Below are positions 1 through 64,000 of a stretch of DNA of 64,000 nt, one piece after another (the first letter of the stretch is position 1; the number at the start of each line of letters is the position of its first letter). The notes below the pieces were generated by a model. It was not told the origin of the DNA and made no database searches. It saw nothing but the letters and a program-made list of their open reading frames with translations. This DNA comes from an uncultured Acidobacteriota bacterium (lineage in GTDB: Bacteria > Acidobacteriota > Terriglobia > Terriglobales > Acidobacteriaceae): assembly GCA_963799305.1 (NCBI GenBank), contig CAWCWX010000004.1, positions 43,320-107,319 of the forward strand. Direction: 5' to 3'. The translations under genes were made by a program, and so were the position numbers.

Positions 1-948
1 GCGGAAATCCGTAACCGAGCCGGCATATGGCTTTGGAACGTAACGCCAGCAGGCGTCATCGTTGATTTGCCAAATTCGGCCGAGCACAAGCGCAGTGGAC
101 CAGGCAGCATCCGCATTCTTCTTGAACTTTGCCAATAACATTCCTCGCCATACCGGAATTCGGCTGCGCAATATCTCTGTCTTTTCCTCAAGAAACTTGG
201 ACGCGCCAGCCAAGTCAAGGCTCAGGAAACTGGCCAGATGGAAAATGAAGCGCTGGAATGCATAGCTGCTTTTGCTCCAAAGCGTGATCGGGATCTTCGA
301 CCAGTTCATGGTGTCGAACATCGCGAGCAGGGCCACTTGCTCGCCATCCGCTTGGAGTTGCTGAGCCGCTTCGTAGGCGATTGTGCCGCCACCGCAGTAG
401 CCGCCGAGAAAATATGGTCCATGCGGCTGAATTCTTCTGACCTCCTTCAAGTAAAGGTAAGCCATATCCTCCACGGTTGTGAGCGGAGGGAGACTGCCGT
501 CCAACCCCTGAGACTGCAGGCCGTAGAAAGGTTGATCCGAGCCCAAGTGCCGTGAAAGATCGCGATAGATCAGAACGTTTCCGCCAGCTCCGTGGAAACA
601 GAAGAAAGGCGGGCGCGAGCCTTGAGGTTGAATTGCGACCAGTGGCGACCAACCGGGCGTGGACATTTCGCCGCAAATAACCCGGGCGAGCTCTTCGATG
701 GTAGGAGTTTCGTAAAGCGTGGCCAAAGGCAATTTGACTTTGAATATCTCTTCGATTTTGGCGAACATCCTCACGGCAAGGGATGAGTCACCGCCAAGAT
801 CGAAGAAGTTTTGATCGACACTGACGGAGTCGAGTCCAAGGAGCTCTTGCCAGATGGGAACAAGCTCGCCTTCTGTGGCGTCAACGGCGGTGACTTCTTT
901 CGGTTGTTCGACTGCCTCCGCGATCCCTTGAGTGTCCATGTTGCTCAT
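1..948 (-). CDS. Carrier protein (PCP/ACP)-thioesterase didomain protein; the 3' end runs off the left edge of the window
   Basis: The minus-strand frame is open from ATG 948-946 down to position 1. It is absent from the ORF track because it is unterminated in the window. My translation is MSNMDTQGIA...NFFDLGGDSSLAVRMF (phosphopantetheine attachment motif, Ser codon 786-784), then PPFFCFHGAGGNV and LGGYCGGG (alpha/beta-hydrolase nucleophile elbow, Cys codon 396-394). Confidence 0.8.
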   Translation of the reverse strand, partial: MSNMDTQGIAEAVEQPKEVTAVDATEGELVPIWQELLGLDSVSVDQNFFDLGGDSSLAVRMFAKIEEIFKVKLPLATLYETPTIEELARVICGEMSTPGWSPLVAIQPQGSRPPFFCFHGAGGNVLIYRDLSRHLGSDQPFYGLQSQGLDGSLPPLTTVEDMAYLYLKEVRRIQPHGPYFLGGYCGGGTIAYEAAQQLQADGEQVALLAMFDTMNWSKIPITLWSKSSYAFQRFIFHLASFLSLDLAGASKFLEEKTEILRSRIPVWRGMLLAKFKKNADAAWSTALVLGRIWQINDDACWRYVPKPYAGSVTDFR

Positions 949-1078
949 GTTGACCACACTACCGCCATTCTGCTGCCGTTGTTGGGGACATTTCTTGGGG
1001 GAGGTTACCGCAGGACTACTCTGTTATGACCACCAGTCACACAGTATGGAAGTTACGTTAAGTGCGAACAACGGTGGC

Positions 1079-2515
1079 TTAATTCTTCAATGAAGCGTAA
1101 CCCAAAATGGCTTTGAGTTCAAGGAATTCCTGCAGCCCTGCCTCGCCCCATTCGCGGCCATTCCCCGACTGTTTGTAGCCCCCAAAACAGCCCGCGAAAT
1201 CTACTCTGGCCCCATTCACGTGAACGTTCCCCGCGCGAATCCGCTTCGCCACTCGGCGTGCCCGCTCCAGATCCCGCGACGAAACGTAGCCGGACAGTCC
1301 GTAGGGGCTGTCGTTGGCGATTCTGACGGCGTCGTCCTCGTCCTCGTAAGGAATGATGCAAAGGACCGGCCCGAAGATCTCCTCGCGCGCGATGGTCATG
1401 TCGTTGCGAACGCCAGCGAACACCGTCGGCCTCGCGAAATAGCCCCTGGTGTGCCCATCCGCTCGGCCCGGCCCACCCGCAACCAATGTGGCACCCTCTT
1501 TGATCCCTGCCTCGATCATCCGCTGCACTTTTTCGAACTGAGCTTTGCCCGCCAGGGGACCGATGTGTGAGCCGTCGCTGGACGGTGAGTCCACTGAGGT
1601 CGAATCAGCCGCATTCTTGGCGACTTTGATCGCTTGCTCCATTTGGGAGTGCGGAACTAGCATGCGGGTTGGTGCGTCGCAAGACTGGCCGGTATTGCGG
1701 AAGCAGGCTTGGACGCCCTCCTTCACAGCGCTTTCGAGATTTGCATCATCCAAAATGATGTTTGCTGTTTTGCCACCCAGTTCCTGAGTAACGCGCTTGA
1801 TCGTGGGGGCCGCGGCGGTCGCAACCGCAATGCCGGCCCGGGTTGATCCCGTAAAAGAGACCATCGCTACGTCAGGATGCGAAGCAATCGCGGCGCCCAC
1901 CGTGGGACCGTCGCCGTTGATCAAATTGAAAACGCCAGCGGGGACGCCAGCTTCATGCAGAATCTGCGCAAAGAGATATGCGGAGAGCGGCGCGTTTTCA
2001 CTTGGCTTGAGCACCATCGTGCATCCCGCTGCAAGCGCCGGCGCTACCTTGCATCCGACCTGGTTCATGGGCCAGTTCCAGGGAGTGATCAGTCCACACA
2101 CTCCGACCGGTTCCTTGCGCATCAGGGTTGTGCCCTTCAGTTCCTCGAACTGGAAGTGCTCGAGAACTTTCGCGATCTCGACAAAATGAGCGAGCCCGGC
2201 CGGCACCTGCGCCTTTCGGCAAAGCGCGATCGGAGCTCCCATTTCCTCTGAAATCGTCTCCGCCAGCGCATCGCTCTTTGCCTGGTAAACCTCAATGATC
2301 CGGCGGAGAAGTGCTAGGCGGGCTTCAACGGTGGTCTCGGAGTAGGAATCGAACGCCCGTTTCGCAGCGAGCACAGCTTTGTCGACGTCAACGGGACTTC
2401 CCATCGATATCATTGCAATGGCTTCTTCGGTGGCAGGATTTCTGACTTCGAAGTCGCGCGTCTGGGCCGGGTCAACCCACTTTCCATCAATGTAGAACTG
2501 GCGACAATGTTTCAT
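1079..2515 (-). CDS. NAD(P)-dependent aldehyde dehydrogenase family protein
   Basis: 478-aa ORF with the ALDH hallmarks ELGGK (general-base Glu) and FRNTGQSCDAPTR (catalytic Cys). The N-terminus FYIDGKWVDP is typical of the family. It is co-directional with the GT2 gene upstream (57-nt gap) and the PCP-TE gene downstream (130-nt gap). Confidence 0.9.
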   Translation of the reverse strand: MKHCRQFYIDGKWVDPAQTRDFEVRNPATEEAIAMISMGSPVDVDKAVLAAKRAFDSYSETTVEARLALLRRIIEVYQAKSDALAETISEEMGAPIALCRKAQVPAGLAHFVEIAKVLEHFQFEELKGTTLMRKEPVGVCGLITPWNWPMNQVGCKVAPALAAGCTMVLKPSENAPLSAYLFAQILHEAGVPAGVFNLINGDGPTVGAAIASHPDVAMVSFTGSTRAGIAVATAAAPTIKRVTQELGGKTANIILDDANLESAVKEGVQACFRNTGQSCDAPTRMLVPHSQMEQAIKVAKNAADSTSVDSPSSDGSHIGPLAGKAQFEKVQRMIEAGIKEGATLVAGGPGRADGHTRGYFARPTVFAGVRNDMTIAREEIFGPVLCIIPYEDEDDAVRIANDSPYGLSGYVSSRDLERARRVAKRIRAGNVHVNGARVDFAGCFGGYKQSGNGREWGEAGLQEFLELKAILGYASLKN

Positions 2516-2572
2516 TGCCTCAGTATAGTGTGAGGCGAGCTAGAGCGGATTTGAGAAGCGATCTGAGGTTCC

Positions 2573-3484
2573 CTAAAGACCTGCTCCACCCGAAACGCTC
2601 TCTTTGTGCGGGTCGTAACGCTTTCGGAGGAGCCGGTAAAAGAACGAGGTACTCCTTTGCAGGGATTGCCGAATTGTTAGCGTCACCCATGCTGATCGGC
2701 CGATGGACGGATCTTTCGAAGCCTTCCACATCACTCCGAGCATCTTAAGACGCTCTCGATGAGTCATGCGAATGCGGACTCCCCTGGAAGCGATATGGTC
2801 GTATGTACTCGCTTCCAACAAGGCCGATCGAACGTCTTTACGAAAACATTTGAGCAGAGACAATGGAATGTCGTGTTCTATAACCGCATCTCTGACGTAA
2901 TAGGGAAGTTCCCCGCGTTCGATCAGGGTAGCCAATAACAGCGTGTCTTCTGCTCGAACGGCGGAGGGATCAAAAAGGCCTTTTTCGAAATCCACCTTCG
3001 AGCGTCGAATCGCAAATCCAGCGGTGTTCAAGTAGCGAATGGACCCATCCGGCCGGAGCAGTTGGTTTTGAAGTGCTTTCAATCGGAGTTCTTCTGCCCG
3101 GCCGACCACGCCGCGGCCGTTTCCAGCAAGGCTAAGCTGAAAGTAGTTCTTTGCAGGCAGGGCGGCGGCGGTTGATGCCAAACCCGAGAGACACTTCGGT
3201 CGCAGTCGGCTATCCGCGTCTACAAACAGAAGGAGCGACCCTTGGGAGGTGTGAATTCCGTAGTTTCTCGCGCTGGAGATCCCCGCATGAGGCTGCCTCA
3301 GAACGGTCAACCGAAAATGGTTGGAGAATTGTCGAATCGATTCGGGGGCAGGCTGGTCGCTGCCGTCGTCGATGACAATGACCTCAGAATCTGGGGGGGC
3401 GGTTTGGTCCGCCAGCGAGGCTAGGCAGGGATTCAGTGCCGCCCAGTCATTGTAAACAGCGATGATAACGCTGAGTAGCGGCAT
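2573..3484 (-). CDS. Family 2 glycosyltransferase
   Basis: The ORF track gives 2573..3766, but the GT-A signature begins at the internal ATG 3484 (MPLLSVIIAVYNDWAALNPCLASL...EVIVIDDGSDQ, later FVDADS). The upstream 94 codons start at TTG and are Cys/Pro-rich, unlike a GT2 N-terminus, so I prefer the shorter start. Confidence 0.75.
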   Translation of the reverse strand: MPLLSVIIAVYNDWAALNPCLASLADQTAPPDSEVIVIDDGSDQPAPESIRQFSNHFRLTVLRQPHAGISSARNYGIHTSQGSLLLFVDADSRLRPKCLSGLASTAAALPAKNYFQLSLAGNGRGVVGRAEELRLKALQNQLLRPDGSIRYLNTAGFAIRRSKVDFEKGLFDPSAVRAEDTLLLATLIERGELPYYVRDAVIEHDIPLSLLKCFRKDVRSALLEASTYDHIASRGVRIRMTHRERLKMLGVMWKASKDPSIGRSAWVTLTIRQSLQRSTSFFYRLLRKRYDPHKESVSGGAGL

Positions 3485-3862
3485 CGGCGGATGTAGGATG
3501 GCATAATCGATCCGGAAATCACAGCTCAATGAGTGACATTCGTCACATGGATCGAGTTTGGGGGATAGGGGTACTCTCGCCAAGTACGGGCGGCGGGAAG
3601 ATGCCGTTGGCCCTTTGCTACAAGGTCCACAGGGGTCGCCACAGGCCACCACGCCCCGGCGATTGAGGTCATGTATCTGTATGAAAATATAGCTAATTGG
3701 GAGCGGACCGTCGGTTCTTGTCGAGCCTCCAAAGAAACTTGACAGGAGTCCCAAAGCACGCGACAATAAGTTCTCCCTCGGTTAGTGGTATCCCCCTCAG
3801 TGGTTGTTTGAGTTCCCCCTAGGGTCCAGTAAGATCAGCCATTCATAATCCAGGAGAACGCC

Positions 3863-5107
3863 TTGCCCGAGTCCATGGTAATAGCCAACCCAAGTGTCCC
3901 CGTGAGACGACCAGTACAGATCAAGGAAGTTGTTGTCATTGGAGCCGGCCCGTATGGGTTGAGTGCCGCAGCTAATTTGCTTGCCGCTGGCACCGAGCCC
4001 TATGTCATCGGGCAAGCGATGTCCTTCTGGAAAAGAAGTATGCCGGGAGGGATGCTTCTTCGCTCGAAGAATGAAGCCTCAAACATCGCCGCTCCGCAAA
4101 AGCACCTTTCCCTCAAAGCGTACGAAAAAGCAATCCGGCGCAAAATAGCCGACCCCGTGCCGATTGAGGACTTCATCGCCTACGGAGAGTGGTTCCAAAA
4201 ACAAGTCGCTCCAGATCTCGATACTCGCCAGGTGCAGAAGGTCTCCCATGACGGCGGAATTTTTGAGGTGACCTTCGAGGATGGGGACAAACTGCAGGCC
4301 AAGTCCGTGGTATTGGCTCTCGGTATTGGCCCTTTTGCCTATCGGCCCGAGCAGTTTGCCGATATACCCCGGGAACTGGCTCCGCATTCTTCGGACTTCA
4401 ACGAGTTTTCCCGATTCAAGGGGAAACGGGTCGCGGTACTCGGACGAGGTCAGAGCGCACTCGAGTCGGCAGCTCTCCTCCATGAGCACGGTGCCGAGGT
4501 CCAGATTCTCACTCGCGACCCGGCGCTCATCTACCGACCATACGCATGGAAGAAACATATCTTTCGCGCCTTGACTTCAGGCCCTCTCCTTCCACTTTCT
4601 TACCGAGTCATTCCGCCGACTGATCTGGGTGATGTATGGACTTCCCGAAAGATGGCAAAGCCCGAATTATTTCGGCGGCAGACCCCAGAGGATCAAGAGA
4701 AGCTCCTGCGGGCGTGCGCAAGGCCGATCGGCGCCTACTGGCTGGAGCCACGGCTAAAGAATGTACGGCTGAAGACCGGGGTGAGCGTTGGCCGGGCTGC
4801 CATCTCTCGAGATGGCTTGAAGATTGAACTGAGCGATGGAGTCACAGACACTGTGGATTTTGTCGTGTGTGCCACTGGCTATCGGATTGATATTTCGAAA
4901 TACCAGATCGTGGATAGTTCGCTCCAGAGGAAGATCGAGAAGACTTCCCAGGGCTATCCAGTATTGGATATGAAGTTGCAGACAACTGTTCCGGGGCTCT
5001 ACATGGCAGGAGTCATTGGAGAGAAAACCCTAGGGCCGACATTGCGATTCGTAACTGGAACCTCCAATGCTGGTCCGCGGTTAGCGGCATCGATCACTGG
5101 CAAATGA
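3863..5107 (+). CDS. FAD/NAD(P)-binding oxidoreductase, flavin monooxygenase-like (lysine/ornithine N-monooxygenase type fold)
   Basis: 414-aa ORF with two dinucleotide-binding motifs, VVVIGAGPYGLSAA and VAVLGRGQSALESA, plus a C-terminal CATGYRID (ATG motif). Confidence 0.7.
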   Translation: MPESMVIANPSVPVRRPVQIKEVVVIGAGPYGLSAAANLLAAGTEPYVIGQAMSFWKRSMPGGMLLRSKNEASNIAAPQKHLSLKAYEKAIRRKIADPVPIEDFIAYGEWFQKQVAPDLDTRQVQKVSHDGGIFEVTFEDGDKLQAKSVVLALGIGPFAYRPEQFADIPRELAPHSSDFNEFSRFKGKRVAVLGRGQSALESAALLHEHGAEVQILTRDPALIYRPYAWKKHIFRALTSGPLLPLSYRVIPPTDLGDVWTSRKMAKPELFRRQTPEDQEKLLRACARPIGAYWLEPRLKNVRLKTGVSVGRAAISRDGLKIELSDGVTDTVDFVVCATGYRIDISKYQIVDSSLQRKIEKTSQGYPVLDMKLQTTVPGLYMAGVIGEKTLGPTLRFVTGTSNAGPRLAASITGK

Positions 5108-5117
5108 TTCTCCGCCA

Positions 5118-6488
5118 TTGACCACACAGGCACGCAAAAAGAAACGGAGCCCAATGCGAAAGACTAATAAGGATCGACCAGGAGCAATCATTCTAGGTGG
5201 AAATTTTGTCGGGTTGGGAATTGTGAGAAGTCTCGGAGCGCGTGGCATTCCGGTTTGGGTGATCGACGCCGACCGCTCCAAGTCGATCGCTCAGTTTTCC
5301 CGATTCACTACGCGATTCATAGAAACCAAAGAACCAATTGTCGAGGTCCTTCTTCGAGAGGGAAGAGAACATCATCTCGATGGCTGGGTCCTGTTTCCTG
5401 TCGCCGACGAATACGTCGAAATCCTGTCCGACAATCGTCATCTTTTAAGTGCAATCTACCGGGTGACTACCGCGCCCCCCGACGTCACAAAATTTGCGCT
5501 GGACAAGCGGTTGACCTATCGTCGGGCTGATGAATTGGGCATTGCGACTCCCTGGACTTCGGTCGGCGACTCAGTGGCCGAGGTGGAAACAGAAGGCGTT
5601 CCTTATCCAGCAATTCTGAAGCCCGCCGTCAATCATCATTTCTTTCCGCAGACGAATATTAAGGCGCTCCCGGTCGAAAACCGATCGGAGTTGGAACGGG
5701 GATTTGCTCAAATGAGCAAATATATTCCGCCGGATGAGATTCTTGTCCAGGAGCGCATTCCCGGAGGGGGAGAGAATCAGTTTTCCTATTGTGCGGTCTG
5801 CAAAGACGGACGCGCCTATGCGTCGCTGGTGGCGCAGCGCAGGCGGCAATATCCGGTGGATTTCGGCAATGCCAGCACGTTTGTGGAAACAACGAGCCAA
5901 CCCGTCGTCGAAGAAGCCGGCCGACGGTTCCTGGAGAGTATCGGATTTGATGGCATGGCCGAAGTAGAGTTCAAGTTTGATTCGAGAGACGGAAAATACA
6001 AGATTCTCGACGTCAATCCGCGAACCTGGGGTTGGCATACGCTAGGTAAAGCTGCCGGAATGGATTTTTCCTATCTACTCTGGGGTCAGGCGGTAGGGCT
6101 GCCAGTAGTGCCCATTGAGGCAAAGCACAAAGCGGCCTGGATTCGGGAGATCACAGATATCGTGGCCATCGCCAAGTCGCGCAATCGTTGGGCTGACGTC
6201 AAAAGACTGATGACGGCACTCTACAGCGGCAGGTTCACTTCGGCCACCTTCAGCGTTGTGGATCCAGTTCCGTTCTTCGCTGAGTTGGGGTTGTGGATTT
6301 CTTCAGGCGTATCACGACAAAGAAAAGCCAAGGCGTTTCTCCAGCTCAATCCTTCCAGTTCTCAACCTGAGCGATCGGGCGCGCGAGAGGTTTCTGGAGG
6401 GGTTCCCCGTTCTCGGGCTCGGTTCTGGCCGTTTGCGAGTGTTAGGACCACTCGGAAGGCAGCGAAGGTGGTGCAGGCGGGGCCATAG
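5118..6488 (+). CDS. ATP-grasp superfamily carboxylate-amine ligase-like protein
   Basis: 456-aa ORF starting 10 nt after the previous stop. It has an N-terminal GAIILGGNFVGLGIVRSLGARGIPVWVID and ATP-grasp-like strings PAILKPAV, LVQERIPGG and AEVEFKFDSRDGKYKILDVNPR. Confidence 0.75.
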   Translation: MTTQARKKKRSPMRKTNKDRPGAIILGGNFVGLGIVRSLGARGIPVWVIDADRSKSIAQFSRFTTRFIETKEPIVEVLLREGREHHLDGWVLFPVADEYVEILSDNRHLLSAIYRVTTAPPDVTKFALDKRLTYRRADELGIATPWTSVGDSVAEVETEGVPYPAILKPAVNHHFFPQTNIKALPVENRSELERGFAQMSKYIPPDEILVQERIPGGGENQFSYCAVCKDGRAYASLVAQRRRQYPVDFGNASTFVETTSQPVVEEAGRRFLESIGFDGMAEVEFKFDSRDGKYKILDVNPRTWGWHTLGKAAGMDFSYLLWGQAVGLPVVPIEAKHKAAWIREITDIVAIAKSRNRWADVKRLMTALYSGRFTSATFSVVDPVPFFAELGLWISSGVSRQRKAKAFLQLNPSSSQPERSGAREVSGGVPRSRARFWPFASVRTTRKAAKVVQAGP

Positions 6489-6625
6489 TGAGACCCCGCA
6501 AAATGATCTCGTTGTCTTGTTGAAGTCCGGGGCCGGGGAGCGGTTTACAATGGGCAGGTCGGGTCGCGGAACGCGACGGCCATCGACTTTGATCGCGGCC
6601 AGGACTTCTGCAAGGACTGGGCAGG

Positions 6626-7402
6626 ATGAACGTGAGCAGCGTATTTGCGGGTGCCCCGAAGCTGGGCCGTGAAGGTTCGTGGTCACAGCCAGCGTCGCCG
6701 CCGGGTTTCCCGACTCGCCATGTTGACGTCTGGAGAGTGCGTCTTGACGAATCCGCAACACCGGGCTTCGAGAGCAGCATTCTGTCGCCAGATGAGATTG
6801 CGCGCGCCAGCCGATTTCACTTCGAGAAAGATCGAATTCACTTCAGCCGATGCCGCTCGGCACTTCGATTCTTGCTTGCGGACTACCTCGCTATCCCCGC
6901 CGCCGAGATTTGCTTTGAGTATATGGCCGCTGGAAAGCCTCAACTCGCAGCCGGACAGAATCCACGCGCGTTGCACTTCAACGTATCCCACTCGAGCGGC
7001 ATTGCGTTAATCGCGGTTGGCAGTGGGGAACCATTGGGCGTGGACATAGAAAGAATCCGCAGAGATGTGGACACAAATTCGCTGGCCGAGAGATTTTTTT
7101 CGATTCGTGAACGCGCCGGGCTTCGGGCCTTACCGAAGCATCTCCGCGTGCCAGGCTTTTATGCCTGCTGGACGCGCAAGGAAGCTTTCCTCAAGGCGAC
7201 GGGCGACGGACTCTCATTTCCGCTGGCGAATTTCTCCGTCACTGTCCACCCTGAACGCGATCCTGAACTTGAGGAGATCGATGGGAACCTGGAGGCTGGG
7301 AAGCAATGGTTTATGGCAGACCTCAGCGTCGCGGAAGGCTACCGCGCCGCAGTGGCGATCGAGCGCTCCGATTGCCGTTTGGAGACTCATGGATGGAACT
7401 GA
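6626..7402 (+). CDS. Sfp-type 4'-phosphopantetheinyl transferase
   Basis: 258-aa ORF with the PPTase motifs VDVWRVRL, GVDIERIR and WTRKEAFLKATGDG. Confidence 0.85.
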   Translation: MNVSSVFAGAPKLGREGSWSQPASPPGFPTRHVDVWRVRLDESATPGFESSILSPDEIARASRFHFEKDRIHFSRCRSALRFLLADYLAIPAAEICFEYMAAGKPQLAAGQNPRALHFNVSHSSGIALIAVGSGEPLGVDIERIRRDVDTNSLAERFFSIRERAGLRALPKHLRVPGFYACWTRKEAFLKATGDGLSFPLANFSVTVHPERDPELEEIDGNLEAGKQWFMADLSVAEGYRAAVAIERSDCRLETHGWN

Positions 7403-7456
7403 TACTGGTATCGCGGGGTCTGTCCTAACCCCAGCGAACTGGTTGAACACCTGCCG

Positions 7457-8347
7457 ATGAAGCCAAAGCCCTATCATGCCTTCACTGGGGGCTTCGTTAT
7501 CTTGGTAGCGATGTCCGTGATGTTCTGGTGGCGTCCGTTGAGAGACACATTAAGGCTTGCGCTCGAACAAGATGCCTACACTCACATCTTGCTGATTCTC
7601 CCGTTGGGCGCGGCGCTCATCTATTTGGATTTCAAGGCTCTCCGAACCGACCTGCATCCCAGTCCTCGCATCGGCTCGGTGTTGCTGGGTCTGTCGTTGC
7701 TCATCGGTTGTTTTGAAAGGTGGGGGATGGCGGGCGCGTCTGAAGATGTCCGGCTGACGATCGCAATATTTGCGCTCGTGACGTGGTGGATCGCGAGTGT
7801 TAAGGTCTGTTTCGGCGAGCACACTTTTCGGTTCTTGCTGCTTCCATTGTGCTTCTTGTTCTTACTGGTGCCCCTTCCGGAAGTCGTACTGAACGTGATC
7901 GTTCGATCTCTTCAACACGGATCGGCCTGGATGGCCGCATTGCTCTTTCAGGTTGTCGGCGAACCCGTCCAGCGGGATGGAGTGCTAATCTCGCTCACGA
8001 ATTTGGATCTCGAAGTTGCCAAGGAATGTAGCAGCATCAGGTCCAGTTGGATGTTGGTTGTTACCTCAATCGTTCTCGCTGATTTGTTCTTGCGTTCGTG
8101 GCAGAGGAAAGCGCTGCTCATCGCCGCCGCAATTCCACTGTCCGTAATCAAGAATGGCCTGCGGGTGTTTACGATCGGAGAGCTTGGAACTCGAGTAGAC
8201 CCTGGCTTCCTTGATGGGAACCTGCATCATCACGGAGGGATTGTTTTCTTTGGCATTGCGGTGCTTGGCGTCGGCGCCCTGCTATGGGCGCTGCGGAGAA
8301 GCGAGTTGTCGATACGGAGTGAGGCCGACGTATCGGTTGAGACATGA
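7457..8347 (+). CDS. Exosortase family protein (stand-alone, no EpsI domain)
   Basis: 296-aa polytopic membrane ORF starting 54 nt after the PPTase stop. The conserved exosortase residues are in context: Cys in LEVAKECSSIRSS, Arg in IKNGLRVF, His in NLHHHGGIVFF. Confidence 0.85.
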   Translation: MKPKPYHAFTGGFVILVAMSVMFWWRPLRDTLRLALEQDAYTHILLILPLGAALIYLDFKALRTDLHPSPRIGSVLLGLSLLIGCFERWGMAGASEDVRLTIAIFALVTWWIASVKVCFGEHTFRFLLLPLCFLFLLVPLPEVVLNVIVRSLQHGSAWMAALLFQVVGEPVQRDGVLISLTNLDLEVAKECSSIRSSWMLVVTSIVLADLFLRSWQRKALLIAAAIPLSVIKNGLRVFTIGELGTRVDPGFLDGNLHHHGGIVFFGIAVLGVGALLWALRRSELSIRSEADVSVET

Positions 8348-8568
8348 AGGTAGGCGACCATCCAACCCTCTACCACTCACGAAAGAGAGAGCGTGTGTTC
8401 TCATATGCCGTCGAGATTCCGGGCCGGTTTCAGAAATCAGGTTTTCAGGGCTGCGAGTTTTTCCGTCAAGACATGAGCTGCCAATCAAGCCGAAAACAGC
8501 AGAGCGCCAGCGCTCGCGTTTTCGCTTAAATGCATTTGGTACCACCCAAAAATGATGTTCTTATAAAG

Positions 8569-8588
8569 AGTTGCAAGGAATTGCAACT
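8569..8588. promoter_or_regulatory. Candidate operator: perfect palindrome AGTTGCAA-ggaa-TTGCAACT
   Basis: An 8-bp perfect inverted repeat with a 4-nt spacer, in the ~470-nt non-coding gap after the exosortase gene. It uses the same half-site (TTGCAAC) as 16380..16406. Confidence 0.4.
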
Positions 8589-8820
8589 ATGGCGCACCCT
8601 TTGTCGATGTCAGATGGAATCTCGCGACAAACCCTAGATTAATGAGCCTGTTACTCGGCACTGCCGACTCGCAAAGTGTCGAAGATCGTTCAGTTCATGA
8701 AACGGGATCTGTCAATCTTTTGCGGTCCGCAGCGCCACCGACTGGTGTATAATCTCGCCCGCTCGCGACTGCCCTGTTTTTAGGGCATCCACTCGTTCTA
8801 TGAGTCAGGAGGGTTTTAGC

Positions 8821-9066
8821 ATGGGCCACTTTGATCGTCTGCAGTTGATTGGAAGGATTACCTACTACGTCGGCTGGATTGCGCTGATCGCCGGTGGACT
8901 GGTGCAACTTAACATTGCAGCAAAGCTCTTCTTGGCGATCAGTCTAACGAAGCGCAATCTGTTTGAGCTCAGTGCGATTTGCTTCGTGATTTGCATTGCC
9001 TCGGCTCTCCGAGCCCTCATCCTGGCCGGAGACCAGATGTCCGGATCTATGAGAAAAGCTGCGTAG
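8821..9066 (+). CDS. Small membrane protein, unknown function
   Basis: The ORF track gives 8800..9066. The internal ATG 8821 is preceded by AGGAGG (8807-8812) at 8-nt spacing. Two hydrophobic helices are present (ITYYVGWIALIAGGLVQL and LSAICFVICIASALRALIL). I recognised no family. Confidence 0.5.
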   Translation: MGHFDRLQLIGRITYYVGWIALIAGGLVQLNIAAKLFLAISLTKRNLFELSAICFVICIASALRALILAGDQMSGSMRKAA

Positions 9067-9374
9067 GGGATCGCTTGCACCCCGATGGGTGCGAACTGCG
9101 CTACGGCTCCATCATTTATCGACTCCCGTTGCGGGAGTTTCATTGCGTCTACATGGAAGCTCGGCGAGCAGAGCTGATCCTCACTAATAAGGGCTATCCC
9201 TGTCTTGTTGACCAGCCGGGACCCATGCGACGAGGGGGTTAGGGTACCAGTGTAGTCTAGCGAATCTCCCCGACCGCCTTGTCCCCGATGAACAGGCACT
9301 TGTCGGACTGTGAGTAATTGATCGTTATTCCGATACGTTAGTGACTAGATATTCACCTGGTGGCGACATCGCGA

Positions 9375-9406
9375 GAAAAAACAGCCGCCCAGACATCGGG
9401 CGGCTG
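9375..9406 (-). terminator. Rho-independent terminator of the beta-helix gene
   Basis: Stem CAGCCGCCC (9382-9390) pairs with GGGCGGCTG (9398-9406) and is followed on the minus strand by TTTTTTCTC. It lies 24 nt past the stop at 9430. Confidence 0.6.
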
Positions 9407-9429
9407 ATATCGCGCAAAGTTGGTCAAAT

Positions 9430-10353
9430 CTATTCCAGGTCTTTTAGCTTCGAATTGCTGACAGGCTCAACGCAGTTGGTAATACCGCCTGTTCTCGCGA
9501 CAAAGTGAGTGATCGTGAATTGCGGGGCGCAGTTTACGTCCAGACCACTCAAGTTACCCGTTACAGTGGCGCTTTGGAAGCCCGCGAAAGAGGCGTCTTC
9601 CAGATGGACACCGTCACCGCCATTGCCGGTTACTATCGCACTATTCCGAAACGCTACCGTGGAGCCAGCGCGCATTGTTATGCCATTACCGACGCTCCCA
9701 CTCACTGTACCGCCGAGGAGTGACAGGTTGGACGAGGCCGCCAAAATGCCACTCCCGTTGTTGAGAACGCTGGAATTGGAAGCCAGGAAGTAAGACCCTT
9801 CGAGGACGATTCCTTGCGCCCCATTCGTTTGGAAAACGTCATTGCTGCTGGACATTTGCGAACCACCTTCGACCGTTGCGCCGCGGCCCCCGTTCTCGAT
9901 CACATTGCTCTCAAGAAAGGAACGGGAACCACCACTTACCCCTACACCCCCAGCCTCAATCGTGTTGCCAGTCAGGTAACAAACACTTGCGGAGCCACAA
10001 TTCACGCCCCCGACTCCGCCGATGATAGTGAATCCCTGCACGGTCACGCTGTGCGAGTCCTCAACGTCCACGACCGCTAAGGTTCCGTTGGAACGGTCCC
10101 TGATCGAGGCGCCATTCTTGGTGATCAGGGTCAGTCGATCCATGCTTTGAACCACTATGTTCTCTCTGCAACTGCCTGCCACAAATATCGTATTCGGTCC
10201 CTGGGGATTGGCATTCGCCAAAAGTTTCACGGCCTTGTGAATCGTTTCTTTCTTGTCGCAATTCACGGTTAGGTTCGCAGCTTGAGCGCGCTGGCTGGCC
10301 GCCCCAATACACCCCAATAGAATCAACGCAAAAACCCTTGCTCTTTGTCTCAT
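9430..10353 (-). CDS. Secreted right-handed parallel beta-helix repeat protein
   Basis: The ORF track gives 9430..10440. ATG 10353 yields the signal peptide MRQRARVFALILLGCIGAASQRAQA. Gly/Asn/Val-rich coils of ~22 residues repeat through the protein (VTVQGFTIIGG, NTIEAGG, NVIENGG, IVLEGS, VLNNGSG, AIVTGNGGDG). Confidence 0.7.
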   Translation of the reverse strand: MRQRARVFALILLGCIGAASQRAQAANLTVNCDKKETIHKAVKLLANANPQGPNTIFVAGSCRENIVVQSMDRLTLITKNGASIRDRSNGTLAVVDVEDSHSVTVQGFTIIGGVGGVNCGSASVCYLTGNTIEAGGVGVSGGSRSFLESNVIENGGRGATVEGGSQMSSSNDVFQTNGAQGIVLEGSYFLASNSSVLNNGSGILAASSNLSLLGGTVSGSVGNGITMRAGSTVAFRNSAIVTGNGGDGVHLEDASFAGFQSATVTGNLSGLDVNCAPQFTITHFVARTGGITNCVEPVSNSKLKDLE

Positions 10354-10429
10354 GATGTTCACCTCGATGAAGTTCAAATTCCTTTCGCGTTCAATACAGG
10401 CTTTCGTGCCTTCCTTACTCGCAGAGCCG

Positions 10430-11086
10430 CTATGGCACAACCGTGATGGTGACTGTTCCCAGTTCTCCCGTGTCCAAGGTTGCGGTAATTGTGGTGGTCC
10501 CAGTCGCTACAAGTGTGGCGTGTCCACCAAGGTAGGGATAAATGTCCACGATTCCGCCCGGGCTCGCTGTCCAAGTCGCGAGGCCACCGACATCCAGTGT
10601 GCTGCCATCGGGAAAAGTTTCTGTCGCATAGAAGTCGATCTCTGGAGTTGCAGACAGACTGAAGGGGCCCGTCGGAGTGATGTCCAGGACACCCGTCTGC
10701 CCGACGACCACCAGTGTCGAACCCGTTTTCCCGTCCAGAGATACCCTAATCGTGGCCGAACCGATCCCCGTCCCGGTGACCAGCCCCTTATTCACCATTG
10801 CTACGTCCGGGTTCGAAGTACTCCAAGGTGCAGAGCTGGTCACATCTTTGTCAGCGAAGTCGGTGGCGGAGATTTGATATTCAGCGTTCGCACTCACCTG
10901 AACCGTCTTACCCACCGCGATGGAGGGCGCCGAACGAGGTTGCAGAGTGACGGCGACCAGAAACGGATACTTTTGTTGGTTGGTACCCGCGTTGGTGGCG
11001 CTATTGCACGCCACCAGAGTCAGCAGGGGCAGCGGAAGGGCCCCAAACAAAATTAGTGAGAAGATCTTTGCTGCCATGGTCTTCAT
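10430..11086 (-). CDS. Lipoprotein with bacterial Ig-like (Big_2-type) domains
   Basis: 218-aa ORF with the lipobox LTLVAC and Ig-like strings TVQVSANAEY...WSTSNPDVAMVNKGLVTGTGIGSATIRV and ATWTASPGGIV...ATLVATGTTTITA. Confidence 0.75.
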   Translation of the reverse strand: MKTMAAKIFSLILFGALPLPLLTLVACNSATNAGTNQQKYPFLVAVTLQPRSAPSIAVGKTVQVSANAEYQISATDFADKDVTSSAPWSTSNPDVAMVNKGLVTGTGIGSATIRVSLDGKTGSTLVVVGQTGVLDITPTGPFSLSATPEIDFYATETFPDGSTLDVGGLATWTASPGGIVDIYPYLGGHATLVATGTTTITATLDTGELGTVTITVVP

Positions 11087-11165
11087 GGAAGACTCCCTTT
11101 TTGTTTCTTGTGAGGGGATTCTTGCCAGTGATTCAGGCCAGCAAAGATCCCGCGCGGTAGTGGCA

Positions 11166-11709
11166 TTAGTCTGCCGTGATCCGTTGAGCTGTCACGTTGC
11201 CGTTCCCATGACCAATGATGTTCCCGTTGTTGTCATACTGGTCGACGGTAAAAGTCCCCGCGTAACTGTTGTGGCTCCGATCCAGGACCACCTCTTGCCT
11301 CATGTTGAGGGGGCCGATGAAAATCGTCCCAGTGGGGTCCCACTGCATCGCAAAGTGATTGAGCTTGTAGGTAGATCGCCCGGTCCGCTTCCACACACCC
11401 ATGCAGAAATTGCCGGATATCGGCGGGACGCGACGAGTTCAGGATTTCCGTTCCATCGGCGTGCCACTGGGTATACCCCTGATCGATCACGGTGCCGTCG
11501 GGTAATGAGAGCTGCACTTTCCAGAAACCTACGATCGGCGCGCCGACCCAATCGTTCCTGGAAACCGTCTCCAAGGACGTAGGTTTAAGCGAAGCCGACG
11601 GCTTCGGGTTCGAATAAGCACATCCGGTGTTGGACGACTGAGCCAATGCTCCCTGCGCGAGACCGAGAGAAATAACGCCGAGGGCCAGCCATAACTTAGT
11701 GTTCTTCAT
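11166..11709 (-). pseudogene. Secreted protein gene interrupted by a 1-nt frameshift
   Basis: Two overlapping minus ORFs lie in different frames (11233..11805 and 11166..11402). ATG 11709 (GAGGAG upstream) gives the signal peptide MKNTKLWLALGVISLGLAQGALA. The sensible reading switches frame near 11415-11425 (...NSSRPADI then GNFCMGVWKRTG...) and continues to the stop at 11166. Confidence 0.55.
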
Positions 11710-11942
11710 AAATGTTCTCCTCAGAAAATCCGAATTAACCGCCTGCCATTTCGCGACGGCCCGGAGACATTCACACAAGTCAGGTTTGGGCGCAATGCAG
11801 CGCACTTCAATTCCAGTTCAACTTTTCTTCAAGAGACAAGTGGCTGCCAGCACAAGACTTACAGCCGACGGCTTGAAAATATCTTTTGACGCCTATACCG
11901 CCCCCTGTTACTCTCGACGCCAATCGGGTGCAACGGGTCGGT

Positions 11943-13799
11943 ATGCCCACCTCTGTCTCTACCCCACGCCGTATCGCGTTTGGCGACTACGAAGCAGACC
12001 TTCGATCGGGCGAGTTACTAAGAAATGGGAAACGAGTGCGGCTACAGGAACAGCCGTTCCAATTACTCGTGATGCTCTTGGAGCGTCCCGGAGAGCTCGT
12101 CACCCGAGACGAGATTTGCCAAAAACTGTGGTCGGGAGACACATTTGTCGACTTCGATCGCAGTCTGGGAACTGCGGTCAATAAGATTCGCGAGGTTCTG
12201 AACGATTCCGCCACGGAGCCTCGTTTTGTAGAAACCCTGCCTCGGCGGGGTTATCGGTTTATTGCACCGGTCAGGCCAGTTGTGGAGTCCCCGGCGGCGG
12301 ATCGGGAGCCATCTCCCCCACAAGAGAATAAGGTGGGCGATCGGACCCCAGCCGTACGAAGAGTCATTTGGGCTTGTTCTTTGGCCGCGCTGCTGATATC
12401 GGGTTTGGCGGCCTGGGATTTTCTGCGTACTCCTCCCGTAAGGTCGATTGCAGTACTTCCGCTGGTGAGTTCTTCGGACGACCCTGGGCAGCAATACTTT
12501 GCCTACGCCGTAGCCGACGAGCTGATCACCAACCTGGCCCAGATCGGTTCGATTCGGGTCATCTCGCATACCTCAGCCTCGTCGTACACTCACACGCATA
12601 AGACTGCTCCACAGATTGCCCGCGAATTAGGCGTGGATGCCCTGGTCGAAGGATCGGTAGCGCGGTCCGGCAATCGCGTGCGGATGACCGCGCAGCTCAT
12701 CCGCGCCGCTTCGGACAGTCATTTGTGGGCGCAGACGTATGACTTCGATATCAGCGACATTCTCACCGTGCAAGGCAAGCTGGCACGTGAGATCGCCGAC
12801 AGCATTTCTGTTCGCCTTACCCCGCACGAAAGGGTTCAGCTCGCGCGTGACCGTCCCGTAAACCCAGAGGTCGCCCTCCTCTACTTCAGAGGCTCGTATC
12901 TGTTGAGCAGGTCAGACGCCAAGCGAGCCAGAGACCTGTTCAAGCAGGCGACCGACCTAGACCCGAACAGCGCGGAAGCCTGGGCCGGGTTGGCGGATGC
13001 ATTGCACACGATGGGGGTGCAGGGCGACGACGACGCCTTCGAGCCAGCCAAAGAGGCTGCCAAAAGGGCTCTGGATCTCGACCCATCCCAGGCGCAAGCT
13101 CTGATGGCGTTAGGCGCGATTTCCTTCCTTTTTGACTGGAACCCGGCACAATCCGAGGACTACTTCCGGAGGGCGATCGCTTCCCGTCCGAACTACGCGA
13201 TGGCCCACGCTCTCTTCGCCACCACCCTGGCACACCGCGGCAAGACCGAGGAGGCCATCCGGGAGATCAACACGGCTATCGGCCTGGATCCAGTTTCGGT
13301 ACCGATCAACTCATTCGAGTGGCATGTGTATTTCTGTGCGCGCCGTTATGACGACGCCATGCGAGTCATACTGGCGGCAAATGAACTGGATCCCACATTC
13401 GCGCCGGCCTACGGACGCCTCGCCCACAGCTACGATCAAAAAGGCGAGTATCAGAAGGCCATCGACACGCGCGTTCGCGGCCGCATCGTGGGAGGAGAGT
13501 CCCCCGAGACGGCAAACCGCGACGTCGCGGGTCTCCGCGCCGCACTTGCCTCGGGCGGGCACCGCGGGATGTGCCAGTACGAACTGGACCAGATCCCACT
13601 GGCCGAGCGCTACAGCACCGGCCCTGCGGGCTTGTACATGTGCCTGGGCAACAAAGAGGAGGCCCTCACGGCACTGGAAAAGGGTTACCAGAACAGGGAG
13701 CACTATTTGATTGTGTGGATCATCGCCCCAGAGTTTGACGCACTGCGCTCCGAGCCGCGTTTTCAAAAAATTCTGCGGGATCTGGGCCTTTCATCGTGA
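11943..13799 (+). CDS. Membrane-bound winged-helix (OmpR/CadC-type) transcriptional regulator with TolB-N-like and TPR domains
   Basis: The ORF track gives 11886; I chose ATG 11943. The wHTH strings are LLVMLLERPGELVTRDEICQKLW, VNKIREVL and ETLPRRGYRF. There is one TM (VIWACSLAALLISGLAAW), then IAVLPLVSSSDDP..., then TPR-like repeats to the C-terminus. Confidence 0.85.
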   Translation: MPTSVSTPRRIAFGDYEADLRSGELLRNGKRVRLQEQPFQLLVMLLERPGELVTRDEICQKLWSGDTFVDFDRSLGTAVNKIREVLNDSATEPRFVETLPRRGYRFIAPVRPVVESPAADREPSPPQENKVGDRTPAVRRVIWACSLAALLISGLAAWDFLRTPPVRSIAVLPLVSSSDDPGQQYFAYAVADELITNLAQIGSIRVISHTSASSYTHTHKTAPQIARELGVDALVEGSVARSGNRVRMTAQLIRAASDSHLWAQTYDFDISDILTVQGKLAREIADSISVRLTPHERVQLARDRPVNPEVALLYFRGSYLLSRSDAKRARDLFKQATDLDPNSAEAWAGLADALHTMGVQGDDDAFEPAKEAAKRALDLDPSQAQALMALGAISFLFDWNPAQSEDYFRRAIASRPNYAMAHALFATTLAHRGKTEEAIREINTAIGLDPVSVPINSFEWHVYFCARRYDDAMRVILAANELDPTFAPAYGRLAHSYDQKGEYQKAIDTRVRGRIVGGESPETANRDVAGLRAALASGGHRGMCQYELDQIPLAERYSTGPAGLYMCLGNKEEALTALEKGYQNREHYLIVWIIAPEFDALRSEPRFQKILRDLGLSS

Positions 13800-14089
13800 A
13801 GGGCTTCTTGCTCCGCCACCACCTTTGCGCCGGCTGGGCTTGTTTCATCCTCTCGCTGAGTGCATTGGCACAGGTTCAGAATGGCCAAATCACGGGCGTG
13901 ATCTCCGACTCCTCCGGTGCGATCGTGCCTCACGCCAGCGTACACGCGCGCAATCTGGCGATCGGATACGAATCCGATTTTGAAAGCAACGGTTCGGGTA
14001 TCTATACCATTCCGGAATTGATCGTTGGCTCCTACACCATCCGCGTCAGTGTCAGACGGGGACAAGCGTTCTTCAAAACCGCATTCTAG
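13796..14089 (+). pseudogene. N-terminal remnant of a carboxypeptidase-regulatory-domain / TonB-dependent-receptor-like gene
   Basis: 97-aa ORF overlapping the regulator stop (GTGA). It has a signal peptide plus QITGVISDSSGAIVPHASVHARNL...GIYTIPELIVGSYTIRVS. This is the usual opening beta-sandwich of receptor-like proteins longer than 1000 aa, but the ORF stops at 14089 with no plug or barrel following. Confidence 0.45.
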
Positions 14090-14484
14090 ATCAAAAGCCT
14101 ATTGATCAAAAACATAGACTAACCATCGACGGCGATGGGGCGCGAATACTCTGAACGAGGCCCCAACGACGATATTGGGCCGGGTCCCGCGGACGAGCCT
14201 ACGTCGAACCGGCGAACCCACCCAGGGCACCAGTGCACAGGCGGAACCGCCTTGCGGGCGTTATTTTTCGACCGCAATTTCCCATATTGCAACAAAATTA
14301 GCAGGCGAGGACCGGCCCCGCCGGTTCATTATTCCATTCCGTTGCCCAGAAGGCGTATCGTGAAATTAACGACGTTGCCGGCAGACTCTCTAGCACAGGT
14401 GCCATTGGATAGTTCGCTGGAGAGCTCTAGTTCGGAAGGACGGGCAGTCGAAAAAAGATTCCAGGTTCTGACGGAGAGCAGTGC

Positions 14485-15882
14485 ATGAACATTTCAGTGA
14501 TTGGAGCCGGCTATGTCGGCCTGACAACGGCGGCATGCCTGGCGGAAATCGGGCACACGGTCGTGTGCGCCGACAACGATGAGCGCAAGCTCGAGCTCCT
14601 CCGGAATGGCGAGATCCCGTTCTTCGAGCCCCACCTCAAAAAAATCGTAGTGGGCAACACCGGGGCTGGCCGCTTGCGGTTTGAGACCACCGAAGATGCC
14701 GTTACTGGCGCCCAAGCGATTTTCATCTGTGTGGGGACGCCTCCGTTGGAAAACGGCGATGCCGATCTTTCCGCAGTCGCTAACGTGGCGCGCACCATTG
14801 GACAGCGGACCTCCGGCCCCTGCCTGGTCATCGAAAAAAGCACTGTCCCGGTACAGACTGGGCAGCAACTCAAGCGGCAACTCGATCTCTACACTAGCAA
14901 AGGACTGCACTGCCATCTGGTATCGAATCCCGAGTTTTTGAGGGAGGGCTCGGCCATCGAAGACTTCTTCCATCCCGATCGGGTGGTGATTGGCGTAGAA
15001 ACGGAAGAAGCCGCGCGCCAGATGGAAGAAATCTACCGGCCGATTCTCGAACAGAGTTATGCATGCCCGGTGCACGCGCAATGTAGCAACCGCCGTAAGC
15101 CTGCCTGGATCGTGACTGATACCAACTCCTCGGAGTTGATCAAGCACGCTTCCAACTCGTTCCTGGCCATGAAGATTTCCTTCATTAACATGGTGGCCGA
15201 CTTGTGCGAGGTCGTAGGAGCCGACGTCACCAAGATCGCCCTTGGCATGGGGATGGATCCACGCATCGGTCCGGCGTTTCTGAATCCCGGTATCGGCTTT
15301 GGCGGCTTTTGCTTTCCAAAGGACGTCCAGGCCTTTGTCCGCATTGCCGAGAAGGCGGGTTGCGATTTTTCGCTGCTGAAGGAAGTCGAAAAAATTAATA
15401 AGCGTCGTATCGATTTGTTCGTGGAAAAGGTTCGGCGCGAACTTTGGGTCATTCGTGGACAGAAGATTGCCCTATTCGGCCTCGCATTCAAGCCCAATAC
15501 CGATGACATACGCTTTGCACCCGCAATCGAGTTGCTGAGGGTGTTGATTCATGAAGGTGCGATCGTGAGCGCGTATGATCCGCAAGCTGGCGAGAAGGCC
15601 CGGGCGGCTCTACCCGAAGTTCGATATTGCTCCAGTCCGTACGAAGCGGCCCGAGGTGCGGACGCAGTACTGATTGCCACAGAGTGGGAAGAGTTCAGCA
15701 AACTGGATTGGCAGGAACTAAAGAAGCTGGTGGCGCGTCCTCTGATTCTTGACGGCCGGAATATGTTCAGCCCTGCGGTGATGACCGCACAGGGATTTCA
15801 TTACATCAGCATCGGTCGCCCATCGGCCTTTTCGGCCACCGGACAAGAACCCCCCGTTCAGGACGTTGCCGTTTTGAAGTAG
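14485..15882 (+). CDS. ugd: UDP-glucose 6-dehydrogenase (nucleotide-sugar dehydrogenase family)
   Basis: 465-aa ORF with the NAD-binding start MNISVIGAGYVGL and the catalytic Cys context GFGGFCFPKD. Confidence 0.9.
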   Translation: MNISVIGAGYVGLTTAACLAEIGHTVVCADNDERKLELLRNGEIPFFEPHLKKIVVGNTGAGRLRFETTEDAVTGAQAIFICVGTPPLENGDADLSAVANVARTIGQRTSGPCLVIEKSTVPVQTGQQLKRQLDLYTSKGLHCHLVSNPEFLREGSAIEDFFHPDRVVIGVETEEAARQMEEIYRPILEQSYACPVHAQCSNRRKPAWIVTDTNSSELIKHASNSFLAMKISFINMVADLCEVVGADVTKIALGMGMDPRIGPAFLNPGIGFGGFCFPKDVQAFVRIAEKAGCDFSLLKEVEKINKRRIDLFVEKVRRELWVIRGQKIALFGLAFKPNTDDIRFAPAIELLRVLIHEGAIVSAYDPQAGEKARAALPEVRYCSSPYEAARGADAVLIATEWEEFSKLDWQELKKLVARPLILDGRNMFSPAVMTAQGFHYISIGRPSAFSATGQEPPVQDVAVLK

Positions 15883-15953
15883 GCCTGGCGATCAGAGGGG
15901 AAGGAACGCCTCGCACCATCGCCGGAGTTGTCGCGACCTACCACTAACTACAA

Positions 15954-15985
15954 AGCTCGCCTCCGAGTGATTCCGGAGGCGAGCT
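15954..15985. terminator. Hairpin between convergent genes (probable terminator)
   Basis: A perfect 12-bp stem, AGCTCGCCTCCG / CGGAGGCGAGCT, lies between ugd (+) and the PEP-CTERM-like gene (-). On the minus strand it is followed by TTTGTAGTT. Confidence 0.5.
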
Positions 15986-16011
15986 GATTACCTAATTATC
16001 TGAGCGAAAAG

Positions 16012-16248
16012 CTATGATTGATTGGACTGCAGCGAGCGCGAACGGATTACCATCGCACCCAAGCAGGTGATGCCTGCGCCAAGCAGGTAGATGGCAGCCG
16101 ATCCGCCTTCCGGCACTTGCTGACATCGCCGATCGCGTCTCGGATCGCATCCACGGTCTCCGTCTCTACCCGGCTTTCCAGCAAAAGACGCGGGCGCCAA
16201 GCAGAGTAGAAACAAAGCAGCTAAAACTAATTTTCGATTGCTCTTCAT
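16012..16248 (-). CDS. Mini-protein with signal peptide and PEP-CTERM-like sorting domain (VPEGG variant)
   Basis: The ORF track gives 16012..16269; I chose ATG 16248 (GGAG 11 nt upstream). The product is MKSNRKLVLAALFLLCLAPASFA (signal), GKPGRDGDRGCDPRRDRRCQQ (core), then VPEGGS, AAIYLLGAGITCLGAMVI (TM) and RSRS (basic cluster). Confidence 0.65.
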   Translation of the reverse strand: MKSNRKLVLAALFLLCLAPASFAGKPGRDGDRGCDPRRDRRCQQVPEGGSAAIYLLGAGITCLGAMVIRSRSLQSNQS

Positions 16249-16339
16249 CAGGAAGACTCCATACCACAATATTTTTCAACTTAGGGGAGTCCCTGCGGCA
16301 GAGATGCAAATTCGAAATTCGCCCCTGGCAGTTGTATCC

Positions 16340-16368
16340 ATTAGGCCTTTTTTGTAACCCACTGTCAA
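16340..16368 (-). promoter_or_regulatory. Sigma-70-like promoter candidate for the PEP-CTERM-like gene
   Basis: On the minus strand: TTGACA (16368-16363), a 17-nt spacer, then CCTAAT (16345-16340). It sits about 90 nt upstream of ATG 16248. Confidence 0.3.
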
Positions 16369-16379
16369 TATGGTACTTT

Positions 16380-16406
16380 TTGCAACAGTTGCAAGAGAAT
16401 GCAACT
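16380..16406. promoter_or_regulatory. Candidate operator: three TTGCAAC half-sites forming overlapping palindromes
   Basis: TTGCAAC-a-GTTGCAA (16380-16394) overlaps AGTTGCA-agagaa-TGCAACT (16387-16406). The site lies in the divergent region between 16248 (-) and 16539 (+), just upstream of the -35 candidate. Confidence 0.4.
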
Positions 16407-16538
16407 TGAGCGAGGTTTTTCCAAGCCGGAATTTCTTAAGAAGTCAGATAGTATTTGAAATTTTTATAAATCATTGATTATGCTGGCATTACAGCCACAC
16501 GTCGTTCTTGTTGATTGCAGTTCGATCGCGTCAGAACC

Positions 16539-16883
16539 ATGCGAAAGATTCAACAGTACGTCCTTCCGTTCGGTCTTATTGCCTTCGTATTCGCAGTCGC
16601 CCTGATGCGATGCACAGGTCCGGCCAAGCCTCACTATGTGACCCTCACGTGGGACCCTCCTGCCGCCCGCACTGGCGTCACACTCGCGGGATATAACGTC
16701 TACCGCCGTACAGCCGAGAGCAATTCTCCGGTCAAGATCGCCGAGAAAGTAACTGGCCCAACTTATGAAGACCGGCTGGTGAGCAGTGGCCGGAAGTACG
16801 TGTATGTGGTGACTTCAGTGGACACAACCGGCCGCGAAAGCGGGTTTTCGGCACCGGCGTACGCAGAGATTCCCTCACCTTAG
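16539..16883 (+). CDS. Membrane-anchored single FN3-like domain protein
   Basis: The ORF track starts at TTG 16515; I prefer ATG 16539. A hydrophobic N-terminus (YVLPFGLIAFVFAVALMRC) is followed by HYVTLTWDPP...GYNVYRR...YVYVVTSVDTTGRESGFS...AEIPSP. This resembles the C-termini of the 34175..39286 and 39592..40266 products. Confidence 0.7.
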   Translation: MRKIQQYVLPFGLIAFVFAVALMRCTGPAKPHYVTLTWDPPAARTGVTLAGYNVYRRTAESNSPVKIAEKVTGPTYEDRLVSSGRKYVYVVTSVDTTGRESGFSAPAYAEIPSP

Positions 16884-16890
16884 CAAATGC

Positions 16891-17679
16891 TCAGTGCGAT
16901 TGAAGCTCATCAACATAGCAGGGATATTCTCGCCGCGCCGACGCAGATATTTCGGGATTGAGATCCACTGTTTGGACAGGGTAGGTCGCGGTGGTTACAG
17001 CCAATAGCCGTCCTTGTGGCGCATACGCGAATCCGCCGCCGCCAAATTGAGTTCCACCGCTCGATTGGCCGACCCGGTTCGAACTAACGACATAAGCGCC
17101 TGAGACGAGCGAGGCCATAGCGGCAGCGATTTTCCATGGCTCTACGTTCATTCCTGATGCGCGAGGTATCACAATCAGGGAGGCGCCTTGCTTCCCGTAT
17201 GCGCGTGCGCGTTCGTTGAACATGGCCTCCGTGCACAACAGCACGCCAACCTTCAGACCCAGAATCTCGGTTACGTCAAACCCCGAAGCATCGCCGGAGT
17301 ACCATTCGCTTTCGAACCATCCCCGCTCATTGGGAAAATACTGCTTTCGGTGCAGCGCGCGGACGACTCTGTTTTGAAGTACGAATGCCTCATTCGCCAA
17401 CTGCTTGCCGTTCCACACCGGGCGCGAGGAAATAATTGCGGGCACCTCCAGATCGATTAGTCCTGCCAGCCCGTTCTCATGCATACGGATGCTCGCGTGC
17501 GCCGCGTCCTCCGAAAATGCCGGGCTTTCCGCAAGCCACGGCCCGAACGGCAGTTCATTCGTGACCAGGATGTCGGGACGGGCAGCGATGGCCGAGTCTT
17601 TCAACTCCCGCCACTGTGCGTTCTCCGTTGAAAGGTCGTCGGGCCATTCCACAAAAGCGATTTTCAGTGGCGTCACCAT
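16891..17679 (-). CDS. Carbon-nitrogen hydrolase (nitrilase superfamily) protein
   Basis: 262-aa ORF with Glu-Lys-Cys triad contexts VTNELPF, HRKQYFP and VLLCTEAMF. Confidence 0.85.
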   Translation of the reverse strand: MVTPLKIAFVEWPDDLSTENAQWRELKDSAIAARPDILVTNELPFGPWLAESPAFSEDAAHASIRMHENGLAGLIDLEVPAIISSRPVWNGKQLANEAFVLQNRVVRALHRKQYFPNERGWFESEWYSGDASGFDVTEILGLKVGVLLCTEAMFNERARAYGKQGASLIVIPRASGMNVEPWKIAAAMASLVSGAYVVSSNRVGQSSGGTQFGGGGFAYAPQGRLLAVTTATYPVQTVDLNPEISASARREYPCYVDELQSH

Positions 17680-19715
17680 ATCGCAACACGATCCTCTGGC
17701 TTCAGATATAACTTGTCTCCCGGCGCGATCCCAAACGCTTTGTACCAGGCCTCGACATTGCGGACTGTATCACTACGATATTCCCCCGGCGCGTGTGTGT
17801 CCGTGGTGATCTGCGCGCGCAACGCGGCTTCGCTTTGAACCTTCCGCCATCGCTGCGCGAACGCCAGGAAGAATCGTTGCTCGCCGGTGAGTCCGTCGAT
17901 GACGACGTCCGTCTTGCCCTTCAATGACAGTATGTAGGCGTCATGCGCGACCAGCAACCCAGCCAAGTCGGCAATATTTTCTCCCAGGACTCGCCTGCCA
18001 TTGACGCAAAGATCGGAACGCGGGCAGTAGCCGTCAAACTGCGTCACCAATTTGATAGCGGCGGCATCGTACTTGGCGAGGTCTTCCGCTGTCCACCAAT
18101 TGCCGAGGCGCCCTTGGGCATCGTAAATGTTGCCGAGTTTGTCGAAGCTATGGCTGACTTCGTGCGCGATCCCGGCGCCGGCAGAACCATAATTGGAGGC
18201 CGCGTCGCCCTGGCTGTCGAAGTATGGTGGCTGAAGGATGCCGGCGGAGAAAAACTCGGCATTGGGACTGAACATGATCACCGCGCCCACGATTTGCGGA
18301 TCGATGCTCCACTCGTTTGGATCAGCCGGTCGTTTTAACCTGGCGAGATTCTGCAAATGATTGAACGCTTCCGCCCGGCGCATATTGCCGAAGGCGTCAT
18401 CGCGCGTGATATCGAGCGTGGAATAATCGATCCAAGTGTTGGGATAGCCGACGCCTATCCGGAGCGCAGCCAACTTGGCCAGCGCCTTTTCTTTTGTCTG
18501 CGGGGACATCCAGGTGAGGTTTGAAATGCGGTTGCGATATGCGGCGATCAAATTGCCGACCATGGTTTGCGCCGCCGCCTTCGCTTCCGGCGGAAAATAA
18601 CGTCGCGTATAGAGTTGGCCGACCGCCTGTCCCAAGGCGCCGTTGGTGGCGTCGATGGCTTTCTTGCTATGGTCTGGCGCTTGCTGCGCCCCCGCGAGGA
18701 TCTTGCCGTAGAAGGCGAAGTCCTCGGCCGCGATCGCTTTGGGCAATACGCTGGCGTAATGTTCGATCAGGTGAAACCTGAGATAGTCCTTCCACACATC
18801 GAGGCTCTCGCTGCTCACCAGCGCGGACGTGCCGGCCACGGCTGAGGGCTGCCAAACGATGAATTCGGGTTGATCATCAACTCCGGCCGATTTGAAGTAG
18901 GCGTTCCAGTCCATGCCAGGCGCTTTGACATTGAACTCGCTACGCTTCCACGGGTTGTTCTGTTTGAAGACGTCAGTCGCATCAGAGTCAGGAGCATGAG
19001 CTTTCGCGATCCCGATCTCGAGCGCCAAAACACGCGCTGCCTTACTGTCCGAGTCTGCAACACCAGCCAGTTTCAGGACCGCCGCCATATGCGCCTGATA
19101 CTGATTGCGCAACGCAGCCATCTTCGGAGAGGGATCGATGTAGTCCTGGCGATCCGGCATGCCCAGACCGCCCTGCAAAAGGTGGAAGATGTAATGCTCA
19201 GAGTCTTCGAAACCCTGATTCACCCACACTCCGAAAATATGGTCGGCATTGGATGTTAGCCCCTCAACCTCGGTATTCAAGGTGCTCCCTAGATAGTCCG
19301 ATAGCGACGCTTTGTCGGAGATCGCCGCGACTGCGCCCATTTCATCGGCGAGTGGCGTTAACGCCTTCGCCTCGATTCGTTCTTCGTCCGTGAATGCGGC
19401 GTAGTAGTCGCCAACTTTTTGCGTGACGCTGCCCTTAGGAGCCCGAGCCGAGGCTGCCTCTTGAATCAGATTGCGTACCCGCTCGTTCGTCTTCTCTATC
19501 AACATTGCGCTCGTTCCGTAGCTCGACTGGCCGGAGGGGGCGGCCGTCGCTTTGAGCCATCCACCATTCGCGAACCGGTAGAAGTCATCACCGGGCTTGA
19601 CGGAACGGTCCATGTCCTGCGAGGCCGCGTTTTGAGCGACTTGTGCGGGGACGGGAATTACGGAAACCGCGAGAGCGAACAGGGTGACCACGAAAATATC
19701 GCGAAGAGAAGTCAT
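17673..19715 (-). CDS. M13 family zinc metallopeptidase (neprilysin/PepO-like)
   Basis: The ORF track gives 17673..20075. ATG 19715 (AGGAG upstream) yields the signal peptide MTSLRDIFVVTLFALAVSVIPVPAQ. Motifs are HEVSHSFD (HExxH), NAEFF and GENIADLAGL. The stop overlaps the CN-hydrolase start by 7 nt. Confidence 0.9.
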   Translation of the reverse strand: MTSLRDIFVVTLFALAVSVIPVPAQVAQNAASQDMDRSVKPGDDFYRFANGGWLKATAAPSGQSSYGTSAMLIEKTNERVRNLIQEAASARAPKGSVTQKVGDYYAAFTDEERIEAKALTPLADEMGAVAAISDKASLSDYLGSTLNTEVEGLTSNADHIFGVWVNQGFEDSEHYIFHLLQGGLGMPDRQDYIDPSPKMAALRNQYQAHMAAVLKLAGVADSDSKAARVLALEIGIAKAHAPDSDATDVFKQNNPWKRSEFNVKAPGMDWNAYFKSAGVDDQPEFIVWQPSAVAGTSALVSSESLDVWKDYLRFHLIEHYASVLPKAIAAEDFAFYGKILAGAQQAPDHSKKAIDATNGALGQAVGQLYTRRYFPPEAKAAAQTMVGNLIAAYRNRISNLTWMSPQTKEKALAKLAALRIGVGYPNTWIDYSTLDITRDDAFGNMRRAEAFNHLQNLARLKRPADPNEWSIDPQIVGAVIMFSPNAEFFSAGILQPPYFDSQGDAASNYGSAGAGIAHEVSHSFDKLGNIYDAQGRLGNWWTAEDLAKYDAAAIKLVTQFDGYCPRSDLCVNGRRVLGENIADLAGLLVAHDAYILSLKGKTDVVIDGLTGEQRFFLAFAQRWRKVQSEAALRAQITTDTHAPGEYRSDTVRNVEAWYKAFGIAPGDKLYLKPEDRVAIW

Positions 19716-19779
19716 GGATCTCCTTTCAAACGAGCTACACCCGCGACGCGAGTTGCACTGGATATCTCGCAACACTCCG

Positions 19780-21306
19780 TCAAACGACGATTGGCATGGA
19801 TTGAAGGGGCACTGAGATTGCCGCAGCCACTTCTTGATTCGTACGGGTCCTCTTACTTTCACGAACAGGGCGCTGGCTGCAGATTCTCCAGAGATACATA
19901 GCAGCGTAAGCGCGCCATGGTCTCCAGGGTTCGGCGCGCAATTCGAGCTCGCGGGCGTTCTCCAGAGCCATGGCTTGCAAGAGCCCGAGATCGCTGGAGG
20001 GAAATGCATCGGGCTCCCCGAGCGCGCGCATGGCGACGTATTGCGCCGTCCACTTTCCAATGCCAGGAATTTCACAGAGCCGGTTCAGAAGGGACTCGGA
20101 ACTAGCGCCTCCCTCAAAGCGAATCTTGCCCTTACAGACTGCGCGAGCCAGCGTCCGAATGGTTTCTGCTCGCGCTCCGGTCAAGCCGATCTCGCCAAGG
20201 GGCGCATTGGCAAGAGCTTCGGGCGTGGGAAAAATGTGAGTGAGTTCCACTGCTCCGAAGAACGGTCTGCCAAAACGACTTGCCATGCGGCCGGCCATGG
20301 CCGTTGCACCTTTCACAGTGATCTGTTGTCCGAGAATTGCACGCACGGCAAGTTCGAATCCGTTCCAGGAGCCTGGTACCCTGACCCCAGGATCGGTTTC
20401 CACACCCGCAGATAGAACGGGATCGTCTCTGAGGCTTTGCACGATAGCAGCCCAATCCGCGTTCAGGTCGAACATCGAGCGGACTCGTTCCACAATGGAG
20501 AACAGCAATTGGGGATCACTGAAAGCGATCCGCAGAAGAAGCGCGTCGCGATCTTCCGCGAGGGCAACTTCAAAATAACCGTCGCGGCCATGCAAGGAAA
20601 TGGTCCGCCGATATTTACCATCTTCCACAAGTTCGACGCCTGGTGTGGCTCGTGCTGCCAGAAAGTCCAACATGGCCTGCCAGTGATATGGAGGACGAAA
20701 GTGAAGACGGAAAAGGTAATGATTGTCGGGTTGGGTTTCTGTCTGCCGCGCCAGCCGCCGGATTTGAGTGGGCGTTCGATGGTAGACGTTCCGAATGCCC
20801 GCGTTGAATCTCCGAACGCAGCCGAATCCGGAAGCCAGTGCAACCTGATGCATGGGCAGATTGGTTTCGTCGATGAGCTTTTTCGCGAAGTGTAGACGGC
20901 GAGTCTGAGCCACCGCGATCGGAGTGGCTCCGAGATGTTTCAAAAACAACCGGCGCAGGTGCCTGGCACCAACCCCCAACCGTTCCGCGAGAACATCCAC
21001 TCCTCCTTCGTCCAGTCCACTCTCGCCAATCAATCGCAATGCTCGTGACACTGTGTTTGAAGTTCCCAGCCACGCTGGTGTCCCGGGAGAGCTTTCCGGA
21101 CGGCACCGCAAGCAGGGGCGAAAGCCGGCTTCAGCGGCCGCGGCCGCAGTCGGGAAATAACGAACGTTTTTTTCCTTCGCGGTAGGGGCGGGACAAATCG
21201 AGCGACAGTAAACACCGCTGCCGACGACGCCGATAAAGAATTTACCGTCGAATCGGGGGTCGCGCGTCAGCCGGGCCCGCGAGCATGTCTGCAAATCGAG
21301 ATTCAT
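19780..21306 (-). CDS. Ada-type Zn-finger/AraC HTH fused to a DNA-3-methyladenine glycosylase II (AlkA) domain
   Basis: 508-aa ORF with the Ada Cys cluster (VYCRSICP...FRPCLRCRPE), an AraC-type HTH, and HhH-GPD strings (IPGIGKWTAQYVAMRALGEPDAFPSSDLGL). Confidence 0.9.
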   Translation of the reverse strand: MNLDLQTCSRARLTRDPRFDGKFFIGVVGSGVYCRSICPAPTAKEKNVRYFPTAAAAAEAGFRPCLRCRPESSPGTPAWLGTSNTVSRALRLIGESGLDEGGVDVLAERLGVGARHLRRLFLKHLGATPIAVAQTRRLHFAKKLIDETNLPMHQVALASGFGCVRRFNAGIRNVYHRTPTQIRRLARQTETQPDNHYLFRLHFRPPYHWQAMLDFLAARATPGVELVEDGKYRRTISLHGRDGYFEVALAEDRDALLLRIAFSDPQLLFSIVERVRSMFDLNADWAAIVQSLRDDPVLSAGVETDPGVRVPGSWNGFELAVRAILGQQITVKGATAMAGRMASRFGRPFFGAVELTHIFPTPEALANAPLGEIGLTGARAETIRTLARAVCKGKIRFEGGASSESLLNRLCEIPGIGKWTAQYVAMRALGEPDAFPSSDLGLLQAMALENARELELRAEPWRPWRAYAAMYLWRICSQRPVRESKRTRTNQEVAAAISVPLQSMPIVV

Positions 21307-21558
21307 TTCGTTGCTTCGAATTCTTCGCCCTGTCTGCCCGAATCATAGCCCACTCCGAAGAGCGTAATAGACGTTTTCGGACTGCAATCCACGGCAGATA
21401 CTGATTGAAGTAGCCACGTCCGGAAACGTCTCATTCGCGCGAGTCGCGTCCGCAATCGTCCATCCCGTCGTTATCCACTTCGTTATGATGGCGCTGGCAG
21501 TGAGGATACCTGGCGAGTCCAAACAACTGCCGAACGATTGCTGTCGCTTTCTTGCGCC

Positions 21559-21840
21559 ATGCCTCCCCGCCTTCGCCACTGCGTCGAGTGCCCCAAATGC
21601 CATACCCGATATCTGCTGCGCTTCAGCCGGTATAGTAATGGGTCGTTCTTGAGGCCATTGGCGGAAGCGCTTGCAGAGGAGTGGACGCTGCATTGCTCCT
21701 GCGCCAGACCTTACCTTTCCAGTCGTTGGAACTGGAGTGAGTTGAAGCAATACGCGATTACAACTCGCGCGTACGAGCTCGGTTACGGCCCTCCAGAGGA
21801 GATCGTACCCGTGAGCGCTCACTCGCGGACCTCCAGGTAG
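21559..21840 (+). CDS. Hypothetical small Cys-rich (zinc-ribbon-like) protein
   Basis: ATG 21559 lies within ORF 21538..21840. The product starts MPPRLRHCVECPKCHTRYLL and later has HCSC. Third-position GC bias is consistent with coding. It competes with an antisense ORF, 21343..21822. Confidence 0.35.
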   Translation: MPPRLRHCVECPKCHTRYLLRFSRYSNGSFLRPLAEALAEEWTLHCSCARPYLSSRWNWSELKQYAITTRAYELGYGPPEEIVPVSAHSRTSR

Positions 21841-22217
21841 GGGCGACTATGTACTGTCCCACTCAACCTGCAAGTATCGGGCGACACCCAATGGAATCCA
21901 CTAAGAGATGTACTATCAATCACTTGCCTAGTACGTCTGGTCGATAAATCGAACGCCAAGATCAACAGCCATGACCCAGGGGGCCGGCTGTCCCACCAGA
22001 ATGACGCCGATCGTCGAAAGTCGGCAACCAAGTAATCGCGGCTGGAAACTCATGTAACTGGTGAAATAGCACACAGGTGGTCTGTGCCAAAATCGACTTC
22101 GTGGCATCTTATCTAACATGGCTGTAGGGTTTGCGATTCCCGGCAAACCCGGAATGTGGGGTTCCGGTGAAACAGTTGGGAAAAGTTATCCGGGCGGTGC
22201 AGGCTTTTGGCCGCGAG

Positions 22218-23090
22218 ATGTCCCGGCCGCCGAATGCGGTCGAAGCCAAACGTGTCCCCGCAATAGGTCTCGCTTTGGGCGGAGGCTTTGCGCGAGGCAT
22301 CGCGCACATTGGGGTTCTTAACGTCCTCGAAGAAGAGGGCATTCCCGTTCGCATGATTGCAGGCACCAGTGTGGGCGCAATCATGGGTGCAGCGTACTGC
22401 AGCGGACTCACCATTACAGAACTGGAAGGGCTCGCCCACAAAGTTCGCTTCACAACTTTCGCGCGCTGGACGCTCTCCCGCTATGGTTTCGCCTCCAATG
22501 ACCGCATGACTTCGTTCTTGAAGCGGACTTTGAAAGTGCAGACATTTGAAGAGTTGCGGATCCCTCTCCTCGTGACGGCGACCGACTTTAACACCGGGGA
22601 AGGGGCGGTTTTTCGCTCCGGTTCCATCATCGATCCGGTGCGAGCGAGTTGCGCCTATCCGGGAATGTTTCTGCCCGTAGAAATGGACGGGCGCTGGTTG
22701 GTAGATGGCATGCTCTCCCACCCGGTGCCGACGTGTCCCCTTCGCGCAATGGGCGCGGACCGAGTGCTGGCCGTCCATTTGAAAGGACAATGGTCGAAGT
22801 CGACCGCGCCTCGGCATCTCTTCGACGTGATCGGACAGTCCTTCGCCATCGCGCAAGACATGATGAGTCCGGTATGGAAAAGCGCGGCCGATGTCGTCGT
22901 CGAACCCGATGTGGCTGGTTTTGACTATGACGATTTCGCGCGCGCCGACGAATTGATGCATGTAGGCGAACTTGCGATGCGCCGCGCCCTCCCCGAAGTG
23001 CGCCGATGGATGCAGATTCGGGCGGAGGAGGCGGCTCCCGCGAAAACGGGTGCGCTGGTCGCAAGACCTGCACCCATGCCGGCGCGCTGA
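22218..23090 (+). CDS. Patatin-like phospholipase
   Basis: The ORF track starts at TTG 22131; I prefer ATG 22218. Motifs are the oxyanion GLALGGGFARG, the nucleophile elbow GTSVG, and the catalytic Asp context VDGML. Confidence 0.85.
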   Translation: MSRPPNAVEAKRVPAIGLALGGGFARGIAHIGVLNVLEEEGIPVRMIAGTSVGAIMGAAYCSGLTITELEGLAHKVRFTTFARWTLSRYGFASNDRMTSFLKRTLKVQTFEELRIPLLVTATDFNTGEGAVFRSGSIIDPVRASCAYPGMFLPVEMDGRWLVDGMLSHPVPTCPLRAMGADRVLAVHLKGQWSKSTAPRHLFDVIGQSFAIAQDMMSPVWKSAADVVVEPDVAGFDYDDFARADELMHVGELAMRRALPEVRRWMQIRAEEAAPAKTGALVARPAPMPAR

Positions 23091-23127
23091 TCTGCGGCTT
23101 TCCTGGCGTGCCATTCGCCAGCCACGA

Positions 23128-24021
23128 TCAACGGCTGGACCGACCGGTTACGTTCCGCCGCGATTCAGTTTTCGCCGCGTCCAGCCTTTCCCCGATGGCC
23201 GCAAACGTGGCGGCGGGGCCTTTCCATCGCAACTGGTCTACTTCGTCGAAGAGTGGGATATCAGTGCGGAGGGTCGCGAGCGTGCGGAAGAGCAGGGCTT
23301 GGTCGTGCTCCAGCTTGAGAGTTTCTGCGAGGGCGCTGGCGTTGGTGGCATTCACTCGCCACTCACGCCAGTCGTTGGGAATGCTTTCGATGTGGATGAA
23401 CTTGGCGAGCACGGCAGCCGAAGATTTTGCTCCCCAGCCCCGCAGGCCGGGATAGCCGTCGGCCGCGTCGCCTACCAGGGCCAAGTAGTCGGGAATGGAT
23501 GCCGGCGAGACGCCGAACTTCTGGACTACGCCGGCTTCGTCGATCGTGACGCGGGTTCGACGATTCAGTTGGACAATGCGCGTGCCCTGCACACATTGGG
23601 CGAGGTCTTTGTCGGGAGTGCAGATGATCACTTGCTCGACGCGCGAATCTCGAGCGGCGGCGACGGCTGCGGCGGCTAGGGCGTCGTCGGCTTCGAACTC
23701 GATCATCGGCCACACCACTACGCCGGCGGCTGTCAGGACTTCTTCCAGCAACGGGAATTGCGCTAACAGGTCGGGTTCGATGCCGTCGCCAGTCTTGTAG
23801 CCCGCCCACAGCTGGTTGCGAAACGATTCGATGACGTGGTCGGTGGCTACCGCCACGTGGGTGGCGCCGGCCTTCATCATGCCGAGAACAGAGGCCAATA
23901 CACCGCGGACGGCGGCAACCTCGTGGCCGTCTTTATCGCGGGCGGAGGGGAGCGCGTAGTAGTGGCGAAAAAGTTCGTAGGTGCCGTCGACGAGGTGGAC
24001 TTCCAAAGCGCGAGCTCCCAC
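23128..24021 (-). CDS. 5'-3' exonuclease / flap endonuclease family protein
   Basis: 297-aa ORF with LVDGTYELFRHYYA, THVAVATD, FRNQLWAGYKTG, EADDALA, PDKDLAQCV, and the H3TH region IPDYLALVGDAADGYPGLRGWG. Confidence 0.85.
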   Translation of the reverse strand: MGARALEVHLVDGTYELFRHYYALPSARDKDGHEVAAVRGVLASVLGMMKAGATHVAVATDHVIESFRNQLWAGYKTGDGIEPDLLAQFPLLEEVLTAAGVVVWPMIEFEADDALAAAAVAAARDSRVEQVIICTPDKDLAQCVQGTRIVQLNRRTRVTIDEAGVVQKFGVSPASIPDYLALVGDAADGYPGLRGWGAKSSAAVLAKFIHIESIPNDWREWRVNATNASALAETLKLEHDQALLFRTLATLRTDIPLFDEVDQLRWKGPAATFAAIGERLDAAKTESRRNVTGRSSR

Positions 24022-24126
24022 ACCACGCTATAGGAACGGTATCGGGTGGATCAACTCGCTTCGTGGTTCAACATTCCCGATTCGGTTTCTTCCGCTAGAC
24101 TGAATCACGGGGTGAGGATCACGCTC

Positions 24127-27100
24127 ATGCATGATTTTGGGTTCCGGCAGTGCCGGCGTTTCATTTGGTCAGTGGTTGTCCTGGTTGCGGTTTCGGTCTC
24201 TGCTCAGTCGGTTGCTCCCGAATTATTCAATGGGTTGAAATGGCGATTGGTTGGGCCTTTTCGAGGCGGCCGAGTGGTCGCGGTCTCGGGAGTGCCCGGG
24301 GATTCGACTACTTTCTATTTCGGAGCCGTGAACGGCGGCATCTGGAAGACGACGGACGCCGGCACGGTTTGGACCCCGATTTTTGATGGGCAAAGCGTCG
24401 CATCGATTGGCGCGCTGGCGGTGGCGCCATCGGATCCGAAGATTATTTATGCGGGAACGGGCGAGACAGATATTCGCGCCGATCTTTCCTCGGGCACGGG
24501 TATGTACAAATCGGTCGATGCCGGACAAACCTGGACGCACATCGGCCTCGACGAGACACGGCAGATCGGCCGCATCGTGGTTGATCCACAGAATCCGGAC
24601 GTCGTGTATGTGGGCGCCTTGGGGCATGTGTACGCTCCGAATGAAGAACGCGGCGTGTACAAGTCGACCGACGGCGGCGCGCATTGGGCGAAGGTTCTCG
24701 ACCGCGGACATGAAACTGGAATTTCAGATCTCACGATGTGTTCCGGAAATCCTCGGCTGCTGTTTGCGGGGGCTTGGCATACCTGGCGTCCTCCGTGGAG
24801 CACTTACGCTACGGTCGATGGCCCCGGCAGCGGGCTTTTTCGATCTGCGGACGCCGGCAAGACCTGGTCTTCCCTTAGCGGGCAGGGGCTCCCCGAGGGC
24901 GATTGGGGACGCGTAGGGGTTGCGGTTTCCGCTGATGGCAAACGGGTCTACGCGCTGATTCAGGCGAAGAAAGCCGGACTCTACCGTTCGGATGACGGTG
25001 GCGATACGTGGGTCCTGGCGAATGCCGATCCGCGTCTAACGGGCCGGGCATGGTACTTCAATCGGATTACGATCGACCCGAATAATTCCGACGTGATCTA
25101 TATGCCGAATGTGGCTCTCTATCGTTCGGAGGATGGCGGGAAGACGATTTCTGTTGTCCGGGGCGCGCCGGGCGGGGACGACTATCACGAGCTTTGGATC
25201 GACCCGAAGAATTCCTCCAGCATGGTGCTGGGGACGGATCAGGGGACGACCGTCAGTCTCGACCGCGGCCGGACCTGGAGCACCTGGTACAACCAGCCCA
25301 CAGCGCAGATGTATCACGTCATCACCGACAACCAGTTTCCTTATGTTGTCTACGGCACGCAGCAGGACAGCGGTAGCGCAGCCGTGCCCAGCCGCACGAA
25401 CCACGACCAGATCACACCGCGCGACTGGTTTCAGGCGGGCCCGAGCGAGAGTGGTTACATGGCTCTCGATCCCAAGGACCCGAACATTGTTTATTTGACG
25501 GGACCCTTCGGCAGTGTTTCGCGTTACGACCGGCGCACGGGCCTCAGCCAGGACATTACGCCGTGGCCATTGTTTCTTTTCGATCGCGAGGTCTGGGAGC
25601 GCAAGTATCGCGCGCCGTGGACTCCGGTGCTGGTCTCATCGCCAGCCGACCCCGACACGCTCTTGCTGGGGACCCAGTACCTGATGAAAACTCGGGACGG
25701 AGGTTTGCATTGGGAGACGATCAGTCCCGACCTTACCGGGGCCAAGCCAGATGCGAGCGGCGCCAAATCCCAAAGGCCGCCGACTGTCGAAGATGCCAGG
25801 CAGCGTGGATTGGGCGTGGTGTTCACGATTGCACCCTCGCCGCTCAATCGCGATTTGATATGGGCCGGAAGCGATTCGGGGCTGATCCATCTCACTCGCG
25901 ATGGTGGAAAGAGCTGGAAAGACGTTACTCCTCGCGGCCTCAGCGATTGGAGCAAGATCTCGTTGATCGAGGCGTCGCACTTTGATCCCGCCGTTGCCTA
26001 TGCGGCTGTCGATCGTGCTGCCTTGGATGATCGCACTCCCTATATTTATCGTACGCGTGACTACGGGGCGACCTGGGATCTGATCAGCAGTGGACTTTCC
26101 GCGCCGGCATTTGTGCGGGCGGTACGCGAAGATCCAAAGACCAAAGGCCTGTTATTTGCGGGAACCGAACTCGGTGTTTACGTTTCGTTTGACGATGGAG
26201 ACCATTGGCAGCCGCTGCAACTGAACTTGCCGGTCACTGGTGTTCGCGACCTGACGATTCACGGCGATGATCTGGTGGCGGCAACTTTCGGCCGCTCGTT
26301 CTGGATTCTGGACAATATCTCTCCACTTCGGCAAACGTCTGAGACCTCGAAAGCAAATGCCGCATGGCTCTTTCATCCCGCGACGGCGGTCCGCGTGGAC
26401 AACGACTCATTTTCCGGAACGCCCCTTCCGCCCGAAGAGCCGACGGCGGACAATCCTCCGAACGGGGCGATGATCGACTACTTCCTGAAGAAACCGGCAA
26501 GCCGGGTGGAGTTGGAGATTTTCGACGCGCAGCAGAACCTGGTCCGAAAGATCTCATCTGAAGATCCAGTATCGGCAAAACATGCCTCGCTTCCGGTCGC
26601 CGAGCGATGGTTTCCCAAGCCCGAAGTTCTGGAGAAGACTCCCGGTATGCACCGATTTGTGTGGGGATTGAACTGGGGCAGTTCGGGCGAGCCCGTGGCC
26701 GACGAAGATGCCGACTCAAATAACCCTAGCGGGCCCAAGGTGATACCCGGAAATTATCAAGTGCGGCTTACGGTGGATGGTCAGACCTACAACTCTTCTT
26801 TACAAGTGGTGATGGACCCGCGTGCCGCTGCCTCTCCGGAAGTGCTGGTGCAGCAGCTGCAGTTGGGCAGGAACATATTTGGCGAAGCGACGTCAGCGTC
26901 GATTGAGCTTAAGGAAATCGCTGCAGTACAAAAACAGCTTGCCAAACTCCTGGAGAAGGCGGCCGCGATGAACCCACAACTCAAGTCGGCGGTGGCGGAG
27001 GCTCAAGCCAGCCTGGGGAAAGTTCTCAAGCATGAGAGTACCGCGACCGATCAGAGTCCGGGACTTCAGGAGGCTTACCAGGGATTAACCTCCGCTCTTC

Positions 27101-27312
27101 GCGTGGTTGAGAGCAGCGATCGCACTGTGCCATCGCAGGCCATTGAGCTGTACAAGTTGTCGAGTCAACAGGTAAAAGCAAGTCTGCACGAGTGGACTAC
27201 ATTCAAGCGGGAAACCTTACCGGCGTTGAACCGGCAGTTGCGCGACAGCAATCTTGGTGCGATCTCCGTCAGCGAAGTGGAAAAGGAAGGGGATTCCCAG
27301 GACACTCGATGA
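24127..27312 (+). CDS. Secreted BNR/Asp-box repeat (sortilin/Vps10-like) glycosyl-hydrolase-like protein
   Basis: The ORF track gives 24046; ATG 24127 yields a signal peptide. Many SxDxGxTW boxes are present: TTDAGTVWT, SVDAGQTWT, STDGGAHWA, SADAGKTWS, SDDGGDTWV, TRDGGLHWE, TRDGGKSWK, TRDYGATWD. Confidence 0.85.
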   Translation: MHDFGFRQCRRFIWSVVVLVAVSVSAQSVAPELFNGLKWRLVGPFRGGRVVAVSGVPGDSTTFYFGAVNGGIWKTTDAGTVWTPIFDGQSVASIGALAVAPSDPKIIYAGTGETDIRADLSSGTGMYKSVDAGQTWTHIGLDETRQIGRIVVDPQNPDVVYVGALGHVYAPNEERGVYKSTDGGAHWAKVLDRGHETGISDLTMCSGNPRLLFAGAWHTWRPPWSTYATVDGPGSGLFRSADAGKTWSSLSGQGLPEGDWGRVGVAVSADGKRVYALIQAKKAGLYRSDDGGDTWVLANADPRLTGRAWYFNRITIDPNNSDVIYMPNVALYRSEDGGKTISVVRGAPGGDDYHELWIDPKNSSSMVLGTDQGTTVSLDRGRTWSTWYNQPTAQMYHVITDNQFPYVVYGTQQDSGSAAVPSRTNHDQITPRDWFQAGPSESGYMALDPKDPNIVYLTGPFGSVSRYDRRTGLSQDITPWPLFLFDREVWERKYRAPWTPVLVSSPADPDTLLLGTQYLMKTRDGGLHWETISPDLTGAKPDASGAKSQRPPTVEDARQRGLGVVFTIAPSPLNRDLIWAGSDSGLIHLTRDGGKSWKDVTPRGLSDWSKISLIEASHFDPAVAYAAVDRAALDDRTPYIYRTRDYGATWDLISSGLSAPAFVRAVREDPKTKGLLFAGTELGVYVSFDDGDHWQPLQLNLPVTGVRDLTIHGDDLVAATFGRSFWILDNISPLRQTSETSKANAAWLFHPATAVRVDNDSFSGTPLPPEEPTADNPPNGAMIDYFLKKPASRVELEIFDAQQNLVRKISSEDPVSAKHASLPVAERWFPKPEVLEKTPGMHRFVWGLNWGSSGEPVADEDADSNNPSGPKVIPGNYQVRLTVDGQTYNSSLQVVMDPRAAASPEVLVQQLQLGRNIFGEATSASIELKEIAAVQKQLAKLLEKAAAMNPQLKSAVAEAQASLGKVLKHESTATDQSPGLQEAYQGLTSALRVVESSDRTVPSQAIELYKLSSQQVKASLHEWTTFKRETLPALNRQLRDSNLGAISVSEVEKEGDSQDTR

Positions 27313-27352
27313 ACATCCAGGAACGCTAAAATTCGAAGGCGGAGAATCGACG

Positions 27353-28457
27353 TTGGCGTCCACACAGACAAAAGCAGGATCGTGCATCTACGACCTCGAC
27401 ACCCCCGCAACGCTAATTGACCTGGATCGTCTTGAGAACAACATCGCCGACTGGCAAGGTCACGCTGACCGTTGCGGCGTCGGTCTTAGACCGCACATCA
27501 AGACTCATAAGATTCCTGAGATCGCGCGCATGCAGATGGCCGCCGGTGCGCGCGGGATCGTCAGCGCCAAGGTCAGCGAAGCAGAGCCGTTTGCGGCGGC
27601 GGGCATCGAGGACATCTGTATTGCGTATCCCGTCGTCGGCGAGACGAAGTGGCAGAGAACAGCGGCGCTGGCGGCGAGGATTAGGACTCTGACGGTGAAC
27701 TGCGACAGCGCGGAGGCGGCGCGCGGGTTGTCGAAAGCGGCGGTTGCGGCTGGGGTTACGATCCAGCTCCAGATCGACATCGACAGTGGGCTGCATCGCG
27801 GGGGAATTCCACGGGAGGACGATGAGGCGATCGGAGAGATTGGCCGTCGAAATACAAGCGCTGCCCGGTTTGCGACTCGCGGGGATTACGACATTTCGTT
27901 CGAGCACATTTCCCGGCGCGCCCGAGTCGCGGTAGATGCCGGGCAATGCCGAAGGACGCTTGGTTTCGGAGATCGCAAATCGCTTGCGGGCAGGCGGCGT
28001 CGAGATCAGCGAGATTACAGCTGGTAGCACGCCGACTGGTAAATGGGTCGCTGAAGTAGCGGGAGTTACCGAGGTGCGAGCGGGGAATTATGTTTTTTAT
28101 GACTTGATGCAGTTGAATAACGGCGTCGCAAAAGAAGAGCAACTGGCGCTCTCGGTTTTGTGCACGGTGGTGAGCAAGTCGGGAAACGGCGATCTGACGA
28201 TCGATGGCGGCTCCAAAACGTTCAGTGGCGACGGAGGCGGCCTTGCGCGGGCCGTCGATCGTCGGATCCTTGTGGAGCGCCTTAGTGAAGAACACGGAGT
28301 CGCGCGCACCGAGGAGGAAGTGAAGCTGGGAGAAAAAATCCGCTTCTTTCCTTACCACGCTTGCACCTGCGTTAATCTGAGTGACGAAATCATCGGCTTC
28401 CGAGGCGAGCGGGTGGAAGTGGTTTGGCCGGTGCAGGCACGGGGACTCAGGACATAA
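27353..28457 (+). pseudogene. D-threonine aldolase / D-serine dehydratase-like PLP enzyme (alanine racemase N-terminal fold), disrupted
   Basis: The N-terminal part (frame of ORF 27254..28027) carries the PLP-Lys motif RPHIKTHK. Sense continues in another frame from about 27840 (LAVEIQALPGLRLAGITTFRSS, ORF 27744..27935). An in-frame TAG at 27933-27935 is then followed immediately by ATG and the C-terminal part (27936..28457, ...PYHACTCVNL). The start coordinate is approximate (TTG 27353). Confidence 0.55.
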
Positions 28458-28491
28458 CCGCGCAGTGTCGAAAATAATCCGAGGAGAGGGA

Positions 28492-28962
28492 ATGACGAAA
28501 TACGTGATTCAGACGAAACAGGGCGCTGCTCCGCAAGGGGCGTATTCGCAGGGCTGGCGTGCCGGGGACTTTATCTTCGTGACCGGAACTGGTCCTGTGG
28601 ACCCGAAGACGGGCAAATTGGCGGGCGAATCCATCGAAGAGCAGACGGAACTAGTGATCAGCAATATGGAGTCTGTGCTCGCCGCCGACAACGCTACTCT
28701 GTCGGACGTAGTCAAGGTGACGGTTCACTTGAGTGACCCATCACTCTTTGCTCGCTACAACGCGGTCTACGCCCGTCGTCTTGCTGCTCCGTATCCGGTT
28801 CGGACCACGGTTGGCAGCGACTTGGGTGCGCTGCCCGGAATGCTGATCGAAGCCGATTGCATCGCGTATGCGCCGCTGAAAAAGTCTGCCCTGCGAAAAC
28901 CCATCCCAAAGAAGAAGAAAGGCATGAGCCAGCGCGGTACCCAAAAGCGCTCCAGTCGGTAG
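28492..28962 (+). CDS. RidA/YjgF/UK114 family enamine/imine deaminase-like protein
   Basis: ATG 28492 (GAGGAG upstream) lies within ORF 28381..28962. The product reads MTKYVIQTKQGAAPQGAYSQGWRAGDFIFVTGTGPVDPKTG...VKVTVHL...PVRTTVG...IEADCIA. Confidence 0.85.
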   Translation: MTKYVIQTKQGAAPQGAYSQGWRAGDFIFVTGTGPVDPKTGKLAGESIEEQTELVISNMESVLAADNATLSDVVKVTVHLSDPSLFARYNAVYARRLAAPYPVRTTVGSDLGALPGMLIEADCIAYAPLKKSALRKPIPKKKKGMSQRGTQKRSSR

Positions 28963-30399
28963 TCAGCGGTTGGCGCGCATTCTCGAGGCCGATTTTCGAA
29001 AATAGAAGTAAAGGGGAAGGCCTGCGGCGATCAGTCCCACGCCAACGCTCGATTCGAGCGGCCGGGTGTGAATCGTATTCCACACCAGCCAACCGGCAAC
29101 GACTACAAACACCAGTGGCAGGAATGGGTAGGCGAGCGTTTTGTAAGGACGCTCCGCGTCCGGCATTTTCCGCCGCAGGGCAAAGACAGAAGTCGTGACC
29201 AGCGCATAAAAAATCCACGAAGCAAACACGACACAGTCGGTGAGCTGATCGTACGTTCCCGACATGGCGAGCAGACTCGCCCAGATTCCCTGCAACACGA
29301 TGGAGAACACAGGGACATGAGTCGCGCCGCTAAGTCGTCCGAAGGGAGCGAAGAACAGGCCGTCGCGGGCCATCGCAAAAGGCACCCGGGCACAGGAGAG
29401 AATGGTGCCGTTCAAGGCGCCCAACGTCGATATCACAAAGACCAACGAGACGAAGGTTGCGCCGTGATTCCCCCAGAAAGTCTGGGCGGCCCTGGCCGCG
29501 ACCGGGAGTGCGTCGCGGTAGGCGGTGGAGTTGGAAGTCAGGACTTCGGAAAACGGGAGAGCGTAGAAATACGAAAAGTTAGCCACGCAATAAATTACGA
29601 CGATCGCTCCCAATCCGATGATCAGACCTCGGGGAACGTTACGGGTCGGCTGCTGTACTTCGCCGGCAACCATCGGCATCTGATTCCAGCCTTCGTAGGC
29701 CCATAGTGCTGCGAGCATCGCGGTTCCGAATGCGGCTAGACCGGTAAACGGCTTTGCGTCCGCGGAACGCACCAAGTGTGTTACCGAGCCTCCTTTGGAG
29801 AAGAGAAGGATGCCCCCGACGATGACCGCAATACCCGCCACCTTGAGAACCGTCAGCAAGAGTTGCACCTGACCACCCAGCAGTACGCGGCCGCAGTTCA
29901 AAGCAGAGAGCAAAACGATTACGCCTACCGCTAATGCCTGCTGCGTTCCGAATCTCCATACCATCGCCTGGCCAAAGGCACGGTAGCTGTATTCAGCCCA
30001 GATGTGATTGATAGGCAGCACGGCGGCCAGGAATGTCGCGAAGCCGACGGCGAGGCTGGCGACCGAACCCGCAGATCCCATCACGAACCTCATCCAGCCA
30101 TACAGGAAGGCGGGCCATTCGCCGTAGGCCTCGAGCACGTAGACATATTCGCCACCGGCGCGGGGCAGAAGCGCCCCCAATTCGGCATACGTGAGCGCGC
30201 CCGCCATGGAAAGGAGCCCGGCAATCACCCAGGCCCAAAGCACAAGGCCGGGCGATCCCACGGTCTGAGCCATCACCGCGGCTTTGAGAAAAACTCCGGT
30301 GCCAATCACGGTCCCTACGACGAGAGAAATCGTGTGGGTAAGCGTGAGTCCTCGTTCGAGTTGTGGCTGCGGAGTCGGATCGGTGCGGGAAACGCTCAT
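28963..30399 (-). CDS. APC superfamily amino acid permease
   Basis: 478-aa polytopic ORF with N-terminus LTHTISLVVGTVIGTGVFLK and about 12 hydrophobic segments. Confidence 0.9.
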   Translation of the reverse strand: MSVSRTDPTPQPQLERGLTLTHTISLVVGTVIGTGVFLKAAVMAQTVGSPGLVLWAWVIAGLLSMAGALTYAELGALLPRAGGEYVYVLEAYGEWPAFLYGWMRFVMGSAGSVASLAVGFATFLAAVLPINHIWAEYSYRAFGQAMVWRFGTQQALAVGVIVLLSALNCGRVLLGGQVQLLLTVLKVAGIAVIVGGILLFSKGGSVTHLVRSADAKPFTGLAAFGTAMLAALWAYEGWNQMPMVAGEVQQPTRNVPRGLIIGLGAIVVIYCVANFSYFYALPFSEVLTSNSTAYRDALPVAARAAQTFWGNHGATFVSLVFVISTLGALNGTILSCARVPFAMARDGLFFAPFGRLSGATHVPVFSIVLQGIWASLLAMSGTYDQLTDCVVFASWIFYALVTTSVFALRRKMPDAERPYKTLAYPFLPLVFVVVAGWLVWNTIHTRPLESSVGVGLIAAGLPLYFYFRKSASRMRANR

Positions 30400-30518
30400 T
30401 GGGATTCAACGCCCCGCGGATTCGCGCTCAGCCGGAGTTGCATTCGGGGAAGTATATGGGCGTTGGCTGAAAACGCCAAACGGAGGCAACCTGTTTGATG
30501 ATAGGGCGTCAAATGCGG
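30278..30518. repeat. Direct repeat copy 1 (permease 5' coding end, leader and promoter region)
   Basis: About 240 bp, roughly 85-90 percent identical by eye to 32730..32972. The shared stretch runs from GAGAAAAACTCCGGTGCCAATCACGGTCCCTAC through GGCGTTGGCTGAAAACGCCAAACGG. Confidence 0.75.
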
Positions 30519-30549
30519 CATTCATGAGAGACCGGCGGGGACGGCGACG

Positions 30550-30652
30550 CCGGGCAGGGACGACTATCACGAGCTTTGGATCGATCCCGAAGAATTCCTC
30601 AGATAGTGCTGGGACCGGATCAGGGACGATCGTCGGTCTCGACCGGGGCCAG
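30550..30652 (+). other. Degenerate ~100-bp fragment copy of the BNR gene (about 25167..25272)
   Basis: GGGACGACTATCACGAGCTTTGGATCGA(T)CCCGAAGAATTCCTC...GGATCAGGGACGA.CGTC.GTCTCGACCG is shared with the BNR CDS. Indels are present and there is no open frame. Confidence 0.5.
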
Positions 30653-30802
30653 TCGGACTCGTCGTTGAGAGTGTCAAATCAGGCGCGGAGAGCCACATGT
30701 TGCGGCCACCTGCCGCCGGCACCGGAGGCAACGGCACTCCGACTGCACCTTAAAACCCATCCGCATTCCAACTTCAAGGGCTTGGTATCACCACTCGCTC
30801 CT

Positions 30803-32599
30803 CTACTCCACTCCGTCCAAGGCCGCGTTCAGCCCCGCAATGTCCGCGCCCAGATCCTTGCCATCGCTGCCTGCTTGCGCATAGCGGCTCCCCGGCTGGA
30901 GCCGGTAGTCGCCGCCACTGAAGTCGACAAATCCCGCCGCCTTCGCATCTGCGGGAAAGAAATTCCCCGCCGGCCACGATGAGGGAGGGAAAGGGTCGGG
31001 CGTTCCGATCAGCGCATTATTCTTGAAGGTGGATGTAGTGAAGCATTTTCTGACCTTCTGTGCAGGCGTGCCTTTGGCGGCGCAACTGCTGCGCCCCCCT
31101 CCCGAACTCCACAACGGATAGCGGGCGGTCGTCATCATGTTGTTGGTGAATACAAGTCCGTACATCGCGGGATTGTTTCTGCTATTTCCAAAAAGAGCGA
31201 GATGCGCGATCTCGTCCGGAAACCCGGTGACATGATTGATCGTCACGGTATTCAATGGATGCTTGGACCAGCCATTCTCGATCAGAAACAGATTCCCGCC
31301 GCCCACATATTTTTTGCTGATGTCGTCCATGACGACATCGTGAACGCTAAAGCGAGCTCCTGCCAGTGCTTGTCCGCCATGGCTGGCTTTCTTCGAATTC
31401 TTGCAACCGAGATCGCAGCCGGTGGAAAACGCCATACCCCCGCCCGCGTGCGCGATGCGTACATAGCGAATTGTCACATCGGTAACCTGGCACAAGGGAC
31501 AGACGTAGGCGCCCCTCTTCGTGTGTTGGTTTTTCGGGCTCAGCACAATGGCTCGTCCCGTTTGCGTGAAACCTCCCCAGGAGTTCTCCATCAGGTTCGC
31601 TTCGATCAGCACACGAATCGCATTCTTCAGCTCAAGATGATTCTTGACCACGAACGGGTTACCCGTAACTCCGCCTACGAAGTCTGGTTGTCCCTTCATC
31701 CATTGCATGGGCTTGAAGAAATGATTGCGGCGAACCACAATGTCGGTCGGCGTGGTAGTCGCCGCGCCCCCTCCGAACATCACAGCTTCGCCGGAGGCCT
31801 CGAGGAAGTTGTTCTCGATCTTGAAGGGGCCATCCTGATGATCTCCATTGCCTCCGCCGATGGCGTGAGCATCGGTGCAAATCCCGGAAGAAGCAGTGCA
31901 ATGGAAATCGTTCAAGTAGGAGTCAACAACCGCAAAATTTGTGGCCCCTCGCAGTGAGATGCCGTTGCGCGTCTCATCCTGAACCGTGCCGTGAAACCAG
32001 CAGCGGTCCACGACCACATGATCGTTGGTGCCTCGGAGATCGGGGGAAAGCAGCGCGGAAGTATTGCTTAACCCTGCACTGCGCGTGACCTCCAGTCCGA
32101 TCAGCCGATAATGATTGGCTCCTTTGCTCATCACCAGCGGCCCGGGGGACATGGTGTTGTTCTCGATTCGAGCCAGCACATTCTGTGGATTCACGCAGTT
32201 GTAATCCGGACGGCCCGGCAGAGACGCCACGCCGCCATAGCACGGAGTCATGCGCTGCCCTTCGCCCGGCAACAGACTGTCGTCCGCGCTAGTCCGCACC
32301 ACGATCCAGTGCCCGGCATCGCAGTTCTTCGCGCGCAGATAGAATCTGCCCAGGAACACCGCTCCCGCCTCCAATTCCACCGTGTCTCCGCAGTGTGCTT
32401 TATCCAATGCGGCCTGAAGATCACCACCCGCCGGCACCGTGACAATGCTGCCCGGCGCAGGCGTGTCCGACATCGCACTGGCGACACTTACCCGAGGCAA
32501 TTCCGCCGGACCATCGAAGGCGCCTTTTCCCCAGGCCGGAACCGCGAGACAAGCGAAAAATAAAACGAGGATCGGAAACAGAGAACGAAATAATTTCAT
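30803..32599 (-). CDS. Secreted right-handed parallel beta-helix repeat protein
   Basis: ATG 32599 (AAGGAG upstream) gives the signal peptide MKLFRSLFPILVLFFACLAVPAWG. The body is beta-helix-like (GDTVELEAGAVFLGRFYL..., NNFLEASGEAVMFGGG, VVRRNHFF). The ORF track extends the frame to 32854 through a duplicated permease 5' end. Confidence 0.75.
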   Translation of the reverse strand: MKLFRSLFPILVLFFACLAVPAWGKGAFDGPAELPRVSVASAMSDTPAPGSIVTVPAGGDLQAALDKAHCGDTVELEAGAVFLGRFYLRAKNCDAGHWIVVRTSADDSLLPGEGQRMTPCYGGVASLPGRPDYNCVNPQNVLARIENNTMSPGPLVMSKGANHYRLIGLEVTRSAGLSNTSALLSPDLRGTNDHVVVDRCWFHGTVQDETRNGISLRGATNFAVVDSYLNDFHCTASSGICTDAHAIGGGNGDHQDGPFKIENNFLEASGEAVMFGGGAATTTPTDIVVRRNHFFKPMQWMKGQPDFVGGVTGNPFVVKNHLELKNAIRVLIEANLMENSWGGFTQTGRAIVLSPKNQHTKRGAYVCPLCQVTDVTIRYVRIAHAGGGMAFSTGCDLGCKNSKKASHGGQALAGARFSVHDVVMDDISKKYVGGGNLFLIENGWSKHPLNTVTINHVTGFPDEIAHLALFGNSRNNPAMYGLVFTNNMMTTARYPLWSSGGGRSSCAAKGTPAQKVRKCFTTSTFKNNALIGTPDPFPPSSWPAGNFFPADAKAAGFVDFSGGDYRLQPGSRYAQAGSDGKDLGADIAGLNAALDGVE

Positions 32600-32729
32600 C
32601 AGAAGCTCCTTAAGTGATCGAGCGATCATTGCGCGACCCATGAAGCAGAATGAGTACCGAATCGTAAGTCGTTTTACTGACGGGGACAAAATATGTCGGG
32701 CAGATGACGAGCCTTTCTCGGACATAGCG

Positions 32730-32972
32730 CGGCGGCTTTTGAGAAAAACTCCGGTGCCAATCACGGTCCCTACAACGAGAGAAATCGTGCAGGTGAGCGC
32801 GAGTCCTCGTTCGAGTTGTGACTGGGGAGTTGGATCGGTGCGGGAAACGCTCACGGGGATTCAACATGCCGCAGATTCGCGCTCAGCCGGAGTTGCGTTC
32901 GGGGAACTATATGGCGTTGGCTGAAAACGCCAAACGGATGCGAGCTGTTCAATGATAGGGTGTCGAGTGCGG
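32730..32972. repeat. Direct repeat copy 2 (permease 5' fragment, leader and promoter region)
   Basis: See 30278..30518. This copy encodes MSVSRTDPTPQSQLERGLALTCTISLVVGTVIGTGVFLK, against MSVSRTDPTPQPQLERGLTLTHTISLVVGTVIGTGVFLK in the intact permease. Confidence 0.75.
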
Positions 32973-33023
32973 GCCTCCCACAGGAGGCTGGCTGAGACAT
33001 CGCACACTCGAATCTGCGCTTGA

Positions 33024-33998
33024 TTGGAGAGGTCGGTGAAAATTGTACATGTTGTCGGAGCTCGCCCAAATTTCATGAAGGTGGCGCCAGTGCTGGAGGC
33101 GCTGCGCGCGAAGAACGGAATAGTTCAAACCCTGATTCATACCGGTCAGCATTATGACGCCAACATGTCGGATGTGTTCTTCAGGCAGCTTAGCCTTCCG
33201 GCCCCGGACGTGAATCTCGAGGTTGGCTCCGGGACGCATGCAGCGCAGACGGCAGAGATCATGGCGCGGCTGGAGCCGGTGGTTGCGAATTGCAAACCGG
33301 ACATGGTGCTCGTGTATGGGGACGTCAATTCAACGGTGGCGACCGCCCTAGTCTGCGCCAAGATGGGCGTCCGGGTAGGGCATGTGGAAGCGGGGCTGCG
33401 GTCGTTTGATCGCAGCATGCCGGAGGAGATCAATCGGCTGGTGACGGACCAGTTGGCGGATTTGCTGTTTACTCCTTCGGAAGATGGCGACGAAAATCTT
33501 CGGCGGGAAGGGATTGCGTCGGAGAGAATTCATCGTGTGGGGAATGTCATGATCGATTCGCTGGTGCGACTGCTTCCCCTGGCGAAGAAATGCAACATGA
33601 GCGGATTCCCGGAGCGATACGTGCTGGTGACGCTGCACCGGCCGTCGAACGTAGACGACAGCGCGACCCTCAAGGGAATTTTGGAATCGCTGCTGGAGAT
33701 CAACGAACGGATTGCCGTGGTGTTTCCGGTGCATCCACGCACGCAGCAGAGGATCGCTGCGCTTGGCGTTCCTCTGAGCAATCTCCATTTGTCTGAGCCA
33801 TTGCCCTACATCGAGTTTCTGGCACTCCAAAGCAGGGCTACGGCGGTGCTGACGGATTCCGGGGGCATCCAGGAAGAGACGACGTACCTGGGGGTGCCGT
33901 GCCTCACGCTGCGCACGAACACGGAGCGGCCGGTCACGGTGACCATAGGCACGAACACTTTGGTGGGACAGGATCGCCAGAAACTTACGCGGAACTGA
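33024..33998 (+). CDS. wecB: UDP-N-acetylglucosamine 2-epimerase (non-hydrolysing), C-terminally truncated by a frameshift
   Basis: Motifs are KIVHVVGARPNFMKVAPV, TGQHYD, NMSDVFF, VGSGTHAAQTA and DSGGIQEETTYLGVPCLTLRTNTERP. The canonical C-terminus continues in two other frames to TGA 34093-34095. Confidence 0.85.
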   Translation: MERSVKIVHVVGARPNFMKVAPVLEALRAKNGIVQTLIHTGQHYDANMSDVFFRQLSLPAPDVNLEVGSGTHAAQTAEIMARLEPVVANCKPDMVLVYGDVNSTVATALVCAKMGVRVGHVEAGLRSFDRSMPEEINRLVTDQLADLLFTPSEDGDENLRREGIASERIHRVGNVMIDSLVRLLPLAKKCNMSGFPERYVLVTLHRPSNVDDSATLKGILESLLEINERIAVVFPVHPRTQQRIAALGVPLSNLHLSEPLPYIEFLALQSRATAVLTDSGGIQEETTYLGVPCLTLRTNTERPVTVTIGTNTLVGQDRQKLTRN

Positions 33999-34115
33999 CA
34001 AGAGTTCTCGATGGAGTCGGTAAACTGGGCAAATCCCGCCGCTCTGGGATGGTCGAGCCGGCGAGCGCATTGCGGAGATCCTCTGTCCCCACTGACGATT
34101 TCCACTGTGACCAAC

Positions 34116-34159
34116 GTGTCTCTGTGGTTGAGATCGAAAGCTTGAACCACAGAGGACAC
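34116..34159. terminator. Long hairpin between convergent wecB and the giant lipoprotein gene
   Basis: GTGTCTCTGTGGTT, a 15-nt loop, then AACCACAGAGGACAC, giving a 14/15-bp stem with one bulge. There is no clear U-tract on either strand. Confidence 0.4.
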
Positions 34160-34174
34160 GGAGGTACCGAGAAA

Positions 34175-37100
34175 TCACGGGGTCGGGATCACCGCTTGCA
34201 CTTCATTTGAAGGACCGCTCTCGACATTGCTCGAATCCACGGCTTTGGCTACGTAGAAGTAGGTCTGCCCGGAGGTGACGCCGCTATCGGTGTAGGCGGT
34301 GGTTGCCACCAGGGAACCACCGTTGATCGGCGACCCGTACGAACCGGACGCAGTACGGCGGTAGACGTTGTATCCGACCACGTTCGGCGACCCGCTGGCG
34401 TTCCAGGTCAAGTCGACACTGTGCGGTAGCGGCGCCTGGCCGTTGCCCGTGAGGGCTTCGACGGTGGGTGAGTTCGACGCGTTGCTCAGGAACGTCAGGC
34501 TGGCGCTCGCAGCGCCGCTGGCGTTCGGTGTGAAGGTAACCGTAAAGGTAGCGGATTGCCCGGCCGCGATGGTTTTCGGGAGAGTGATTCCAGAGAGTAC
34601 GAACTCGGAGCTATCACTGCTGCCCGAGGAAACCGTCACCGAGGCGCCGGTGGCGGTTAGGCTGCCGCTCAGGGCCTTGCTTGAATTCACCAATACGTTG
34701 CCGAAGTTCAGAGTGCTCGGTGAGACCGACAGTTGACCCGGAGCACCTCCCGTCCCGGACAGGCCGATGTTCAAGGGGGAATTCGACGCATTCGAGATAA
34801 TTGCCAGGGTTCCGCTTACAGCCCCGGCAGCTGTGGGGGCAAACGTGGCGGTGAAGGTGACGCTCTGGCCGGAGTTGAGCGTCGTCGGCAATGTCAAGCC
34901 GCTGATGGAGAAGCCTGTCCCGGTGACATTGGACTGCGAAATGGTCACGCTCGATCCGCCGGTGTTGGTCACGGTCTCGGATAGATTCGAGCTGTTTCCT
35001 ACCTGTACGGTTCCGAACGACAGACTTGTTGGATTCGCGGAAAGTGTTCCGGGTGTAACGCCTGTTCCGGAAAGCCCTATGTTAAGCGTGGGGTTCGATC
35101 CGTCCGAGGTGATTTTGACGTTGCCAGTGACCGCTCCGGCGGAGGTGGGCCCAAACTGCACCGTGAAACTGGTGCTTTGGCCGGCCGTGAGTGTCAGGGG
35201 CAACGAAAGCCCACTGATGCTGAAACCGGTGCCCGTTGTGGAGGCCGCGGAAATTGTCAGGCTCGATCCGCCCGAGTTCGTCAACGTCTCGGTCAGAGGC
35301 TTCGAGGAACCCACCACTACGTTGCCGAAACTCAGGCTGGTGGGATTGGGCGTCAGCGAACCCGGTGCAACGCCGGTCCCGGAAAGCGGGATGTTCAGCG
35401 GCGAGTTGGTCGCATCCGAGACGATCGCCAGGTTGCCGCTGACTGCACCGGCTGTGGTCGGTGCGAACTTGACGGAAAAGGTCACGGTCTGCGTCGGCGT
35501 CAAGGTTACGGGTAACGAGAGTCCGGTGACTGTGAAGGTTGCGCCGGTGATGTTCGCCTGGGAAATGGTGACGTTGACTCCGCCCGTGTTGGTGAGCGTT
35601 TCCGAAAGGCTGGCATTGCTGCCAATCTGCACGTTGCCGAACGAGAGACTCGTGGGATTTGCGGAGAGTGTTCCGGCGGTGACCCCGGTTGCCGAAAGAG
35701 CGATGTTCAGGGTCGGGTTAGAGCCGTTGGATGTAATAGTGACGTTGCCGGTCGCGGCGCCGGTGGCAGTGGGCGTAAACAGAACGTTGAAGGTCGTGGT
35801 CTGACCCGCAGCGAGCGTGATCGGCAGGTTCAGCCCGGTGATGCTGAAGCCGGTGCCGGTGGCTGCCGCGGCGGAAATTGTAAGGCTCGTGCCGCCAGAG
35901 TTGGTCAGGGTCTCAGTCAGAGTTTTGGAGCCGCCCACCGCAACATTGCCGAAACTCAAACTTGCGGGATTCGGGGTGATCTGGCCCGGCGTCACACCTG
36001 TTCCGGAAAGCGGCACGGTGAGTGTTGGATTGTTGGCGTCCGACGTGATCGTCAGATTGCCGCTGGCGCTGCCAGCGACCGTTGGAGTGAAGACGGCGTT
36101 GAAGGTGGCGGACTGTCCGGCGTTGAGGGCGACGGGGAGCGTGGGCCCGTTAAAGCTGTAGCCGGTGCCGGTCGCCGCAGCGTTCGAGATGTTGACCGTG
36201 GTGCCGCCCGTGTTGGTGACGACAACGGCTACCGATTTGTTGTTACCCACCGTCACGTTGCCGAAGGCGACGCTGCTCGGATTAGCCGTCAGCGAACCCG
36301 GTGCAACGCCGGTCCCGGAAAGCGGAATGTTCAGCGGCGAGTTGGTCGCATCCGAGACGATCGCCAGGTTGCCGCTGACTGCACCCGCGGCGGTCGGTGC
36401 GAACTTGACGGAGAAGGTCACGGTCTGCGTCGGCGTCAAAGTTACGGGTAACGAGAGTCCGGTGACGGTGAAGGTTGCGCCGGTGATGTTCGCCTGGGAA
36501 ATGGTGACGTTGACTCCGCCCGTGTTGGTGAGCGTTTCCGAGAGGCTGGCGTTTCCGCCAATCTGCACGTTGCCGAACGAGAGACTCGTGGGATTTGCGG
36601 AGAGTGTTCCGGCGGTGACCCCGGTTGCCGAAAGAGCGATGTTCAGGGTCGGGTTAGAGCCGTTGGATGTAATGGTGACGTTGCCGGTCGCGGCGCCGGT
36701 GGCAGTGGGCGTAAACAGAACGTTGAAGGTCGTGGTCTGACCCGCAGCGAGCGTGATCGGCAGGTTCAGCCCGGTGATGCTGAAGCCGGTGCCGGTAGCC
36801 GCCGCGGCAGAAACTGTAAGGCTCGTGCCGCCAGAGTTGGTCAGGGTTTCAGTCAGAGTTTTGGAGCCGCCTACCGCAACATTGCCGAAACTCAAACTTG
36901 CGGGATTCGGGGTGATCTGGCCCGGCGTTACACCTGTTCCGGAAAGCGGCACGGTGAGTGTCGGATTGTTGGCGTCCGACGTGATCGTCAGATTGCCGCT
37001 GGCGCTGCCAGCGACCGTTGGAGTGAAGACGGCATTGAAGGTGGCGGACTGTCCGGCGTTGAGGGCGACGGGGAGCGTGGGTCCGTTAAGGGTGTAGCCG

Positions 37101-39286
37101 GTGCCGGTCGCCGCAGCGTTCGAGATGTTGACGGTGGTGCCGCCTGTGTTGGTGACCACAACGGCTACCGACTTGTTGTTGCCGAGCGTCACATTTCCGA
37201 AGGCGACACTGCTCGGATTAGCCGTCAGCGAACCCGGTGCAACAGCGGTGCCGGAAAGCGGGATGTTCAAAGGCGATCCCGGCGCGTCGGAAGCGATCGC
37301 CAGAGTGCCCGTGATATTGCCCGCCGCCGTGGGCGCAAATTTGACCGTGAAAGTCGCTGTCTGGCTTGGAGTCAGAGTCGCCGGCAATGTGAGGCCGACC
37401 ACAGAGAAGCCTGCGCCCGTAATGGTGGCTTGTGAGATCGTAACGTTCGACCCACCAGTGTTAGTAAGTGTCTCCGAGAGGCTCGCATTATCACCGACCT
37501 GCACGCTGCCGAACGCGAGGCTGGCGGGGTTGGCGGAGAGCGCTCCGGGTGTCGCGCCGTTGCCGGAGAGGGCGATGTTCAAATTTGGATTGGAGCCGTT
37601 GGAGGTGATGCTGAGGTTGCCGCTGACTCCTCCGGTGACGGTCGGCGCAAATTGCACGTTGAAGGTTGTGCTCTGGCCGGCATTCAATGTCATCGGCACT
37701 GACAATCCGGTGATGCTGAACCCGGCTCCACTGGCGCTGGCAGCTGAGATCGTTACGCTTGTTCCACCTGAGTTGGTCAGCGTTTCACTCAGGTTCTTTG
37801 AATTTCCCACCAGCACGTTCCCGAAGGTCAAGCTTGCGGGATTGGCCGTGATTTGCCCTTGGGTAACGCCGGTTCCTGTCAGGCCAATGCTTAGTGGGGA
37901 GCCGGGCGCATTGGAAACGATCGACAGGGTTCCGTTCGCCGCTCCCGCCGTCGTCGGCGCGAATATCACGGTAAACGCCACGCTCTGATTCGGGGCCAGC
38001 GTGGCGGGCAGAGTCAATCCGCTGAGCGAATACCCTGTGCCGGTGAGGTTGGCCTGCGAAATGGTGACGGACGATCCCCCGTTATTGGTGAGCGTCTCCG
38101 ACTTGTTGCTGGTGGTTCCGATCTGCACATTGCCGAAGGCAAGACTTGTTGGCGACGCCTGCAATTGGCCCGGTGCATTCCCCGTACCGGAGAGTGGAAT
38201 GCTGAGGGGCGAGTTGGAGCCGTCGGAAACGATAGCCAGGTTGCCGCTGGCGGCGCCCGCGACCGTGGGCGCGAACTTCACTGTGAACGCAACGCTTTGG
38301 TTGGCGGCCAGAGTTGTTGGAAGCGTTAGCCCGGTGATGGAGAATCCCGCGCCGGTTACATTCGCTTGCGAGATGATCAGCGAAGAACCGCCGGTGTTGG
38401 TGAGCGTTTCAGGCACGCTGCTATTGCTGCCGAGAGTCACTGCGCCGAAAGCGATGCTGGCTGGATTCGCGCTCAGGGCGCCCGCTGGCACGCCCACTCC
38501 GCTTAGCGGCAAAGCCACTACCCCGCCCTGGTCTTGAGCCCTAGACTTGCGCGCCTGTGCTCTCTTGGCCTGGGCAACGGTGGTTGAGAATGAAATGCTG
38601 CCAGTGAAGTTGCCGGCTCCGATGGGGGCGAAGGTCACGCCCACAGACGCAGTGTTTCCCGGATGAAGCGTGAGTGGCACGGCGAGATTTCCCATGGTGA
38701 AGCTGGCGCCGCTCAACGTGGCCTGCGAAATCGTTACATCGGTCGCTCCGCTGTTCGAGAGGGTCACATTGCTGGAACTGACGCCGCCGACCCTGACATT
38801 GCCGAAATTAACCGAAGAGGGGTTCAGGACAAGCTCTCCACCCTCGACTCCATCGCCCGCGACATCGAGTGAAGCCAGAAACTCCGAATTGTCGCCGAAG
38901 GAAAGGGTCTTTGTGCTCTTTCCCGCGACCGATGGTTGGAACTGCACACTGAACGAAGCTGCTTGTCCCGGAGTTAAGGTGAGAGGGAGTGTGATGCCTG
39001 TGACTTGAACCGTGGTGTCCTGGCCGGAGATCGAGACGATGGTGACACTAGAGGTCTTAAAATTCGTCAGCGTATTCGGGATCGACTTGGAGCTACCCAA
39101 CGAAACGTTGCCGAAATCGATGCTGTCACTGCCCAGCACGACGGTGTCATTAATCTCAGTCTGCTGCTTTCCCAGCAGTTGGCACCCGGTAAGGGAGATG
39201 AGAGCAACCGCGATCAGGAAGGAGCCAACGCTGGTTCGGGCGAGCCATCTAGCGTTCAAGTGTCCAGACCTCAGATTGCCGCACAT
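34175..39286 (-). CDS. Giant surface lipoprotein: 15 tandem ~104-aa choice-of-anchor-D/ASH-like Ig-fold domains plus a C-terminal FN3-like domain
   Basis: 1703-aa ORF with the lipobox LISLTGC. The repeated pattern is L..NP.S..FGNV.VG......TLTN.GG..VTIS......G.GF...GL.LP.TL..GQ...F.V.F.PT..G...G.L.I.S....P.L.I.LSGTG. The last 87 aa read HSVDLTWN..VVGYNVYRR...YFYVAKAVD...AVIPTP. Confidence 0.9.
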   Translation of the reverse strand: MCGNLRSGHLNARWLARTSVGSFLIAVALISLTGCQLLGKQQTEINDTVVLGSDSIDFGNVSLGSSKSIPNTLTNFKTSSVTIVSISGQDTTVQVTGITLPLTLTPGQAASFSVQFQPSVAGKSTKTLSFGDNSEFLASLDVAGDGVEGGELVLNPSSVNFGNVRVGGVSSSNVTLSNSGATDVTISQATLSGASFTMGNLAVPLTLHPGNTASVGVTFAPIGAGNFTGSISFSTTVAQAKRAQARKSRAQDQGGVVALPLSGVGVPAGALSANPASIAFGAVTLGSNSSVPETLTNTGGSSLIISQANVTGAGFSITGLTLPTTLAANQSVAFTVKFAPTVAGAASGNLAIVSDGSNSPLSIPLSGTGNAPGQLQASPTSLAFGNVQIGTTSNKSETLTNNGGSSVTISQANLTGTGYSLSGLTLPATLAPNQSVAFTVIFAPTTAGAANGTLSIVSNAPGSPLSIGLTGTGVTQGQITANPASLTFGNVLVGNSKNLSETLTNSGGTSVTISAASASGAGFSITGLSVPMTLNAGQSTTFNVQFAPTVTGGVSGNLSITSNGSNPNLNIALSGNGATPGALSANPASLAFGSVQVGDNASLSETLTNTGGSNVTISQATITGAGFSVVGLTLPATLTPSQTATFTVKFAPTAAGNITGTLAIASDAPGSPLNIPLSGTAVAPGSLTANPSSVAFGNVTLGNNKSVAVVVTNTGGTTVNISNAAATGTGYTLNGPTLPVALNAGQSATFNAVFTPTVAGSASGNLTITSDANNPTLTVPLSGTGVTPGQITPNPASLSFGNVAVGGSKTLTETLTNSGGTSLTVSAAAATGTGFSITGLNLPITLAAGQTTTFNVLFTPTATGAATGNVTITSNGSNPTLNIALSATGVTAGTLSANPTSLSFGNVQIGGNASLSETLTNTGGVNVTISQANITGATFTVTGLSLPVTLTPTQTVTFSVKFAPTAAGAVSGNLAIVSDATNSPLNIPLSGTGVAPGSLTANPSSVAFGNVTVGNNKSVAVVVTNTGGTTVNISNAAATGTGYSFNGPTLPVALNAGQSATFNAVFTPTVAGSASGNLTITSDANNPTLTVPLSGTGVTPGQITPNPASLSFGNVAVGGSKTLTETLTNSGGTSLTISAAAATGTGFSITGLNLPITLAAGQTTTFNVLFTPTATGAATGNVTITSNGSNPTLNIALSATGVTAGTLSANPTSLSFGNVQIGSNASLSETLTNTGGVNVTISQANITGATFTVTGLSLPVTLTPTQTVTFSVKFAPTTAGAVSGNLAIVSDATNSPLNIPLSGTGVAPGSLTPNPTSLSFGNVVVGSSKPLTETLTNSGGSSLTISAASTTGTGFSISGLSLPLTLTAGQSTSFTVQFGPTSAGAVTGNVKITSDGSNPTLNIGLSGTGVTPGTLSANPTSLSFGTVQVGNSSNLSETVTNTGGSSVTISQSNVTGTGFSISGLTLPTTLNSGQSVTFTATFAPTAAGAVSGTLAIISNASNSPLNIGLSGTGGAPGQLSVSPSTLNFGNVLVNSSKALSGSLTATGASVTVSSGSSDSSEFVLSGITLPKTIAAGQSATFTVTFTPNASGAASASLTFLSNASNSPTVEALTGNGQAPLPHSVDLTWNASGSPNVVGYNVYRRTASGSYGSPINGGSLVATTAYTDSGVTSGQTYFYVAKAVDSSNVESGPSNEVQAVIPTP
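35355..37250. repeat. Near-identical tandem duplication, period 936 bp (3-domain unit), about 2.03 copies
   Basis: Antisense ORF pairs recur at exactly +936 with identical or near-identical translations: 35817/36753 and 36165/37101. The encoded 312-aa blocks differ at only about 5 residues (TLGNNK/TVGNNK, YTLNG/YSFNG, LTVSAAA/LTISAAA, IGGNAS/IGSNAS, PTAAGAV/PTTAGAV). Confidence 0.85.
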
Positions 39287-39591
39287 GCCGCGTGCGACGG
39301 GGGATTTCGGGTCACGGGAAGGTTGGAACGATTCCTCCCAGCGCTTTCATTGTCACGGCCAGCGCCTGAAAGTCGACAGATTGCGGAAGGACTACAGGGG
39401 ATGTGGAATCGGACACAGCACTATGGTTCGCAATTTGCCTTTAGAAATTGAGGGAGTTACTGCAGTGCTACTTGGAAAGTGGCGGAGGGACAGTGCGGGA
39501 ATGTCCAGTAGTACCCGGCCGCGCGATGAAGGAACTGTATGCTTCGCTCGTAAGTGTCGCTGGGGAGGGTGTCCGGGAATGCGGTTACGCG

Positions 39592-40266
39592 TCAGGGCGT
39601 GGGAATCACAGCCGTCACCGACTTGGAGGGAGCGCTCTCGATACCGTCATTGTCAACAGCAGTAACCACGTAGTAATAAGTGCCACCGGCGAGAACCGTC
39701 TCGTCCTTGTAACTCGTACTCGTGTCGAGGCCACCGTTAATGCGGGAATAGTCTTCGTTCGTCTTGCGGTACACGTTGTATCCAACCACTCCCGGGGAAG
39801 CGCTGGCGTTCCATGACAGGTCCACGCTGTGCTGGGGAGCGGAAGTTCCCGTTCCGGTCTCGGACTGGAGCGCGGGAGAATCGTCGGCGCTGCTTGCAAA
39901 GCTGAGAGTGGTGGACGCCGAACCACTCACCTGGGGCGTAAAGGTGACGGTGAAGGAAAGGCTGTGGCCTGCATCTAAGGACGTTGGAAGGGAGACTCCT
40001 TTGAGTCCGAAATCCCCGTTCGTGCCCGTGACTGAGGAAATGTTGACGGTCGCTCCTGTCGCGCGCAGGCTTCCTTGCAGGGATGCGCTCTGGCCGACGA
40101 TGACTTTGCCAAAAGAGAGCGAGGCCGGGCTGACCGACAGGCCTCCATGCGGGGGGCTGTCTCCTCCGCCCTTGCTCTGCAGTCCCTGGCATCCGGTCAA
40201 AGCCACGACGAGCGCAGACACTGACAGAGCTGCGGCCAACCGTGCGCAGGCGGAAGAATTTGTCAA
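39592..40266 (-). CDS. Lipoprotein with one choice-of-anchor-D-like domain and a C-terminal FN3-like domain
   Basis: 224-aa ORF with a TTG start and the lipobox VVALTGC. It reads LSVSPASLSFGKVIVGQSASL...FTVTFTPQVSG, then HSVDLSWNASASPGVVGYNVYRK...YYYVVTAVDNDGIESAPS..AVIPTP. Confidence 0.85.
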   Translation of the reverse strand: MTNSSACARLAAALSVSALVVALTGCQGLQSKGGGDSPPHGGLSVSPASLSFGKVIVGQSASLQGSLRATGATVNISSVTGTNGDFGLKGVSLPTSLDAGHSLSFTVTFTPQVSGSASTTLSFASSADDSPALQSETGTGTSAPQHSVDLSWNASASPGVVGYNVYRKTNEDYSRINGGLDTSTSYKDETVLAGGTYYYVVTAVDNDGIESAPSKSVTAVIPTP

Positions 40267-40631
40267 GACCTCAAGCCTCTATACTGCCGTGGGTACTACC
40301 CACGACGGGGGGATATCCGCATTCCGGGAATATTTCGGTCCCGCCATCATGAATCACGCCATCCTAACTAGAGGATGGGTGCACTTCCAGATTCCGGAAG
40401 GGCAATTTATATAACAGAAGGTCTGGGTAAGGGGAGTGAAAAGCGTCGATTTTGGAGCATTGGGGGGAAGTGTGAAAACATTTTCCTACGACCAGAAGGG
40501 GACTCTGGCAAATGTAGCCCTCAGCGGTGCTCTTTTCAGAAACTTGAGACAGATCCTGCGCTTTCCGTATGTGGTACAAGCGAGTGGATTTTCCAGCGCC
40601 GGGTTTAATCTAGGGCAGTACCTGATCACAG

Positions 40632-40647
40632 TGGCAACGCGCGTGCA
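40632..40647 (+). promoter_or_regulatory. Sigma-54-type (-24/-12) promoter candidate TGGCAACGCGCGTGCA
   Basis: The GG and GC elements have the canonical spacing (TGGCA-N7-TGCA against the consensus TGGCACG-N4-TTGCA). The site is 41 nt upstream of ATG 40688. Confidence 0.3.
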
Positions 40648-40687
40648 CCATCCCAGCCGGTGGTAGACTAGGGGAAAGGCAAGCAAA

Positions 40688-41074
40688 ATGAGATTCTCGG
40701 TATTACTAGCATTAGCTGTAGCGGGGATGACGATAACTTCCCCTGCCCAGAACCAGCAAAAAGTGAAAACGCCGTCCTCGCACAGCGAAGAAAAGGACAA
40801 CGCCAAAAGCACTGCCCGGGCCCCGAGAAAAGAAGAGGCGGGCCGAAACTCTGCCTCGAAGGAGTTGCGCAAGGTTGAGCAATCAAGTGCAAAAGTGTCA
40901 AGCCGCAAGAGCACTAAGGCTGTCAGAACGCCGCGCAACACCGCATTCGTGAAGTCGGAAAAGAAAGATCGGAATACGCCCATCCATTTTGGCGCGTCCG
41001 GCGGGGGCCACAAAAGCAGTGGCAAGTCCAAAGATGCGCTCAAGGGACGAATGAAACATAAGGGCCGGCGCTAG
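40688..41074 (+). CDS. Secreted Lys/Ser-rich low-complexity basic protein, unknown function
   Basis: 128-aa ORF with the signal peptide MRFSVLLALAVAGMTITSPAQ. The rest is K/S/R/E-rich with no hydrophobic core. It competes with the antisense ORF 40486..41043. Confidence 0.45.
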   Translation: MRFSVLLALAVAGMTITSPAQNQQKVKTPSSHSEEKDNAKSTARAPRKEEAGRNSASKELRKVEQSSAKVSSRKSTKAVRTPRNTAFVKSEKKDRNTPIHFGASGGGHKSSGKSKDALKGRMKHKGRR

Positions 41075-41093
41075 ATCTAAGCAGGTGCGAGTT

Positions 41094-41834
41094 TCATCGG
41101 GGAATCGTGTTTTGAACGGGTGCTTGTACAGAGGCTCTGGCACTTGGCTCTTTTAGGGAATACTTAAGCAGGCAATACAGGGCTCGCACGCCGTCTTTCC
41201 ATCCGATCTTCTTACCCTCTTCATACGTGCGGCCGGAGTAGCTGATCCCAACCTCATAAATCCGCAGTTTGCGGCGCGCGACTTTTACAGTAATTTCCGG
41301 CTCGAAGCCGAAGCGGTCTTCCTCCAGCGGAATCGACTGAATCACCTCGCGGCGAAATACCTTGTAACAAGTTTCCATGTCGGACAGATTGATGTTCGTC
41401 AGGCAATTCGAAAGCAGAGTAAGAAGCGCGTTGCCGACGGAATGCCAGAAGTAGAGGACGCGGTGCGGCCCCCCGCCCAGGAAACGGGATCCGAATACAA
41501 CATCGGCTCTGCCCTGGATGAGCGGCTCCAGCAGTTGCGGGTATTCCGATGGATCGTACTCGAGGTCGGCATCTTGAATGATGACGAAATCGCCGGTTGC
41601 CTCCTGGATGCCGCGGCGAAGGGCCGCGCCTTTCCCCATGTTTCGCGGTTGCAGAAATGCTCGAATCTGCGGATATTCTCCCTGCATTTCCGCCAGAATC
41701 TCACGCGAGCCGTCACTGGAGCCGTCATCCACGCACAGCAACTCGATTTCGATCGGCTGCGCCATAACGACGGCAATCACCTGGCGCAGAGTGGCTCGTT
41801 CGTTATAGATCGGCATCACGACGGAGAGTCTCAT
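41094..41834 (-). CDS. Family 2 glycosyltransferase (dolichyl/polyprenyl-phosphate sugar synthase-like)
   Basis: ATG 41834 lies within ORF 41094..41987. The product reads [16 protein letters not shown]...[12 protein letters not shown]...[11 protein letters not shown]...[11 protein letters not shown]...VFGSRF. Confidence 0.85.
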
Positions 41835-41890
41835 ATCGAAAGAGCAGTGGGCGAAGTCGATTGTAAACCGAGAAGGTAGTGCGGGCAGTG

Positions 41891-42253
41891 TCACTGGTCG
41901 CGGTGGACGGTACCCGGAGAGAACGCAGGCAGGCAGATCGCGACATACTCCGCGCCTCCGGCGAAGGGCGTGGAATAACGGATCCATTCTCCGCGATGCG
42001 TGATAACGGCCTGCCCGGCTGTTACATCTACCTGGCCATCCTTGTGCTGCACCCGCAGCATGCCGTGCAGCACCAGCGTGTATTCATCGAACTCCGGAGT
42101 TTGTCCAGGCTCCTCCCAGCCTTCGGGACTGCGCATGTGCGCCACACTTAAGTCGGAGGTGCGCGAGTTGACGTGGCCAATGTATTCGTCGATCAATTTG
42201 GGCTTGGTTCCGGAGGCTTCAATGCGGGTAGGAGTTGCAATCAGAGTGGGCAT
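41891..42253 (-). CDS. Cupin domain protein
   Basis: 120-aa ORF with the cupin-like core [37 protein letters not shown]. Confidence 0.65.
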
Positions 42254-42377
42254 AGTTGATGGATCGTAGCAACCGGCGCGAGCCCAGACAAGTGATCGTC
42301 ACTGCAATCTCGATCCACCGGAGCTATACTCGCGTCTCTGCATGCGGAAGGGAAGCACTTCTCGCTGCATTTAGGAA

Positions 42378-43379
42378 ATGAGAACTTTTCGCAATCTCCG
42401 ATTCATTACCGCCGCGCTGGTGCTCGTGATGGGCGTGGGCACGGCGGGCTACCATTACATCGAAGGCTGGTCATGGTTCGACGGCTTGTACATGGTCATC
42501 ACCACGCTGACCACGATCGGTTATCAGGAAACCCATCCCCTCTCGCATATCGGACGTGTGTTCAATGTCGGAATCATCCTGTGCGGCGTATCCCTGGTGT
42601 TTCTGGCGATCGGGGCGCTGACCCAGGCTTTGCTAGAATTCGAGCTGCAGCATTTCTTTGGAAGGCGGCGCATGGGGCGCGAAATCGGCCGGCTGACCGA
42701 TCACTACATCATCTGCGGCGCGGGACGCGTTGGCCGCAGCGCCGCGCGGGAACTGGCGCGGAGGCCCGCGCCATTCGTGATAGTCGACTACGCGGAGGCC
42801 AAGGCGCAGAAATTCGCCGCCGAGAGCTGGCTGATGATGGTCGGCGATGCGACTCAGGAACAGACGTTGCGCGAAGCCCGCATCGAACATGCGCGCGGTC
42901 TGGTGGCCGCGACCACCACGGACGCAACGAATCTCTACATTGTGCTCACGGCCCGCAGCCTGAATCCAAAATTGCGGATCATTGCGCGGGCCAGTGAAGA
43001 AATGGCGGAAAAGCATCTACTGTCCGCCGGAGCCGACTCGGTGGTCTCGCCCTATATTTTTGCGGGACAAAGAATTGCGCACTCGTTTCTCACTCCACAT
43101 GTGGTGAGCTTTCTCGACACGGCAACGACTCATCTCGGCATGGATCTCGAGATTGGTCAGGTTGCGATCACCCCGAGTAGTCCGTTTGCCGGACAAACGA
43201 TTGAAAGTTCGCGCATCCGGCAGAAAGATGGTGTCATCGTCCTGGCCATCAAGCGGGCCGCGGGTATGCGTTTTAATCCCGCGCCGGACGATAGCATCGA
43301 GCCTGGAGACTTTCTGATCGCCATGGGCGAACCCCAGCAACTGCGTGAACTGGAGCGCAAGGCTGGCTCCACCGTATGA
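42378..43379 (+). CDS. 2-TM K+-channel-like protein with a cytoplasmic RCK/TrkA domain
   Basis: Pore region WSWFDGLYMVITTLTTIGYQETHP (filter codons 42510-42530), a Rossmann motif IICGAGRVGRSAAREL, and a TrkA-C-like end (GQTIESSRIRQKDGVIVLAIKR). Confidence 0.85.
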   Translation: MRTFRNLRFITAALVLVMGVGTAGYHYIEGWSWFDGLYMVITTLTTIGYQETHPLSHIGRVFNVGIILCGVSLVFLAIGALTQALLEFELQHFFGRRRMGREIGRLTDHYIICGAGRVGRSAARELARRPAPFVIVDYAEAKAQKFAAESWLMMVGDATQEQTLREARIEHARGLVAATTTDATNLYIVLTARSLNPKLRIIARASEEMAEKHLLSAGADSVVSPYIFAGQRIAHSFLTPHVVSFLDTATTHLGMDLEIGQVAITPSSPFAGQTIESSRIRQKDGVIVLAIKRAAGMRFNPAPDDSIEPGDFLIAMGEPQQLRELERKAGSTV

Positions 43380-44941
43380 AAATCGTCAGCGCGGCGGAAA
43401 TGCGCGAGATCGATCGCGTCACCTCGGAGCGTTTCGGCGTCCCCTCGCTCACGCTCATGGAAAAGGCAGGTTCGGCAGTCGCGCGCTTTGTTCTCTCTGA
43501 ATATCCCCGAGCCAAACGCATCTCCGTGATCTGCGGGAAGGGCAACAACGGCGGCGACGGTTTTGTGGCGGCGCGGCACTTGGCGGAATCGGGACGCGTG
43601 GTGCGAGTCTTGTTGCTGGCGGTTCCGGACGAACTACGTGGCGATGCCGCCGCCATGTTTCACAGGCTCGGCATTCTCCCGCAGGTTGTCCGCAATGTCA
43701 GCGATCTGGATTCGACTGATGCCGCGCCGATCTTCGCCGCGGACGTGATTGTAGACGCCCTTCTTGGTTCGGGATTTCGTCAGCCAGTCAGCCCCCTCTA
43801 CGCCGCCGCGATTTCCAGAATGAATGGCAGCCGCGCTCCCGTGGTTGCGGTGGATATCCCTTCGGGCGCGGATGCCGACGCCGTGCAGGCTGGATCTGGA
43901 GTTGTGGCTCGTGCCGATGCCGTTGTGACCTTTACCGCTCCCCGGCCGGCTCATGTGTTTGGGGAGCTGACAAGCGGCAGTACGGTGATTGCTTCCATTG
44001 GTTCTCCGCCCGACGCGATCGTGTCGCAACTCGGACTTGATCTCAGCACTCCCGCCGACGTTGCCGCATTACTTGCGCCGCGGCGGAGTGAAGCCAACAA
44101 GGGTAGCTACGGGCATGTGCTCGTCATCGGAGGATCGCTGGGCAGGGCGGGCGCGGCGGCCATGGCTGGGTTCTCGGCCTTGCGCGCCGGCGCCGGACTT
44201 TCCACGGTGGCGACGGCGCGATCTGTCCTGTCCACGGTCGCGGGATTTCACGCCGAGCTCATGACGGAACCGCTGGTCGAAACCGACGCTGGAACGATCT
44301 CTTACAAGGCGTTGGAATCGGTCGCAGCGTTGGTTGAGCGCAAGAGTGTGCTGGCGATTGGTCCTGGAATTTCTCGGCACCGCGAAACCTCGGAGTTCGT
44401 GCAGGCGATCGTGCAGAAGTGCTCCACGCCGACGGTCCTCGATGCGGATGCTTTGAACGCGTTTGAGGGCTCAGCAGGAGATCTGAGCGGCCGCGGAAGA
44501 ATTCTGGTAATCACCCCCCATCCCGGAGAGATGTCGCGGTTGACGGGGATGACCATCGCGGAGATTCAAGCCAACCGTCTCGAAGTCGCCCGCAGCTTCG
44601 CGCGCGAACACGAATTGATCGTCGTCTTGAAGGGACATCGCACGTTAATCGCAGCGCCTGACGGTCCGGTCTGGGTGAATGCAACTGGCAATCCGGGTAT
44701 GGCGACCGGTGGCACTGGAGACGTTCTGACAGGAATGGTCGCCGGGTTGATCGCGCAGCATCCTCAGCACACATTCGAGGCAACCGTTCTTGCGGTGTAC
44801 CTGCATGGGCTGGCCGGGGACCTGGCTTGCGAAGAACTGGGAGAGCCTTCTCTGGTCGCGACGGATCTGGTGCGGTATCTGCCGGCGGCGTTTGCGTGGG
44901 TGCAAAAGAACACGGGCGCGGAGATTCGGCTTCACGCCTGA
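43376..44941 (+). CDS. nnr: Bifunctional NAD(P)H-hydrate repair enzyme (epimerase/ADP-dependent dehydratase)
   Basis: 521-aa ORF with a YjeF-N region (CGKGNNGGDGFVAARHL) and a YjeF-C carbohydrate kinase region (GSYGHVLVIGGS, GNPGMATGGTGDVLTG). A 4-nt overlap links it to the channel gene. Confidence 0.9.
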   Translation: MKIVSAAEMREIDRVTSERFGVPSLTLMEKAGSAVARFVLSEYPRAKRISVICGKGNNGGDGFVAARHLAESGRVVRVLLLAVPDELRGDAAAMFHRLGILPQVVRNVSDLDSTDAAPIFAADVIVDALLGSGFRQPVSPLYAAAISRMNGSRAPVVAVDIPSGADADAVQAGSGVVARADAVVTFTAPRPAHVFGELTSGSTVIASIGSPPDAIVSQLGLDLSTPADVAALLAPRRSEANKGSYGHVLVIGGSLGRAGAAAMAGFSALRAGAGLSTVATARSVLSTVAGFHAELMTEPLVETDAGTISYKALESVAALVERKSVLAIGPGISRHRETSEFVQAIVQKCSTPTVLDADALNAFEGSAGDLSGRGRILVITPHPGEMSRLTGMTIAEIQANRLEVARSFAREHELIVVLKGHRTLIAAPDGPVWVNATGNPGMATGGTGDVLTGMVAGLIAQHPQHTFEATVLAVYLHGLAGDLACEELGEPSLVATDLVRYLPAAFAWVQKNTGAEIRLHA

Positions 44942-44953
44942 CAAATGCCAGAA

Positions 44954-46546
44954 TCAGCGCGGGATGTACCGGTTAAGCTGCGGAATGATTTGGTTCCCCA
45001 GGCTCAGGAGGCGGGCTTGCGCGGCCTCGGGGGATTCCTGGTTGTACATCGGTGTGATGAGGCGAACCAGGGCGCCGTCGCTCCGGTTCATGCGAATGGA
45101 ATCGGTGACCAGGTAATACTTCGCACGGTATTCGCTCGCAACCGCCCGGTTGTGTGCCTGAAACCAGTAGATGACCAGTTCGCGCTCGCCGGCTTTCGAC
45201 GTGATGTAGCGGTTCGCAGGGAACGTGGAGCCGTCGGGACGCGAGAGTTGCACCACCTTGCGCTGGATCGGGACCCACCCCTCTCCCTGCAAACAGTGGT
45301 TTGGTGTGTGAATGGTGTCGCCGGCCTTCTGGCTGGGAAAATAAGCGATCAAAAGGTCGATCCAGGGTTGCGGCTGCGTGGGGTCTTCATAGCTTCGGTG
45401 CAGGAATTCGCCGGATCCCAGGATGTCGAGTGTTTGCTGATCGATAATCAGATCCTCCCCGACCCACGGGCCTAACTGATTGGGCAGGGAACTCAATGCC
45501 TCGCGCGGAGGGAATACTTCGTTGTTGGAGCGCGCCTGCATCAGGAGTGCGGTCCCGCCCATTAGTAAGGCAACGATTGCGAAACGAAGGCCTGCGGCTC
45601 GACGACGTCCAGTGATTGCCGTGTCAATTCTTTCCCGTTGCGGACGAACCACACTCACTTCGTGCCCGCCTTTTCCCCAGACACGAAAGATCAAGCCGTG
45701 CAACAGGAAAAGCATGATGAGCGAAACGACGAAAATGAGCCATCCTTCGAAAAGATGGAAGAAGCCTTCGGCTTTGTCCGGATTCCAGTACTGCACCAGC
45801 AAGCCGGTTCCAACAATGCGAAAGCTGTTTGCGACCACCGCGATAGGGATCGAGGCGATCGCCAGCAGCACCCGGACCCAGTTGCGGTCCTCCATCAGAT
45901 AGCCGTAGATGATGGAGAGCGTCAACAGGGAAAGGAGGGAACGAATCCCACTGCATGCCGCGACGACTTCCAGTTTCATCGCAGCCAGTTCGATTACATT
46001 CCCCTCGCGATGAACCACTACGCCTAACATCGGGAGTAATGTGCTGGCTAACTTGGAGGCCAATATCTGGAGCGGGAAAGTAACTTTCTGAAACACGATC
46101 ACCGGGATGGGGATCATCAAAATCAGGATGGCCCATGGGAATAAGACAGCGCGGAACAAAGCCCAGCCATGGAATAGAACGATCAGTCCCGCCAGCAGGA
46201 TCAAAAGAGAAACTCTGGAAAGGAACAACTCAGCGCCAAATTCCCCAAGCATGAGAGTGGCTAGTCCAACGACCATTAAGAACAGACCAGTCCAGGAGGG
46301 CGCCGGCTCAATGCTTTTCAGCTTATTCCGATTCTTCCAGACCACAAACAGGGCAAAGGCGGGGACGAATATTCCATGCTGGAAGTTCTTGTCGTTCATC
46401 CATTGGGTGAACAAACGGGCGAGAATGCCAGCATAAAGCAAGCTCAGCAGTAGTAGAAGCGCCACAGCCTGCCAGCTCGGCAGGGCCGAGGATACCCCCC
46501 TCTGCGTCCTAACCTCCGGCGGGGCTACTTCTACTGAATTACTCAT
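44954..46546 (-). CDS. Exosortase fused to a C-terminal EpsI-family domain
   Basis: 530-aa ORF. The exosortase motifs are VVAACSGIRSLLSL (Cys), NSFRIVGTG (Arg) and FHLFEGWLIF (His). After an extra TM comes an EpsI-like periplasmic domain (LPNQLGPWVGEDL...HTPNHCLQGEGW...ELVIYWFQ...YYLVTDSIRMNRSDGALVRL). Confidence 0.9.
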   Translation of the reverse strand: MSNSVEVAPPEVRTQRGVSSALPSWQAVALLLLLSLLYAGILARLFTQWMNDKNFQHGIFVPAFALFVVWKNRNKLKSIEPAPSWTGLFLMVVGLATLMLGEFGAELFLSRVSLLILLAGLIVLFHGWALFRAVLFPWAILILMIPIPVIVFQKVTFPLQILASKLASTLLPMLGVVVHREGNVIELAAMKLEVVAACSGIRSLLSLLTLSIIYGYLMEDRNWVRVLLAIASIPIAVVANSFRIVGTGLLVQYWNPDKAEGFFHLFEGWLIFVVSLIMLFLLHGLIFRVWGKGGHEVSVVRPQRERIDTAITGRRRAAGLRFAIVALLMGGTALLMQARSNNEVFPPREALSSLPNQLGPWVGEDLIIDQQTLDILGSGEFLHRSYEDPTQPQPWIDLLIAYFPSQKAGDTIHTPNHCLQGEGWVPIQRKVVQLSRPDGSTFPANRYITSKAGERELVIYWFQAHNRAVASEYRAKYYLVTDSIRMNRSDGALVRLITPMYNQESPEAAQARLLSLGNQIIPQLNRYIPR

Positions 46547-46815
46547 GCGCTGTGAGTTGAGAATATGCGAAACGTCGTTAGCTGCGCAATCTTGGAATCG
46601 CTGATCGCACCCAAGTAGCGGACTTCTTTTCCAGCGAGACTAAGCGGTCGGGTGGGCGGGGCAGGCGCAGGGGAAAAAGAGAGAAAAGTAGTTCCAACTT
46701 GGGCCCCAAATCAGCCGCATCCCTGGTGGAACCTCGAAAGGGGTAATGATTCCAGCAGCTTAGAATTCGCACGCCAAAACCTGACGCGGAAATCTACCGC
46801 GTGCTTTGGGTAAAA

Positions 46816-46833
46816 TGGGAAAAACATTTCCCA
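46816..46833. promoter_or_regulatory. Palindrome TGGGAAA-aaca-TTTCCCA (UAS/operator candidate)
   Basis: 7-bp perfect arms in the ~480-nt divergent intergenic region, about 115-130 nt upstream of the -24/-12-like element at 46948. Confidence 0.25.
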
Positions 46834-46947
46834 TTTGTCCGCAGCGATGGTAGGGTTGAGAACACATGAACCGAGGGTTTCTGATCGCAAACTATTGAAA
46901 AGCAAAGCACTATTCGTTTTCTGGAATGTTAGTGGAACGGTCTTGGA

Positions 46948-46963
46948 TGGCAGCAGGTGTGCA
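46948..46963 (+). promoter_or_regulatory. Sigma-54-type (-24/-12) promoter candidate TGGCAGCAGGTGTGCA
   Basis: The same TGGCA-N7-TGCA architecture as 40632. It sits 63 nt upstream of ATG 47026, the first gene of the plus-strand EPS operon. Confidence 0.3.
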
Positions 46964-47025
46964 CTGAATCGAGATGCGATCTACTCCGAGTGAGCTACCC
47001 CCCTGTCCTCGGAAAAGAACCAGCA

Positions 47026-47949
47026 ATGGACATCTTGGGTTCAAACATGCCAGCCGGTGTTGGGGCGCTGCACAATGGCGCATGCCAATGGCGCGAGAGT
47101 GTCAGTTCCGGGATGCGCACGGTCGAAGCTGTGATCCGTGAACTCTCGCAGAATGACGTTCCCGTGCTGGTTGTGGCCGAATCCGGATCGGGGAAGAAAG
47201 CCGCGTCAGCGCGCATTCACGCCCTATCCAACCGGGCGGCGGAACCGTTTCACGTCTGTCACGGAAACGAAGCGACACAGGATATTCTGGCCAATTGGGA
47301 AGCCGACGGCGGAACGGTTTATTTGCAGGACGTTGGGGATCTGGATGCGTCGGCGCAGGCCGAATTGGTGCGCCAAATCGCTTTTCGTGGTGAAGAATCG
47401 CAGCGCGTGCCCCGGTTCATCTGCGGCACATCGCGCGAATTGGAAGCGGAAGTAAAGGCGGGGAAATTCCGCGAAGATCTTTACTATCGCATCAGCGGCG
47501 TTTGTCTGCGACTGCCCCCCTTGCGGCAGCGGAAAGAGGATATCCCCCTTCTGCTGGACTGGTTCCTCTCCGAAGCGGCGCTCGATTTCTCCCGCGACGT
47601 GCCGACGCTGGGCGCGGAGACGCAGAGTTTCTTTTTCGGTTACCACTGGCCGGGCAACATTCGCGAGTTGAAAGACGCGGCGCGGGCGATTGTGGCCCTG
47701 GGCGACGAAACACTGGCGATGGGAGGCTTGCGGTCTCTGCTGCGGCGCGTGGATCGCAACAATGGAGAAAAAGTCTCGCTCAAAGAGGCGGCCAAGGCGG
47801 CGTCCCGGGAAGCGGAAAAAGAATTGATCCTTCAGGTTCTGACGCGGACGCGCTGGAACCGGCGCCGGGCGGCGCAGGAGTTGCAAATCAGTTACAAGGC
47901 CCTGCTCTACAAATTGAAACAGATTGGGTATCAGGAGTTCGGCACTTAG
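47026..47949 (+). CDS. Enhancer-binding-protein-like AAA+/Fis-HTH transcriptional regulator (no receiver domain, degenerate AAA+ core)
   Basis: ATG 47026 lies within ORF 46957..47949. Walker A-like AESGSGKK; GGTVYLQDVGDL where the Walker B motif would be; then KFREDLYYRI, LPPLRQRKEDIP and WPGNIRELKD; C-terminal HTH RWNRRRAAQELQISYKALLYKLK. Confidence 0.85.
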   Translation: MDILGSNMPAGVGALHNGACQWRESVSSGMRTVEAVIRELSQNDVPVLVVAESGSGKKAASARIHALSNRAAEPFHVCHGNEATQDILANWEADGGTVYLQDVGDLDASAQAELVRQIAFRGEESQRVPRFICGTSRELEAEVKAGKFREDLYYRISGVCLRLPPLRQRKEDIPLLLDWFLSEAALDFSRDVPTLGAETQSFFFGYHWPGNIRELKDAARAIVALGDETLAMGGLRSLLRRVDRNNGEKVSLKEAAKAASREAEKELILQVLTRTRWNRRRAAQELQISYKALLYKLKQIGYQEFGT

Positions 47950-47981
47950 CGAGCGATCGTGAAAGGGGTACAGGAGAAGAT

Positions 47982-48593
47982 ATGAAGCGAACCTGGAATG
48001 CAGCCATGGCGATTCTGCTGTTAGCCGGCGGATTGGCCCTGGCGCAGGATGCCGCGCCCGCGCCGACTGCGGCGGCGGAGGGAGCCTTGGGTGCCGCACT
48101 GGCACAAGGCGGCCCCGATTATGTCATCGGCCCGGAAGATGTATTGCACATCGCGGTATGGAAAGAGGCAGACCTCACCGCTACGCTGCCGGTGCGGCCG
48201 GACGGGAAGATCTCCCTGCCACTGATCAACGACGTACAGGCCGCCGGCCTGACTCCGATGCAGTTGGCTGATTCGCTTACCGAGAAGCTCAAAAAATATG
48301 TCGCCTCCCCGCGCGTCACCGTGGTCGTGACTGCGATCAACAGCAAGCGGATTTACCTGGTGGGAGAAGTGGGGCACGCCGGGCCGATTCCCATGCTGCC
48401 CAATATGACCGTTCTGCAGGCGCTTTCGAGCGCCGGCATGACCCAGTTTGCCAATACAAAAAAGATTTACCTGATGCGTTCCGAGGGTGGCAAGCAGGTG
48501 AAGATGCCCGTGAACTACAAGAAGCTCGTCAAGGGTGAACAGATGGAGCAGAACTATCTTCTGAAGCCAGGAGACACGATTGTTGTCCCGTAA
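47982..48593 (+). CDS. Periplasmic polysaccharide export protein (Wza/EpsA-like, PEP-CTERM-locus type)
   Basis: ATG 47982 (CAGGAG upstream). A signal peptide, then YVIGPEDVLHIAVWKE..L....PVRPDGKISLPLINDVQAAGLTP.QL and RIYLVGEV. Confidence 0.9.
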   Translation: MKRTWNAAMAILLLAGGLALAQDAAPAPTAAAEGALGAALAQGGPDYVIGPEDVLHIAVWKEADLTATLPVRPDGKISLPLINDVQAAGLTPMQLADSLTEKLKKYVASPRVTVVVTAINSKRIYLVGEVGHAGPIPMLPNMTVLQALSSAGMTQFANTKKIYLMRSEGGKQVKMPVNYKKLVKGEQMEQNYLLKPGDTIVVP

Positions 48594-48627
48594 CAGATCG
48601 TCAAAGCGGAGTCGACTTAGGGTGGAA

Positions 48628-50049
48628 ATGATGGCAACAAGACTGACATTCCGAGTGTTACTAGCAGTCTTGGGTCTCAGCCTGCTGGCGGCGGGGCAGA
48701 ACGATCCGAATTCGCAGCGCACCGGGCCAGCCCCTGCTCTCGGACAGTCGGCGCCCATCCTGAATCCCGACAATCCCCCGCTCTCGAGCCTCGATGAACC
48801 CGGTCTGGAGATGCGCAGTGGCGATCGCAGTTTCTTCTCTTATGGGTTGTCTGCCAGCGAGAGCGCCGAAAGCAACGCCAGTAACTCCTTTAGCAAAAAT
48901 GGATACAGCGCCGTTACTCATCTCTTGGGCGCACTTGACTTACAGCGTTTTTATCCCAAGACGGATCTCTTTCTCGAATACGTCGGAGGCGGAGCGATCT
49001 ACGCGAATTCCACGCGCGATTTTAGCCAGCTAGACGCTCTGGGAGTGATGGGGATCACCCGTTGGCGCACCGGACGTTTAACGCTGCGTGACTCATTCAG
49101 TTATCTGCCGGAGGGTTCTTTCAGCATTGGGGCTTTTGGCGGCGTGCCCGGTTTGGGTATCGCGACGGGGTCCGGGGCATCGGGCCTCGCGGGCGGCGGA
49201 TTGCCGGGTAGTCACTTTTTCGGTAATGGAGACTACGGTTCGGTCGGACTCACTCCAAGAATTTCTAACAGTGCGTTTGCAGATGTCGTACAAAGCCTTA
49301 CCCCCCGCTCCGCGGTCACCGTCGCGGTGGGCTTCGCCAACGCCCATTTCTTCGACGACACTGACACCTTTATCAACTCCGATAGAATCTCGATGCAAGC
49401 GGGCTATAGCTATCTTCTGGGCCGCCGCGATCAGCTGGGAGCGGTGTATGGCTTCCAGCAGTTTCGTTTTCCTCAGGATGCTGGTGGTCAAACTGACGCG
49501 CAGATCGGAAATTTTCGCTGGAGCCATACCGTCAGTGGAAGAATGACCTTGATTGGAGGAATCGGCCCGCAACGTATCGTAATCCAAATCCCGTTTTCGC
49601 CCGATATCGTGCGCTGGTCGGCGAACGGAAGGGCCGTTGTCCGCTACCGATTTACAAGAACTTCCGTGTCGGCCACGTACGAGAAATTTACTTCGGCGGG
49701 GTCCGGATTCTTTGCCGGAGCCAACACCCAGGTCGCGCGCCTGGGCGTGACCCGCCCCATAGCGCGCACCTGGGAAGCCTACCTCGATATCGGATACGCG
49801 CACAACGAACGTCTCCAGCCACAGGTCGCTACGGGAGAACCCGGGAAGACTTTCAACCACGGCTTTGCGCGGCTTCTGGTGCGTCATCATCTGGGGCGCG
49901 AGTTGTCGGCGTTCGGTGGTTATCGTTTTAACGACCTGAGTTTTGACAGTACTTTTTGCGACGGAGTTTCCAACTGCAGTCATATTTCGCAGGGGAACGC
50001 TTTTACAGTGGGACTGGAATGGCATCCGCGGCCAACCCGCATCGACTAA
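48628..50049 (+). CDS. Outer-membrane beta-barrel protein of the EPS locus
   Basis: ATG 48628 gives the signal peptide MMATRLTFRVLLAVLGLSLLAAGQ. Alternating beta-strand patterns run throughout. It sits between the export and chain-length genes, as in described PEP-CTERM loci. Confidence 0.6.
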   Translation: MMATRLTFRVLLAVLGLSLLAAGQNDPNSQRTGPAPALGQSAPILNPDNPPLSSLDEPGLEMRSGDRSFFSYGLSASESAESNASNSFSKNGYSAVTHLLGALDLQRFYPKTDLFLEYVGGGAIYANSTRDFSQLDALGVMGITRWRTGRLTLRDSFSYLPEGSFSIGAFGGVPGLGIATGSGASGLAGGGLPGSHFFGNGDYGSVGLTPRISNSAFADVVQSLTPRSAVTVAVGFANAHFFDDTDTFINSDRISMQAGYSYLLGRRDQLGAVYGFQQFRFPQDAGGQTDAQIGNFRWSHTVSGRMTLIGGIGPQRIVIQIPFSPDIVRWSANGRAVVRYRFTRTSVSATYEKFTSAGSGFFAGANTQVARLGVTRPIARTWEAYLDIGYAHNERLQPQVATGEPGKTFNHGFARLLVRHHLGRELSAFGGYRFNDLSFDSTFCDGVSNCSHISQGNAFTVGLEWHPRPTRID

Positions 50050-50089
50050 ACACGGGGCCGCCTGAAGCGGCCAGAATGGTGAACAGCAC

Positions 50090-51673
50090 ATGGAAAATCG
50101 CGAACTGACAATGGACGATTATCTGGCGATGGTAAAGCGTCGTCTGAAGGTCATTCTGATTCCGGCGTTACTGGCTCCGATTGCCGGCTTTCTGGTGTCC
50201 TACGCCTTTCCCCCGAAGTATTCTTCGCAGTCCCTGGTATTGGTGGAAGGGCAGAAAGTTCCTGACGCCTATGTAACGCCTGTCATCACCTCGGATTTTA
50301 CGCAGCGTCTGGCGACCATGCAGCAACAGGTGCTGGCCGGTAATCGTCTGCGCCCGATGATCGAGCGCTTGGGAATCGCCAAGCCCGGTGAGGAAGGTGC
50401 GATCATCCAGGAGATTCGCACGAATATGTCGGTGCAGCCAGTCATCACTGACCTTTCAGCTTCTAGTTCCGCGCCCGCGTCCTCGTCATCCGGCAAAAAG
50501 GGCAAATCCAAGAAGGCGACAGGCACCTCGGTGCCCGGTTTCTACGTGAAGTACATTTCCAGTACACCCCGCCGAGCGCAGCAGATCTGCTCCGAGCTGA
50601 CAGGATTGCTGGTCGAGGAAAATCTTCGCACCCGCGCCGGTGTGGCTCAGGGCACGACCGACTTTCTGGGCCGCCAGGTGGACGACGCCAAGCGCGACCT
50701 GGACGATCAGGACGGCAAGCTGGCCGATTTCAAACGCAAATACATGGGACAGCTGCCGGGCGATTCCGAAAATAACCTGCGCATCTTGATGACCGCAAAC
50801 TCGCAGCTCGATGCCAACACCCAGACTCTGAATCGAGCCCAGCAGGACAAAGCGTATACCGAAAGCCTGCTGGCCCAGCAATTGGCGGCATGGAAGAGCC
50901 AGGGGTCCAGCAACAGTCCGCAGACCATGGAGCAGCAGCTCAACACCCTGGAAGCACAGTTGATGCAACTCCAGGCGCGGTATACAGATGATCATCCGGA
51001 CGTTATCAAGACCAAAGCGGATATCGCCGAAGTAAAGAAAAGACTCGCCGAGGCCAACCAGGCCGCCAGCTCCGCCACCGCCACCACCCAAAAAGCGAGC
51101 GCGTCCGAACCGCCAGAGATCCGTCAACTCCGTCTCCAGGTACATCAGTACGAAAACGTAATTACGCAGGCCACCGCCGATCAGAAGCGGCTGCAAAGCC
51201 AGATCCAGCTCTATGAGTCGCGTACCGCGATGAGTCCGGCCATCGAAGAACAATACAAGGCTTTGACCCGTGACTACGACAACGCACAGAGTCACTACCG
51301 CGACTTACTCACCAAGAAAAATTCCTCCGAGCTGGCGTCCGACATGGAAAGTCAGCAGGAGGGCGAACTGATGCACGTTCTCGATCCAGCTGGCTTGCCT
51401 TCCGATCCGACCTTTCCCAATCGCCTGTATTTCGCGGGCGGTGGTCTGGGTGCGGGTCTTGCGCTGGGAATCGGCGTCGCCATCTGGCTGGAACTCCGCG
51501 ACCGCTCGATCCGCACTGAAAAAGACGCGGCCGCGGCCATGGATCTTCCTCTGCTGGTGTCCGTCCCCTGGGTATCCGATGAAGATCCGGTCTCGCTCAC
51601 CGGCAATGGCCGGCGACCTTTCTGGGGACCTCGAAACGGCAAGGAACACGACCGGCAGGAGATCGGGGTCTGA
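50090..51673 (+). CDS. Polysaccharide chain-length determinant (Wzz/PCP family, PEP-CTERM-locus type)
   Basis: 527-aa ORF with an N-terminal Wzz motif (LIPALLAPIAGFLVSYAFPPKYSSQSLVLVE), a long coiled-coil middle and a C-terminal TM (YFAGGGLGAGLALGIGVAIWLEL). Confidence 0.85.
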   Translation: MENRELTMDDYLAMVKRRLKVILIPALLAPIAGFLVSYAFPPKYSSQSLVLVEGQKVPDAYVTPVITSDFTQRLATMQQQVLAGNRLRPMIERLGIAKPGEEGAIIQEIRTNMSVQPVITDLSASSSAPASSSSGKKGKSKKATGTSVPGFYVKYISSTPRRAQQICSELTGLLVEENLRTRAGVAQGTTDFLGRQVDDAKRDLDDQDGKLADFKRKYMGQLPGDSENNLRILMTANSQLDANTQTLNRAQQDKAYTESLLAQQLAAWKSQGSSNSPQTMEQQLNTLEAQLMQLQARYTDDHPDVIKTKADIAEVKKRLAEANQAASSATATTQKASASEPPEIRQLRLQVHQYENVITQATADQKRLQSQIQLYESRTAMSPAIEEQYKALTRDYDNAQSHYRDLLTKKNSSELASDMESQQEGELMHVLDPAGLPSDPTFPNRLYFAGGGLGAGLALGIGVAIWLELRDRSIRTEKDAAAAMDLPLLVSVPWVSDEDPVSLTGNGRRPFWGPRNGKEHDRQEIGV

Positions 51674-51682
51674 GGCAAAAAT

Positions 51683-52642
51683 ATGTATAAAGAGTTTTTT
51701 GGACTTCGGGCCAACCCGTTCAACGTAAATCCGGACCCGCGTTATCTGTATCTGACGCGGCACACGGAAGAGGCCCTGGCATGCCTGACGTATGGCATCC
51801 AGAGCCGCAAGGGTTTTGTACTGCTGACGGGCGAGGTCGGTACGGGTAAGACGACGCTGATCAACAAACTGCTGGAATGGTTGCGTCTCCAGCAGGTGGC
51901 AACCGCGTTCATCTTCAACTCGCGTTTAGACGTGCCGCAGTTTCTCGACTTCATGATGGCGGATTTTGCTATTCCATGCGACGCGAAGTCGAAGAGCCAG
52001 GTGCTGCAACGACTCTACAACTGGCTGCTTGATCGCTACCGGGCGGGCGAGACGGCGGTGCTGATCATTGACGAGTCGCAGAACCTCTCGGACGAAGTGC
52101 TGGAAGAGATCCGGATGCTGACCAATCTGGAGACTTTTACCGAGAAGCTGCTGCAAATCGTGCTGGTCGGACAACCGGAACTGGAACAACGCCTGAAGCA
52201 GCCACAGTTGCGGCAGTTGCGGCAACGCTTGACGCTGCGGGCGAAAACGCATCCGTTCAACCTTGAGGAGACCAAGTCCTACATTACGCAGCGACTGAGA
52301 ATCGCCGGCTCGAATGGTGATGTGATTTTCGAGCCCGACGCCGTGGCGGCGCTCTTTCGCTACTCCAGCGGAGTACCGCGCGTGATCAACCTGTTATGCG
52401 AGCACTGTTTGGTCAGCGCGTTTGTGGATCAGAAGAAAACGGTTTCGGCCGAGATTGTGGATGCGGTCGCCAAGGACTTCGATTTAGGCGATGGGTTAGT
52501 CGGCGCAGTCATGACGACCCCTGAGGTTCCACCCGCGTCTCCCGAAAAGTTTGATCTGTTAGAAGCTCTTCGCACGCTATCTACCCTGGCGGATAAGATC
52601 CGTCAATCCGAACAAGATCTCCCCAAAGAGAGGAAACTATGA
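51683..52642 (+). CDS. ExeA-like AAA ATPase of the EPS locus
   Basis: MYKEFFGLRANPFNVNPDPRYLY, Walker A GEVGTGKTT and Walker B VLIIDESQ. Confidence 0.85.
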   Translation: MYKEFFGLRANPFNVNPDPRYLYLTRHTEEALACLTYGIQSRKGFVLLTGEVGTGKTTLINKLLEWLRLQQVATAFIFNSRLDVPQFLDFMMADFAIPCDAKSKSQVLQRLYNWLLDRYRAGETAVLIIDESQNLSDEVLEEIRMLTNLETFTEKLLQIVLVGQPELEQRLKQPQLRQLRQRLTLRAKTHPFNLEETKSYITQRLRIAGSNGDVIFEPDAVAALFRYSSGVPRVINLLCEHCLVSAFVDQKKTVSAEIVDAVAKDFDLGDGLVGAVMTTPEVPPASPEKFDLLEALRTLSTLADKIRQSEQDLPKERKL

Positions 52643-53538
52643 GCCGCATCCATGACGCTTTAAAACGCGCCGAACAGGAACGAGCAACTTCCATGGGGGG
52701 ACATGTTGAGCCTGCCCTGGGCCAGCCGGAGCTGCAACCGGTAAGCATGCCCGAGCACGTCCAGACGCCAACCGCAGTGATGCCTTCCATGCCGGGGGCG
52801 GCCTTTAGCTATGAGGCCTTGCTGGCACAGTGTCCGCTTTCGAACTGGGCGCCGGACTCCCGCACGATGCTGTTCTTCCAGGACGACGAGAACAGGAAAG
52901 GCGCGGAGGAATTCCGCACCCTGCGTTCGCGCCTGTATCAGATTCGCGAGAAGCTGCCCTTGAAGCGGCTCATGGTGACGAGTGCGCTGCCCAAGGAGGG
53001 GAAGTCATTTGTGGCTGCCAATCTGGCCCAGGTGATTGTTCAGCAGCAAGGGCGCCGCGTCCTGCTGATCGACGCCGATCTGCGCAGCCCTGGCATGCAT
53101 CGTCATCTGGGCGCAAGTCAAACGCCGGGATTGTCGGACTACCTGCTCGGAGAAAGTGACGAGATGTCCGTCATGCAGCGCGGCCCGATGGAAAATCTGT
53201 TCTTCGTGCCTGCCGGCCGGCATGCTCCAGGCGCGCCCGAACTGCTCGCTAACGGTCGCTTGAAGCTTTTCCTCCAGCGCGTCGAACCGCTTTTCGACTG
53301 GATCATCATGGACACCCCGCCAGTCATTCCGGTCGCGGACTCCACGCTGCTGGCGAATTTTTGCGAAGGAGTGCTGATGGTAGTGCGATCCAATGCCACG
53401 CCCTCCGACCTGGCTCGCAAGGCTCGCGAGGAATTTCAGGACAAACTGCTGCTCGGAGTTGTACTCAACGGAATCCCCGCCGATCAGCTTCCGCAGTCCA
53501 GGTATTACTACGGCGAGGCAGTAGCAAACCCCGCATAA
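52639..53538 (+). CDS. BY-kinase-like tyrosine autokinase / chain-length ATPase
   Basis: ATGA overlap with the previous gene. The product has MSRIHDALKRAEQE, the P-loop LPKEGKS, Walker A' LLIDADLRSP, Walker B WIIMDTPP and a C-terminal Tyr cluster RYYYGE. Confidence 0.85.
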   Translation: MSRIHDALKRAEQERATSMGGHVEPALGQPELQPVSMPEHVQTPTAVMPSMPGAAFSYEALLAQCPLSNWAPDSRTMLFFQDDENRKGAEEFRTLRSRLYQIREKLPLKRLMVTSALPKEGKSFVAANLAQVIVQQQGRRVLLIDADLRSPGMHRHLGASQTPGLSDYLLGESDEMSVMQRGPMENLFFVPAGRHAPGAPELLANGRLKLFLQRVEPLFDWIIMDTPPVIPVADSTLLANFCEGVLMVVRSNATPSDLARKAREEFQDKLLLGVVLNGIPADQLPQSRYYYGEAVANPA

Positions 53539-53556
53539 AACGAACCGAGGGCATGG

Positions 53557-54927
53557 GTGATCAGGCTTTTCAATGTCTATTACCCGATTCGCACACTGAT
53601 CCTGCTAGCCGGAGAGGCGCTGATCGTATGGACCTCATTCCTGCTTGGGGCAGTGCTCGAACTCAGGGACGACAGTTACCTGGTTCTGAACTACGAAGGG
53701 GGGTACGTCAAAATCTTCGTAGTCACAGGCCTGGTGCTGCTCTGTTCCTATTGGTTTGACCTCTACGATACCGCGCGCCTCACGACCAAGGGCGAACTTT
53801 ACTTCCGCTTGCTGCTGGTCCCGGGGCTGCTCGCTTTCCTGCTGGCTGCGGTGGGCTACATCCATCCCAGTTATCTCATTGGGAATGGAGCCTCCGAGGT
53901 GGGATTGCTGATTCTCACCGTGGCCATGATTGGCTGGCGGCTCGGTTTCGGATGGCTGGTGCAGTTGCCCATTCTTGTAGAACGGATCTATGTCCTAGGA
54001 ACGGGCGAGAGAGCGCAGCGCCTGGTGCAGGGCCTGCGGCAGAATCCGGAACTGGGAGTTGAAGTGGCGAGCTGGACTGGCAAACTGGAGGGCGCCGTCA
54101 CCCGTAATTCTGTCGCCGCTCACCTTATGGAAATCGTCCACCAGCAGAAAGTGCATCGTGTGATTGTTGCCATGCCGGACCGGCGCGGCACCATCCCCAT
54201 GCGGGAGTTGCTCGATCTACGGATGCAAGGTGTGCAGGTAGAAGAAGCAACCTCTTGGCTTGAAAAGATGTCGGGCAAGATCGAAGTCGAAAATCTATAC
54301 CCGAGCTGGCTGATTTTTGCCGACGGTTTCCGCCGCAGTTCGACGTTCATCGTGGTTCGGCGCACGCTGTCGATTGGGATCTCGCTGGCCGGATTGATTC
54401 TGAGCGCGCCGTTGTGGCCGGTGCTGATGCTGGTCATCAAGCTTGATTCGAAGGGGCCGGTTTTTTACACGCAGCGCCGGGTGGGAAAGGGCGGAGGCGT
54501 CTTCAGCGTCATCAAGTTCCGCACCATGCGGCAGGACGCGGAGGCGGCAGGCCCACAGTGGGCGGGTCTGAACGATCCGCGGATCACCAAGGTCGGCAGG
54601 TTTCTGCGATCCTCCCGGCTGGACGAGATTCCGCAGTTGTGGTGCGTGCTCAAGGGGGACATGGCATTCGTGGGCCCGCGACCGGAGCGCCCGGAGTTTG
54701 TGGAGTCCCTCACCAAGGAGATCCCGTTTTACGGCGTGCGGCACATGGTGCGTCCCGGGCTGACGGGATGGGCGCAGATCAAATACAAGTACGGAAGTAC
54801 GGTCGCTGACGCGCGCGAGAAACTGCAGTATGACTTGTTCTATATCAAGAATGCTTCGATTGGACTGGATCTGTTGATCATGTTCCAGACCATCAAGACG
54901 GTGTTGCTGCGCCGGGGCGCGCAATGA
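53557..54927 (+). CDS. Polyprenyl-phosphate sugar-phosphate transferase (priming glycosyltransferase, PEP-CTERM-locus type)
   Basis: GTG start. N-terminus MIRLFNVYYPIRTLILLAGE and the bacterial sugar transferase core KFRTM...DEIPQLWCVLKGDMAFVGPRPERPEF. Confidence 0.9.
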   Translation: MIRLFNVYYPIRTLILLAGEALIVWTSFLLGAVLELRDDSYLVLNYEGGYVKIFVVTGLVLLCSYWFDLYDTARLTTKGELYFRLLLVPGLLAFLLAAVGYIHPSYLIGNGASEVGLLILTVAMIGWRLGFGWLVQLPILVERIYVLGTGERAQRLVQGLRQNPELGVEVASWTGKLEGAVTRNSVAAHLMEIVHQQKVHRVIVAMPDRRGTIPMRELLDLRMQGVQVEEATSWLEKMSGKIEVENLYPSWLIFADGFRRSSTFIVVRRTLSIGISLAGLILSAPLWPVLMLVIKLDSKGPVFYTQRRVGKGGGVFSVIKFRTMRQDAEAAGPQWAGLNDPRITKVGRFLRSSRLDEIPQLWCVLKGDMAFVGPRPERPEFVESLTKEIPFYGVRHMVRPGLTGWAQIKYKYGSTVADAREKLQYDLFYIKNASIGLDLLIMFQTIKTVLLRRGAQ

Positions 54928-56045
54928 AATGGGTGTTCTGGATCGCGGCTGGAGTCATTACCTATGCTTACGTGGGATATGCGGTCTGGTTGTGGATTCG
55001 CAGCGCCTGGTCGCCGCGTCCGGTGCGCCGTGGAGTTGTGGAGCCCACCGTGTCGGCGGTGATGGTGGTTCGCAATGAAGAAGCGGTGATCGCCCGCAAG
55101 CTGGAAAATCTGCTGGCTCTCGAGTATCCGGCGGCCAAGCTGAATGTGGTGGTGGTTTCGGATGGATCGAGTGACGGCACGGAGTCAATACTTCACGCCT
55201 TCAGCCAGCATGGGCGCATCCGGACTTTGTTGAAACCGGAGTCGCAGGGCAAAGCGTTGGGACTGAACGACGCACTCAAGCTTGCGAGCGGAGAAATTTT
55301 GTTATTCACCGACGCTCGCCAGGCCATCGAACCGGGGGCGTTGCGTTTGCTGGTCGAGAATTTCGCCGATCCCGTGGTCGGCTGCGCTAGCGGCGAATTG
55401 ATGCTGGGCGATCCGGCCAACGGGGAAACGGGAAAGGGAATGGGTTTGTACTGGCGCATTGAAAAGAAGATTCGTGAGATGGAGTCGGCTTCCGGATCCG
55501 TTGCCGGCGCCACCGGGGCAATTTACTGCGCGCGCCGCGATTTGCTTGAGCCCCTGCCTGCCGGAACCATTCTCGACGATGTATTGCTTCCCATGCAGAT
55601 TGCGCGAAAGGGCTCGCGGGTGGTCTTCGATTCCCGTGCGCGCGCATGGGACTCTCCGGACCTGGGGGGTAATCGCGAGTTTTCGCGGAAGGTTCGAACC
55701 CTCACGGGGAACTATCAGATCCTCCAACTGGCGCCCTGGCTGTTGAGTTCCAGGAATCCGATTCGATTCGAATACGTCAGCCACAAGCTTTCACGCCTCG
55801 CGGTGCCATTCGCGTTGCTGGCGCTGCTGGTCGCCTCCCTCTTCTTGCCACAGCCGTGGTATCGCGCGGCGCTGGCGGCGCAGGTTGCGTTTTATGCTTT
55901 GAGCGGGTTGGCGATGGCCGGAGTGAAGATCGGTCCGCTGTCGCGAGTTGCAGATGCGGCGCGCACCTTCGTGGTCTTGAATTCTGCTGCGCTGGTGGCT
56001 TTCGTCAACTTTGTGACCGGCAGAAAGGCGGTCTGGGTCCGCTGA
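54924..56045 (+). CDS. Membrane-associated family 2 glycosyltransferase
   Basis: ATGA overlap. VSAVMVVRNEE...VVVVSDGSSDGT...LFTDARQ, with C-terminal TM helices. Confidence 0.85.
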   Translation: MKWVFWIAAGVITYAYVGYAVWLWIRSAWSPRPVRRGVVEPTVSAVMVVRNEEAVIARKLENLLALEYPAAKLNVVVVSDGSSDGTESILHAFSQHGRIRTLLKPESQGKALGLNDALKLASGEILLFTDARQAIEPGALRLLVENFADPVVGCASGELMLGDPANGETGKGMGLYWRIEKKIREMESASGSVAGATGAIYCARRDLLEPLPAGTILDDVLLPMQIARKGSRVVFDSRARAWDSPDLGGNREFSRKVRTLTGNYQILQLAPWLLSSRNPIRFEYVSHKLSRLAVPFALLALLVASLFLPQPWYRAALAAQVAFYALSGLAMAGVKIGPLSRVADAARTFVVLNSAALVAFVNFVTGRKAVWVR

Positions 56046-56050
56046 CTGCC

Positions 56051-57289
56051 ATGCGAATTCTCTGGGTTAAAGCCGATAAGCTCCTACCCGTGGAGAACGG
56101 GGGCAACATCCGCACGTACCATATCTTGCGGCATCTATCGGCACGGCATGAGTTGATTTTCTACTCGTACTACGGGGGTGCGGTGGATAAGGCCTACGAA
56201 CGTGAGTTGCAGCACCGTCTGCCCGGGTCGGTGGCGGTGTGCACTGGCAAGCGTGAGCTGTCAGGAATTTCACGGGGTCTGGACTATCTGGTGCACTTGA
56301 ATTCGCAGCCGCCTTATGCGGTGAGCCGTTTCGCCAGCCTCAAGGTGCAGAATCAGTTGCGATCCTGGTTTGGTGAACAGCACTTTGATGTGGCGGTGTG
56401 CGACTTTCTGGATGCGGCGGTGAATTTTCCGGGACGCTTGAACATTCCCTCTGTGCTGTTTCAGCACAATGTGGAAAGCGAAATCTGGCGGCGGCACGAG
56501 GCCACGGCCTCTTATTCTGTGAAGAAGGCAATGTACGGAATGGAATTCCGCAAGATGGAGCGTTACGAACGGATGGTCGTGCGCAAGTTTCATCATGTCG
56601 TCGCCGTTTCCGAAAGCGATCGCGCCCTCATGACAAAGTGGGTGGACGCCGATCGCGTCACGGTGGTTCCGACGGGAGTGGACCTGGCTGAATATCGGCC
56701 AGCTCCCGAGTCTGCTGAGCCCGGCCCGGTCGTGACATTTGTCGGCGCGATGGATTGGGAGCCGAATGTCGACGGCGTGGAATATTTTGCCAGCGAAGTT
56801 TGGCCAGCCATCAAGGCAGACGTGCCCGAGGCGCGGTTGCGGATCGTAGGGCGGAATCCCGACGGGCGTGTAAAAAAATGGGAGTCGGAATCCATCGAGG
56901 TTACGGGACGCGTCCCTTCGGTGGTGGAATATTTGCGTGAGTCGGCGGTGGTAATTGTGCCCTTGCGCATCGGAGGCGGAACGCGTCTCAAGATCTACGA
57001 AGCGATGGCCACGGCGAAGGCGGTTGTCTCGACCACCGTCGGAGCGGAAGGACTCGACGTTCATCATGGCCGCGACATCATGCTGGCCGACGACCCCGGC
57101 TCCTTCGCCCAGGCTGTGATCATGCTGCTCCGCGACCGCGAACTGCGGCGTCGCTACGAACGGGCTGCCGTGGAAACCGCGGCACGATGTGATTGGGCTG
57201 CAATTGGGGAGCGTTTCGGAGAAGTCTTGCAGGCAGTGGTGCAACGCAAGAAAGCGAAGACAGGCGCAGTTCCCGCGCGTTCGGCATAG
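56051..57289 (+). CDS. Family 4 (GT-B) glycosyltransferase
   Basis: ATG 56051 lies within ORF 55856..57289. MRILWVKADKLLPVENGGNIRTYH and the EX7E region GGTRLKIYEAMATAKAVVST. Confidence 0.85.
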   Translation: MRILWVKADKLLPVENGGNIRTYHILRHLSARHELIFYSYYGGAVDKAYERELQHRLPGSVAVCTGKRELSGISRGLDYLVHLNSQPPYAVSRFASLKVQNQLRSWFGEQHFDVAVCDFLDAAVNFPGRLNIPSVLFQHNVESEIWRRHEATASYSVKKAMYGMEFRKMERYERMVVRKFHHVVAVSESDRALMTKWVDADRVTVVPTGVDLAEYRPAPESAEPGPVVTFVGAMDWEPNVDGVEYFASEVWPAIKADVPEARLRIVGRNPDGRVKKWESESIEVTGRVPSVVEYLRESAVVIVPLRIGGGTRLKIYEAMATAKAVVSTTVGAEGLDVHHGRDIMLADDPGSFAQAVIMLLRDRELRRRYERAAVETAARCDWAAIGERFGEVLQAVVQRKKAKTGAVPARSA

Positions 57290-57360
57290 AGCAGTACGGT
57301 TTCAAGAAAAGAGGGTTTGTGGCAATCGGTGACAACGGAACGGCAGTCGCGACGGATATC

Positions 57361-58674
57361 ATGGGCCGGAGAAAGGTAGCCCCGAGCGGAGACGCCACGA
57401 AGGCCGCATTTTTCTGGCTCAGTGGTTTCTACATCGTGTACTGCGCCCGCCCGGAGGACTGGATTCCCGGACTGCAATACGCTCCCTTGGCGAAGATCAC
57501 CGCCATTCTGGCGATGTGGGCCATGTTCAACAACCAGGGACGGCTGAAGCGTACCTTCAGGGACGTGCCAAAAGAAGGAAAAATACTGCTCGCGATGATC
57601 TGTCTTCTCTTCGTGAGTGCCGGGTTGTCACCGATCTGGAAGGGCGGCTCACTGGACAAGACGATGGACTTCTCCAAGGTCTTTATCGCCTGGGTGCTGA
57701 CATTCCTGCTGATCACAACCTTCGAACGCTTGCGCAAGATTATCTTCATCCAGGCGGCTTCAGTGGTGGTGGTGGCCTCCGTTTCCATTATCAAGGGCCA
57801 GGACACGCCACGCCTCCAGGGCGTGCTGGGGGGCATCTATTCCAACCCGAACGACCTTGCTTTCGCGCTCGTGTTGTCGCTACCCTTCGCGCTCGCGTTT
57901 ATGGTTACGGCCCGGAGTGCTTTCGTGAAGGCGCTTTGGCTGGGCGGAATTCTCATCATGTCCACCGCGCTGTTCATGACCGCATCACGCGCGGGGTTCC
58001 TGAATTTGCTCATCACTGGCACGGTGACGCTTTATTACTTTGGTATCAAGGGAAAACGCTACTACCTGATTGCCGCCACCCTGGTGGTGGTCACGCTCCT
58101 GATGGCAACGGTGGGTGGCAAGCTCTACGCCCGCTTTGAGGCGATTTCCGGCGACGCGGGTGGCGAATCGTCCGCCGAGGCCTCCTACGAGGACCGCAAA
58201 TACCTCATGGAGCGCGCGCTGGTGGGGATCGAACACTATCCTATTCTGGGTTTGGGGCCGCGCAATTTCAATACCTACTCCCTGATCTGGCACGAAGTCC
58301 ACATGACTTACCTCCAGATCTGCGTCGAGGGCGGCATTCCGGCGCTGGTTCTGTACCTGATGTTCTTCGCCGGCGGCTTCCGGAATCTGAGAATTCTGCA
58401 AAAGACCAAGGGTCTCGACGAACACACTGTACTGTTTATTGGAGCGCTGCACTCTTCCCTTGTGGGCTTTGCGGTAGGAGCGCTGTTTGCTCCTGAGGCG
58501 TATCAGTACTTCCCCTATTTCGCCGTCGCGTTCACATCCACGCTGTTGCAGACCGTAAGAGAACGAGAGAGAGAACAAGGACCGGATCCGGCGGCCCCTG
58601 CGCCGAAGAAACCGCGTCACTTCCTGGAGGCATATGCCGACGATCGAACAACAGCTCCGGCCCCTGTCCGATGA
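57361..58674 (+). CDS. O-antigen ligase/polymerase-like (Wzy_C) membrane protein
   Basis: ATG 57361 lies within ORF 57193..58674. About 10-12 TM segments and the Wzy_C-like string MTASRAGFLNLLITG. Confidence 0.8.
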   Translation: MGRRKVAPSGDATKAAFFWLSGFYIVYCARPEDWIPGLQYAPLAKITAILAMWAMFNNQGRLKRTFRDVPKEGKILLAMICLLFVSAGLSPIWKGGSLDKTMDFSKVFIAWVLTFLLITTFERLRKIIFIQAASVVVVASVSIIKGQDTPRLQGVLGGIYSNPNDLAFALVLSLPFALAFMVTARSAFVKALWLGGILIMSTALFMTASRAGFLNLLITGTVTLYYFGIKGKRYYLIAATLVVVTLLMATVGGKLYARFEAISGDAGGESSAEASYEDRKYLMERALVGIEHYPILGLGPRNFNTYSLIWHEVHMTYLQICVEGGIPALVLYLMFFAGGFRNLRILQKTKGLDEHTVLFIGALHSSLVGFAVGALFAPEAYQYFPYFAVAFTSTLLQTVREREREQGPDPAAPAPKKPRHFLEAYADDRTTAPAPVR

Positions 58675-59605
58675 TTTGCAGTCGATTCTTCGTTGCCTGA
58701 GTTGCGGAGGACGGCTGGACAGCGATGGCTCCGGGGGCTTTGTGTGTCCTGGGTGTAAGCGTGCTTACGCGAACGTTCTGGGCATCGCGCGATTTGTCGA
58801 CGCTCAGCACTACGCGGCCAGCTTTGGATTTCAATGGCATCGCTACCAGAAGACGCAGCTGGGGGAGAATGACGTCCGTGGTTCGGAGCATCAGTTCGAG
58901 ATGAAGACTGGGCTGCGTCGCGAAGAATTAAGAAACAAGCTGGTTCTCGATGTGGGTTGCGGCATGGGCCGCTTTGCCGAAGTGGCGACACGCTGGGGAG
59001 CGAGGGTCGTGGGAATCGATTTGAGCGCCGCGGCAGAAGTGGCGGCGAAGAACCTTGCTGATCGGGATTTTGTGGCGATGCAGGCGGACGTCTTCGCACT
59101 GCCCTTTGTTCCCGAAAGCTTTGACATCATTTATAGCGTGGGCGTTCTGCATCACACGCCGGATTGCGAAGCGGCCGTAAAGGCATTGGGAAAATATCTC
59201 AAGCCGGGGGGAGTGCTCGCGGTGTGGTTGTACAGCGGCTATAACAAGTGGTACCGCTTCAGTGATTTCTGGCGGCGCTTTACCCATAAAATGAAGCCCG
59301 AAACCCTGCACGGAATACTGAAGGTAGCCGTACCGAGCTTTTATCATCTAGGCCGCACCCTGCGGAAAGTGCCGGTCCTTGGGGCTCCGGTCGCGGGCGT
59401 GATCCATCACGTATTTCCCGTGAATCGTCACCCCGACGCGGAGACGCGAATGCTCGATACTTTCGATTGGTATTCCCCGAAATATCAGTCGAAACACACC
59501 TACGAACAGGTATTTCGCTGGTACGAGTCGATGGGAATGGAAGACATGCGGATCGGCGAAGTATCCATAGCGGTTCGGGGACGGAAGCCGGAGCGAACGG
59601 CATAG
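58634..59605 (+). CDS. Class I SAM-dependent methyltransferase with an N-terminal Trm112-like zinc ribbon
   Basis: LRCLSCGGRLD....FVCPGCKRAY, then the SAM motif I VLDVGCGMGRF. It overlaps the previous gene by 41 nt. Confidence 0.85.
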   Translation: MPTIEQQLRPLSDDLQSILRCLSCGGRLDSDGSGGFVCPGCKRAYANVLGIARFVDAQHYAASFGFQWHRYQKTQLGENDVRGSEHQFEMKTGLRREELRNKLVLDVGCGMGRFAEVATRWGARVVGIDLSAAAEVAAKNLADRDFVAMQADVFALPFVPESFDIIYSVGVLHHTPDCEAAVKALGKYLKPGGVLAVWLYSGYNKWYRFSDFWRRFTHKMKPETLHGILKVAVPSFYHLGRTLRKVPVLGAPVAGVIHHVFPVNRHPDAETRMLDTFDWYSPKYQSKHTYEQVFRWYESMGMEDMRIGEVSIAVRGRKPERTA

Positions 59606-59628
59606 CGGGAAGTTGCCGTTTCCACAAC

Positions 59629-60804
59629 ATGAGCCTGCAAAAGAAAATTGCGTACGCAAAGAAAGTTCTGCCGGGCGCGACTTGGAGAGCGCTGGGAGCG
59701 GCTCCGCACGGTCCTGTGCATCTCATGATCGCTGTCGCTGATCATTTCGAGCCCGCCATTGACCCGGATAGTGGACGAACACGGGTTCCGCGTCCGGAGC
59801 AGGAACGAAGGCTGGAATGGTGGACCCGAGAATATCCGGGAGTCGTGGATCGCTGGCGCGATCGTGATGGACGTCCGTTGACTCACACTTATTTCTATCC
59901 GGCCGAGCAATACGATGAAGGTCTGGTTGAGATGCTCGCCGATCACTGCCATGCCGGATGGGGAGAGGTGGAGATTCATCTTCACCATGGATGGGACCAT
60001 CCCGACACCGCTGAAAACACGCGTCGTGTGCTGACGGAGTTTCGCGACCACCTGGCGTTTCGCCATCGTTGCCTGTCAATGGAACCGGGTTCCAACCTTC
60101 CCCGCTACGGTTTTGTACACGGAGATTTTGCGCTGGCCAATTCGTCGGGCGGGCACGCCTGCGGCGTGGACGCAGAAATGCAGATTCTTGCCGAGACCGG
60201 CTGTTACGCGGACTTTACGCTGCCGACGGGACCGCTTCATCCCGCGCAAACGGCAAAGATCAACTCGGTTTACGAGTGCGCGTTGCCGCTGGATCAGGCC
60301 GCGCCACATCGCAAGGGGCTTAACCTCACCGCCGGTAAGACGCCGCGAATCTTTCCTTTGATGGTGCAGGGGCCTGTGCTCACCGATCTAAGACGCAGCG
60401 CTAGTTCGATGAAACTGATTCTGGAAACGAGTGCGATCACGCGGCCGAATCCGGCGAGTCTGCACCGGTTGGCACTCTGGAAGCAGGCTCGCGTGCACGT
60501 CCTAGGACGTCCCGAGTGGCTCTTCATCAAACTGCATTGCCATAGTATGGAACCAACGCAGAAGGATGCCGTGATCGGCGACTCCTTCCGGAAGTTTCTA
60601 AAGGAACTGGTTGAGGGCGCGGCGCAACGCGACGAAACCCTGCATTTTGTCACTGCGAGGGAATTGACCAATATTCTTCTCGCGGCCTGTGACGGGCGGG
60701 AAGGCGATCCGGGCCAGTATCGCGATTATCGCTTCAAACGCCTGGTGGACATGCCGGATGCTCTGCAGCAACAGGCTTCGTCTCCGGTGGCTGTGAAAGG
60801 CTAA
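59629..60804 (+). CDS. Hypothetical protein (His-rich, possible metal-dependent carbohydrate esterase/hydrolase-like)
   Basis: ATG 59629 lies within ORF 59467..60804. Strings are HLMIAVADHFEP, EVEIHLHHGWDHPD, FVHGDFALAN and IKLHCHSME. I could not make a confident family assignment. Confidence 0.6.
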   Translation: MSLQKKIAYAKKVLPGATWRALGAAPHGPVHLMIAVADHFEPAIDPDSGRTRVPRPEQERRLEWWTREYPGVVDRWRDRDGRPLTHTYFYPAEQYDEGLVEMLADHCHAGWGEVEIHLHHGWDHPDTAENTRRVLTEFRDHLAFRHRCLSMEPGSNLPRYGFVHGDFALANSSGGHACGVDAEMQILAETGCYADFTLPTGPLHPAQTAKINSVYECALPLDQAAPHRKGLNLTAGKTPRIFPLMVQGPVLTDLRRSASSMKLILETSAITRPNPASLHRLALWKQARVHVLGRPEWLFIKLHCHSMEPTQKDAVIGDSFRKFLKELVEGAAQRDETLHFVTARELTNILLAACDGREGDPGQYRDYRFKRLVDMPDALQQQASSPVAVKG

Positions 60805-60812
60805 GATTCGAT

Positions 60813-62789
60813 ATGTGCGGGATCGCGGGAGTGGTGAGCGCAACTCGGGAAAGCAATATCACCGAGGCACTGGTGCGCCATATGTGCGACCAGATCGTCT
60901 ACCGCGGGCCGGACGACGAGGGCATTCTCGTCCAGGACGGCGCTGGACTGGGCATGCGCCGCCTGAGCATCATCGATCTCTCCGGGGGCCACCAGCCGGT
61001 TTTCAACGAAGACCGCACGGCATGGATCGTCTACAACGGCGAGATCTACAATTTTCCCGAACTGCGCGCGGGGCTGGAGAGCCGCGGCCATCGCTTTTAT
61101 ACGCGATCCGATACAGAAGTCATCATTCACCTCTACGAAGAAATGGGCGCTGACTGCGTCAAGAAATTGCGCGGGATGTTTGGGCTGGCCATCTACGACA
61201 AGGTGAAGCGGAAGCTTTTGCTTGCGCGTGATCGGCTCGGCAAGAAGCCGTTGCATTACGCGCAGGTTGGGAACAAGCTTTACTTCGCATCGGAAATCAA
61301 GTCGATACTGGCGGTGGTCCCGGAACTGGCCGAGGTCAACTCGCAAGGCCTGCTCGAATATCTGAATTTCGGCTACGTGCCCGATCCCATTACCATCTTC
61401 ACCGGAATCCAAAAGCTGCCTCCTGGGCATCTGCTGGAGTTTGCCGACGGTAAGATTCAGATCCGTCAATATTGGGATCTTCCTCAATATGGCACCCATG
61501 TACCCAAGAGCGAAGAGGAATGCCTGGAGGAATTGGAGCGGAGGTTGTTTGAGGCGACGCGCATCCGCCTGATCTCGGATGTTCCTTTGGGGGCGTTTCT
61601 GAGCGGTGGGGTCGACTCTTCAACGGTGGTCGCCTTAATGGCCCGCGCCAGTTCCGCCCCGGTCAAGACTTTCTCCATCGGATTTAAACACGACGATTTC
61701 AATGAGGCCCATTTCGCGCGGATCGTCGCCCGCAAGTTCGGCACCGACCATCACGAACTGATTCTGGAGCCGAATGTAGTCGAGACCGTCGAACATCTGA
61801 CGAGTTCGCTGGAGGAACCGTTCGGCGATTCCTCGATGCTGCCGACCTACTATGTCTCCGAGATGGCGCGCAGGCATGTGACTGTGGCGCTCTCCGGCGA
61901 CGGTGGCGACGAGATGTTTGCCGGGTACGACCGCTACGGTATTCATGCCAGGCGCCGGGTCTTTGAAGCAATTCCGGAATCGGCCCGTCGCTTTTATCGG
62001 GAGAGTATTTTTCCCTGGCTACCGCGCAACATGCCAGGCCGAAGGTTCAGCTACAACGTCACATTGCCGTGGCAGGAGAGGTACGTCGACGGGCTTTCTT
62101 TTCTTCCAGCCTTCGAACGGGATTTTCCCATTCTGTCCCACGATTTCCGGGACCTACTCCAACGGAGCGTAGATCCGGGGAATGCACTACGGCGAGCGTT
62201 TGCCCAGGCCCCGGCACATGATCCCGTGAGCGAAATCCTGTATGTGGACACCAAGACTTATCTGGTCGGAGATATCCTTACGAAGGTCGACCGTATGAGC
62301 ATGCTGAACTCGCTCGAGGTACGGGTACCGATGCTGGATCATGAGTTTGTCGAGTGGGTCGCCGCCCTGCCTGCACAGTGGAAGCGGCGCGGCCAGGCTC
62401 CAAAGTACATTCTTCGGCGGCTGGCGGAGCGAGTTGGTGTTCCGCGCGAAGTGCTTTACCGCAAGAAACAGGGTTTCTCCCTTCCGCTCGCACACTGGAT
62501 GCGGAATGAATTGAAGGGCATGCTGGGTATCCTCCTGGATGAGCGGACGTTGGAACGAGGGTACTTTGATCCCAGCGGAGTGCGGAGGCTGATGGATGAT
62601 CACTTGCGTGGTCGCCGGGAACTCAGCGCGCGTCTGTGGCGCTTGTTGATCTTTGAGCTCTGGCATCGCAACTTTCTGGAAAAGTTCGTCCGCCCCGCGG
62701 GGCTGTTCACATTGCCAATTGTGGCCGACTCCCGCCGAACCACGCCAAATCCCGCGCCGGCGCTGGCTTCTGCCCCTATCGGAGAGTGA
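60813..62789 (+). CDS. asnB: Asparagine synthase (glutamine-hydrolysing) family amidotransferase, EPS-locus type
   Basis: N-terminal nucleophile MCGIAGV, the GATase-II strings RGPDDEG and HQP, and the synthetase PP-loop SDVPLGAFLSGGVDSS. Confidence 0.9.
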   Translation: MCGIAGVVSATRESNITEALVRHMCDQIVYRGPDDEGILVQDGAGLGMRRLSIIDLSGGHQPVFNEDRTAWIVYNGEIYNFPELRAGLESRGHRFYTRSDTEVIIHLYEEMGADCVKKLRGMFGLAIYDKVKRKLLLARDRLGKKPLHYAQVGNKLYFASEIKSILAVVPELAEVNSQGLLEYLNFGYVPDPITIFTGIQKLPPGHLLEFADGKIQIRQYWDLPQYGTHVPKSEEECLEELERRLFEATRIRLISDVPLGAFLSGGVDSSTVVALMARASSAPVKTFSIGFKHDDFNEAHFARIVARKFGTDHHELILEPNVVETVEHLTSSLEEPFGDSSMLPTYYVSEMARRHVTVALSGDGGDEMFAGYDRYGIHARRRVFEAIPESARRFYRESIFPWLPRNMPGRRFSYNVTLPWQERYVDGLSFLPAFERDFPILSHDFRDLLQRSVDPGNALRRAFAQAPAHDPVSEILYVDTKTYLVGDILTKVDRMSMLNSLEVRVPMLDHEFVEWVAALPAQWKRRGQAPKYILRRLAERVGVPREVLYRKKQGFSLPLAHWMRNELKGMLGILLDERTLERGYFDPSGVRRLMDDHLRGRRELSARLWRLLIFELWHRNFLEKFVRPAGLFTLPIVADSRRTTPNPAPALASAPIGE

Positions 62790-62811
62790 CTTGTCACCAG
62801 CCAGTCCGGCA

Positions 62812-63954
62812 GTGAATACAAGTCCCATCGCGCGCGTCCCGCATCTTGTCAGCCTGTTTCTCATGACCAATACCTTCGAAACGGGCGGCTCGGAGCGCCA
62901 GCTCGCCGTTCTCGCGAAGAGTCTGAGCCAAGAGCGATTTCAACTTCATGTGGGATGCATTCGTCGCGACGGCCCTTTCGCGCAAGACTTCCCGGATACA
63001 CCAGAATTTCGGCTGGGCGGAAGTTTGTATGGCTGGCAATCGCTGCGCACACGGCTGCGTCTGTCGCGGCATCTGCGGCGCAATCAAGTCCAGATTGCTC
63101 ATGCCTTCGATTTCTATACCACTCTGACCTTGGTGCCCGCAGCCCGGCTCGCCCGCGTGCCGGTGGTGATCGGAAGCTTTCGCCAGCTCGGCGATCTACT
63201 GACTCCCGCACAATTTCGAATTCAGGCGATAGCGTTTCGTTGCTGTGACGCCGTCGTGTGCAATTCGCAGGCTGGAGCCGATTGGCTGGCCGCCGACGGA
63301 ATGGCACAGGACAAGCTTGTCGTCATCGGAAACGCCTTGCCTGACGAGGCATTTGCTACAGTGCCTCTGACGTTGGCCAAGCGTCCGGGCGTGCTGCGCG
63401 TGGGCATGGTGGCGCGCATGAATGCGCGGTACAAGAATCACTCGGGGTTTCTGCGGATCGCGGCGCGCATCCGCGCGCAATTTCCGGGGACCGAGTTTGT
63501 CCTGGCGGGAGACGGACCCCTGCGAAAGGAAATCGAGCAGGAAGCGCAGAGCCTGGGTCTGGGAAATCACGTAGTGTTCCTCGGAGATCGTCGCGATGTT
63601 TCCGCCGTGCTGGCTTCGATGGATGTAGCTGTCCTTACTTCCGATTCCGAGGGCCTTTCCAATGTCATCCTCGAAGCTATGGCTGCAGGCGTACCGGTGG
63701 TTGCGTACGATGTGGGCGGAAATCGCGAACTGGTGAACGACGATCGGGGCGCGATCATTCGACCCGGCGATGAAGACCAATTCGCCGCCGCCGTAGGACA
63801 CTTGCTCGATCAACCCGTTCTTCGGGAAAAACTAGCGCACAATGCGCGGGCTTTCGCGGCAGAGAAGTTCAGTCTGCAACGTATCCAGGCCGCGTATGAG
63901 GAACTCTATCTGTCGCTGCTGGCACGGAAGGGTGGAAGGACTACTGCCGGATGA
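62812..63954 (+). CDS. Family 4 (GT-B) glycosyltransferase
   Basis: ORF 62653..63954. Plausible starts after the asnB stop are TTG 62791, GTG 62812 and ATG 62863. ETGGSERQ near the N-terminus, and the EX7E region SDSEGLSNVILEAMAAGVPVVA. Confidence 0.85.
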   Translation: MNTSPIARVPHLVSLFLMTNTFETGGSERQLAVLAKSLSQERFQLHVGCIRRDGPFAQDFPDTPEFRLGGSLYGWQSLRTRLRLSRHLRRNQVQIAHAFDFYTTLTLVPAARLARVPVVIGSFRQLGDLLTPAQFRIQAIAFRCCDAVVCNSQAGADWLAADGMAQDKLVVIGNALPDEAFATVPLTLAKRPGVLRVGMVARMNARYKNHSGFLRIAARIRAQFPGTEFVLAGDGPLRKEIEQEAQSLGLGNHVVFLGDRRDVSAVLASMDVAVLTSDSEGLSNVILEAMAAGVPVVAYDVGGNRELVNDDRGAIIRPGDEDQFAAAVGHLLDQPVLREKLAHNARAFAAEKFSLQRIQAAYEELYLSLLARKGGRTTAG

Positions 63955-64000
63955 AGCAGGCGCCCTCGCGAAATTCGCCGAAGCGACTCAAGGTTGCCCT
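63951..64000 (+). CDS. Start of the next EPS-locus gene (partial; function unknown)
   Basis: ATG 63951 overlaps the previous stop (ATGA). The open frame MKQAPSRNSPKRLKVA runs off the right edge. Confidence 0.3.
   Translation, partial: MKQAPSRNSPKRLKVA

Follow-up and report, generated by a model that had tools for sequence, protein, structure and literature searches.

The exosortase of the XrtA/PEP-CTERM (EpsH) system is associated with an acyl-CoA ligase, a carrier protein, a decarboxylase and two hydrolases, which NCBIfam/TIGRFAM names 'exosortase A system-associated'. This set of ligase, carrier, decarboxylase and hydrolases finds no mention in Haft 2006. N-acyl amino acid synthase (NAS) genes are also linked to PEP-CTERM/exosortase loci, according to the citation of Craig, Cherry and Brady (2011, J Bacteriol 193:5707) in PMC7293339. 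Dedicated pairs of sorting enzyme and target were defined by Haft, JDVT-CTERM being one example (bioRxiv 10.1101/2023.06.07.544157), and in the archaeosortase A/PGF-CTERM system a Cys-Arg-His enzyme couples removal of the C-terminal helix to lipid attachment (Haft 2023 preprint). Terminal PCP-TE didomains of NRPSs with a Cys nucleophile are represented by ObiF1 (PDB 6n8e, PMC6668435) and SulM (PMC11298585), and the butirosin side chain involves the BtrI carrier, the BtrJ ligase and the BtrK decarboxylase (PMC11350588, PMC4431377).

The locus described here occupies the beginning of a 64-kb stretch of DNA, the whole of which is referred to as the window. Its cassette and exosortase are organised as follows:

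948..1, minus strand: PCP plus thioesterase (PF00550, 62.8 bits; PF00975, 99.7 bits)
2515..1079, minus strand: aldehyde dehydrogenase (PF00171, 526 bits)
3484..2573, minus strand: GT2 glycosyltransferase with the family-typical N-terminus MPLLSVIIAVYN
3485..3862, no strand: intergenic region separating the divergent cassette arms, promoters presumed
3863..5107, plus strand: class-B flavin monooxygenase-like enzyme (Pyr_redox_2, Pyr_redox_3, Lys_Orn_oxgnase)
5118..6488, plus strand: ATP-grasp ligase (weak Pfam matches)
6626..7402, plus strand: Sfp/HetI-type PPTase (PF01648 and PF22624)
7457..8347, plus strand: exosortase, 296 aa (PF09721, 145 bits)
8821..9066, plus strand: small membrane protein, 81 aa, next after the exosortase in L006 and L007, the closest relatives

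All seven genes named by the sequence-only reading, with their domains, are present in the ORF listing and in Pfam and NCBIfam profiles, and the gaps it gave (10, 137 and 54 nt in the plus run, 57 and 130 nt in the minus run) are correct for its coordinates. The longest GT2 ORF extends to 3766 and the family-typical N-terminus begins at 3484, as that reading placed it; the ATP-grasp gene starts at 5154 in the database gene call versus 5118 here. The PCP-thioesterase, truncated at its C-terminus by the window edge, displays a Cys nucleophile (GGYCGGG). The minus arm extends further in L006 and L008, where genes for a class IV aminotransferase, another PCP-TE (Ser nucleophile) and a TPP enzyme follow. 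The aldehyde dehydrogenase shares 94% identity with the L006 enzyme and 79% with the L008 one. The flavin monooxygenase-like protein has Lys/Orn N-monooxygenase-like features and SMFMO (4a9w, 4c5o) as its best solved relative. Homologues of the 81-aa membrane protein are placed elsewhere in a few other loci. A promoter/terminator consensus scan of positions 1-9500, a weak test for Acidobacteria, gave counts at chance level; it returned a single promoter-like match, also at chance level, in the divergent region (3739-3767, plus strand) and no independent promoter or terminator in 6489-6625 or 7403-7456.

Similarly to the XrtA/PEP-CTERM system, the exosortase resides within an EPS region together with carrier-protein-dependent enzymes. 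In contrast, the carrier role falls to an NRPS-type PCP joined to a TE, a single mini-protein acts as the partner, and no family of exosortase-A-associated ligase, carrier, decarboxylase or hydrolase is among the matches of the window proteins scanned. The cassette had been regarded as a non-orthologous analogue of the XrtA set. Its non-orthology stands, while the proposed replacement of the carrier-loading AMP-ligase by the ATP-grasp enzyme lacks direct support: the nearest fold relatives of this enzyme (L-amino-acid ligase, PylC and RizA) form amides, and its relatives carry the JGI name D-aspartate ligase. Butirosin biosynthesis, where an ATP-grasp-clade ligase loads an amino acid on the carrier before tailoring and transfer to a sugar, is a precedent by analogy only. 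The PCP-TE shares the rare GxCxG thioesterase with ObiF1 and SulM, ObiF1 being a direct sequence match (E = 7e-14), although the window-type protein is free-standing, without C or A domains, and gives no sign of lactone or lactam formation. At the NAS loci, as cited in PMC7293339, acyl-carrier-dependent small-molecule genes also recur beside exosortases and a functional link is suspected; here the genes are NRPS/PKS-type PCP-Cys-TE, ATP-grasp and PPTase rather than NAS, and both the exosortase subfamily and the phylum differ from those in that account.

The exosortase retains the catalytic residues Cys191, Arg236 and His257, which are invariant among 36 aligned orthologues. The generic TIGR02602 is the only exosortase model whose cutoff it clears (111.7 versus 105.55), and the protein falls below the cutoff of every curated subtype model, reaching 138 against 208 for XrtA and, at best, 163.7 against 300 for XrtC (TIGR04151); profile models thus assign it to no curated subtype. 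The XrtC/VPDSG-CTERM enzyme is of similar size and has no fused EpsI domain, and its signal resembles the one found here in the form V-P-[DE]-x-G-S; the tail found here differs in combining VPEGGS with an invariant Tyr, a Cys within the helix and GAM..RSR.

Across 68 dereplicated exosortase loci, which all appear to come from Terriglobales, no neighbour of the enzyme is as constant as a mini-protein of ~76 aa. A homologue lies within 3 kb downstream, in convergent orientation, in 26 of the 32 dereplicated loci with enough flank, and within 700 nt in 23 of 50 loci; in the window the gene is 7.7 kb from the exosortase. The mini-protein and the further relevant genes of the window are:

15954..15985, minus strand: terminator-like hairpin of 13 pairs, directly 3' of the mini-protein stop codon
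16248..16012, minus strand: mini-protein, 78 aa, with a Sec signal peptide, a ~24-aa basic two-cysteine peptide and a VPEGGS-helix-RSR tail
16515..16883, plus strand: small fn3-domain protein, a conserved neighbour of the mini-protein gene (20/32 loci)
33024..33998, plus strand: UDP-GlcNAc 2-epimerase, directly beside the exosortase in relatives
34175..40266, minus strand: ASH/Cep192-type Ig-repeat proteins with fn3 ends (1703 aa, 224 aa)
46546..44954, minus strand: second exosortase, XrtD, with a fused EpsI domain
46957-62789: PEP-CTERM-system EPS genes, beside XrtD

The mini-protein family comprises 165 unique members (median 76 aa), 146 of which contain VPEGGS. The mature part measures 14-37 aa and keeps two cysteines in 131 of 151 cases (87%), which suggests a selected structure. 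The tail, defined by VPEGGS, an invariant Tyr, a Cys within the helix and GAM..RSR, matches no curated sorting-domain model. Related tails terminate unrelated secreted proteins of 215-336 aa at their extreme C-terminus; thus the tail behaves as a true sorting domain, and the pairing may be one-to-many. Conservation is much stronger in the tail, the residues past the RSR cluster included, than in the mature part, so the tail may be more than a discarded signal. The protein at 16248..16012 is proposed as the candidate cognate substrate of the 7457-8347 exosortase. The sequence-only reading overlooked this conserved partner: its statement that no substrate gene lies inside the cassette is literally true, yet a cognate-looking one is present in the window. 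The arrangement resembles the dedicated pairs of Haft, in which a sorting enzyme and one small target stand side by side and recur across lineages, but here the enzyme is an exosortase, not a CAAX-type protease, and related tails also occur on larger proteins. In most relatives Ig-repeat homologues flank the exosortase and mini-protein pair; the epimerase is displaced by ~25 kb in the window. The description of the exosortase as stand-alone holds in that it has no fused EpsI domain, but XrtD is a second exosortase in the window. The genes beside XrtD include a chain-length determinant, an ATPase, a tyrosine kinase, a TIGR03013 glycosyltransferase and an amidotransferase, and together with XrtD they mark one large surface-polymer region.

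The locus-level link between carrier-protein machinery and the exosortase is real. Of 30 dereplicated loci whose upstream flank covers 5 kb or more, 14 carry such machinery or an orthologous PPTase on that side of the exosortase, compared with 0 of 26 on the downstream side (Fisher p = 2.7e-5); because the loci share ancestry, these counts overstate the number of independent events. Most of the 14 upstream sets contain a PCP-Cys-TE fusion or the orthologous PPTase. The available upstream flank of the other 16 (at least 5 kb) holds no thiotemplate or PPTase gene, several having rml, Wzx, epimerase or Ig-repeat genes instead. Across loci the slot may be filled by rml, Wzx, glycosyltransferase, VanZ-LamG, B12 radical-SAM, NRPS or PKS genes. 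At least five non-orthologous carrier-protein architectures occur upstream of exosortase orthologues: the window-type cassette; C-PCP-TE with VanZ-LamG, epimerase and PPTase; FAAL-PKS-C-PCP-TE; A-PCP, P450 and C-A-PCP-TE; and KS-AT..PCP-TE. A Cys-nucleophile TE (GGYC[GLM]GG) is common to most of them. PPTase orthologues (58-85% identity) precede the exosortase in many related loci, at 21-90 nt in several lineages. The gene for a C-A-PCP-TE synthetase in L065 shares an ATGA with the exosortase gene, its stop codon overlapping the start codon of the latter, and in L061 a 2653-aa FAAL-ACP-KS-AT-ACP-C-PCP-TE protein ends 61 nt before the exosortase.

Adjacency of the full cassette and the exosortase is conserved in close relatives only, namely L006/L007 (exosortase 84% identical) and L008 (73%), while parts of the cassette accompany the exosortase in L049, L086 and L062. 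Orthologues of the ATP-grasp gene on long contigs (L091, L092, L093) belong to a full cassette in 3/3 cases, and in 3/3 no exosortase or PPTase lies within 10 kb of it. The cassette is thus separable from the exosortase, which does not support the earlier suggestion that this specific cassette serves an exosortase-dependent step.

The explanation to which we give somewhat better than even weight is that the conserved unit consists of the exosortase and the mini-protein, the cassette being a separate, strain-variable thiotemplate cluster that contributes to the same surface/EPS structure. This unit would also comprise the fn3 and Ig-repeat surface proteins, the UDP-GlcNAc 2-epimerase and often the orthologous Sfp-type PPTase, with the carrier-protein cassette outside it. 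By analogy with sortases and archaeosortase A, the pre-protein would be exported by Sec, retained in the inner membrane by its VPEGGS-helix-RSR tail and cut at VPEGGS by the exosortase through Cys191, Arg236 and His257. The product would be a peptide of ~24 residues with a disulphide loop, released or transferred onto an acceptor; archaeosortase A is the model for the transfer reading, although it is archaeal, handles numerous large cargo proteins and lacks thiotemplate genes, and attachment here is predicted only. We infer this cleavage and transfer chemistry, and likewise the acceptor and the chemistry of the cassette. The latter (1-6488, continuing past the window edge) would form a self-contained thiotemplate gene cluster, whose composition suggests conversion of an amino acid to a keto acid by the class IV aminotransferase, then to an aldehyde by the TPP enzyme and to an acid by the aldehyde dehydrogenase, followed by N-oxygenation by the flavin monooxygenase and amide ligation by the ATP-grasp enzyme. 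The Cys-type thioesterase would then off-load the PCP-bound product, the acceptor probably being a glycosyl group made by the GT2 or another envelope component. This proposed chemistry is incomplete, as neither an A domain nor any other evident PCP-loading enzyme is encoded in the cassette. The cassette would fill the strain-variable slot just upstream of the exosortase, which in other strains holds other PCP-Cys-TE assembly lines, rhamnose genes or flippase/glycosyltransferase genes. This variable content makes it most likely that cassette and exosortase contribute to one surface/EPS structure at the locus level, and the exosortase step would be independent of the window-type cassette.

The upstream enrichment, the ATGA overlap in L065 and the 61-nt junction in L061 argue for tighter, possibly direct coupling, in which the PCP-Cys-TE pathway would make a small unit, be it acyl, aminoacyl or lipid, for consumption in the exosortase step. 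This unit could, for instance, serve as the nucleophile accepting the VPE-terminated mini-peptide or acylate the sorted peptide, and the PPTase would be kept at the locus for carrier activation. The diversity of the upstream architectures, most with the Cys-nucleophile TE, the closeness of the orthologous PPTase in several lineages, the NAS genes linked to exosortase loci (as cited in PMC7293339) and the precedent of archaeosortase A, which joins tail removal to lipid attachment (Haft 2023 preprint), favour such a step. We nevertheless hold it to be rather unlikely: most of the 16 loci free of such genes in the available flank still keep the exosortase and mini-protein, the 3/3 sampled cassettes have no exosortase within 10 kb, L008 and L049 lack the PPTase, and no mini-peptide trait tracks carrier-gene presence. 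Furthermore, the cassette enzymes are cytoplasmic and exosortase chemistry is expected on the external side of the membrane, so that a lipid or exported intermediate would be needed.

The slot could, conversely, be a recombination-prone, variable part of an island for surface polysaccharides, comparable to an O-antigen locus, where clusters land upstream or gather round a resident general-purpose PPTase and are functionally unrelated to the exosortase. The highly variable upstream content (rml, Wzx, glycosyltransferase, radical-SAM) is consistent with this, as are the cassette proteins (69-78% identical) found both with and without an adjacent exosortase, the possibility that one Sfp-type PPTase serves every carrier protein of the genome, and the rearrangement of the window, where the ancestral neighbours (epimerase, Ig-repeat, YjeF, XrtD) lie 25-37 kb off and ~5.4 kb of extra genes separate the exosortase from the mini-protein gene. 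Mere hitch-hiking is unlikely, given that carrier genes abut the exosortase even without a PPTase or with only a remote one (L008, L049, L065, L087), lie on its strand in most architectures and either overlap it or leave a very short gap, never occur downstream and repeatedly include the Cys-TE, a rare thioesterase variant, in different architectures. The conservation of the mini-protein tail over its mature part, and the related tails on larger secreted proteins, might also mean that the mini-protein is a membrane partner, pseudo-substrate, regulator or signalling-peptide precursor and that the true cargo consists of larger VPEGG-tailed proteins elsewhere; the retention of the two cysteines and the tripartite tail, a standard sorting-signal design, render this very improbable.

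The 296-aa sorting enzyme belongs to an exosortase subfamily that is outside the curated set and widespread in Terriglobales (Acidobacteria), and the VPEGGS sorting tail of its mini-protein partner is new. In soil Acidobacteria the position upstream of the exosortase takes several interchangeable modules, the carrier-protein cassette among them, and the conserved mini-protein partner redefines the functional unit of this exosortase.

The 296-aa product of 7457..8347 (plus strand) scores above the curated cutoffs of PF09721 (145.1 against 25.7), TIGR02602 (111.7 against 105.55) and TIGR04178 (57.9 against 23). The catalytic Cys, Arg and His, on whose presence the sequence-only reading had made its exosortase call depend, are found at C191 (ECSSIRS), R236 (KNGLR) and H257 (HHHGG) and are invariant in 36 orthologues. 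A protein with a VPEGGS-helix-RSR C-terminus is encoded no more than 3 kb downstream in 26 of the 32 loci with at least 3 kb of flank. Every defining feature that sequence can test is thus present, and for this reason the protein is an exosortase. An assignment to one of the exosortase subtypes had also been sought, and no curated subtype is reached, the exosortase passing only the generic TIGR02602. The XrtA model TIGR03109 gives 138.4 against a cutoff of 208, with neither an EpsI domain nor an adjacent EpsI gene, and the VPDSG-CTERM-specific XrtC model TIGR04151 gives 163.7 against a cutoff of 300, the motif here being VPEGGS. The cutoffs of XrtW, XrtD, XrtV, XrtB and the other curated subtypes are likewise failed. 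By these scores the exosortase belongs to an uncurated subfamily that is neither XrtA, XrtC nor any other curated subtype. More than 2000 homologues were detected; the top 120 are 60-100% identical and 245-348 aa long (mostly 287-306 aa), and the few named sources are Terriglobales, Acidobacteriaceae and Terriglobia MAGs, apparently of peat and permafrost origin (palsa and SPRUCE among the sites). A sequence search found no solved exosortase structure.

The seven genes proposed for this end of the window were all recovered in the ORF list and by Pfam and NCBIfam scans:
948..1, minus strand: PCP and thioesterase (PCP-TE), truncated at the window edge (PF00550, PF00975)
2515..1079, minus strand: aldehyde dehydrogenase (ALDH)
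3484..2573, minus strand: GT2, with the N-terminus MPLLSVIIAVYN from start 3484
3863..5107, plus strand: class-B flavin monooxygenase-like enzyme
5118..6488, plus strand: ATP-grasp
6626..7402, plus strand: Sfp/HetI-type PPTase
7457..8347, plus strand: exosortase

In the gaps at 6488-6626 and 7402-7457, which the sequence-only reading had named, a consensus scan of 1-9500 gives no promoter or terminator match, though such a scan is weak for Acidobacteria. Promoter and terminator matches over the whole of 1-9500 occur at chance level, so that operon structure is left undecided by them. An 81-aa two-helix membrane protein without a family match is encoded at 8821-9066 (plus strand); it also lies 3' of the exosortase in the related loci L006 and L007 (82% identity) and occurs at other positions in L014, L043, L066, L070 and L078.

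A scan of the window for hydrophobic-plus-basic C-terminal tails returns a single convincing candidate, overlooked by the sequence-only reading: a 78-aa secreted mini-protein encoded at 16248..16012 (minus strand). It is composed of three parts, MKSNRKLVLAALFLLCLAPASFA, GKPGRDGDRGCDPRRDRRCQQ and VPEGGSAAIYLLGAGITCLGAMVIRSRSLQSNQS, and a 13-pair hairpin is located 3' of its stop codon. This is the only such tail in the 64 kb of the window, and some related loci carry two copies. In L001-L006 tblastn places a homologue of the mini-protein gene immediately after the orthologous exosortase gene, in convergent orientation. A single-protein scan of genome contigs gave 5 loci only; the larger census sample was drawn from a metagenome scan with alignment, from which 90 loci were fetched and 68 kept after dereplication. 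The regular adjacency expected of a dedicated enzyme and its target is found in this sample, with the mini-protein gene within 3 kb of the exosortase in the 26 of 32 loci and within 700 nt in 23 of 50. Next to follow are a small fn3 protein (20/32 loci) and ASH/Ig-repeat proteins (15/26). A UDP-GlcNAc 2-epimerase is encoded directly downstream in 17/42 loci and upstream in 9/30. On comparison with the window, a 638-aa neighbour in L001 proves to be an ASH/Ig-repeat protein that ends in fn3, and not a CadC regulator.

There are 165 unique members in the mini-protein family; their median length is 76 aa, and 146 of them carry VPEGGS. Mature parts have a median length of 24 aa, and 131 of 151 contain two cysteines. 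All database members are unnamed or termed 'hypothetical' and have no Pfam domain, and in at least three related loci the gene was left uncalled by gene callers. The mini-protein tail is unmatched in Pfam and NCBIfam scans that included the PEP-CTERM models, and the mini-proteins remain unmatched by TIGR02595 and PF07589 at E up to 1 or 10; the best PEP-CTERM match of one related long protein is sub-threshold (13 bits against a cutoff of 16). When 1.84 billion representatives were searched with a profile, 298 matches were obtained, mostly of 60-130 aa. The weaker ones are unrelated secreted proteins of 215-336 aa with [VM]PEGG[AS]A..YLLLAG.SC.GAM.FRSR at the extreme C-terminus. The tripartite design of motif, hydrophobic helix and basic cluster is thus found at the very end of otherwise unrelated signal-peptide proteins, which is the behaviour of a genuine sorting domain, and the tails on the 215-336-aa proteins imply that the system may target more than one protein. 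The top profile match, P0363 (1791 aa, 16 stretches), is an artefact, an Ig-repeat protein in which the repeat 'EPVGGSTVVFSLGAG' resembles the motif. Two further readings of the mini-protein were dropped: a lipoprotein, because the signal-peptide cleavage site has no lipobox cysteine, and a substrate whose C-terminal Glu is acted on by the ATP-grasp in LysX/LysW style, because export takes the mini-protein out of the cytoplasm, where the ATP-grasp resides. A B12-binding radical-SAM enzyme adjoins the exosortase and mini-protein pair in two lineages (L001 5634-7232, minus strand; L021, about 154 nt upstream of the exosortase), a neighbourhood that raises the idea that the two-cysteine mini-peptide may be modified before export.

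A second census of the dereplicated loci, with A, C, KS, AT, PCP-TE and PPTase queries, finds thiotemplate or PPTase genes upstream of the exosortase in 14 of the 30 loci with at least 5 kb of flank and downstream in 0 of 26 (Fisher p = 2.7e-5, a value that is only a guide because the loci share ancestry). Carrier-protein chemistry is linked to this exosortase at locus level. The upstream genes differ in their architecture:
Architecture 1: window type
Architecture 2: C-PCP-TE and VanZ-LamG, with or without a B12 radical-SAM enzyme, then epimerase and PPTase (L001, L031, L040, L033)
Architecture 3: PPTase, oxidoreductase and a 2653-aa FAAL-ACP-KS-AT-ACP-C-PCP-TE, ending 61 nt before the exosortase (L061)
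Architecture 4: A-PCP, P450 and C-A-PCP-TE, whose TGA overlaps the exosortase ATG (ATGA) (L065)
Architecture 5: PPTase only (L002, L003, L044, L066, L090)

A thioesterase with a cysteine nucleophile (Cys-TE) is common to the first three, and the PPTase is orthologous between loci (58-85% identity). In the other 16 of the 30 loci no upstream thiotemplate or PPTase gene was found, and several of these have rml, flippase or Ig-repeat genes there.

The recurrence of the whole arrangement, for which the sequence-only reading had proposed a neighbourhood search, holds in part. It is present in L006, where the exosortase is 84% identical, and in L008 (73%, without the PPTase), while the cassette of carrier-protein genes occurs without the exosortase in L091-L093, the loci of ATP-grasp orthologues. 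The sequence beyond the window edge can be inferred from L006 and L008, in which a TPP enzyme, PCP-TE no. 2, a class IV aminotransferase, PCP-TE no. 1, ALDH and GT2 diverge from the flavin monooxygenase, ATP-grasp, PPTase (where present) and exosortase. The left arm is also present in L049 and L086 (exosortases 58% identical), and L062 has a distant monooxygenase and ATP-grasp pair. The cluster representatives of the ATP-grasp number more than 120, at 68-81% identity, and the full cassette is found in all three long contigs sampled, L091, L092 (2.87 Mb) and L093 (2.69 Mb), with no exosortase and no PPTase within 10 kb of it. Judged from this distribution, the cassette is a gene cluster in its own right, widespread in Terriglobales and equipped with a rare cysteine thioesterase, and is separable from the exosortase. 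One copy has two consecutive flavin monooxygenase and ATP-grasp pairs (L091 4942-11419), and in L006 the gene caller fused the two genes into a single 895-aa product.

The PCP-TE displays PF00550, PF00975 and the GGDSS motif with the PP-binding serine. PCP-TE no. 1 resembles NRPS terminal didomains (AB3403, 2.9e-37; EntF, 5e-25; Pks13 TE; ObiF1). Its TE nucleophile is Cys (GGYCGGG), that of PCP-TE no. 2 the usual Ser, and the Cys nucleophile in GGYC[GLM]GG (window 157-888) is retained by PCP-TE no. 1 in every cassette copy. The Cys-TE also occurs in C-PCP-TE and PKS-NRPS proteins upstream of other exosortase orthologues; the loci listed for it are L001, L031, L033, L040, L061 and L091-L093. 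Cysteine thioesterases are rare, with ObiF1 (PMC6668435) and SulM (PMC11298585) as examples. The PPTase is of Sfp type (PF01648 72, PF22624 40) and scores 172.9 against the HetI equivalog cutoff of 370. The nearest relative of the flavin monooxygenase is the small class-B enzyme SMFMO, and class IV structures, themselves uncharacterised, lie close to the cassette aminotransferase. The ATP-grasp model (pLDDT 78) has a generic ATP-grasp fold and gave no specific function; its nearest neighbours are L-amino-acid ligase, PylC and RizA, all amide-forming, and JGI labels its relatives D-aspartate ligase. The cassette contains no adenylation domain. BtrJ/BtrI offers a precedent for an ATP-grasp-clade ligase that loads a carrier (PMC11350588, PMC4431377), which for the cassette ATP-grasp is an analogy and not evidence. 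Among the matches listed for the cassette and the other scanned window proteins, none is to the exosortase-A-associated ligase, carrier, decarboxylase or hydrolase NCBIfam families.

In the window the exosortase and the mini-protein gene are 7.7 kb apart, with beta-helix, Big_2, secreted protein, CadC/TPR regulator and UDP-glucose dehydrogenase genes at 9430-15882, whereas only the small membrane protein and the dehydrogenase separate them in L006. The block at 9430-13799 (beta-helix, Big_2, secreted proteins, CadC/TPR regulator) is missing from L006, the closest relative, and has the look of an insertion that came between the exosortase and its partner. A strong terminator-like hairpin (9382-9406, minus strand; 10 pairs, 8 of them G-C, then a T run) directly follows the beta-helix gene 10440..9430. 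Further ancestral neighbours (epimerase, Ig-repeat proteins, YjeF, XrtD) have been displaced as far as 33-46.5 kb, and a locus that is contiguous in L001, L002 and L095 is here split into two halves by about 16 kb of unrelated genes. These genes and those of the second exosortase region are:
16891-32854: housekeeping-type genes (CN hydrolase, M13 peptidase, Ada/AlkA, 5'-3' exonuclease, sortilin/BNR protein, amino-acid permease)
46546..44954, minus strand: second exosortase, XrtD with fused EpsI (TIGR04152, 442 against 400 bits)
Within 44954-62789, beside XrtD: sigma-54-type regulator, PEP-CTERM-system chain-length determinant, TIGR03015 ATPase, tyrosine kinase, TIGR03013 priming glycosyltransferase (451 against 393), O-antigen-ligase-like protein, TIGR03108-like amidotransferase

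No tail of the VPLPA type was found in the window. Given XrtD and the EPS genes, the cassette and exosortase genes form one end of a large surface-polymer region. Ig-repeat genes lie at 34175-39286 and 39592-40266 (both minus strand), the 1703-aa protein consisting of about 13-15 ASH/Cep192/HYDIN-type Ig repeats and an fn3 end. The DNA repeats of its gene are near-identical, and the antisense ORFs 34737-35804 and 36162-36740 end in 45-aa tails that differ at one residue. In the majority of related loci, Ig-repeat homologues are found beside the exosortase and mini-protein pair.

The explanation that we favour, and consider somewhat probable, is that the exosortase processes the mini-protein, and that the exosortase and the separable cassette contribute to one strain-variable surface structure. 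The mini-protein would be exported by Sec and then retained by its tail; the exosortase would cut it at VPEGGS, and a short disulphide-loop peptide would be released or transferred. The cassette product would be a PCP-tethered (amino)acyl unit, off-loaded by the Cys-TE to a glycosyl or envelope acceptor, and both this product and the mini-peptide would be part of the structure. A direct coupling, in which the carrier-pathway product is used in the exosortase step, generalises the idea of the sequence-only reading. It has the locus-level linkage on its side, but it appears doubtful against the 16 of 30 loci without an upstream thiotemplate or PPTase gene, and the exosortase and mini-protein pair is retained in most loci that lack carrier genes. 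Pure hitch-hiking of the carrier genes beside the exosortase is unlikely; cassette copies apart from any exosortase within 10 kb speak for it, the confinement of carrier genes to the upstream side against it. That the mini-protein is a non-cargo partner, for which the related tails on larger secreted proteins speak, is very improbable beside the two cysteines retained in most mature parts and the tripartite design of the tail. A bolder and distinctly improbable proposal is that the exosortase joins a ribosomal and a non-ribosomal product: the VPE-terminated peptide of about 24 residues, with its two cysteines, would be transferred onto a lipid or (amino)acyl acceptor made by the upstream PPTase-activated PCP-Cys-TE lines, which vary between strains and share the off-loading domain. 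If this were true, a compact locus with a single enzyme, a single tiny substrate and a single acceptor pathway would for the first time offer a tractable system in which to find out to what an exosortase attaches its substrate.

The exosortase and the mini-protein have a conceptual parallel in the sorting enzymes that Haft 2023 (bioRxiv 10.1101/2023.06.07.544157) describes, each with its dedicated target encoded alongside. The acyl-carrier-dependent small-molecule genes linked to exosortase loci by Craig et al. 2011, as cited in PMC7293339, are a parallel to the carrier genes here, and Haft 2006 leaves ligase, carrier and decarboxylase genes unmentioned. The mini-protein tail is not recognised by current PEP-CTERM models, although the tripartite design is alike. 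Among the papers searched, none combines exosortase with phosphopantetheinyl transferase, and none exosortase, Acidobacteria and exopolysaccharide. The VPEGGS flavour of sorting signal, the very small predicted two-cysteine cargo and the recurrent PPTase and PCP-Cys-TE neighbourhood all appear to be new.

Environmental bacteria very commonly encode exosortases, which are tied to the formation of biofilms and flocs. To our knowledge, their chemistry after cleavage is not established, neither whether the cargo is transferred nor to what. The subfamily is an unusually small system, with a 296-aa enzyme and an adjacent 78-aa putative substrate whose mature peptide of about 24 residues is easily tracked by mass spectrometry, and the statistically linked, strain-variable carrier-protein enzymes are candidate makers of an acceptor or a decoration. 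Should the carrier link hold only at locus level, the result is still useful in showing an autonomous cassette, widespread in Terriglobales, with a rare Cys-TE and no adenylation domain. The VPEGGS signal and the small protein family are unrecognised additions, and since the mini-protein gene goes uncalled in several loci and its tail is missed by sorting-domain models, the annotation of abundant soil and peat Acidobacteria is affected.

Follow-up and report, generated by a model that had tools for sequence, protein, structure and literature searches.

A VPEGG variant of the PEP-CTERM sorting signal on a minimal candidate exosortase substrate in uncultured Terriglobales

The window, that is, the whole 64,000-nt stretch of DNA analysed here, contains a short open reading frame (mini-ORF) whose product, a small pre-protein with next to no cargo, is probably the minimal substrate of an exosortase dedicated to it. 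The first-pass annotation had described its product as a four-part protein consisting of a signal peptide, a core, a VPEGGS motif followed by a transmembrane (TM) helix, and an RSRS cluster, and this build is confirmed at 16012–16248 on the minus strand:

16012–16248, minus strand: mini-ORF, 78 aa (ATG at 16246–16248, TAG stop at 16012–16014)
16180–16248, minus strand: predicted signal peptide, aa 1–23, MKSNRKLVLAALFLLCLAPASFA (from the sequence pattern)
16117–16179, minus strand: core, aa 24–44, GKPGRDGDRGCDPRRDRRCQQ, variable and hydrophilic
16099–16116, minus strand: VPEGGS motif, aa 45–50
16045–16098, minus strand: TM helix, aa 51–68, a hydrophobic stretch of 18 residues
16015–16044, minus strand: C-terminal tail, formed by the RSRS basic cluster and six further residues
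16257–16260, minus strand: Shine–Dalgarno GGAG, upstream of the ATG by 8 nt (alignment A2 shows no variation in GGAGT)

Inspection by eye shows, in essentially all family members, an n-region that is basic, an h-region that is hydrophobic, and a c-region resembling AxA (SFA, AFA). The basic cluster of the window protein begins 10 residues from the C-terminus, and in the relatives 3–13 residues follow the cluster to the end. An alternative start at TTG 16269 is unlikely, as the MKxxxRK N-terminus aligns across homologs and GGAG precedes the ATG at the spacing given above.

A search of related genomes for homologous mini-ORFs yielded more than 200 proteins of 65–105 aa, with E-values down to 1e-38 (303 representatives of the family at 50% clustering), and hence the ORF is conserved in relatives. 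All hosts are uncultured Terriglobales, every source being an uncultured MAG or metagenome, and within the data set most carriers were recovered from metagenomes of peat, bog, fen, palsa, and soil. Some carry more than one mini-ORF: L012/L041, L013/L038, and L037/L049 are pairs sharing a single chromosome or contig, L032/L039/L074 are three copies in one MAG, and tandem pairs are found in L022, L031, and L067. Pairwise comparison of 64 distinct DNA sequences of the family tails gave differences at codon positions 1, 2, and 3 in the ratio 9961:4155:31369, so that third positions hold 69% of them, and this excess shifts as expected in two control frames. The mini-ORF is a real gene under purifying selection. 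Its shortness and its database annotation, "hypothetical protein" only, might suggest a spurious ORF in a non-coding region, but the probability of this is negligible in view of the hundreds of length-conserved homologs, the third-position excess, the conserved Shine–Dalgarno sequence (GGAG at most 20 nt from the start in 56 out of 67 relatives), and the Rfam search of 15850–16600, which matched no RNA family.

The tail is the most uniform part of the protein. In the family alignment, P46, G49, S50, and Y54 are invariant, and V45, E47, G48, L56, G57, A58, G59, T61, C62, G64, A65, R69, and R71 are conserved in at least 90% of sequences. VPEGGS is present in 111 out of 121 sequences, with VPDGGS and VPESGS occurring as variants, and the spacing from the motif to the first Arg or Lys is exactly 18 uncharged hydrophobic residues in 120 out of 121. 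The basic cluster, RSR or RSK in the mini-proteins and RSRRQ in larger families, is at the weak end of the two-to-five-residue range.

The same tail also ends families that are otherwise unrelated to the mini-ORF, namely, Gly/Asn-rich proteins of ~100–145 aa and globular proteins of 215–340 aa. They match the profile solely at the C-terminal tail and, in most of them, at a short second stretch; their helix (YLLLAG..C[FL]GAM) is nearly identical to that of the mini-proteins, and their genes are scattered elsewhere in the genomes. P0121, a protein of 1791 aa that heads the profile matches with 16 stretches, owes this to GGSTVVFSLGAG in its Ig-like repeats and is a false positive. In the ~240-aa family, tails of two types, xPEGGS and TPEP, share alignment columns with their P–E aligned (alignment A3), TPEP being found in P0282–P0286 and P0290, and xPEGGS in other members. 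Three of the four TPEP tails scanned (P0282, P0285, P0290) pass the PEP-CTERM model TIGR02595 with 17.4–24.1 bits against a cutoff of 16, and that of P0283 falls just under it (15.1 bits); the best PEGG tail scores 13 bits, aligned to model positions 1–23 of 24. With respect to the sorting-signal criteria of Haft (bioRxiv 10.1101/2023.06.07.544157), we thus see a conserved motif, a hydrophobic segment of TM length, terminal basic residues, sharing restricted to the tail, homologs with alternative tails, and proximity of enzyme and target genes.

The curated models tell a different story. The first-pass annotation had staked its proposal on the C-terminus scoring against a PEP-CTERM or other sorting-domain HMM, and, taken literally, the outcome goes against it: the window protein has no match among the Pfam and NCBIfam sorting-domain models even at E ≤ 10, and none of 117 relatives reaches a threshold. 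The PEP-CTERM domain (NCBIfam TIGR02595, Pfam PF07589) is matched by one out of 117 (E = 0.19), and TIGR04200 ("target of XrtJ") weakly by 11 out of 117 (E ≥ 0.004), matches that were not reproduced on 10 hand-picked members. The VPDSG-CTERM model is absent from the 21 families matched by the 117 members at E ≤ 10, and the weak matches spread over models of unrelated small proteins (LPXTG, HHHH-motif, PsbM). NCBIfam release 20.0 has no model matching the VPEGG mini-proteins above threshold, and our literature search found no paper mentioning VPEGG. Nevertheless, the suggestion of a PEG-for-PEP variant of the PEP-CTERM signal on a minimal exosortase substrate is supported by comparative genomics, though not by curated models, and the same data support the assignment of the mini-ORF tail to PEP-CTERM-class sorting signals with PEG in place of PEP.

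The candidate partner enzyme is also encoded in the window:

7457–8347, plus strand: exosortase of an XrtC-like untyped subfamily, 296 aa (TIGR02602, TIGR04178), whose orthologs adjoin mini-ORFs

It scores 111.7 bits with TIGR02602 (cutoff 105.55) and 57.9 bits with TIGR04178 (cutoff 23), and at least 97% of 37 exosortase orthologs retain residues C191, R195, N233, R236, and H257. An XrtC-like exosortase gene lies within 10 kb of 38 out of 60 mini-ORFs, downstream and convergent in 37 of these 38, and 22 mini-ORFs have none within this distance. Reciprocally, a small VPEGG ORF is found within 2.5 kb of the enzyme gene in 30 out of 40 exosortase-anchored metagenome loci. The distance within convergent pairs ranges from 72 to 2500 bp in both search directions; e.g., in L001, L078, and L080 the Exosortase_EpsH gene is convergent with the mini-ORF at 106–184 bp. 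Thus, the mini-ORF has one particular subfamily of exosortases as its genomic partner. The window itself departs from this arrangement, the exosortase gene being 7.7 kb from the mini-ORF and not adjacent to it. The region between the exosortase stop and a downstream palindrome described below (8347–8587) holds no PEGG-containing frame and hence no relic mini-ORF. No family-wide operon is formed with the flavoprotein, ATP-grasp, and PPTase genes that precede the window exosortase, as the PPTase recurs in eight out of 26 loci, and the flavoprotein and ATP-grasp genes in one out of 26.

Taken together, pairing with the exosortase in both search directions, occurrence of the tail as a suffix, and its column-for-column replacement of PEP tails disfavour a coincidental likeness. 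Were the mini-ORF product simply a small bitopic membrane protein of the usual kind or the precursor of a secreted peptide, with any processing done by another protease, one would understand why no curated sorting model is matched at threshold and why the weak matches scatter over LPXTG, HHHH-motif, and PsbM models; however, the reciprocal pairing, the tail on unrelated families, and its exchange with genuine PEP-CTERM tails would all remain without explanation, and we regard such an origin of the resemblance as very unlikely.

The assignment to the XrtC-like enzyme is not exclusive, since a second exosortase, XrtD, is encoded in the window at 44954–46546. The window represents an exosortase-type EPS locus with a chain-length determinant, an ATPase, a tyrosine kinase, and a TIGR03013 priming transferase, and XrtD, fused to EpsI, lies within the core EPS operon. 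The tail could then be a sorting signal processed by XrtD or by both enzymes, the XrtC-like one having another role. XrtD passes its own model (442 bits, cutoff 400), and about 10 loci have its ortholog ~7.3–9 kb away from the mini-ORF; in five of these, no XrtC-like gene lies within 10 kb. Yet the NCBIfam XrtD model is specific for VPLPA-CTERM, which VPEGGS does not fit, the tight convergent pairing is with the XrtC-like gene, and XrtC, its nearest typed relative, is described as specific for VPDSG, close to VP[ED][GS]GS. Processing by XrtD, alone or together with the XrtC-like enzyme, therefore seems decidedly improbable to us.

The closest comparison is with the PEP-CTERM/XrtA (EpsH) system, where a signal peptide (predicted in the mini-protein) is likewise combined with a C-terminal motif, a TM helix, and a basic cluster (PMC1569441), the exosortase has conserved Cys, Arg, and His, and the EPS locus carries PEP-CTERM-system genes. 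PEP-CTERM genes form single-gene operons with long upstream regions containing a conserved box (PMC1569441), and the mini-ORF is organized in the same way. The differences are the motif itself, P–E–G–G–S instead of P–E–P, with the tails under the TIGR02595 cutoff; the exosortase, which at 138 bits does not reach the XrtA cutoff of 208; and the regulatory site, a GTTGCA-N6-TGCAAC dyad with a sigma-70-like promoter here and a PrsR/sigma-54 site in Proteobacteria.

As for VPDSG-CTERM/XrtC, the XrtC model (TIGR04151) is the best typed match for the partner exosortase over nearly its full length (163.7 bits for the window protein, 174.3 for L001, 169.6 for L002), and the V-P-[ED]-[SG]-G-S motif family overlaps VPDSG. 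At the same time, all three scores are far under the cutoff of 300, no family member matched the VPDSG-CTERM model, and the VPEGG members all come from Terriglobales, whereas XrtC has been defined in Verrucomicrobia. On these scores, the partner exosortase is placed in a sister subfamily to XrtC rather than in XrtC itself.

The XrtJ target, too, is a small protein. The window exosortase scores 27 bits with the XrtJ model (cutoff 200) and the motif differs, despite the weak matches of 11 out of 117 members to the XrtJ target model. What the VPEGG family shares with XrtJ/PExPT-CTERM (TIGR04199/TIGR04200) and with rhombosortase/GlyGly-CTERM is the target gene next to the sorting enzyme; such adjacency is a hallmark of dedicated sorting systems, as in the case of rhombosortase and the one GlyGly-CTERM gene beside it (PMC3237569). 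The VPEGG system departs from a strict one-to-one scheme, since larger VPEGG proteins are encoded at scattered places and two or three mini-ORFs occur in several genomes. Archaeosortase ArtA, of an enzyme family homologous to exosortases, is needed both to remove the C-terminal helix and to attach a lipid anchor (bioRxiv 10.1101/2023.06.07.544157), though the ArtA/PGF-CTERM system is archaeal, with another motif and with large S-layer glycoproteins as substrates. Where bacterial exosortases cut, what their acceptor is, and whether they carry out one-step transpeptidation are still open questions (bioRxiv 10.1101/2023.06.07.544157).

For the mini-protein we infer the following route, covering export, topology, cleavage and its position, the acceptor, and the fate of the peptide. 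It would be exported by Sec and cleaved by signal peptidase I after SFA; the 18-residue helix and the RSR cluster would hold the peptide in the inner membrane with its N-terminus out. The XrtC-like exosortase (7457–8347) would then recognise the near-invariant [V]PEGGS together with the conserved helix YLLGAG[IL]TC[LF]GAM and remove the helix, and the remaining hydrophilic peptide, by analogy with sortases and archaeosortases, would be passed to an acceptor in the envelope or to the exopolysaccharide of the locus. The transferred peptide would comprise ~22–27 residues in the window protein and as few as ~10 in relatives.

Exosortases are widespread in environmental bacteria, and with a mature peptide of only ~10–27 residues the mini-protein would be about the smallest natural exosortase substrate imaginable, well suited to co-expression with its enzyme and measurement of the C-terminal adduct by intact-mass spectrometry. 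The finding defines three things that lack annotation at present, namely, a sorting-signal variant (VPEGG-CTERM), the exosortase subfamily that is its likely partner, and a cis-regulatory box, and it gives a handle on surface and matrix building in peat and soil Terriglobales; the concept is already known, this being one further pairing of an exosortase with a signal, and the carriers are uncultured.

A more specific role can be put forward only tentatively, being on balance unlikely: the mini-protein, rather than being itself destined for anchoring, may be a cargo-less donor of a peptide tag with which the exosortase caps or primes a non-protein acceptor (the exopolysaccharide of the locus or a lipid), co-regulated with the larger VPEGG proteins via the GTTGCA-N6-TGCAAC box. 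The product would be a peptide-decorated polymer or a lipopeptide bearing a short peptide rich in Asp, Arg, His, and Cys, whose charge or metal binding would be relevant in acidic peat.

Typical PEP-CTERM helices are far less conserved than the TM helix of the mini-protein, and such conservation would suit a stable helix–helix partner as well. The mini-protein could accordingly stay uncleaved, as a stable single-pass accessory or regulatory subunit, a pseudo-substrate, or a decoy that docks in the exosortase groove and gates or tunes processing of the larger VPEGG proteins. The helix has small or polar packing residues (Y54, G57, G59, T61, C62, G64), there is essentially no cargo and the core sequence is not conserved, and the pairing with the enzyme is nearly one-to-one while the larger proteins are dispersed. 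These larger, cargo-bearing proteins, however, have almost the same helix, and its conservation hence reflects enzyme recognition in general; PEGGS, needless for mere docking, is the most conserved element; and adjacency of target and enzyme genes is documented for dedicated sorting systems (PMC3237569). We consider an uncleaved subunit improbable and prefer the cleaved substrate.

The first-pass annotation had emphasized a charged core with two Cys seven residues apart, and this description is accurate for the window protein (21 residues, 11 of them charged, net charge +3; Cys34 and Cys42 with seven residues between them) but does not extend to the family. The Cys pair is seemingly invariant in the closest 117 sequences only; at the species level, two Cys are present in 42 out of 67 relatives, one in six, and none in 19, i.e., the pair is missing in 25 out of 67. 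The cores can shrink to about 8–10 residues and share a composition (D, R, H, K, P, Q, G, C) rather than a sequence. The Cys pair is not a part of the sorting signal either, as it is missing from many exosortase-adjacent orthologs; in the ~240-aa family, a Cys pair sits in the cargo domain and is retained in both PEP-tailed and PEGG-tailed members. A disulfide-capable, hyper-charged core is not a family-wide trait. Given the variable core sequence, the functional payload would most probably be either the processing event itself or a short hydrophilic peptide tagging an acceptor, rather than a specific folded or disulfide-locked peptide.

The first-pass annotation had also assigned the mini-ORF its own promoter-like elements, palindromic operator, and hairpin terminator. 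The following elements surround the gene or recur near the exosortase:

16284–16290, minus strand: 5′-UTR element ACTCCCC, invariant in A2 and complementary to the Shine–Dalgarno region
16340–16368, minus strand: probable sigma-70-type promoter (−35 TTGACA at 16363–16368, 17-nt spacer, −10 CCTAAT at 16340–16345)
16380–16405: "VPEGG box", dyad GTTGCA-N6-TGCAAC (GTTGCAAGAGAATGCAAC, 16388–16405) with a third half-site TTGCAA at 16380–16385
8570–8587: the dyad a second time, as an exact copy (GTTGCAAGGAATTGCAAC) 222 nt past the stop codon of the exosortase gene
15954–15985: GC-rich hairpin terminator between the convergent ugd and mini-ORF

A generic sigma-70 scan called nothing on the mini-ORF strand, and the probable promoter was recovered through conservation: TTGACA occurs in 62 out of 67 upstream regions (4.7 expected), its distance from the dyad is constant at 37 nt in 36 out of 44 loci, and it is followed after 17–18 nt by a TyAAAT/CTAAT-like hexamer. 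A sigma-54 promoter was rejected, the best GG-N10-GC scores matching those of shuffled controls (mean 5.25 vs. 5.21). ACTCCCC is present ~50 nt before the ATG in 33 out of 67 loci (0.9 expected). Pairing of ACTCC with GGAGT that would hide the Shine–Dalgarno sequence appears in the minimum-free-energy fold, but this fold is no better than those of shuffled sequences (z = −1.26).

The exact dyad is found ~155–170 nt before the ATG in 44 out of 67 upstream regions (0 expected), and the VPEGG box, with its centre ~64 nt before the inferred start of transcription near 16333, probably binds a transcription factor. The proposed palindromic operator is thus real and strongly conserved, but it is not exclusive to the mini-ORF: the dyad occurs once per locus of ~20 kb, and those examined have it directly before a VPEGG-tailed gene, the larger ones included. 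The second copy in the window lies 224 nt upstream of an 84-aa ORF with two TM segments (8812–9066, plus strand). The terminator hairpin has 12–13 bp, nine of 13 pairs being GC, with fully (100%) complementary 12-nt arms and a T-rich run on the minus strand; it is shared with the convergent ugd. Judging from these elements, the mini-ORF forms a unit of one gene, whose promoter is conserved and whose dyad box recurs at other VPEGG-tailed genes.

Two genes flank the mini-ORF in the window:

14485–15882, plus strand: ugd (UDP-glucose 6-dehydrogenase), the convergent neighbour sharing the terminator
16515–16883, plus strand: fn3 mini-protein with an N-terminal membrane anchor (Pfam fn3), divergent from the mini-ORF

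The position next to ugd, pointed out in the first-pass annotation, holds for the window but is local context: the adjacency is kept only here and in the closest relative, L076, and ugd was therefore rejected as a family-wide partner. The most constant neighbour is the divergent fn3 mini-protein (122 aa from a TTG start, probably 114 aa from ATG 16539), whose ortholog lies ~250–400 bp upstream of the mini-ORF, in divergent orientation, in 47 out of 75 mini-ORF loci and in 17 out of 26 exosortase-anchored loci.

The 78-aa mini-protein encoded on the minus strand consists, in order, of MKSNRKLVLAALFLLCLAPASFA, GKPGRDGDRGCDPRRDRRCQQ, VPEGGS, AAIYLLGAGITCLGAMVI, and RSRSLQSNQS, its core comprising 21 residues, 11 of them charged, with two cysteines seven residues apart. 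This four-part build, the hairpin, and the other elements listed in the first-pass annotation are all present in the window sequence:

16012-16248, minus strand: mini-ORF, 78 aa (ATG at 16246-16248, TAG stop at 16012-14)
16257-16260: Shine-Dalgarno GGAG upstream of the mini-ORF ATG
15954-15985: GC-rich hairpin of 12-13 bp between the mini-ORF and ugd
14485-15882: ugd, convergent to the mini-ORF

The ATG is preferred to the upstream TTG (16269) because of the GGAG and the conserved N-terminus. The mini-ORF is a real gene, and homologs in relatives, for which the first-pass annotation suggested a search, do exist: 204 were retrieved from a collection of 5.8 billion proteins (E-values down to 1e-38; nearly all of the best 120 of the 204 are 61-92 aa long), and a profile search of 1.84 billion cluster representatives yielded 303 at E ≤ 1e-3. 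Pairwise differences in the 27-codon tail (64 distinct DNA versions) are distributed over codon positions 1:2:3 as 9961:4155:31369, and in two shifted control frames the third-position peak shifts as expected. Public sources name the homologs only 'hypothetical protein'; to a spurious mini-ORF we nevertheless assign next to no weight. Uncultured Terriglobales/Acidobacteriaceae MAGs account for all 72 genome loci, and many carry the label bog, fen, palsa, or SPRUCE; the window most likely belongs to Terriglobales as well.

The conserved part of the mini-ORF is the sorting tail. Among the 117 closest sequences, C34, C42, P46, G49, S50, and Y54 are invariant, and conservation is 90% or more at V45, E47, G48, L56, G57, A58, G59, T61, C62, G64, A65, R69, and R71; the uncharged stretch after VPEGGS has exactly 18 residues in 120 out of 121 sequences. 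Of the two features that the first-pass annotation wanted checked for conservation, VPEGG is kept (VPEGGS in 111 out of 121), and the Cys pair, invariant in the closest sequences, does not extend to the species level, where 42 out of 67 distinct mini-ORFs have two cysteines, six have one, and 19 have none. In the same 67, the median core length is 18 residues, the shortest cores have about 8-10 (e.g., DPAKKPVA in locus L053, directly beside the exosortase), and the net charge spans about -2 to +4. As cysteine count, length, and charge thus vary, the core is kept in composition (D, R, H, K, P, Q, G, N, C) and not in sequence.

His/Asp/Cys-rich cores, such as DWDHHHHGCDPDRHRDC and DRDHHHCDRWQQDC, are frequent (loci L002, L021, L101, L126; matched proteins P0086, P0100), and four family members weakly match the NCBIfam 'HHHH-motif protein' model, which hints that some of the family may bind metal; the core of the window's own mini-protein contains no His.

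Scoring of the mini-protein's C-terminus with the PEP-CTERM domain model, suggested by the first-pass annotation, gave no match: not one Pfam or NCBIfam model recognizes the mini-protein, even with the threshold relaxed to E ≤ 10. In the 117 relatives, TIGR04200 ('PExPT-CTERM protein, target of XrtJ') is weakly matched by 11 (best E = 0.004), a PEP-CTERM family model by three, and TIGR02595 by one. A larger PEGG-tailed protein is aligned to TIGR02595 at the right place (model positions 1-23 of 24), but its 13 bits stay below the cutoff of 16. The tail therefore resembles the PEP-CTERM class but falls outside its curated definition.

Two other families likewise match the tail profile at their C-termini, one of 100-145 aa, often Gly- and Asn-rich, and one of 215-340 aa, with a globular domain carrying VGPYVATVNGV...ICDDFADE; both end in xPEGG[SAT]-YLLLAG..C[FL]GAM-RSRRQ. 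When the N-terminal domain of the larger (215-340 aa) family served as a query, some homologs proved to have a classical TPEP, TM, and basic tail in place of xPEGGS. Three out of four scanned TPEP-tailed homologs pass TIGR02595 (17.4-24.1 bits, cutoff 16), the TPEP-tailed P0283 falls just below it (15.1 bits), and the PEGG-tailed homologs of the same family do not match it. The P-E of both tail types occupies identical alignment columns. Together, these results indicate that PEGG substitutes functionally for PEP. The properties in Haft's criteria 7 and 8, a suffix on other families and TPEP-tailed homologs, are both observed here, and the VPEGG tail is probably a modular sorting signal of the PEP-CTERM class; a coincidental resemblance is very improbable.

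Tandem mini-ORF pairs occur in L022 (9995-10905) and L031 (5404-6185); the second L022 copy has a 42-residue Gly/Asn/Gln-rich core, bridging the mini family and the low-complexity VPEGG family of 100-145 aa.

The mini-ORF is paired with an untyped, XrtC-like exosortase, and the window encodes a second enzyme, XrtD, within a full exosortase-type EPS locus:

7457-8347, plus strand: XrtC-like exosortase, 64% identical to the L002 enzyme
44954-46546, minus strand: XrtD fused to EpsI (442 bits versus a cutoff of 400)
46957-56045, plus strand: PEP-CTERM-type EPS core operon (sigma-54 activator, chain-length determinant, PEP-CTERM-system ATPase, tyrosine autokinase, TIGR03013 priming transferase)

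The XrtC-like window enzyme passes TIGR02602 (111.7 bits, cutoff 105.55) and TIGR04178 (57.9 bits, cutoff 23). It reaches no subtype cutoff; the top typed match, for it and for the L001 and L002 enzymes, is XrtC ('VPDSG-CTERM-specific'; 164-174 bits versus 300), and the catalytic residues C191-SSI-R195, N233..R236, and H257..GG are at least 97% conserved in 37 orthologs; we propose a new subfamily, sister to XrtC. In relatives, the Exosortase_EpsH gene is convergent to the mini-ORF at 157 bp (L001), 155 bp (L078), or 106 bp (L080), and lies 2.4-2.8 kb away in L002 and L076. Where at least 6 kb of sequence follows a small VPEGG ORF (60 cases), the XrtC-like gene lies no more than 10 kb away in 38 and no more than 2 kb away in 30; it is downstream and convergent in 37 of the 38 pairs. 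Reciprocally, an independent metagenome scan starting from the exosortase found a small (65-105 aa) VPEGG ORF within 2.5 kb in 30 of the 40 loci whose downstream sequence extends for 2.5 kb or more. Such adjacency is a published signature of dedicated sorting systems (PMC3237569; bioRxiv 10.1101/2023.06.07.544157). Processing of the mini-protein by XrtD is hardly likely. A motif scan of the window found no ORF with a classical PEP-CTERM or VPLPA tail.

None of nine captured larger VPEGG genes lies near the XrtC-like exosortase; scattered larger substrates with one enzyme-adjacent gene are the usual substrate pattern. The mini-protein could instead be a non-cleaved accessory subunit or decoy, which we consider unlikely. 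As a substrate, it would be exported via Sec, cleaved by signal peptidase I, and retained by the C-terminal helix and RSR cluster; the XrtC-like exosortase would recognize PEGGS and the helix and cleave, and the short hydrophilic peptide might then, by analogy with sortase and ArtA, pass to an envelope or EPS acceptor.

In L078, a close relative whose peptide is 86% identical, the exosortase beside the mini-ORF is broken into two ORFs (120 and 87 aa), and a transposase gene of the rve type lies nearby together with an M13 peptidase that is also split (10392-11216 and 7179-8039), reflecting either a decaying copy of the system or an assembly error. The 330-aa sigma-54 activator of the window is matched only from about its residue 115.

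Alignment with close relatives reveals that the 266-bp intergenic region upstream of the mini-ORF, which separates it from a divergent gene, contains a conserved block:

16388-16405: dyad GTTGCA-N6-TGCAAC
16380-16385: third half-site
16363-16368: -35 element
16340-16345: -10 element
16284-16290, minus strand: ACTCCCC, complementary to the Shine-Dalgarno region

The exact dyad occurs in 44 out of 67 upstream regions (0 expected), about 155-170 nt before the ATG, TTGACA in 62 (4.7 expected), and ACTCCCC in 33 (0.9 expected), where it precedes the start codon by some 40-60 nt; the predicted ACTCCCC/Shine-Dalgarno hairpin is not significantly stable. The consensus is GTTGCAttttc.TGCAACTgT.GCAAAAA.TATCATCTTGACA, with the -35 hexamer at a constant spacing of 37 nt from the dyad in 36 of the 44 loci and a TyAAAT/CTAAT-like -10 element 17-18 nt further. 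No sigma-54 element was found in these regions, and the box center near -64 suggests a putative activator site. The palindromic operator described initially is thus present and conserved, and it is not the mini-ORF's own: the exact dyad, present once in each locus of about 20 kb, is found shortly before a VPEGG-tailed gene in the loci examined, including larger genes in L062, L070, and L072, and, with one mismatch, in L068, L073, and L075. It is therefore a box for the VPEGG gene class. Proteobacterial PEP-CTERM genes also carry an upstream box (PMC1569441), but the motif differs.

A second exact copy (GTTGCAAGGAATTGCAAC, 8570-8587) lies 222 nt past the stop codon of the exosortase gene; 224 nt further on begins an ORF of 84 aa with two TM segments (8812-9066, plus strand), which has a good Shine-Dalgarno site and orthologs in L076, L038, L014/L015, L034, and L021. 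Despite having no VPEGG tail, this ORF may belong to the regulon.

The exosortase-plus-signal concept is already established. Here, VPEGG-CTERM is a PEP-CTERM-class signal not covered by existing models, and a literature search found no paper mentioning the motif; together with it, the exosortase subfamily, a nearly cargo-less, enzyme-adjacent putative substrate, and a new cis-regulatory box are restricted to uncultured Terriglobales. What gives the system its value is the minimal substrate, with which exosortase chemistry would become directly testable.

In L076, the closest relative (peptide identity 87%), the genes run fn3 <- / mini -> / <- ugd <- 81-aa <- exosortase <- PPTase. The window follows this order but has about 5.5 kb more between the 84-aa ORF and ugd (within 8348-14484), an extra segment that contains:

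9430-10440: secreted beta-helix protein
11886-13799: membrane-bound wHTH-TPR regulator
13796-14089: truncated CarboxypepD_reg fragment, 97-aa ORF

The last resembles an N-terminal remnant of a TonB-dependent-type protein of far greater length, suggesting a rearrangement scar. What stays constant across loci is the trio of mini-ORF, XrtC-like exosortase, and a divergently encoded protein, often accompanied by UDP-GlcNAc 2-epimerase:

16515-16883, plus strand: TM-anchored mini-protein with a single fn3, box region in common with the mini-ORF

This fn3 protein is the most constant neighbor; the XrtC-like exosortase has no EpsI domain, and the fn3 protein could be an EpsI-like accessory factor. 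Similar fn3 domains at 34184-34426 and 39601-39843 (both minus strand) end ORFs of 1703 aa (34175-39286) and 224 aa (39592-40266). The exosortase is preceded (3863-7402, plus strand; 14000-17580 in L076 and 19270-20237 in L078) by a Lys/Orn-oxygenase-like flavoprotein, an ATP-grasp ligase, and a HetI-type PPTase; no carrier protein was identified. The first two form one fused gene in L076 and L078, and only the PPTase recurs widely, in eight out of 26 loci, five times immediately upstream of the exosortase.

Follow-up and report, generated by a model that had tools for sequence, protein, structure and literature searches.

VpsR of Vibrio cholerae is an EBP homolog that lacks GAFTGA, has N/D at Walker B, shows no ATPase activity and activates a sigma-70 promoter of the vps exopolysaccharide (EPS) genes (PMC6158489). 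TyrR/PhhR, HupR, DhaR, Brucella NtrX and Rhodobacter/Caulobacter NtrC also have a defective or deleted GAFTGA and behave as conventional DNA-binding regulators, whether activating or repressing; for some of them ATP binding matters and hydrolysis does not (PMC3162934; bioRxiv 10.1101/2023.06.06.543975). Every member of this latter group has a sensory or receiver domain, Walker B is intact in most of them, and no description is known of one that consists of AAA+ and HTH alone and heads an exosortase EPS operon. PspF and HrpR–HrpS do consist of an AAA+ core and an HTH with no N-terminal regulatory domain, but in them GAFTGA, the DE pair of Walker B and the Arg fingers are intact, and they activate sigma-54 promoters. 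Sigma-54 is known to control exosortase/EPS genes in the PrsK/PrsR/PrsT systems, where an activator site lies upstream (Haft 2006, PMC1569441; Aquincola, PMC9850573), and the paralogous bEBPs VnfA1 and VnfA3 of Azotobacter vinelandii share target sites (PMC9542535). The protein analysed here, which we call REG, is the 307-residue product of positions 47026–47949 (forward strand) of the window, the whole 64,000-nucleotide stretch of DNA from a soil acidobacterium that was analysed. On the best reading it is closest in kind to VpsR, although VpsR itself (7v2b) is only a distant relative and a mid-ranking match in sequence and fold searches.

REG matches the Pfam models Sigma54_activ_2 (PF14532; 89.8 bits, cut-off 25; residues 31–166 against profile positions 8–138 of 138 in a single stretch), AAA_lid_14 (59.8 bits) and HTH_8 (43.4 bits), which bears out the sigma-54-activator AAA+ core and Fis-type HTH proposed in the first-pass annotation. 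Sigma54_activat (PF00158; 74.9 bits, cut-off 20.2) matches in two pieces only. In phmmer alignments to NtrC1 and ZraR, REG residues 87→93 pair with NtrC1 residues 83→110, and ~21 residues are missing, the entire ELFGYEKGAFTGA segment with GAFTGA; a second gap removes 7 residues of the pre-sensor-I (L2) insertion, a region whose sequence is not conserved among orthologs. BLASTP against the genome's own canonical short EBP gives identical gaps. LFLDEI aligns to VYLQDV in REG, and Walker A reads AESGSGKK. The loop deletion and both motif changes, first read by eye, are thus upheld by profile and pairwise alignment. Both Arg residues (R149 and R155) and sensor II (R213) are present in REG itself. 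The predicted absence of a sensory module also holds: only ~25–30 residues, variable among orthologs, precede the core, and Pfam detects no domain ahead of residue 31, neither receiver nor sensory. An upstream GTG at 46957 was considered as the true start of a longer protein with a hidden N-terminal domain and was rejected. The in-frame extension adds no domain, and it is not conserved, since most of 120 close homologs have 307–309 residues and start with MD or ME and the upstream DNA aligns among relatives with frame-breaking indels (lengths not divisible by three). A fold search with a low-confidence AlphaFold model (pLDDT 66, supporting the fold class only) matches ZraR, NtrC1, NtrX and PspF. 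The features of the locus are listed in the table.

Features of the REG locus (positions in the window, 5' to 3' on the forward strand)
Feature	Position	Strand	Details
Divergent exosortase–EpsI fusion, XrtD type	44954..46546	-	TIGR04152, 442 bits (cut-off 400)
Perfect inverted repeat	46813..46836	.	10-bp arms, 4-bp spacer; core TGGGAAA-N4-TTTCCCA (18 bp) at 46816-46833
Predicted sigma-70-type promoter	46828..46856	+	-35-like TTCCCA, 17-nt spacer, extended -10 TGgTAGGGT (46848-46856)
IHF-like box	46888..46900	+	CAAACTATTGAAA (YAA-N4-TTGAAA); between palindrome and sigma-54 element; 60/79 loci
Sigma-54 -24/-12 element	46948..46963	+	TGGCAG-N5-GTGCA; 63 nt before ATG
REG, stand-alone AAA+/Fis-HTH EBP derivative without GAFTGA loop	47026..47949	+	307 aa
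Walker A, residues 51-58	47176..47199	+	AESGSGKK; G54, G56 and K57 conserved in ~200 relatives
L1-deletion junction, residues 87-93	47284..47304	+	~21 residues including GAFTGA missing versus NtrC1 and the genome's own EBPs
Degenerate Walker B, residues 97-102	47314..47331	+	TVYLQD; Asp to Gln, Glu to Asp
Truncated pre-sensor-I (L2) insertion, residues 119-129	47380..47412	+	region 20 aa versus 27 aa in canonical EBPs
FREDLYYR, residues 148-155	47467..47490	+	R149 conserved; R155 = Arg-finger position
Fis-type HTH (HTH_8)	47806..47922	+	recognition helix ISYKALLYKLKQ, nearly invariant in ~200 relatives
Downstream EPS operon	47982..63954	+	32-nt gap after REG; no predicted terminator between

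The same loop loss is found in ~200 relatives, of which ~110 are syntenic orthologs from Terriglobales (MAGs and genomes); the GAFTGA loop is absent from 30/30 syntenic orthologs in other genomes and from 80 further species. Judged from these orthologs, the features of REG are fixed in the lineage and are no assembly error. The P-loop Lys (K57) and the recognition helix (ISYKALLYK) are nearly invariant across the ~200 relatives; drift is seen among the orthologs at the Walker B Asp, at the Arg finger and in both sensor motifs (I and II). The Walker B Asp position is Gln in 88 of 90 genus-clade orthologs and E, S, D, Q, V, H, R or A in other genera, R155 is replaced by Gly in 59 of the 90, and sensor II varies in the other genera. 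The first Walker A Gly is Ala throughout the genus clade, and the residue after the Walker A Lys, E or D in canonical EBPs, is variable. GAFTGA, the Walker B DE pair and the Arg fingers, all retained by PspF and HrpR–HrpS, are not under constraint in REG. Estimates of dN/dS (~0.07–0.15 where computable, with dS saturated) show strong purifying selection on REG, and its conservation exceeds that of XrtD, the export gene and the OM barrel of the same loci. Database entries for the family are labelled 'sigma-54-dependent/interacting transcriptional regulator' or 'AtoC response regulator', names that mis-state what its members can do.

REG heads an XrtD-linked EPS operon in nearly all loci, with the export gene directly 3' (30/30 and 79/80 loci) and a divergent XrtD upstream (26/30 and 69/79 further loci). 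The operon in the window encodes an export protein, an OM barrel, a chain-length determinant, an XrtA-type ATPase, a BY-kinase, a priming transferase, glycosyltransferases and an O-antigen-ligase-like gene; a scan for terminators between REG and the export gene finds none. A second family of the order has the same layout with a kinase/activator pair adjoining.

A partner kinase and NtrC-type regulator, noted in the first-pass annotation as missing from the window, do occur in the genome as a canonical pair on another contig (C6:46671-49021), and REG is no replacement for them. A PspF-like EBP (C6:44735-45760) is among the closest canonical relatives of REG, and rpoN is present. The NtrC-type activator and the PspF-like EBP both carry the recognition helix of REG, which is common to only four of ~25 EBP homologs in the genome (REG and three others). 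These four fall on one side of a 100/99 tree split, and two of them are degenerate; identity between REG and the canonical paralogs is only ~35%. A second, independently degenerated paralog of the same subfamily lies at another EPS locus of the genome. Like the VnfA proteins, the set comprises EBP paralogs with related DNA-binding domains on what would be the same promoters; the VnfA paralogs, in contrast to this half-degenerate set, are all active sigma-54 activators.

In one genus (g8), the neighbours of the XrtD/REG locus include orthologs of the short EBP and of the kinase/activator pair, together with those of a PrsT-like TPR protein; orthologs of the kinase/NtrC pair and the PspF-like EBP lie 2–10 kb from REG in other genera. 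A PilZ gene adjoins the related short EBP. This association of kinase, NtrC-type regulator and TPR protein with the REG locus in related genera recalls the Prs systems. However, no protein of the genome reaches the PrsR cut-off (TIGR02915, 502.6 bits): REG, which has no receiver domain, scores 132.4 bits over model positions 232–438 only, and the canonical NtrC-type regulator scores 347 bits. The kinase of the pair, unlike PrsK, is short (309 residues), and the upstream palindrome and its spacing differ from the Prs motif. Assignment of the canonical pair to PrsR/PrsK was rejected.

The inverted repeat upstream of REG is kept in 71/79 further species at a fixed spacing of 125–135 bp, and other genera carry variants of it. 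It is the sole intergenic copy in the genome; strict and relaxed genome-wide searches for a regulon returned no further intergenic site paired with a sigma-54 element, apart from a less strict variant ahead of the short EBP gene. Its right arm forms the −35-like TTCCCA of the predicted sigma-70-type promoter, and TGnTAnnnT sits a fixed 16–17 nt from this arm. TAnnnT is found at the fixed spacer in 93/106 loci and is preceded by TG in 83 of these 93. Transcription is predicted to start near 46863, which places the palindrome centre near −38, 3–4 bp off the classical class II position of −41.5. A simple sigma-70 consensus scan calls no promoter upstream of REG because the −35 is weak. A repeat of this type could also be recognised by a CRP/FNR-type protein.

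The sigma-54 element farther downstream, with a predicted start near 46974, is kept in 78/79 species and in 21/23 loci of other genomes. Its weight comes from this conservation and not from motif counting, the number of sigma-54 motifs within the window alone being not above chance. Four HU/IHF genes in the genome could serve the IHF-like box. Since REG lies behind a conserved sigma-54 promoter, the protein belongs to a sigma-54 circuit. An Rfam search of the intergenic region returned nothing and RNAalifold predicted no pairs in the leader; a 6-bp leader hairpin named by hand has modest covariation support only. Most REG-less genomes lack XrtD altogether, and the two informative REG-less relatives disagree: in G026 the export gene is still preceded by the extended −10, the IHF-like box, the sigma-54 element and a site resembling the palindrome, so that another factor may own the palindrome, whereas in G165 the palindrome is degraded. 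No operator common to the REG upstream region and the xrtD promoter was found. The earlier proposal of a degenerate, DNA-binding EBP controlling the EPS and exosortase genes keeps its core on sequence-level tests and is left without a shared operator for its exosortase half.

The best explanation of these data is that REG is a pseudo-enzyme transcription factor descended from a sigma-54 activator. It would have lost L1 with GAFTGA, the pre-sensor-I insertion and the constraint on ATP hydrolysis while retaining its P-loop, its AAA+/lid fold and a Fis-type HTH of high specificity. As judged from the alignments, REG is unable to contact sigma-54. It is probably ATPase-dead, an assignment that rests on the Walker B Gln and the drift among orthologs because both Arg residues and sensor II remain in REG and D102 could act as the base. 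With the sigma-54 contact loop and the ATP-splitting residues lost and the DNA-binding helix kept, REG most likely tunes the operon rather than switching it on. We favour, with moderate confidence, a DNA-binding modulator, ATPase-dead and blind to sigma-54, that would act inside a sigma-54 circuit with tandem promoters, most likely as a brake on its own operon.

The operon would be transcribed from an extended −10 sigma-70-type promoter, with its −35 region inside the 18-bp palindrome, and from an IHF-assisted sigma-54 promoter ~110 bp downstream, for which the palindrome lies at enhancer distance (~−150). The canonical NtrC-type response regulator, the PspF-like EBP or both would fire the sigma-54 promoter. 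REG, in dimeric or oligomeric form and perhaps under the control of a bound nucleotide, would bind the same palindrome as those activators and from there feed back on its own operon. It would most likely act as a brake, by occluding the −35 and by competition with its active paralogs at the enhancer; a role as VpsR-like class II co-activator is less likely. We infer from sequence where REG binds and whether it represses or activates; the conserved extended −10 with the palindrome over the −35 lends indirect support to action at the sigma-70 promoter. A more specific proposal, which we put forward tentatively, makes REG an enhancer decoy or gate: itself transcribed from the sigma-54 promoter and sharing recognition helix and enhancer with the active activators, it would occupy an enhancer that doubles as sigma-70 operator and so set a ceiling or a ligand-dependent threshold for the enhancer-dependent expression of the exosortase EPS operon. 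If true, this would be a pseudo-enzyme control layer not described for sigma-54 systems, and the second degenerated paralog suggests that it has arisen more than once.

An alternative of modest likelihood takes the resemblance to VpsR literally. REG would bind ATP or c-di-GMP at its P-loop and, from the palindrome, act as a class II activator of a sigma-70-type promoter with a weak −35, implying that the EPS operon autoregulates positively with no dependence on sigma-54 input. The pattern of defects fits that of VpsR, an EPS regulator needing no ATP hydrolysis, in that GAFTGA is missing and the Walker B D/E pair is replaced (N/D in VpsR, Q/D in REG), and REG may share its independence of ATPase activity. 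Both proteins are placed at polysaccharide genes, and the VpsR site abuts or overlaps the sigma-70 −35 region as the putative REG palindrome overlaps a poor −35. The invariant P-loop Lys and the PilZ gene beside the related short EBP also agree with this alternative, as does FleQ, which is cited in PMC6158489 as binding c-di-GMP at Walker A. However, VpsR has an N-terminal receiver domain, binds c-di-GMP and acts on targets without a sigma-54 promoter, whereas REG has neither a receiver nor any other N-terminal domain, lacks 21 + 7 residues of the two EBP insertions and lies behind a conserved sigma-54 promoter. Moreover, extended −10 promoters usually work without an activator, the palindrome centre is displaced from −41.5, and REG-less relatives retain the promoter set before the export gene, so REG is not indispensable.

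It is unlikely that REG acts as a poison or adaptor subunit, forming mixed oligomers with the canonical paralogs through AAA+ interfaces and altering hexamer activity without a DNA site of its own. Conservation is high in the AAA+/lid core and in the REDLYYRISGVCLRLPPLR block, subunits with a defective GAFTGA are established to exert dominant-negative effects in EBP hexamers, interaction between paralogous bEBPs occurs in Azotobacter, and the second degenerated paralog belongs to the same subfamily. However, no part of REG is as conserved as the recognition helix, and this speaks for selection on sequence-specific DNA binding; most genus orthologs have lost the Arg finger, and the low identity to the canonical paralogs is also unfavourable. 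Continued activation of sigma-54 RNA polymerase, by a non-canonical contact in place of GAFTGA, would account for the conserved sigma-54 promoter and enhancer-like palindrome directly upstream but is very improbable: the entire L1 hairpin is missing and not substituted, L2 is shortened, no constraint holds the hydrolysis residues, all characterised activators require the loop and ATP hydrolysis (established knowledge; PMC3162934), and canonical paralogs with the same HTH are available for the job. Despite the loss of several catalytic motifs, we give almost no credence to a functionless decaying relic or an annotation or assembly artefact, given a same-length open frame in >110 genomes, a dN/dS of ~0.1 (dS saturated) and conservation exceeding that of the neighbouring genes.

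In our literature searches no paper treated GAFTGA and exosortases together or combined Acidobacteria, exosortase and sigma-54, and nothing specific came up on the REG family, on how XrtD is regulated or on regulators of acidobacterial EPS. Few soil bacteria are as abundant as the Acidobacteria, and the control of their EPS and exosortase genes is essentially uncharted. The REG locus offers a compact natural test of how sigma-54 activators evolve into ordinary transcription factors, of whether a dead paralog and its live counterparts compete for a common enhancer and of why sigma-70 and sigma-54 promoters stack before EPS operons, with the REG-plus and REG-minus species of genus g8 providing ready-made comparisons.

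REG, the regulator at the head of the XrtD-linked EPS operon, is one of the atypical enhancer-binding proteins (EBPs). Its Pfam matches are Sigma54_activ_2, which covers residues 31–166 in a single stretch (89.8 bits), AAA_lid_14 and HTH_8, and the canonical Sigma54_activat profile aligns in two separate pieces only; no NCBIfam equivalog is reached (132 bits to the model of PrsR, the PEP-CTERM-box response regulator, whose cut-off is 502.6). In a residue-level alignment to solved activators, REG residues 87→93 lie opposite NtrC1 83→110, a 21-residue deletion through which the entire ELFGYEKGAFTGA hairpin is lost, and a second gap of seven residues falls in the pre-sensor-I insertion. Walker B reads VYLQDV in place of LFLDEI, sensor I has Ser in place of Asn and Walker A is AESGSGKK. 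Both gaps recur in a BLASTP comparison with the PspF-like EBP of the same genome. The AlphaFold model (pLDDT 66) displays the AAA+ five-strand order without both insertions and matches ZraR, NtrC1, NtrX, LuxO, PspF and VpsR in a fold search, which lends weak support to the fold class only. An alternative GTG start at 46957 was rejected: the 23-codon extension adds no Pfam domain, homologs begin at the ATG and upstream indels break the frame. The first-pass annotation, which had described a protein lacking the GAFTGA loop and the Walker B DE pair, with an altered Walker A, is correct in all particulars; its interpretation, a degenerate DNA-binding EBP derivative, is supported by family conservation, alignments and synteny, with corrections. 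Coordinates are collected in the table.

Locations of REG, neighbouring elements and related genes (positions without a contig name are those of the window; G000 is the window's own genome, C2, C6 and C16 are other contigs of it and the L044 and L045 coordinates are equivalents)
Feature	Location	Strand	Remarks
REG (P0001)	47026–47949	+	307 aa
XrtD-type exosortase–EpsI fusion	directly upstream of REG	divergent	
Export protein, OM barrel, chain-length determinant, XrtA-type ATPase, BY-kinase, priming transferase, glycosyltransferases	downstream of REG		
Palindrome, window copy	46813–46836		perfect 10-bp arms
Sole other exact TGGCA-N7-TGC match in the window	40632–40646		
Box GAGAATATGCGAAA	46559–46572		13–27 nt ahead of xrtD start codon
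REG-leader hairpin	46980–47018		CCGAG...CTCGG
Regulatory cluster	G000:C6:44735–49021 (L045:6688–11025)		
Canonical PspF-like EBP	C6:44735–45760		PilZ gene just upstream
Canonical NtrC-type response regulator and adjoining 309-aa kinase	C6:46671–49021		
Second degenerate paralog, 358 aa	G000:C16:11872–12991 (L044:7871–8950)	−	
PEP-CTERM-type gene	G000:C2, start 1017296	−	

A word-indexed protein search with REG gave thousands of matches, the best 120 of which are 77–90% identical, 304–338 residues long and derived from Terriglobales/Acidobacteriaceae soil and peat MAGs. About 100 more 50%-identity clusters (290–340 residues) match REG in a single stretch in an exhaustive search and therefore share the deletion. 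Within a phylum-wide sample of 301 genomes, matches at E ≤ 1e-45 are confined to the window's own family; the sister family has relatives of 38–41% identity at the equivalent position. Sampling 200 genomes of the order gave us 30 syntenic orthologs, and the GTDB collection added 80 further species. The defects of REG are shared: across ∼200 relatives the GAFTGA loop region (L1) spans 21–30 residues and the pre-sensor-I insertion (L2) 20–23, compared with 42 and 27 in the genome's own canonical EBPs, and Gln replaces the Walker B Asp in 88 of 90 genus-clade orthologs, the residue there being E, S, D, Q, V, H, R or A in other genera. Gly occupies the Arg-finger position in 59/90, and sensors I and II vary beyond the genus. 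Gly54, Gly56 and Lys57 of Walker A are essentially invariant and the recognition-helix pattern S-Y-K...Y-K is kept at ≥93% (≥97% at four of the five positions). The dN of REG is 0.11–0.25 within the genus with saturated dS (dN/dS ∼0.07–0.15 where computable), and REG is more conserved than the adjoining XrtD, export and OM-barrel genes. These sequence comparisons indicate that the protein is functional and that its selected function would be DNA binding and probably nucleotide binding, not ATP hydrolysis or sigma-54 contact. REG is probably a sigma-54-blind, hydrolysis-independent, DNA-binding and operon-specific regulator.

Among orthologous loci, XrtD lies divergently upstream of REG in 26/30 and 69/79 and the export gene comes next after REG in 30/30 and 79/80; the arrangement persists down to 39% REG identity. 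In the window the gap after REG is 32 nt and a terminator scan found no terminator there. The GAGAATATGCGAAA box, kept in most genus orthologs, contains TATTCT on the xrtD strand, a candidate −10 from which the xrtD mRNA would start with almost no leader. The box is unconnected with the palindrome, 250 bp distant. In the REG leader a small hairpin takes in the GGA of what is probably the ribosome-binding region; it reads CCAAG...CTTGG in orthologs, a compensatory change (83% of cells paired; covariation score reached in 4/500 shuffles, a modest signal).

The sigma-54-like element and the palindrome were examined by phylogenetic footprinting in the DNA between xrtD and REG, which otherwise aligns poorly among orthologs. 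TGGCA-N7-TGC, with variable internal positions, occurs in 78/79 species, and in 21/23 loci from other genomes, 70–150 nt ahead of the REG ATG; its count within the window alone is not above chance. The palindrome TGGG[A/C/T]AA-N4-TTTCCCA is found in 71/79 loci, with variants in other genera, and always lies 125–135 bp upstream of the −24 element. Its chance expectation in the window is 0.03 copies, and the 5.25-Mb genome has no second intergenic copy. We tentatively regard it as a candidate REG binding site. An IHF-like box, YAA-N4-TTGAAA, lies between the palindrome and the sigma-54 element in 60/79 loci, and HU/IHF genes number four in the genome. TAnnnT is found 16–17 nt past the right arm (TTCCCA) of the palindrome in 93/106 loci and is preceded by TG in 83 of these 93. 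As TGnTAnnnT is fixed only at T, A, T and TG while its inner positions vary, we take the pattern as the signature of a predicted extended −10 promoter, near −38 of which the palindrome centre would fall. Together with the conserved sigma-54 element, this suggests that the operon has tandem sigma-70-type and sigma-54 promoters, and the single palindrome would be the operator of the former while lying at enhancer distance for the latter.

The genome encodes rpoN and ∼25 EBP homologs, none of which exceeds the PrsR cut-off. The helix WNR[KR]xAAxxLxISY[KR]ALLYK is confined to four of these homologs: REG, the NtrC-type response regulator, the PspF-like EBP and the second degenerate paralog. The kinase/NtrC-type pair, described previously as missing from the window, is indeed absent there but is present elsewhere in the genome. 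In a tree the four helix-sharing proteins separate from 11 other EBPs (support 100/99), the REG family is monophyletic (100/100) and the C16 paralog pairs as sister with the response regulator (100/98), which means that its degeneration was independent of REG's. This paralog retains a full-length L1 loop with GAFTGA swapped for a variable H-A-N-G-N-G-like stretch, Walker B LLED, a His at the Arg finger and the helix ISYRALLYK as in REG's subfamily; it lies in another polysaccharide locus, flanked by NusG-like and Poly_export genes, and has orthologs (67–82% identity) in ∼12/18 genus genomes. The C6 cluster comprises the PilZ and PspF-like EBP genes on one strand and the kinase and NtrC-type EBP genes on the other.

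A related genus, g8, includes species with and without REG. The short PspF-like EBP gene carries a sigma-54-like element of its own, TGGTGC-N5-ATGCA at −61, and a half-palindrome related to the one ahead of REG; position −214 holds a GTGTGAAAAGTTTTTCCC repeat, and both the element and this repeat recur in the g8 ortholog. The C2 PEP-CTERM-type gene has a sigma-54 element, TGGCAGTGTAGGTGCA, at −102, a YAA-N4-TTGAAA box ∼40 nt upstream of it and, farther upstream, a differing inverted repeat (CTTCGGAT-N12-ATCCGAAG), which suggests several enhancer types inside one sigma-54/IHF-like scheme. In g8 the kinase, response regulator, short EBP, a PEP-CTERM gene and a PrsT-like TPR protein directly adjoin XrtD/REG. 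All genomes that have a close REG ortholog also have the response-regulator ortholog, which in at least 12 genomes lies 2–10 kb from REG or a REG-like gene. The sister family has the kinase/regulator pair in divergent orientation to a REG-like gene, whose Walker B is VYLHH and which is first in an export operon with a sigma-54 element ahead. Most REG-less genomes also lack XrtD. In the two REG-less g8 loci (L126 in G026 and L128 in G165) XrtD is directly divergent from the export gene, and both loci keep the sigma-54 element and IHF-like box, with a 240–390 nt untranslated stretch at REG's place in which no REG remnant was detected; the palindrome-like site is kept in one species and degraded in the other.

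GAFTGA-defective EBPs that work with sigma-70 are an established class, including TyrR, DhaR, HupR, VpsR and YplP (Francke 2011, PMC3162934) as well as NtrX, HsfA and PhhR (listed with VpsR in PMC6158489); Caulobacter NtrC is likewise defective and acts with sigma-70. Our literature search found no paper on the REG family or XrtD regulation. The closest analogue is VpsR, an EPS regulator without GAFTGA or ATPase activity, with N/D at Walker B and a sigma-70 target; that REG acts as a VpsR-like activator is unlikely, and we rank this below a role as a brake. REG differs from the known atypical EBPs in lacking a receiver or sensor domain and both EBP insertions, in the decay of catalytic residues across its family and in the position of its gene behind a predicted sigma-54 promoter, beside active paralogs with the same DNA-binding head. 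EBP paralogs with shared targets have a precedent in VnfA1/VnfA3 (PMC9542535). Given the shared helix, the proximity to XrtD/REG in relatives and the co-occurrence with REG, the canonical paralogs would activate the sigma-54 promoter of the operon; REG, which shares their DNA-reading head, would act at their site, conceivably as a brake on the operon.
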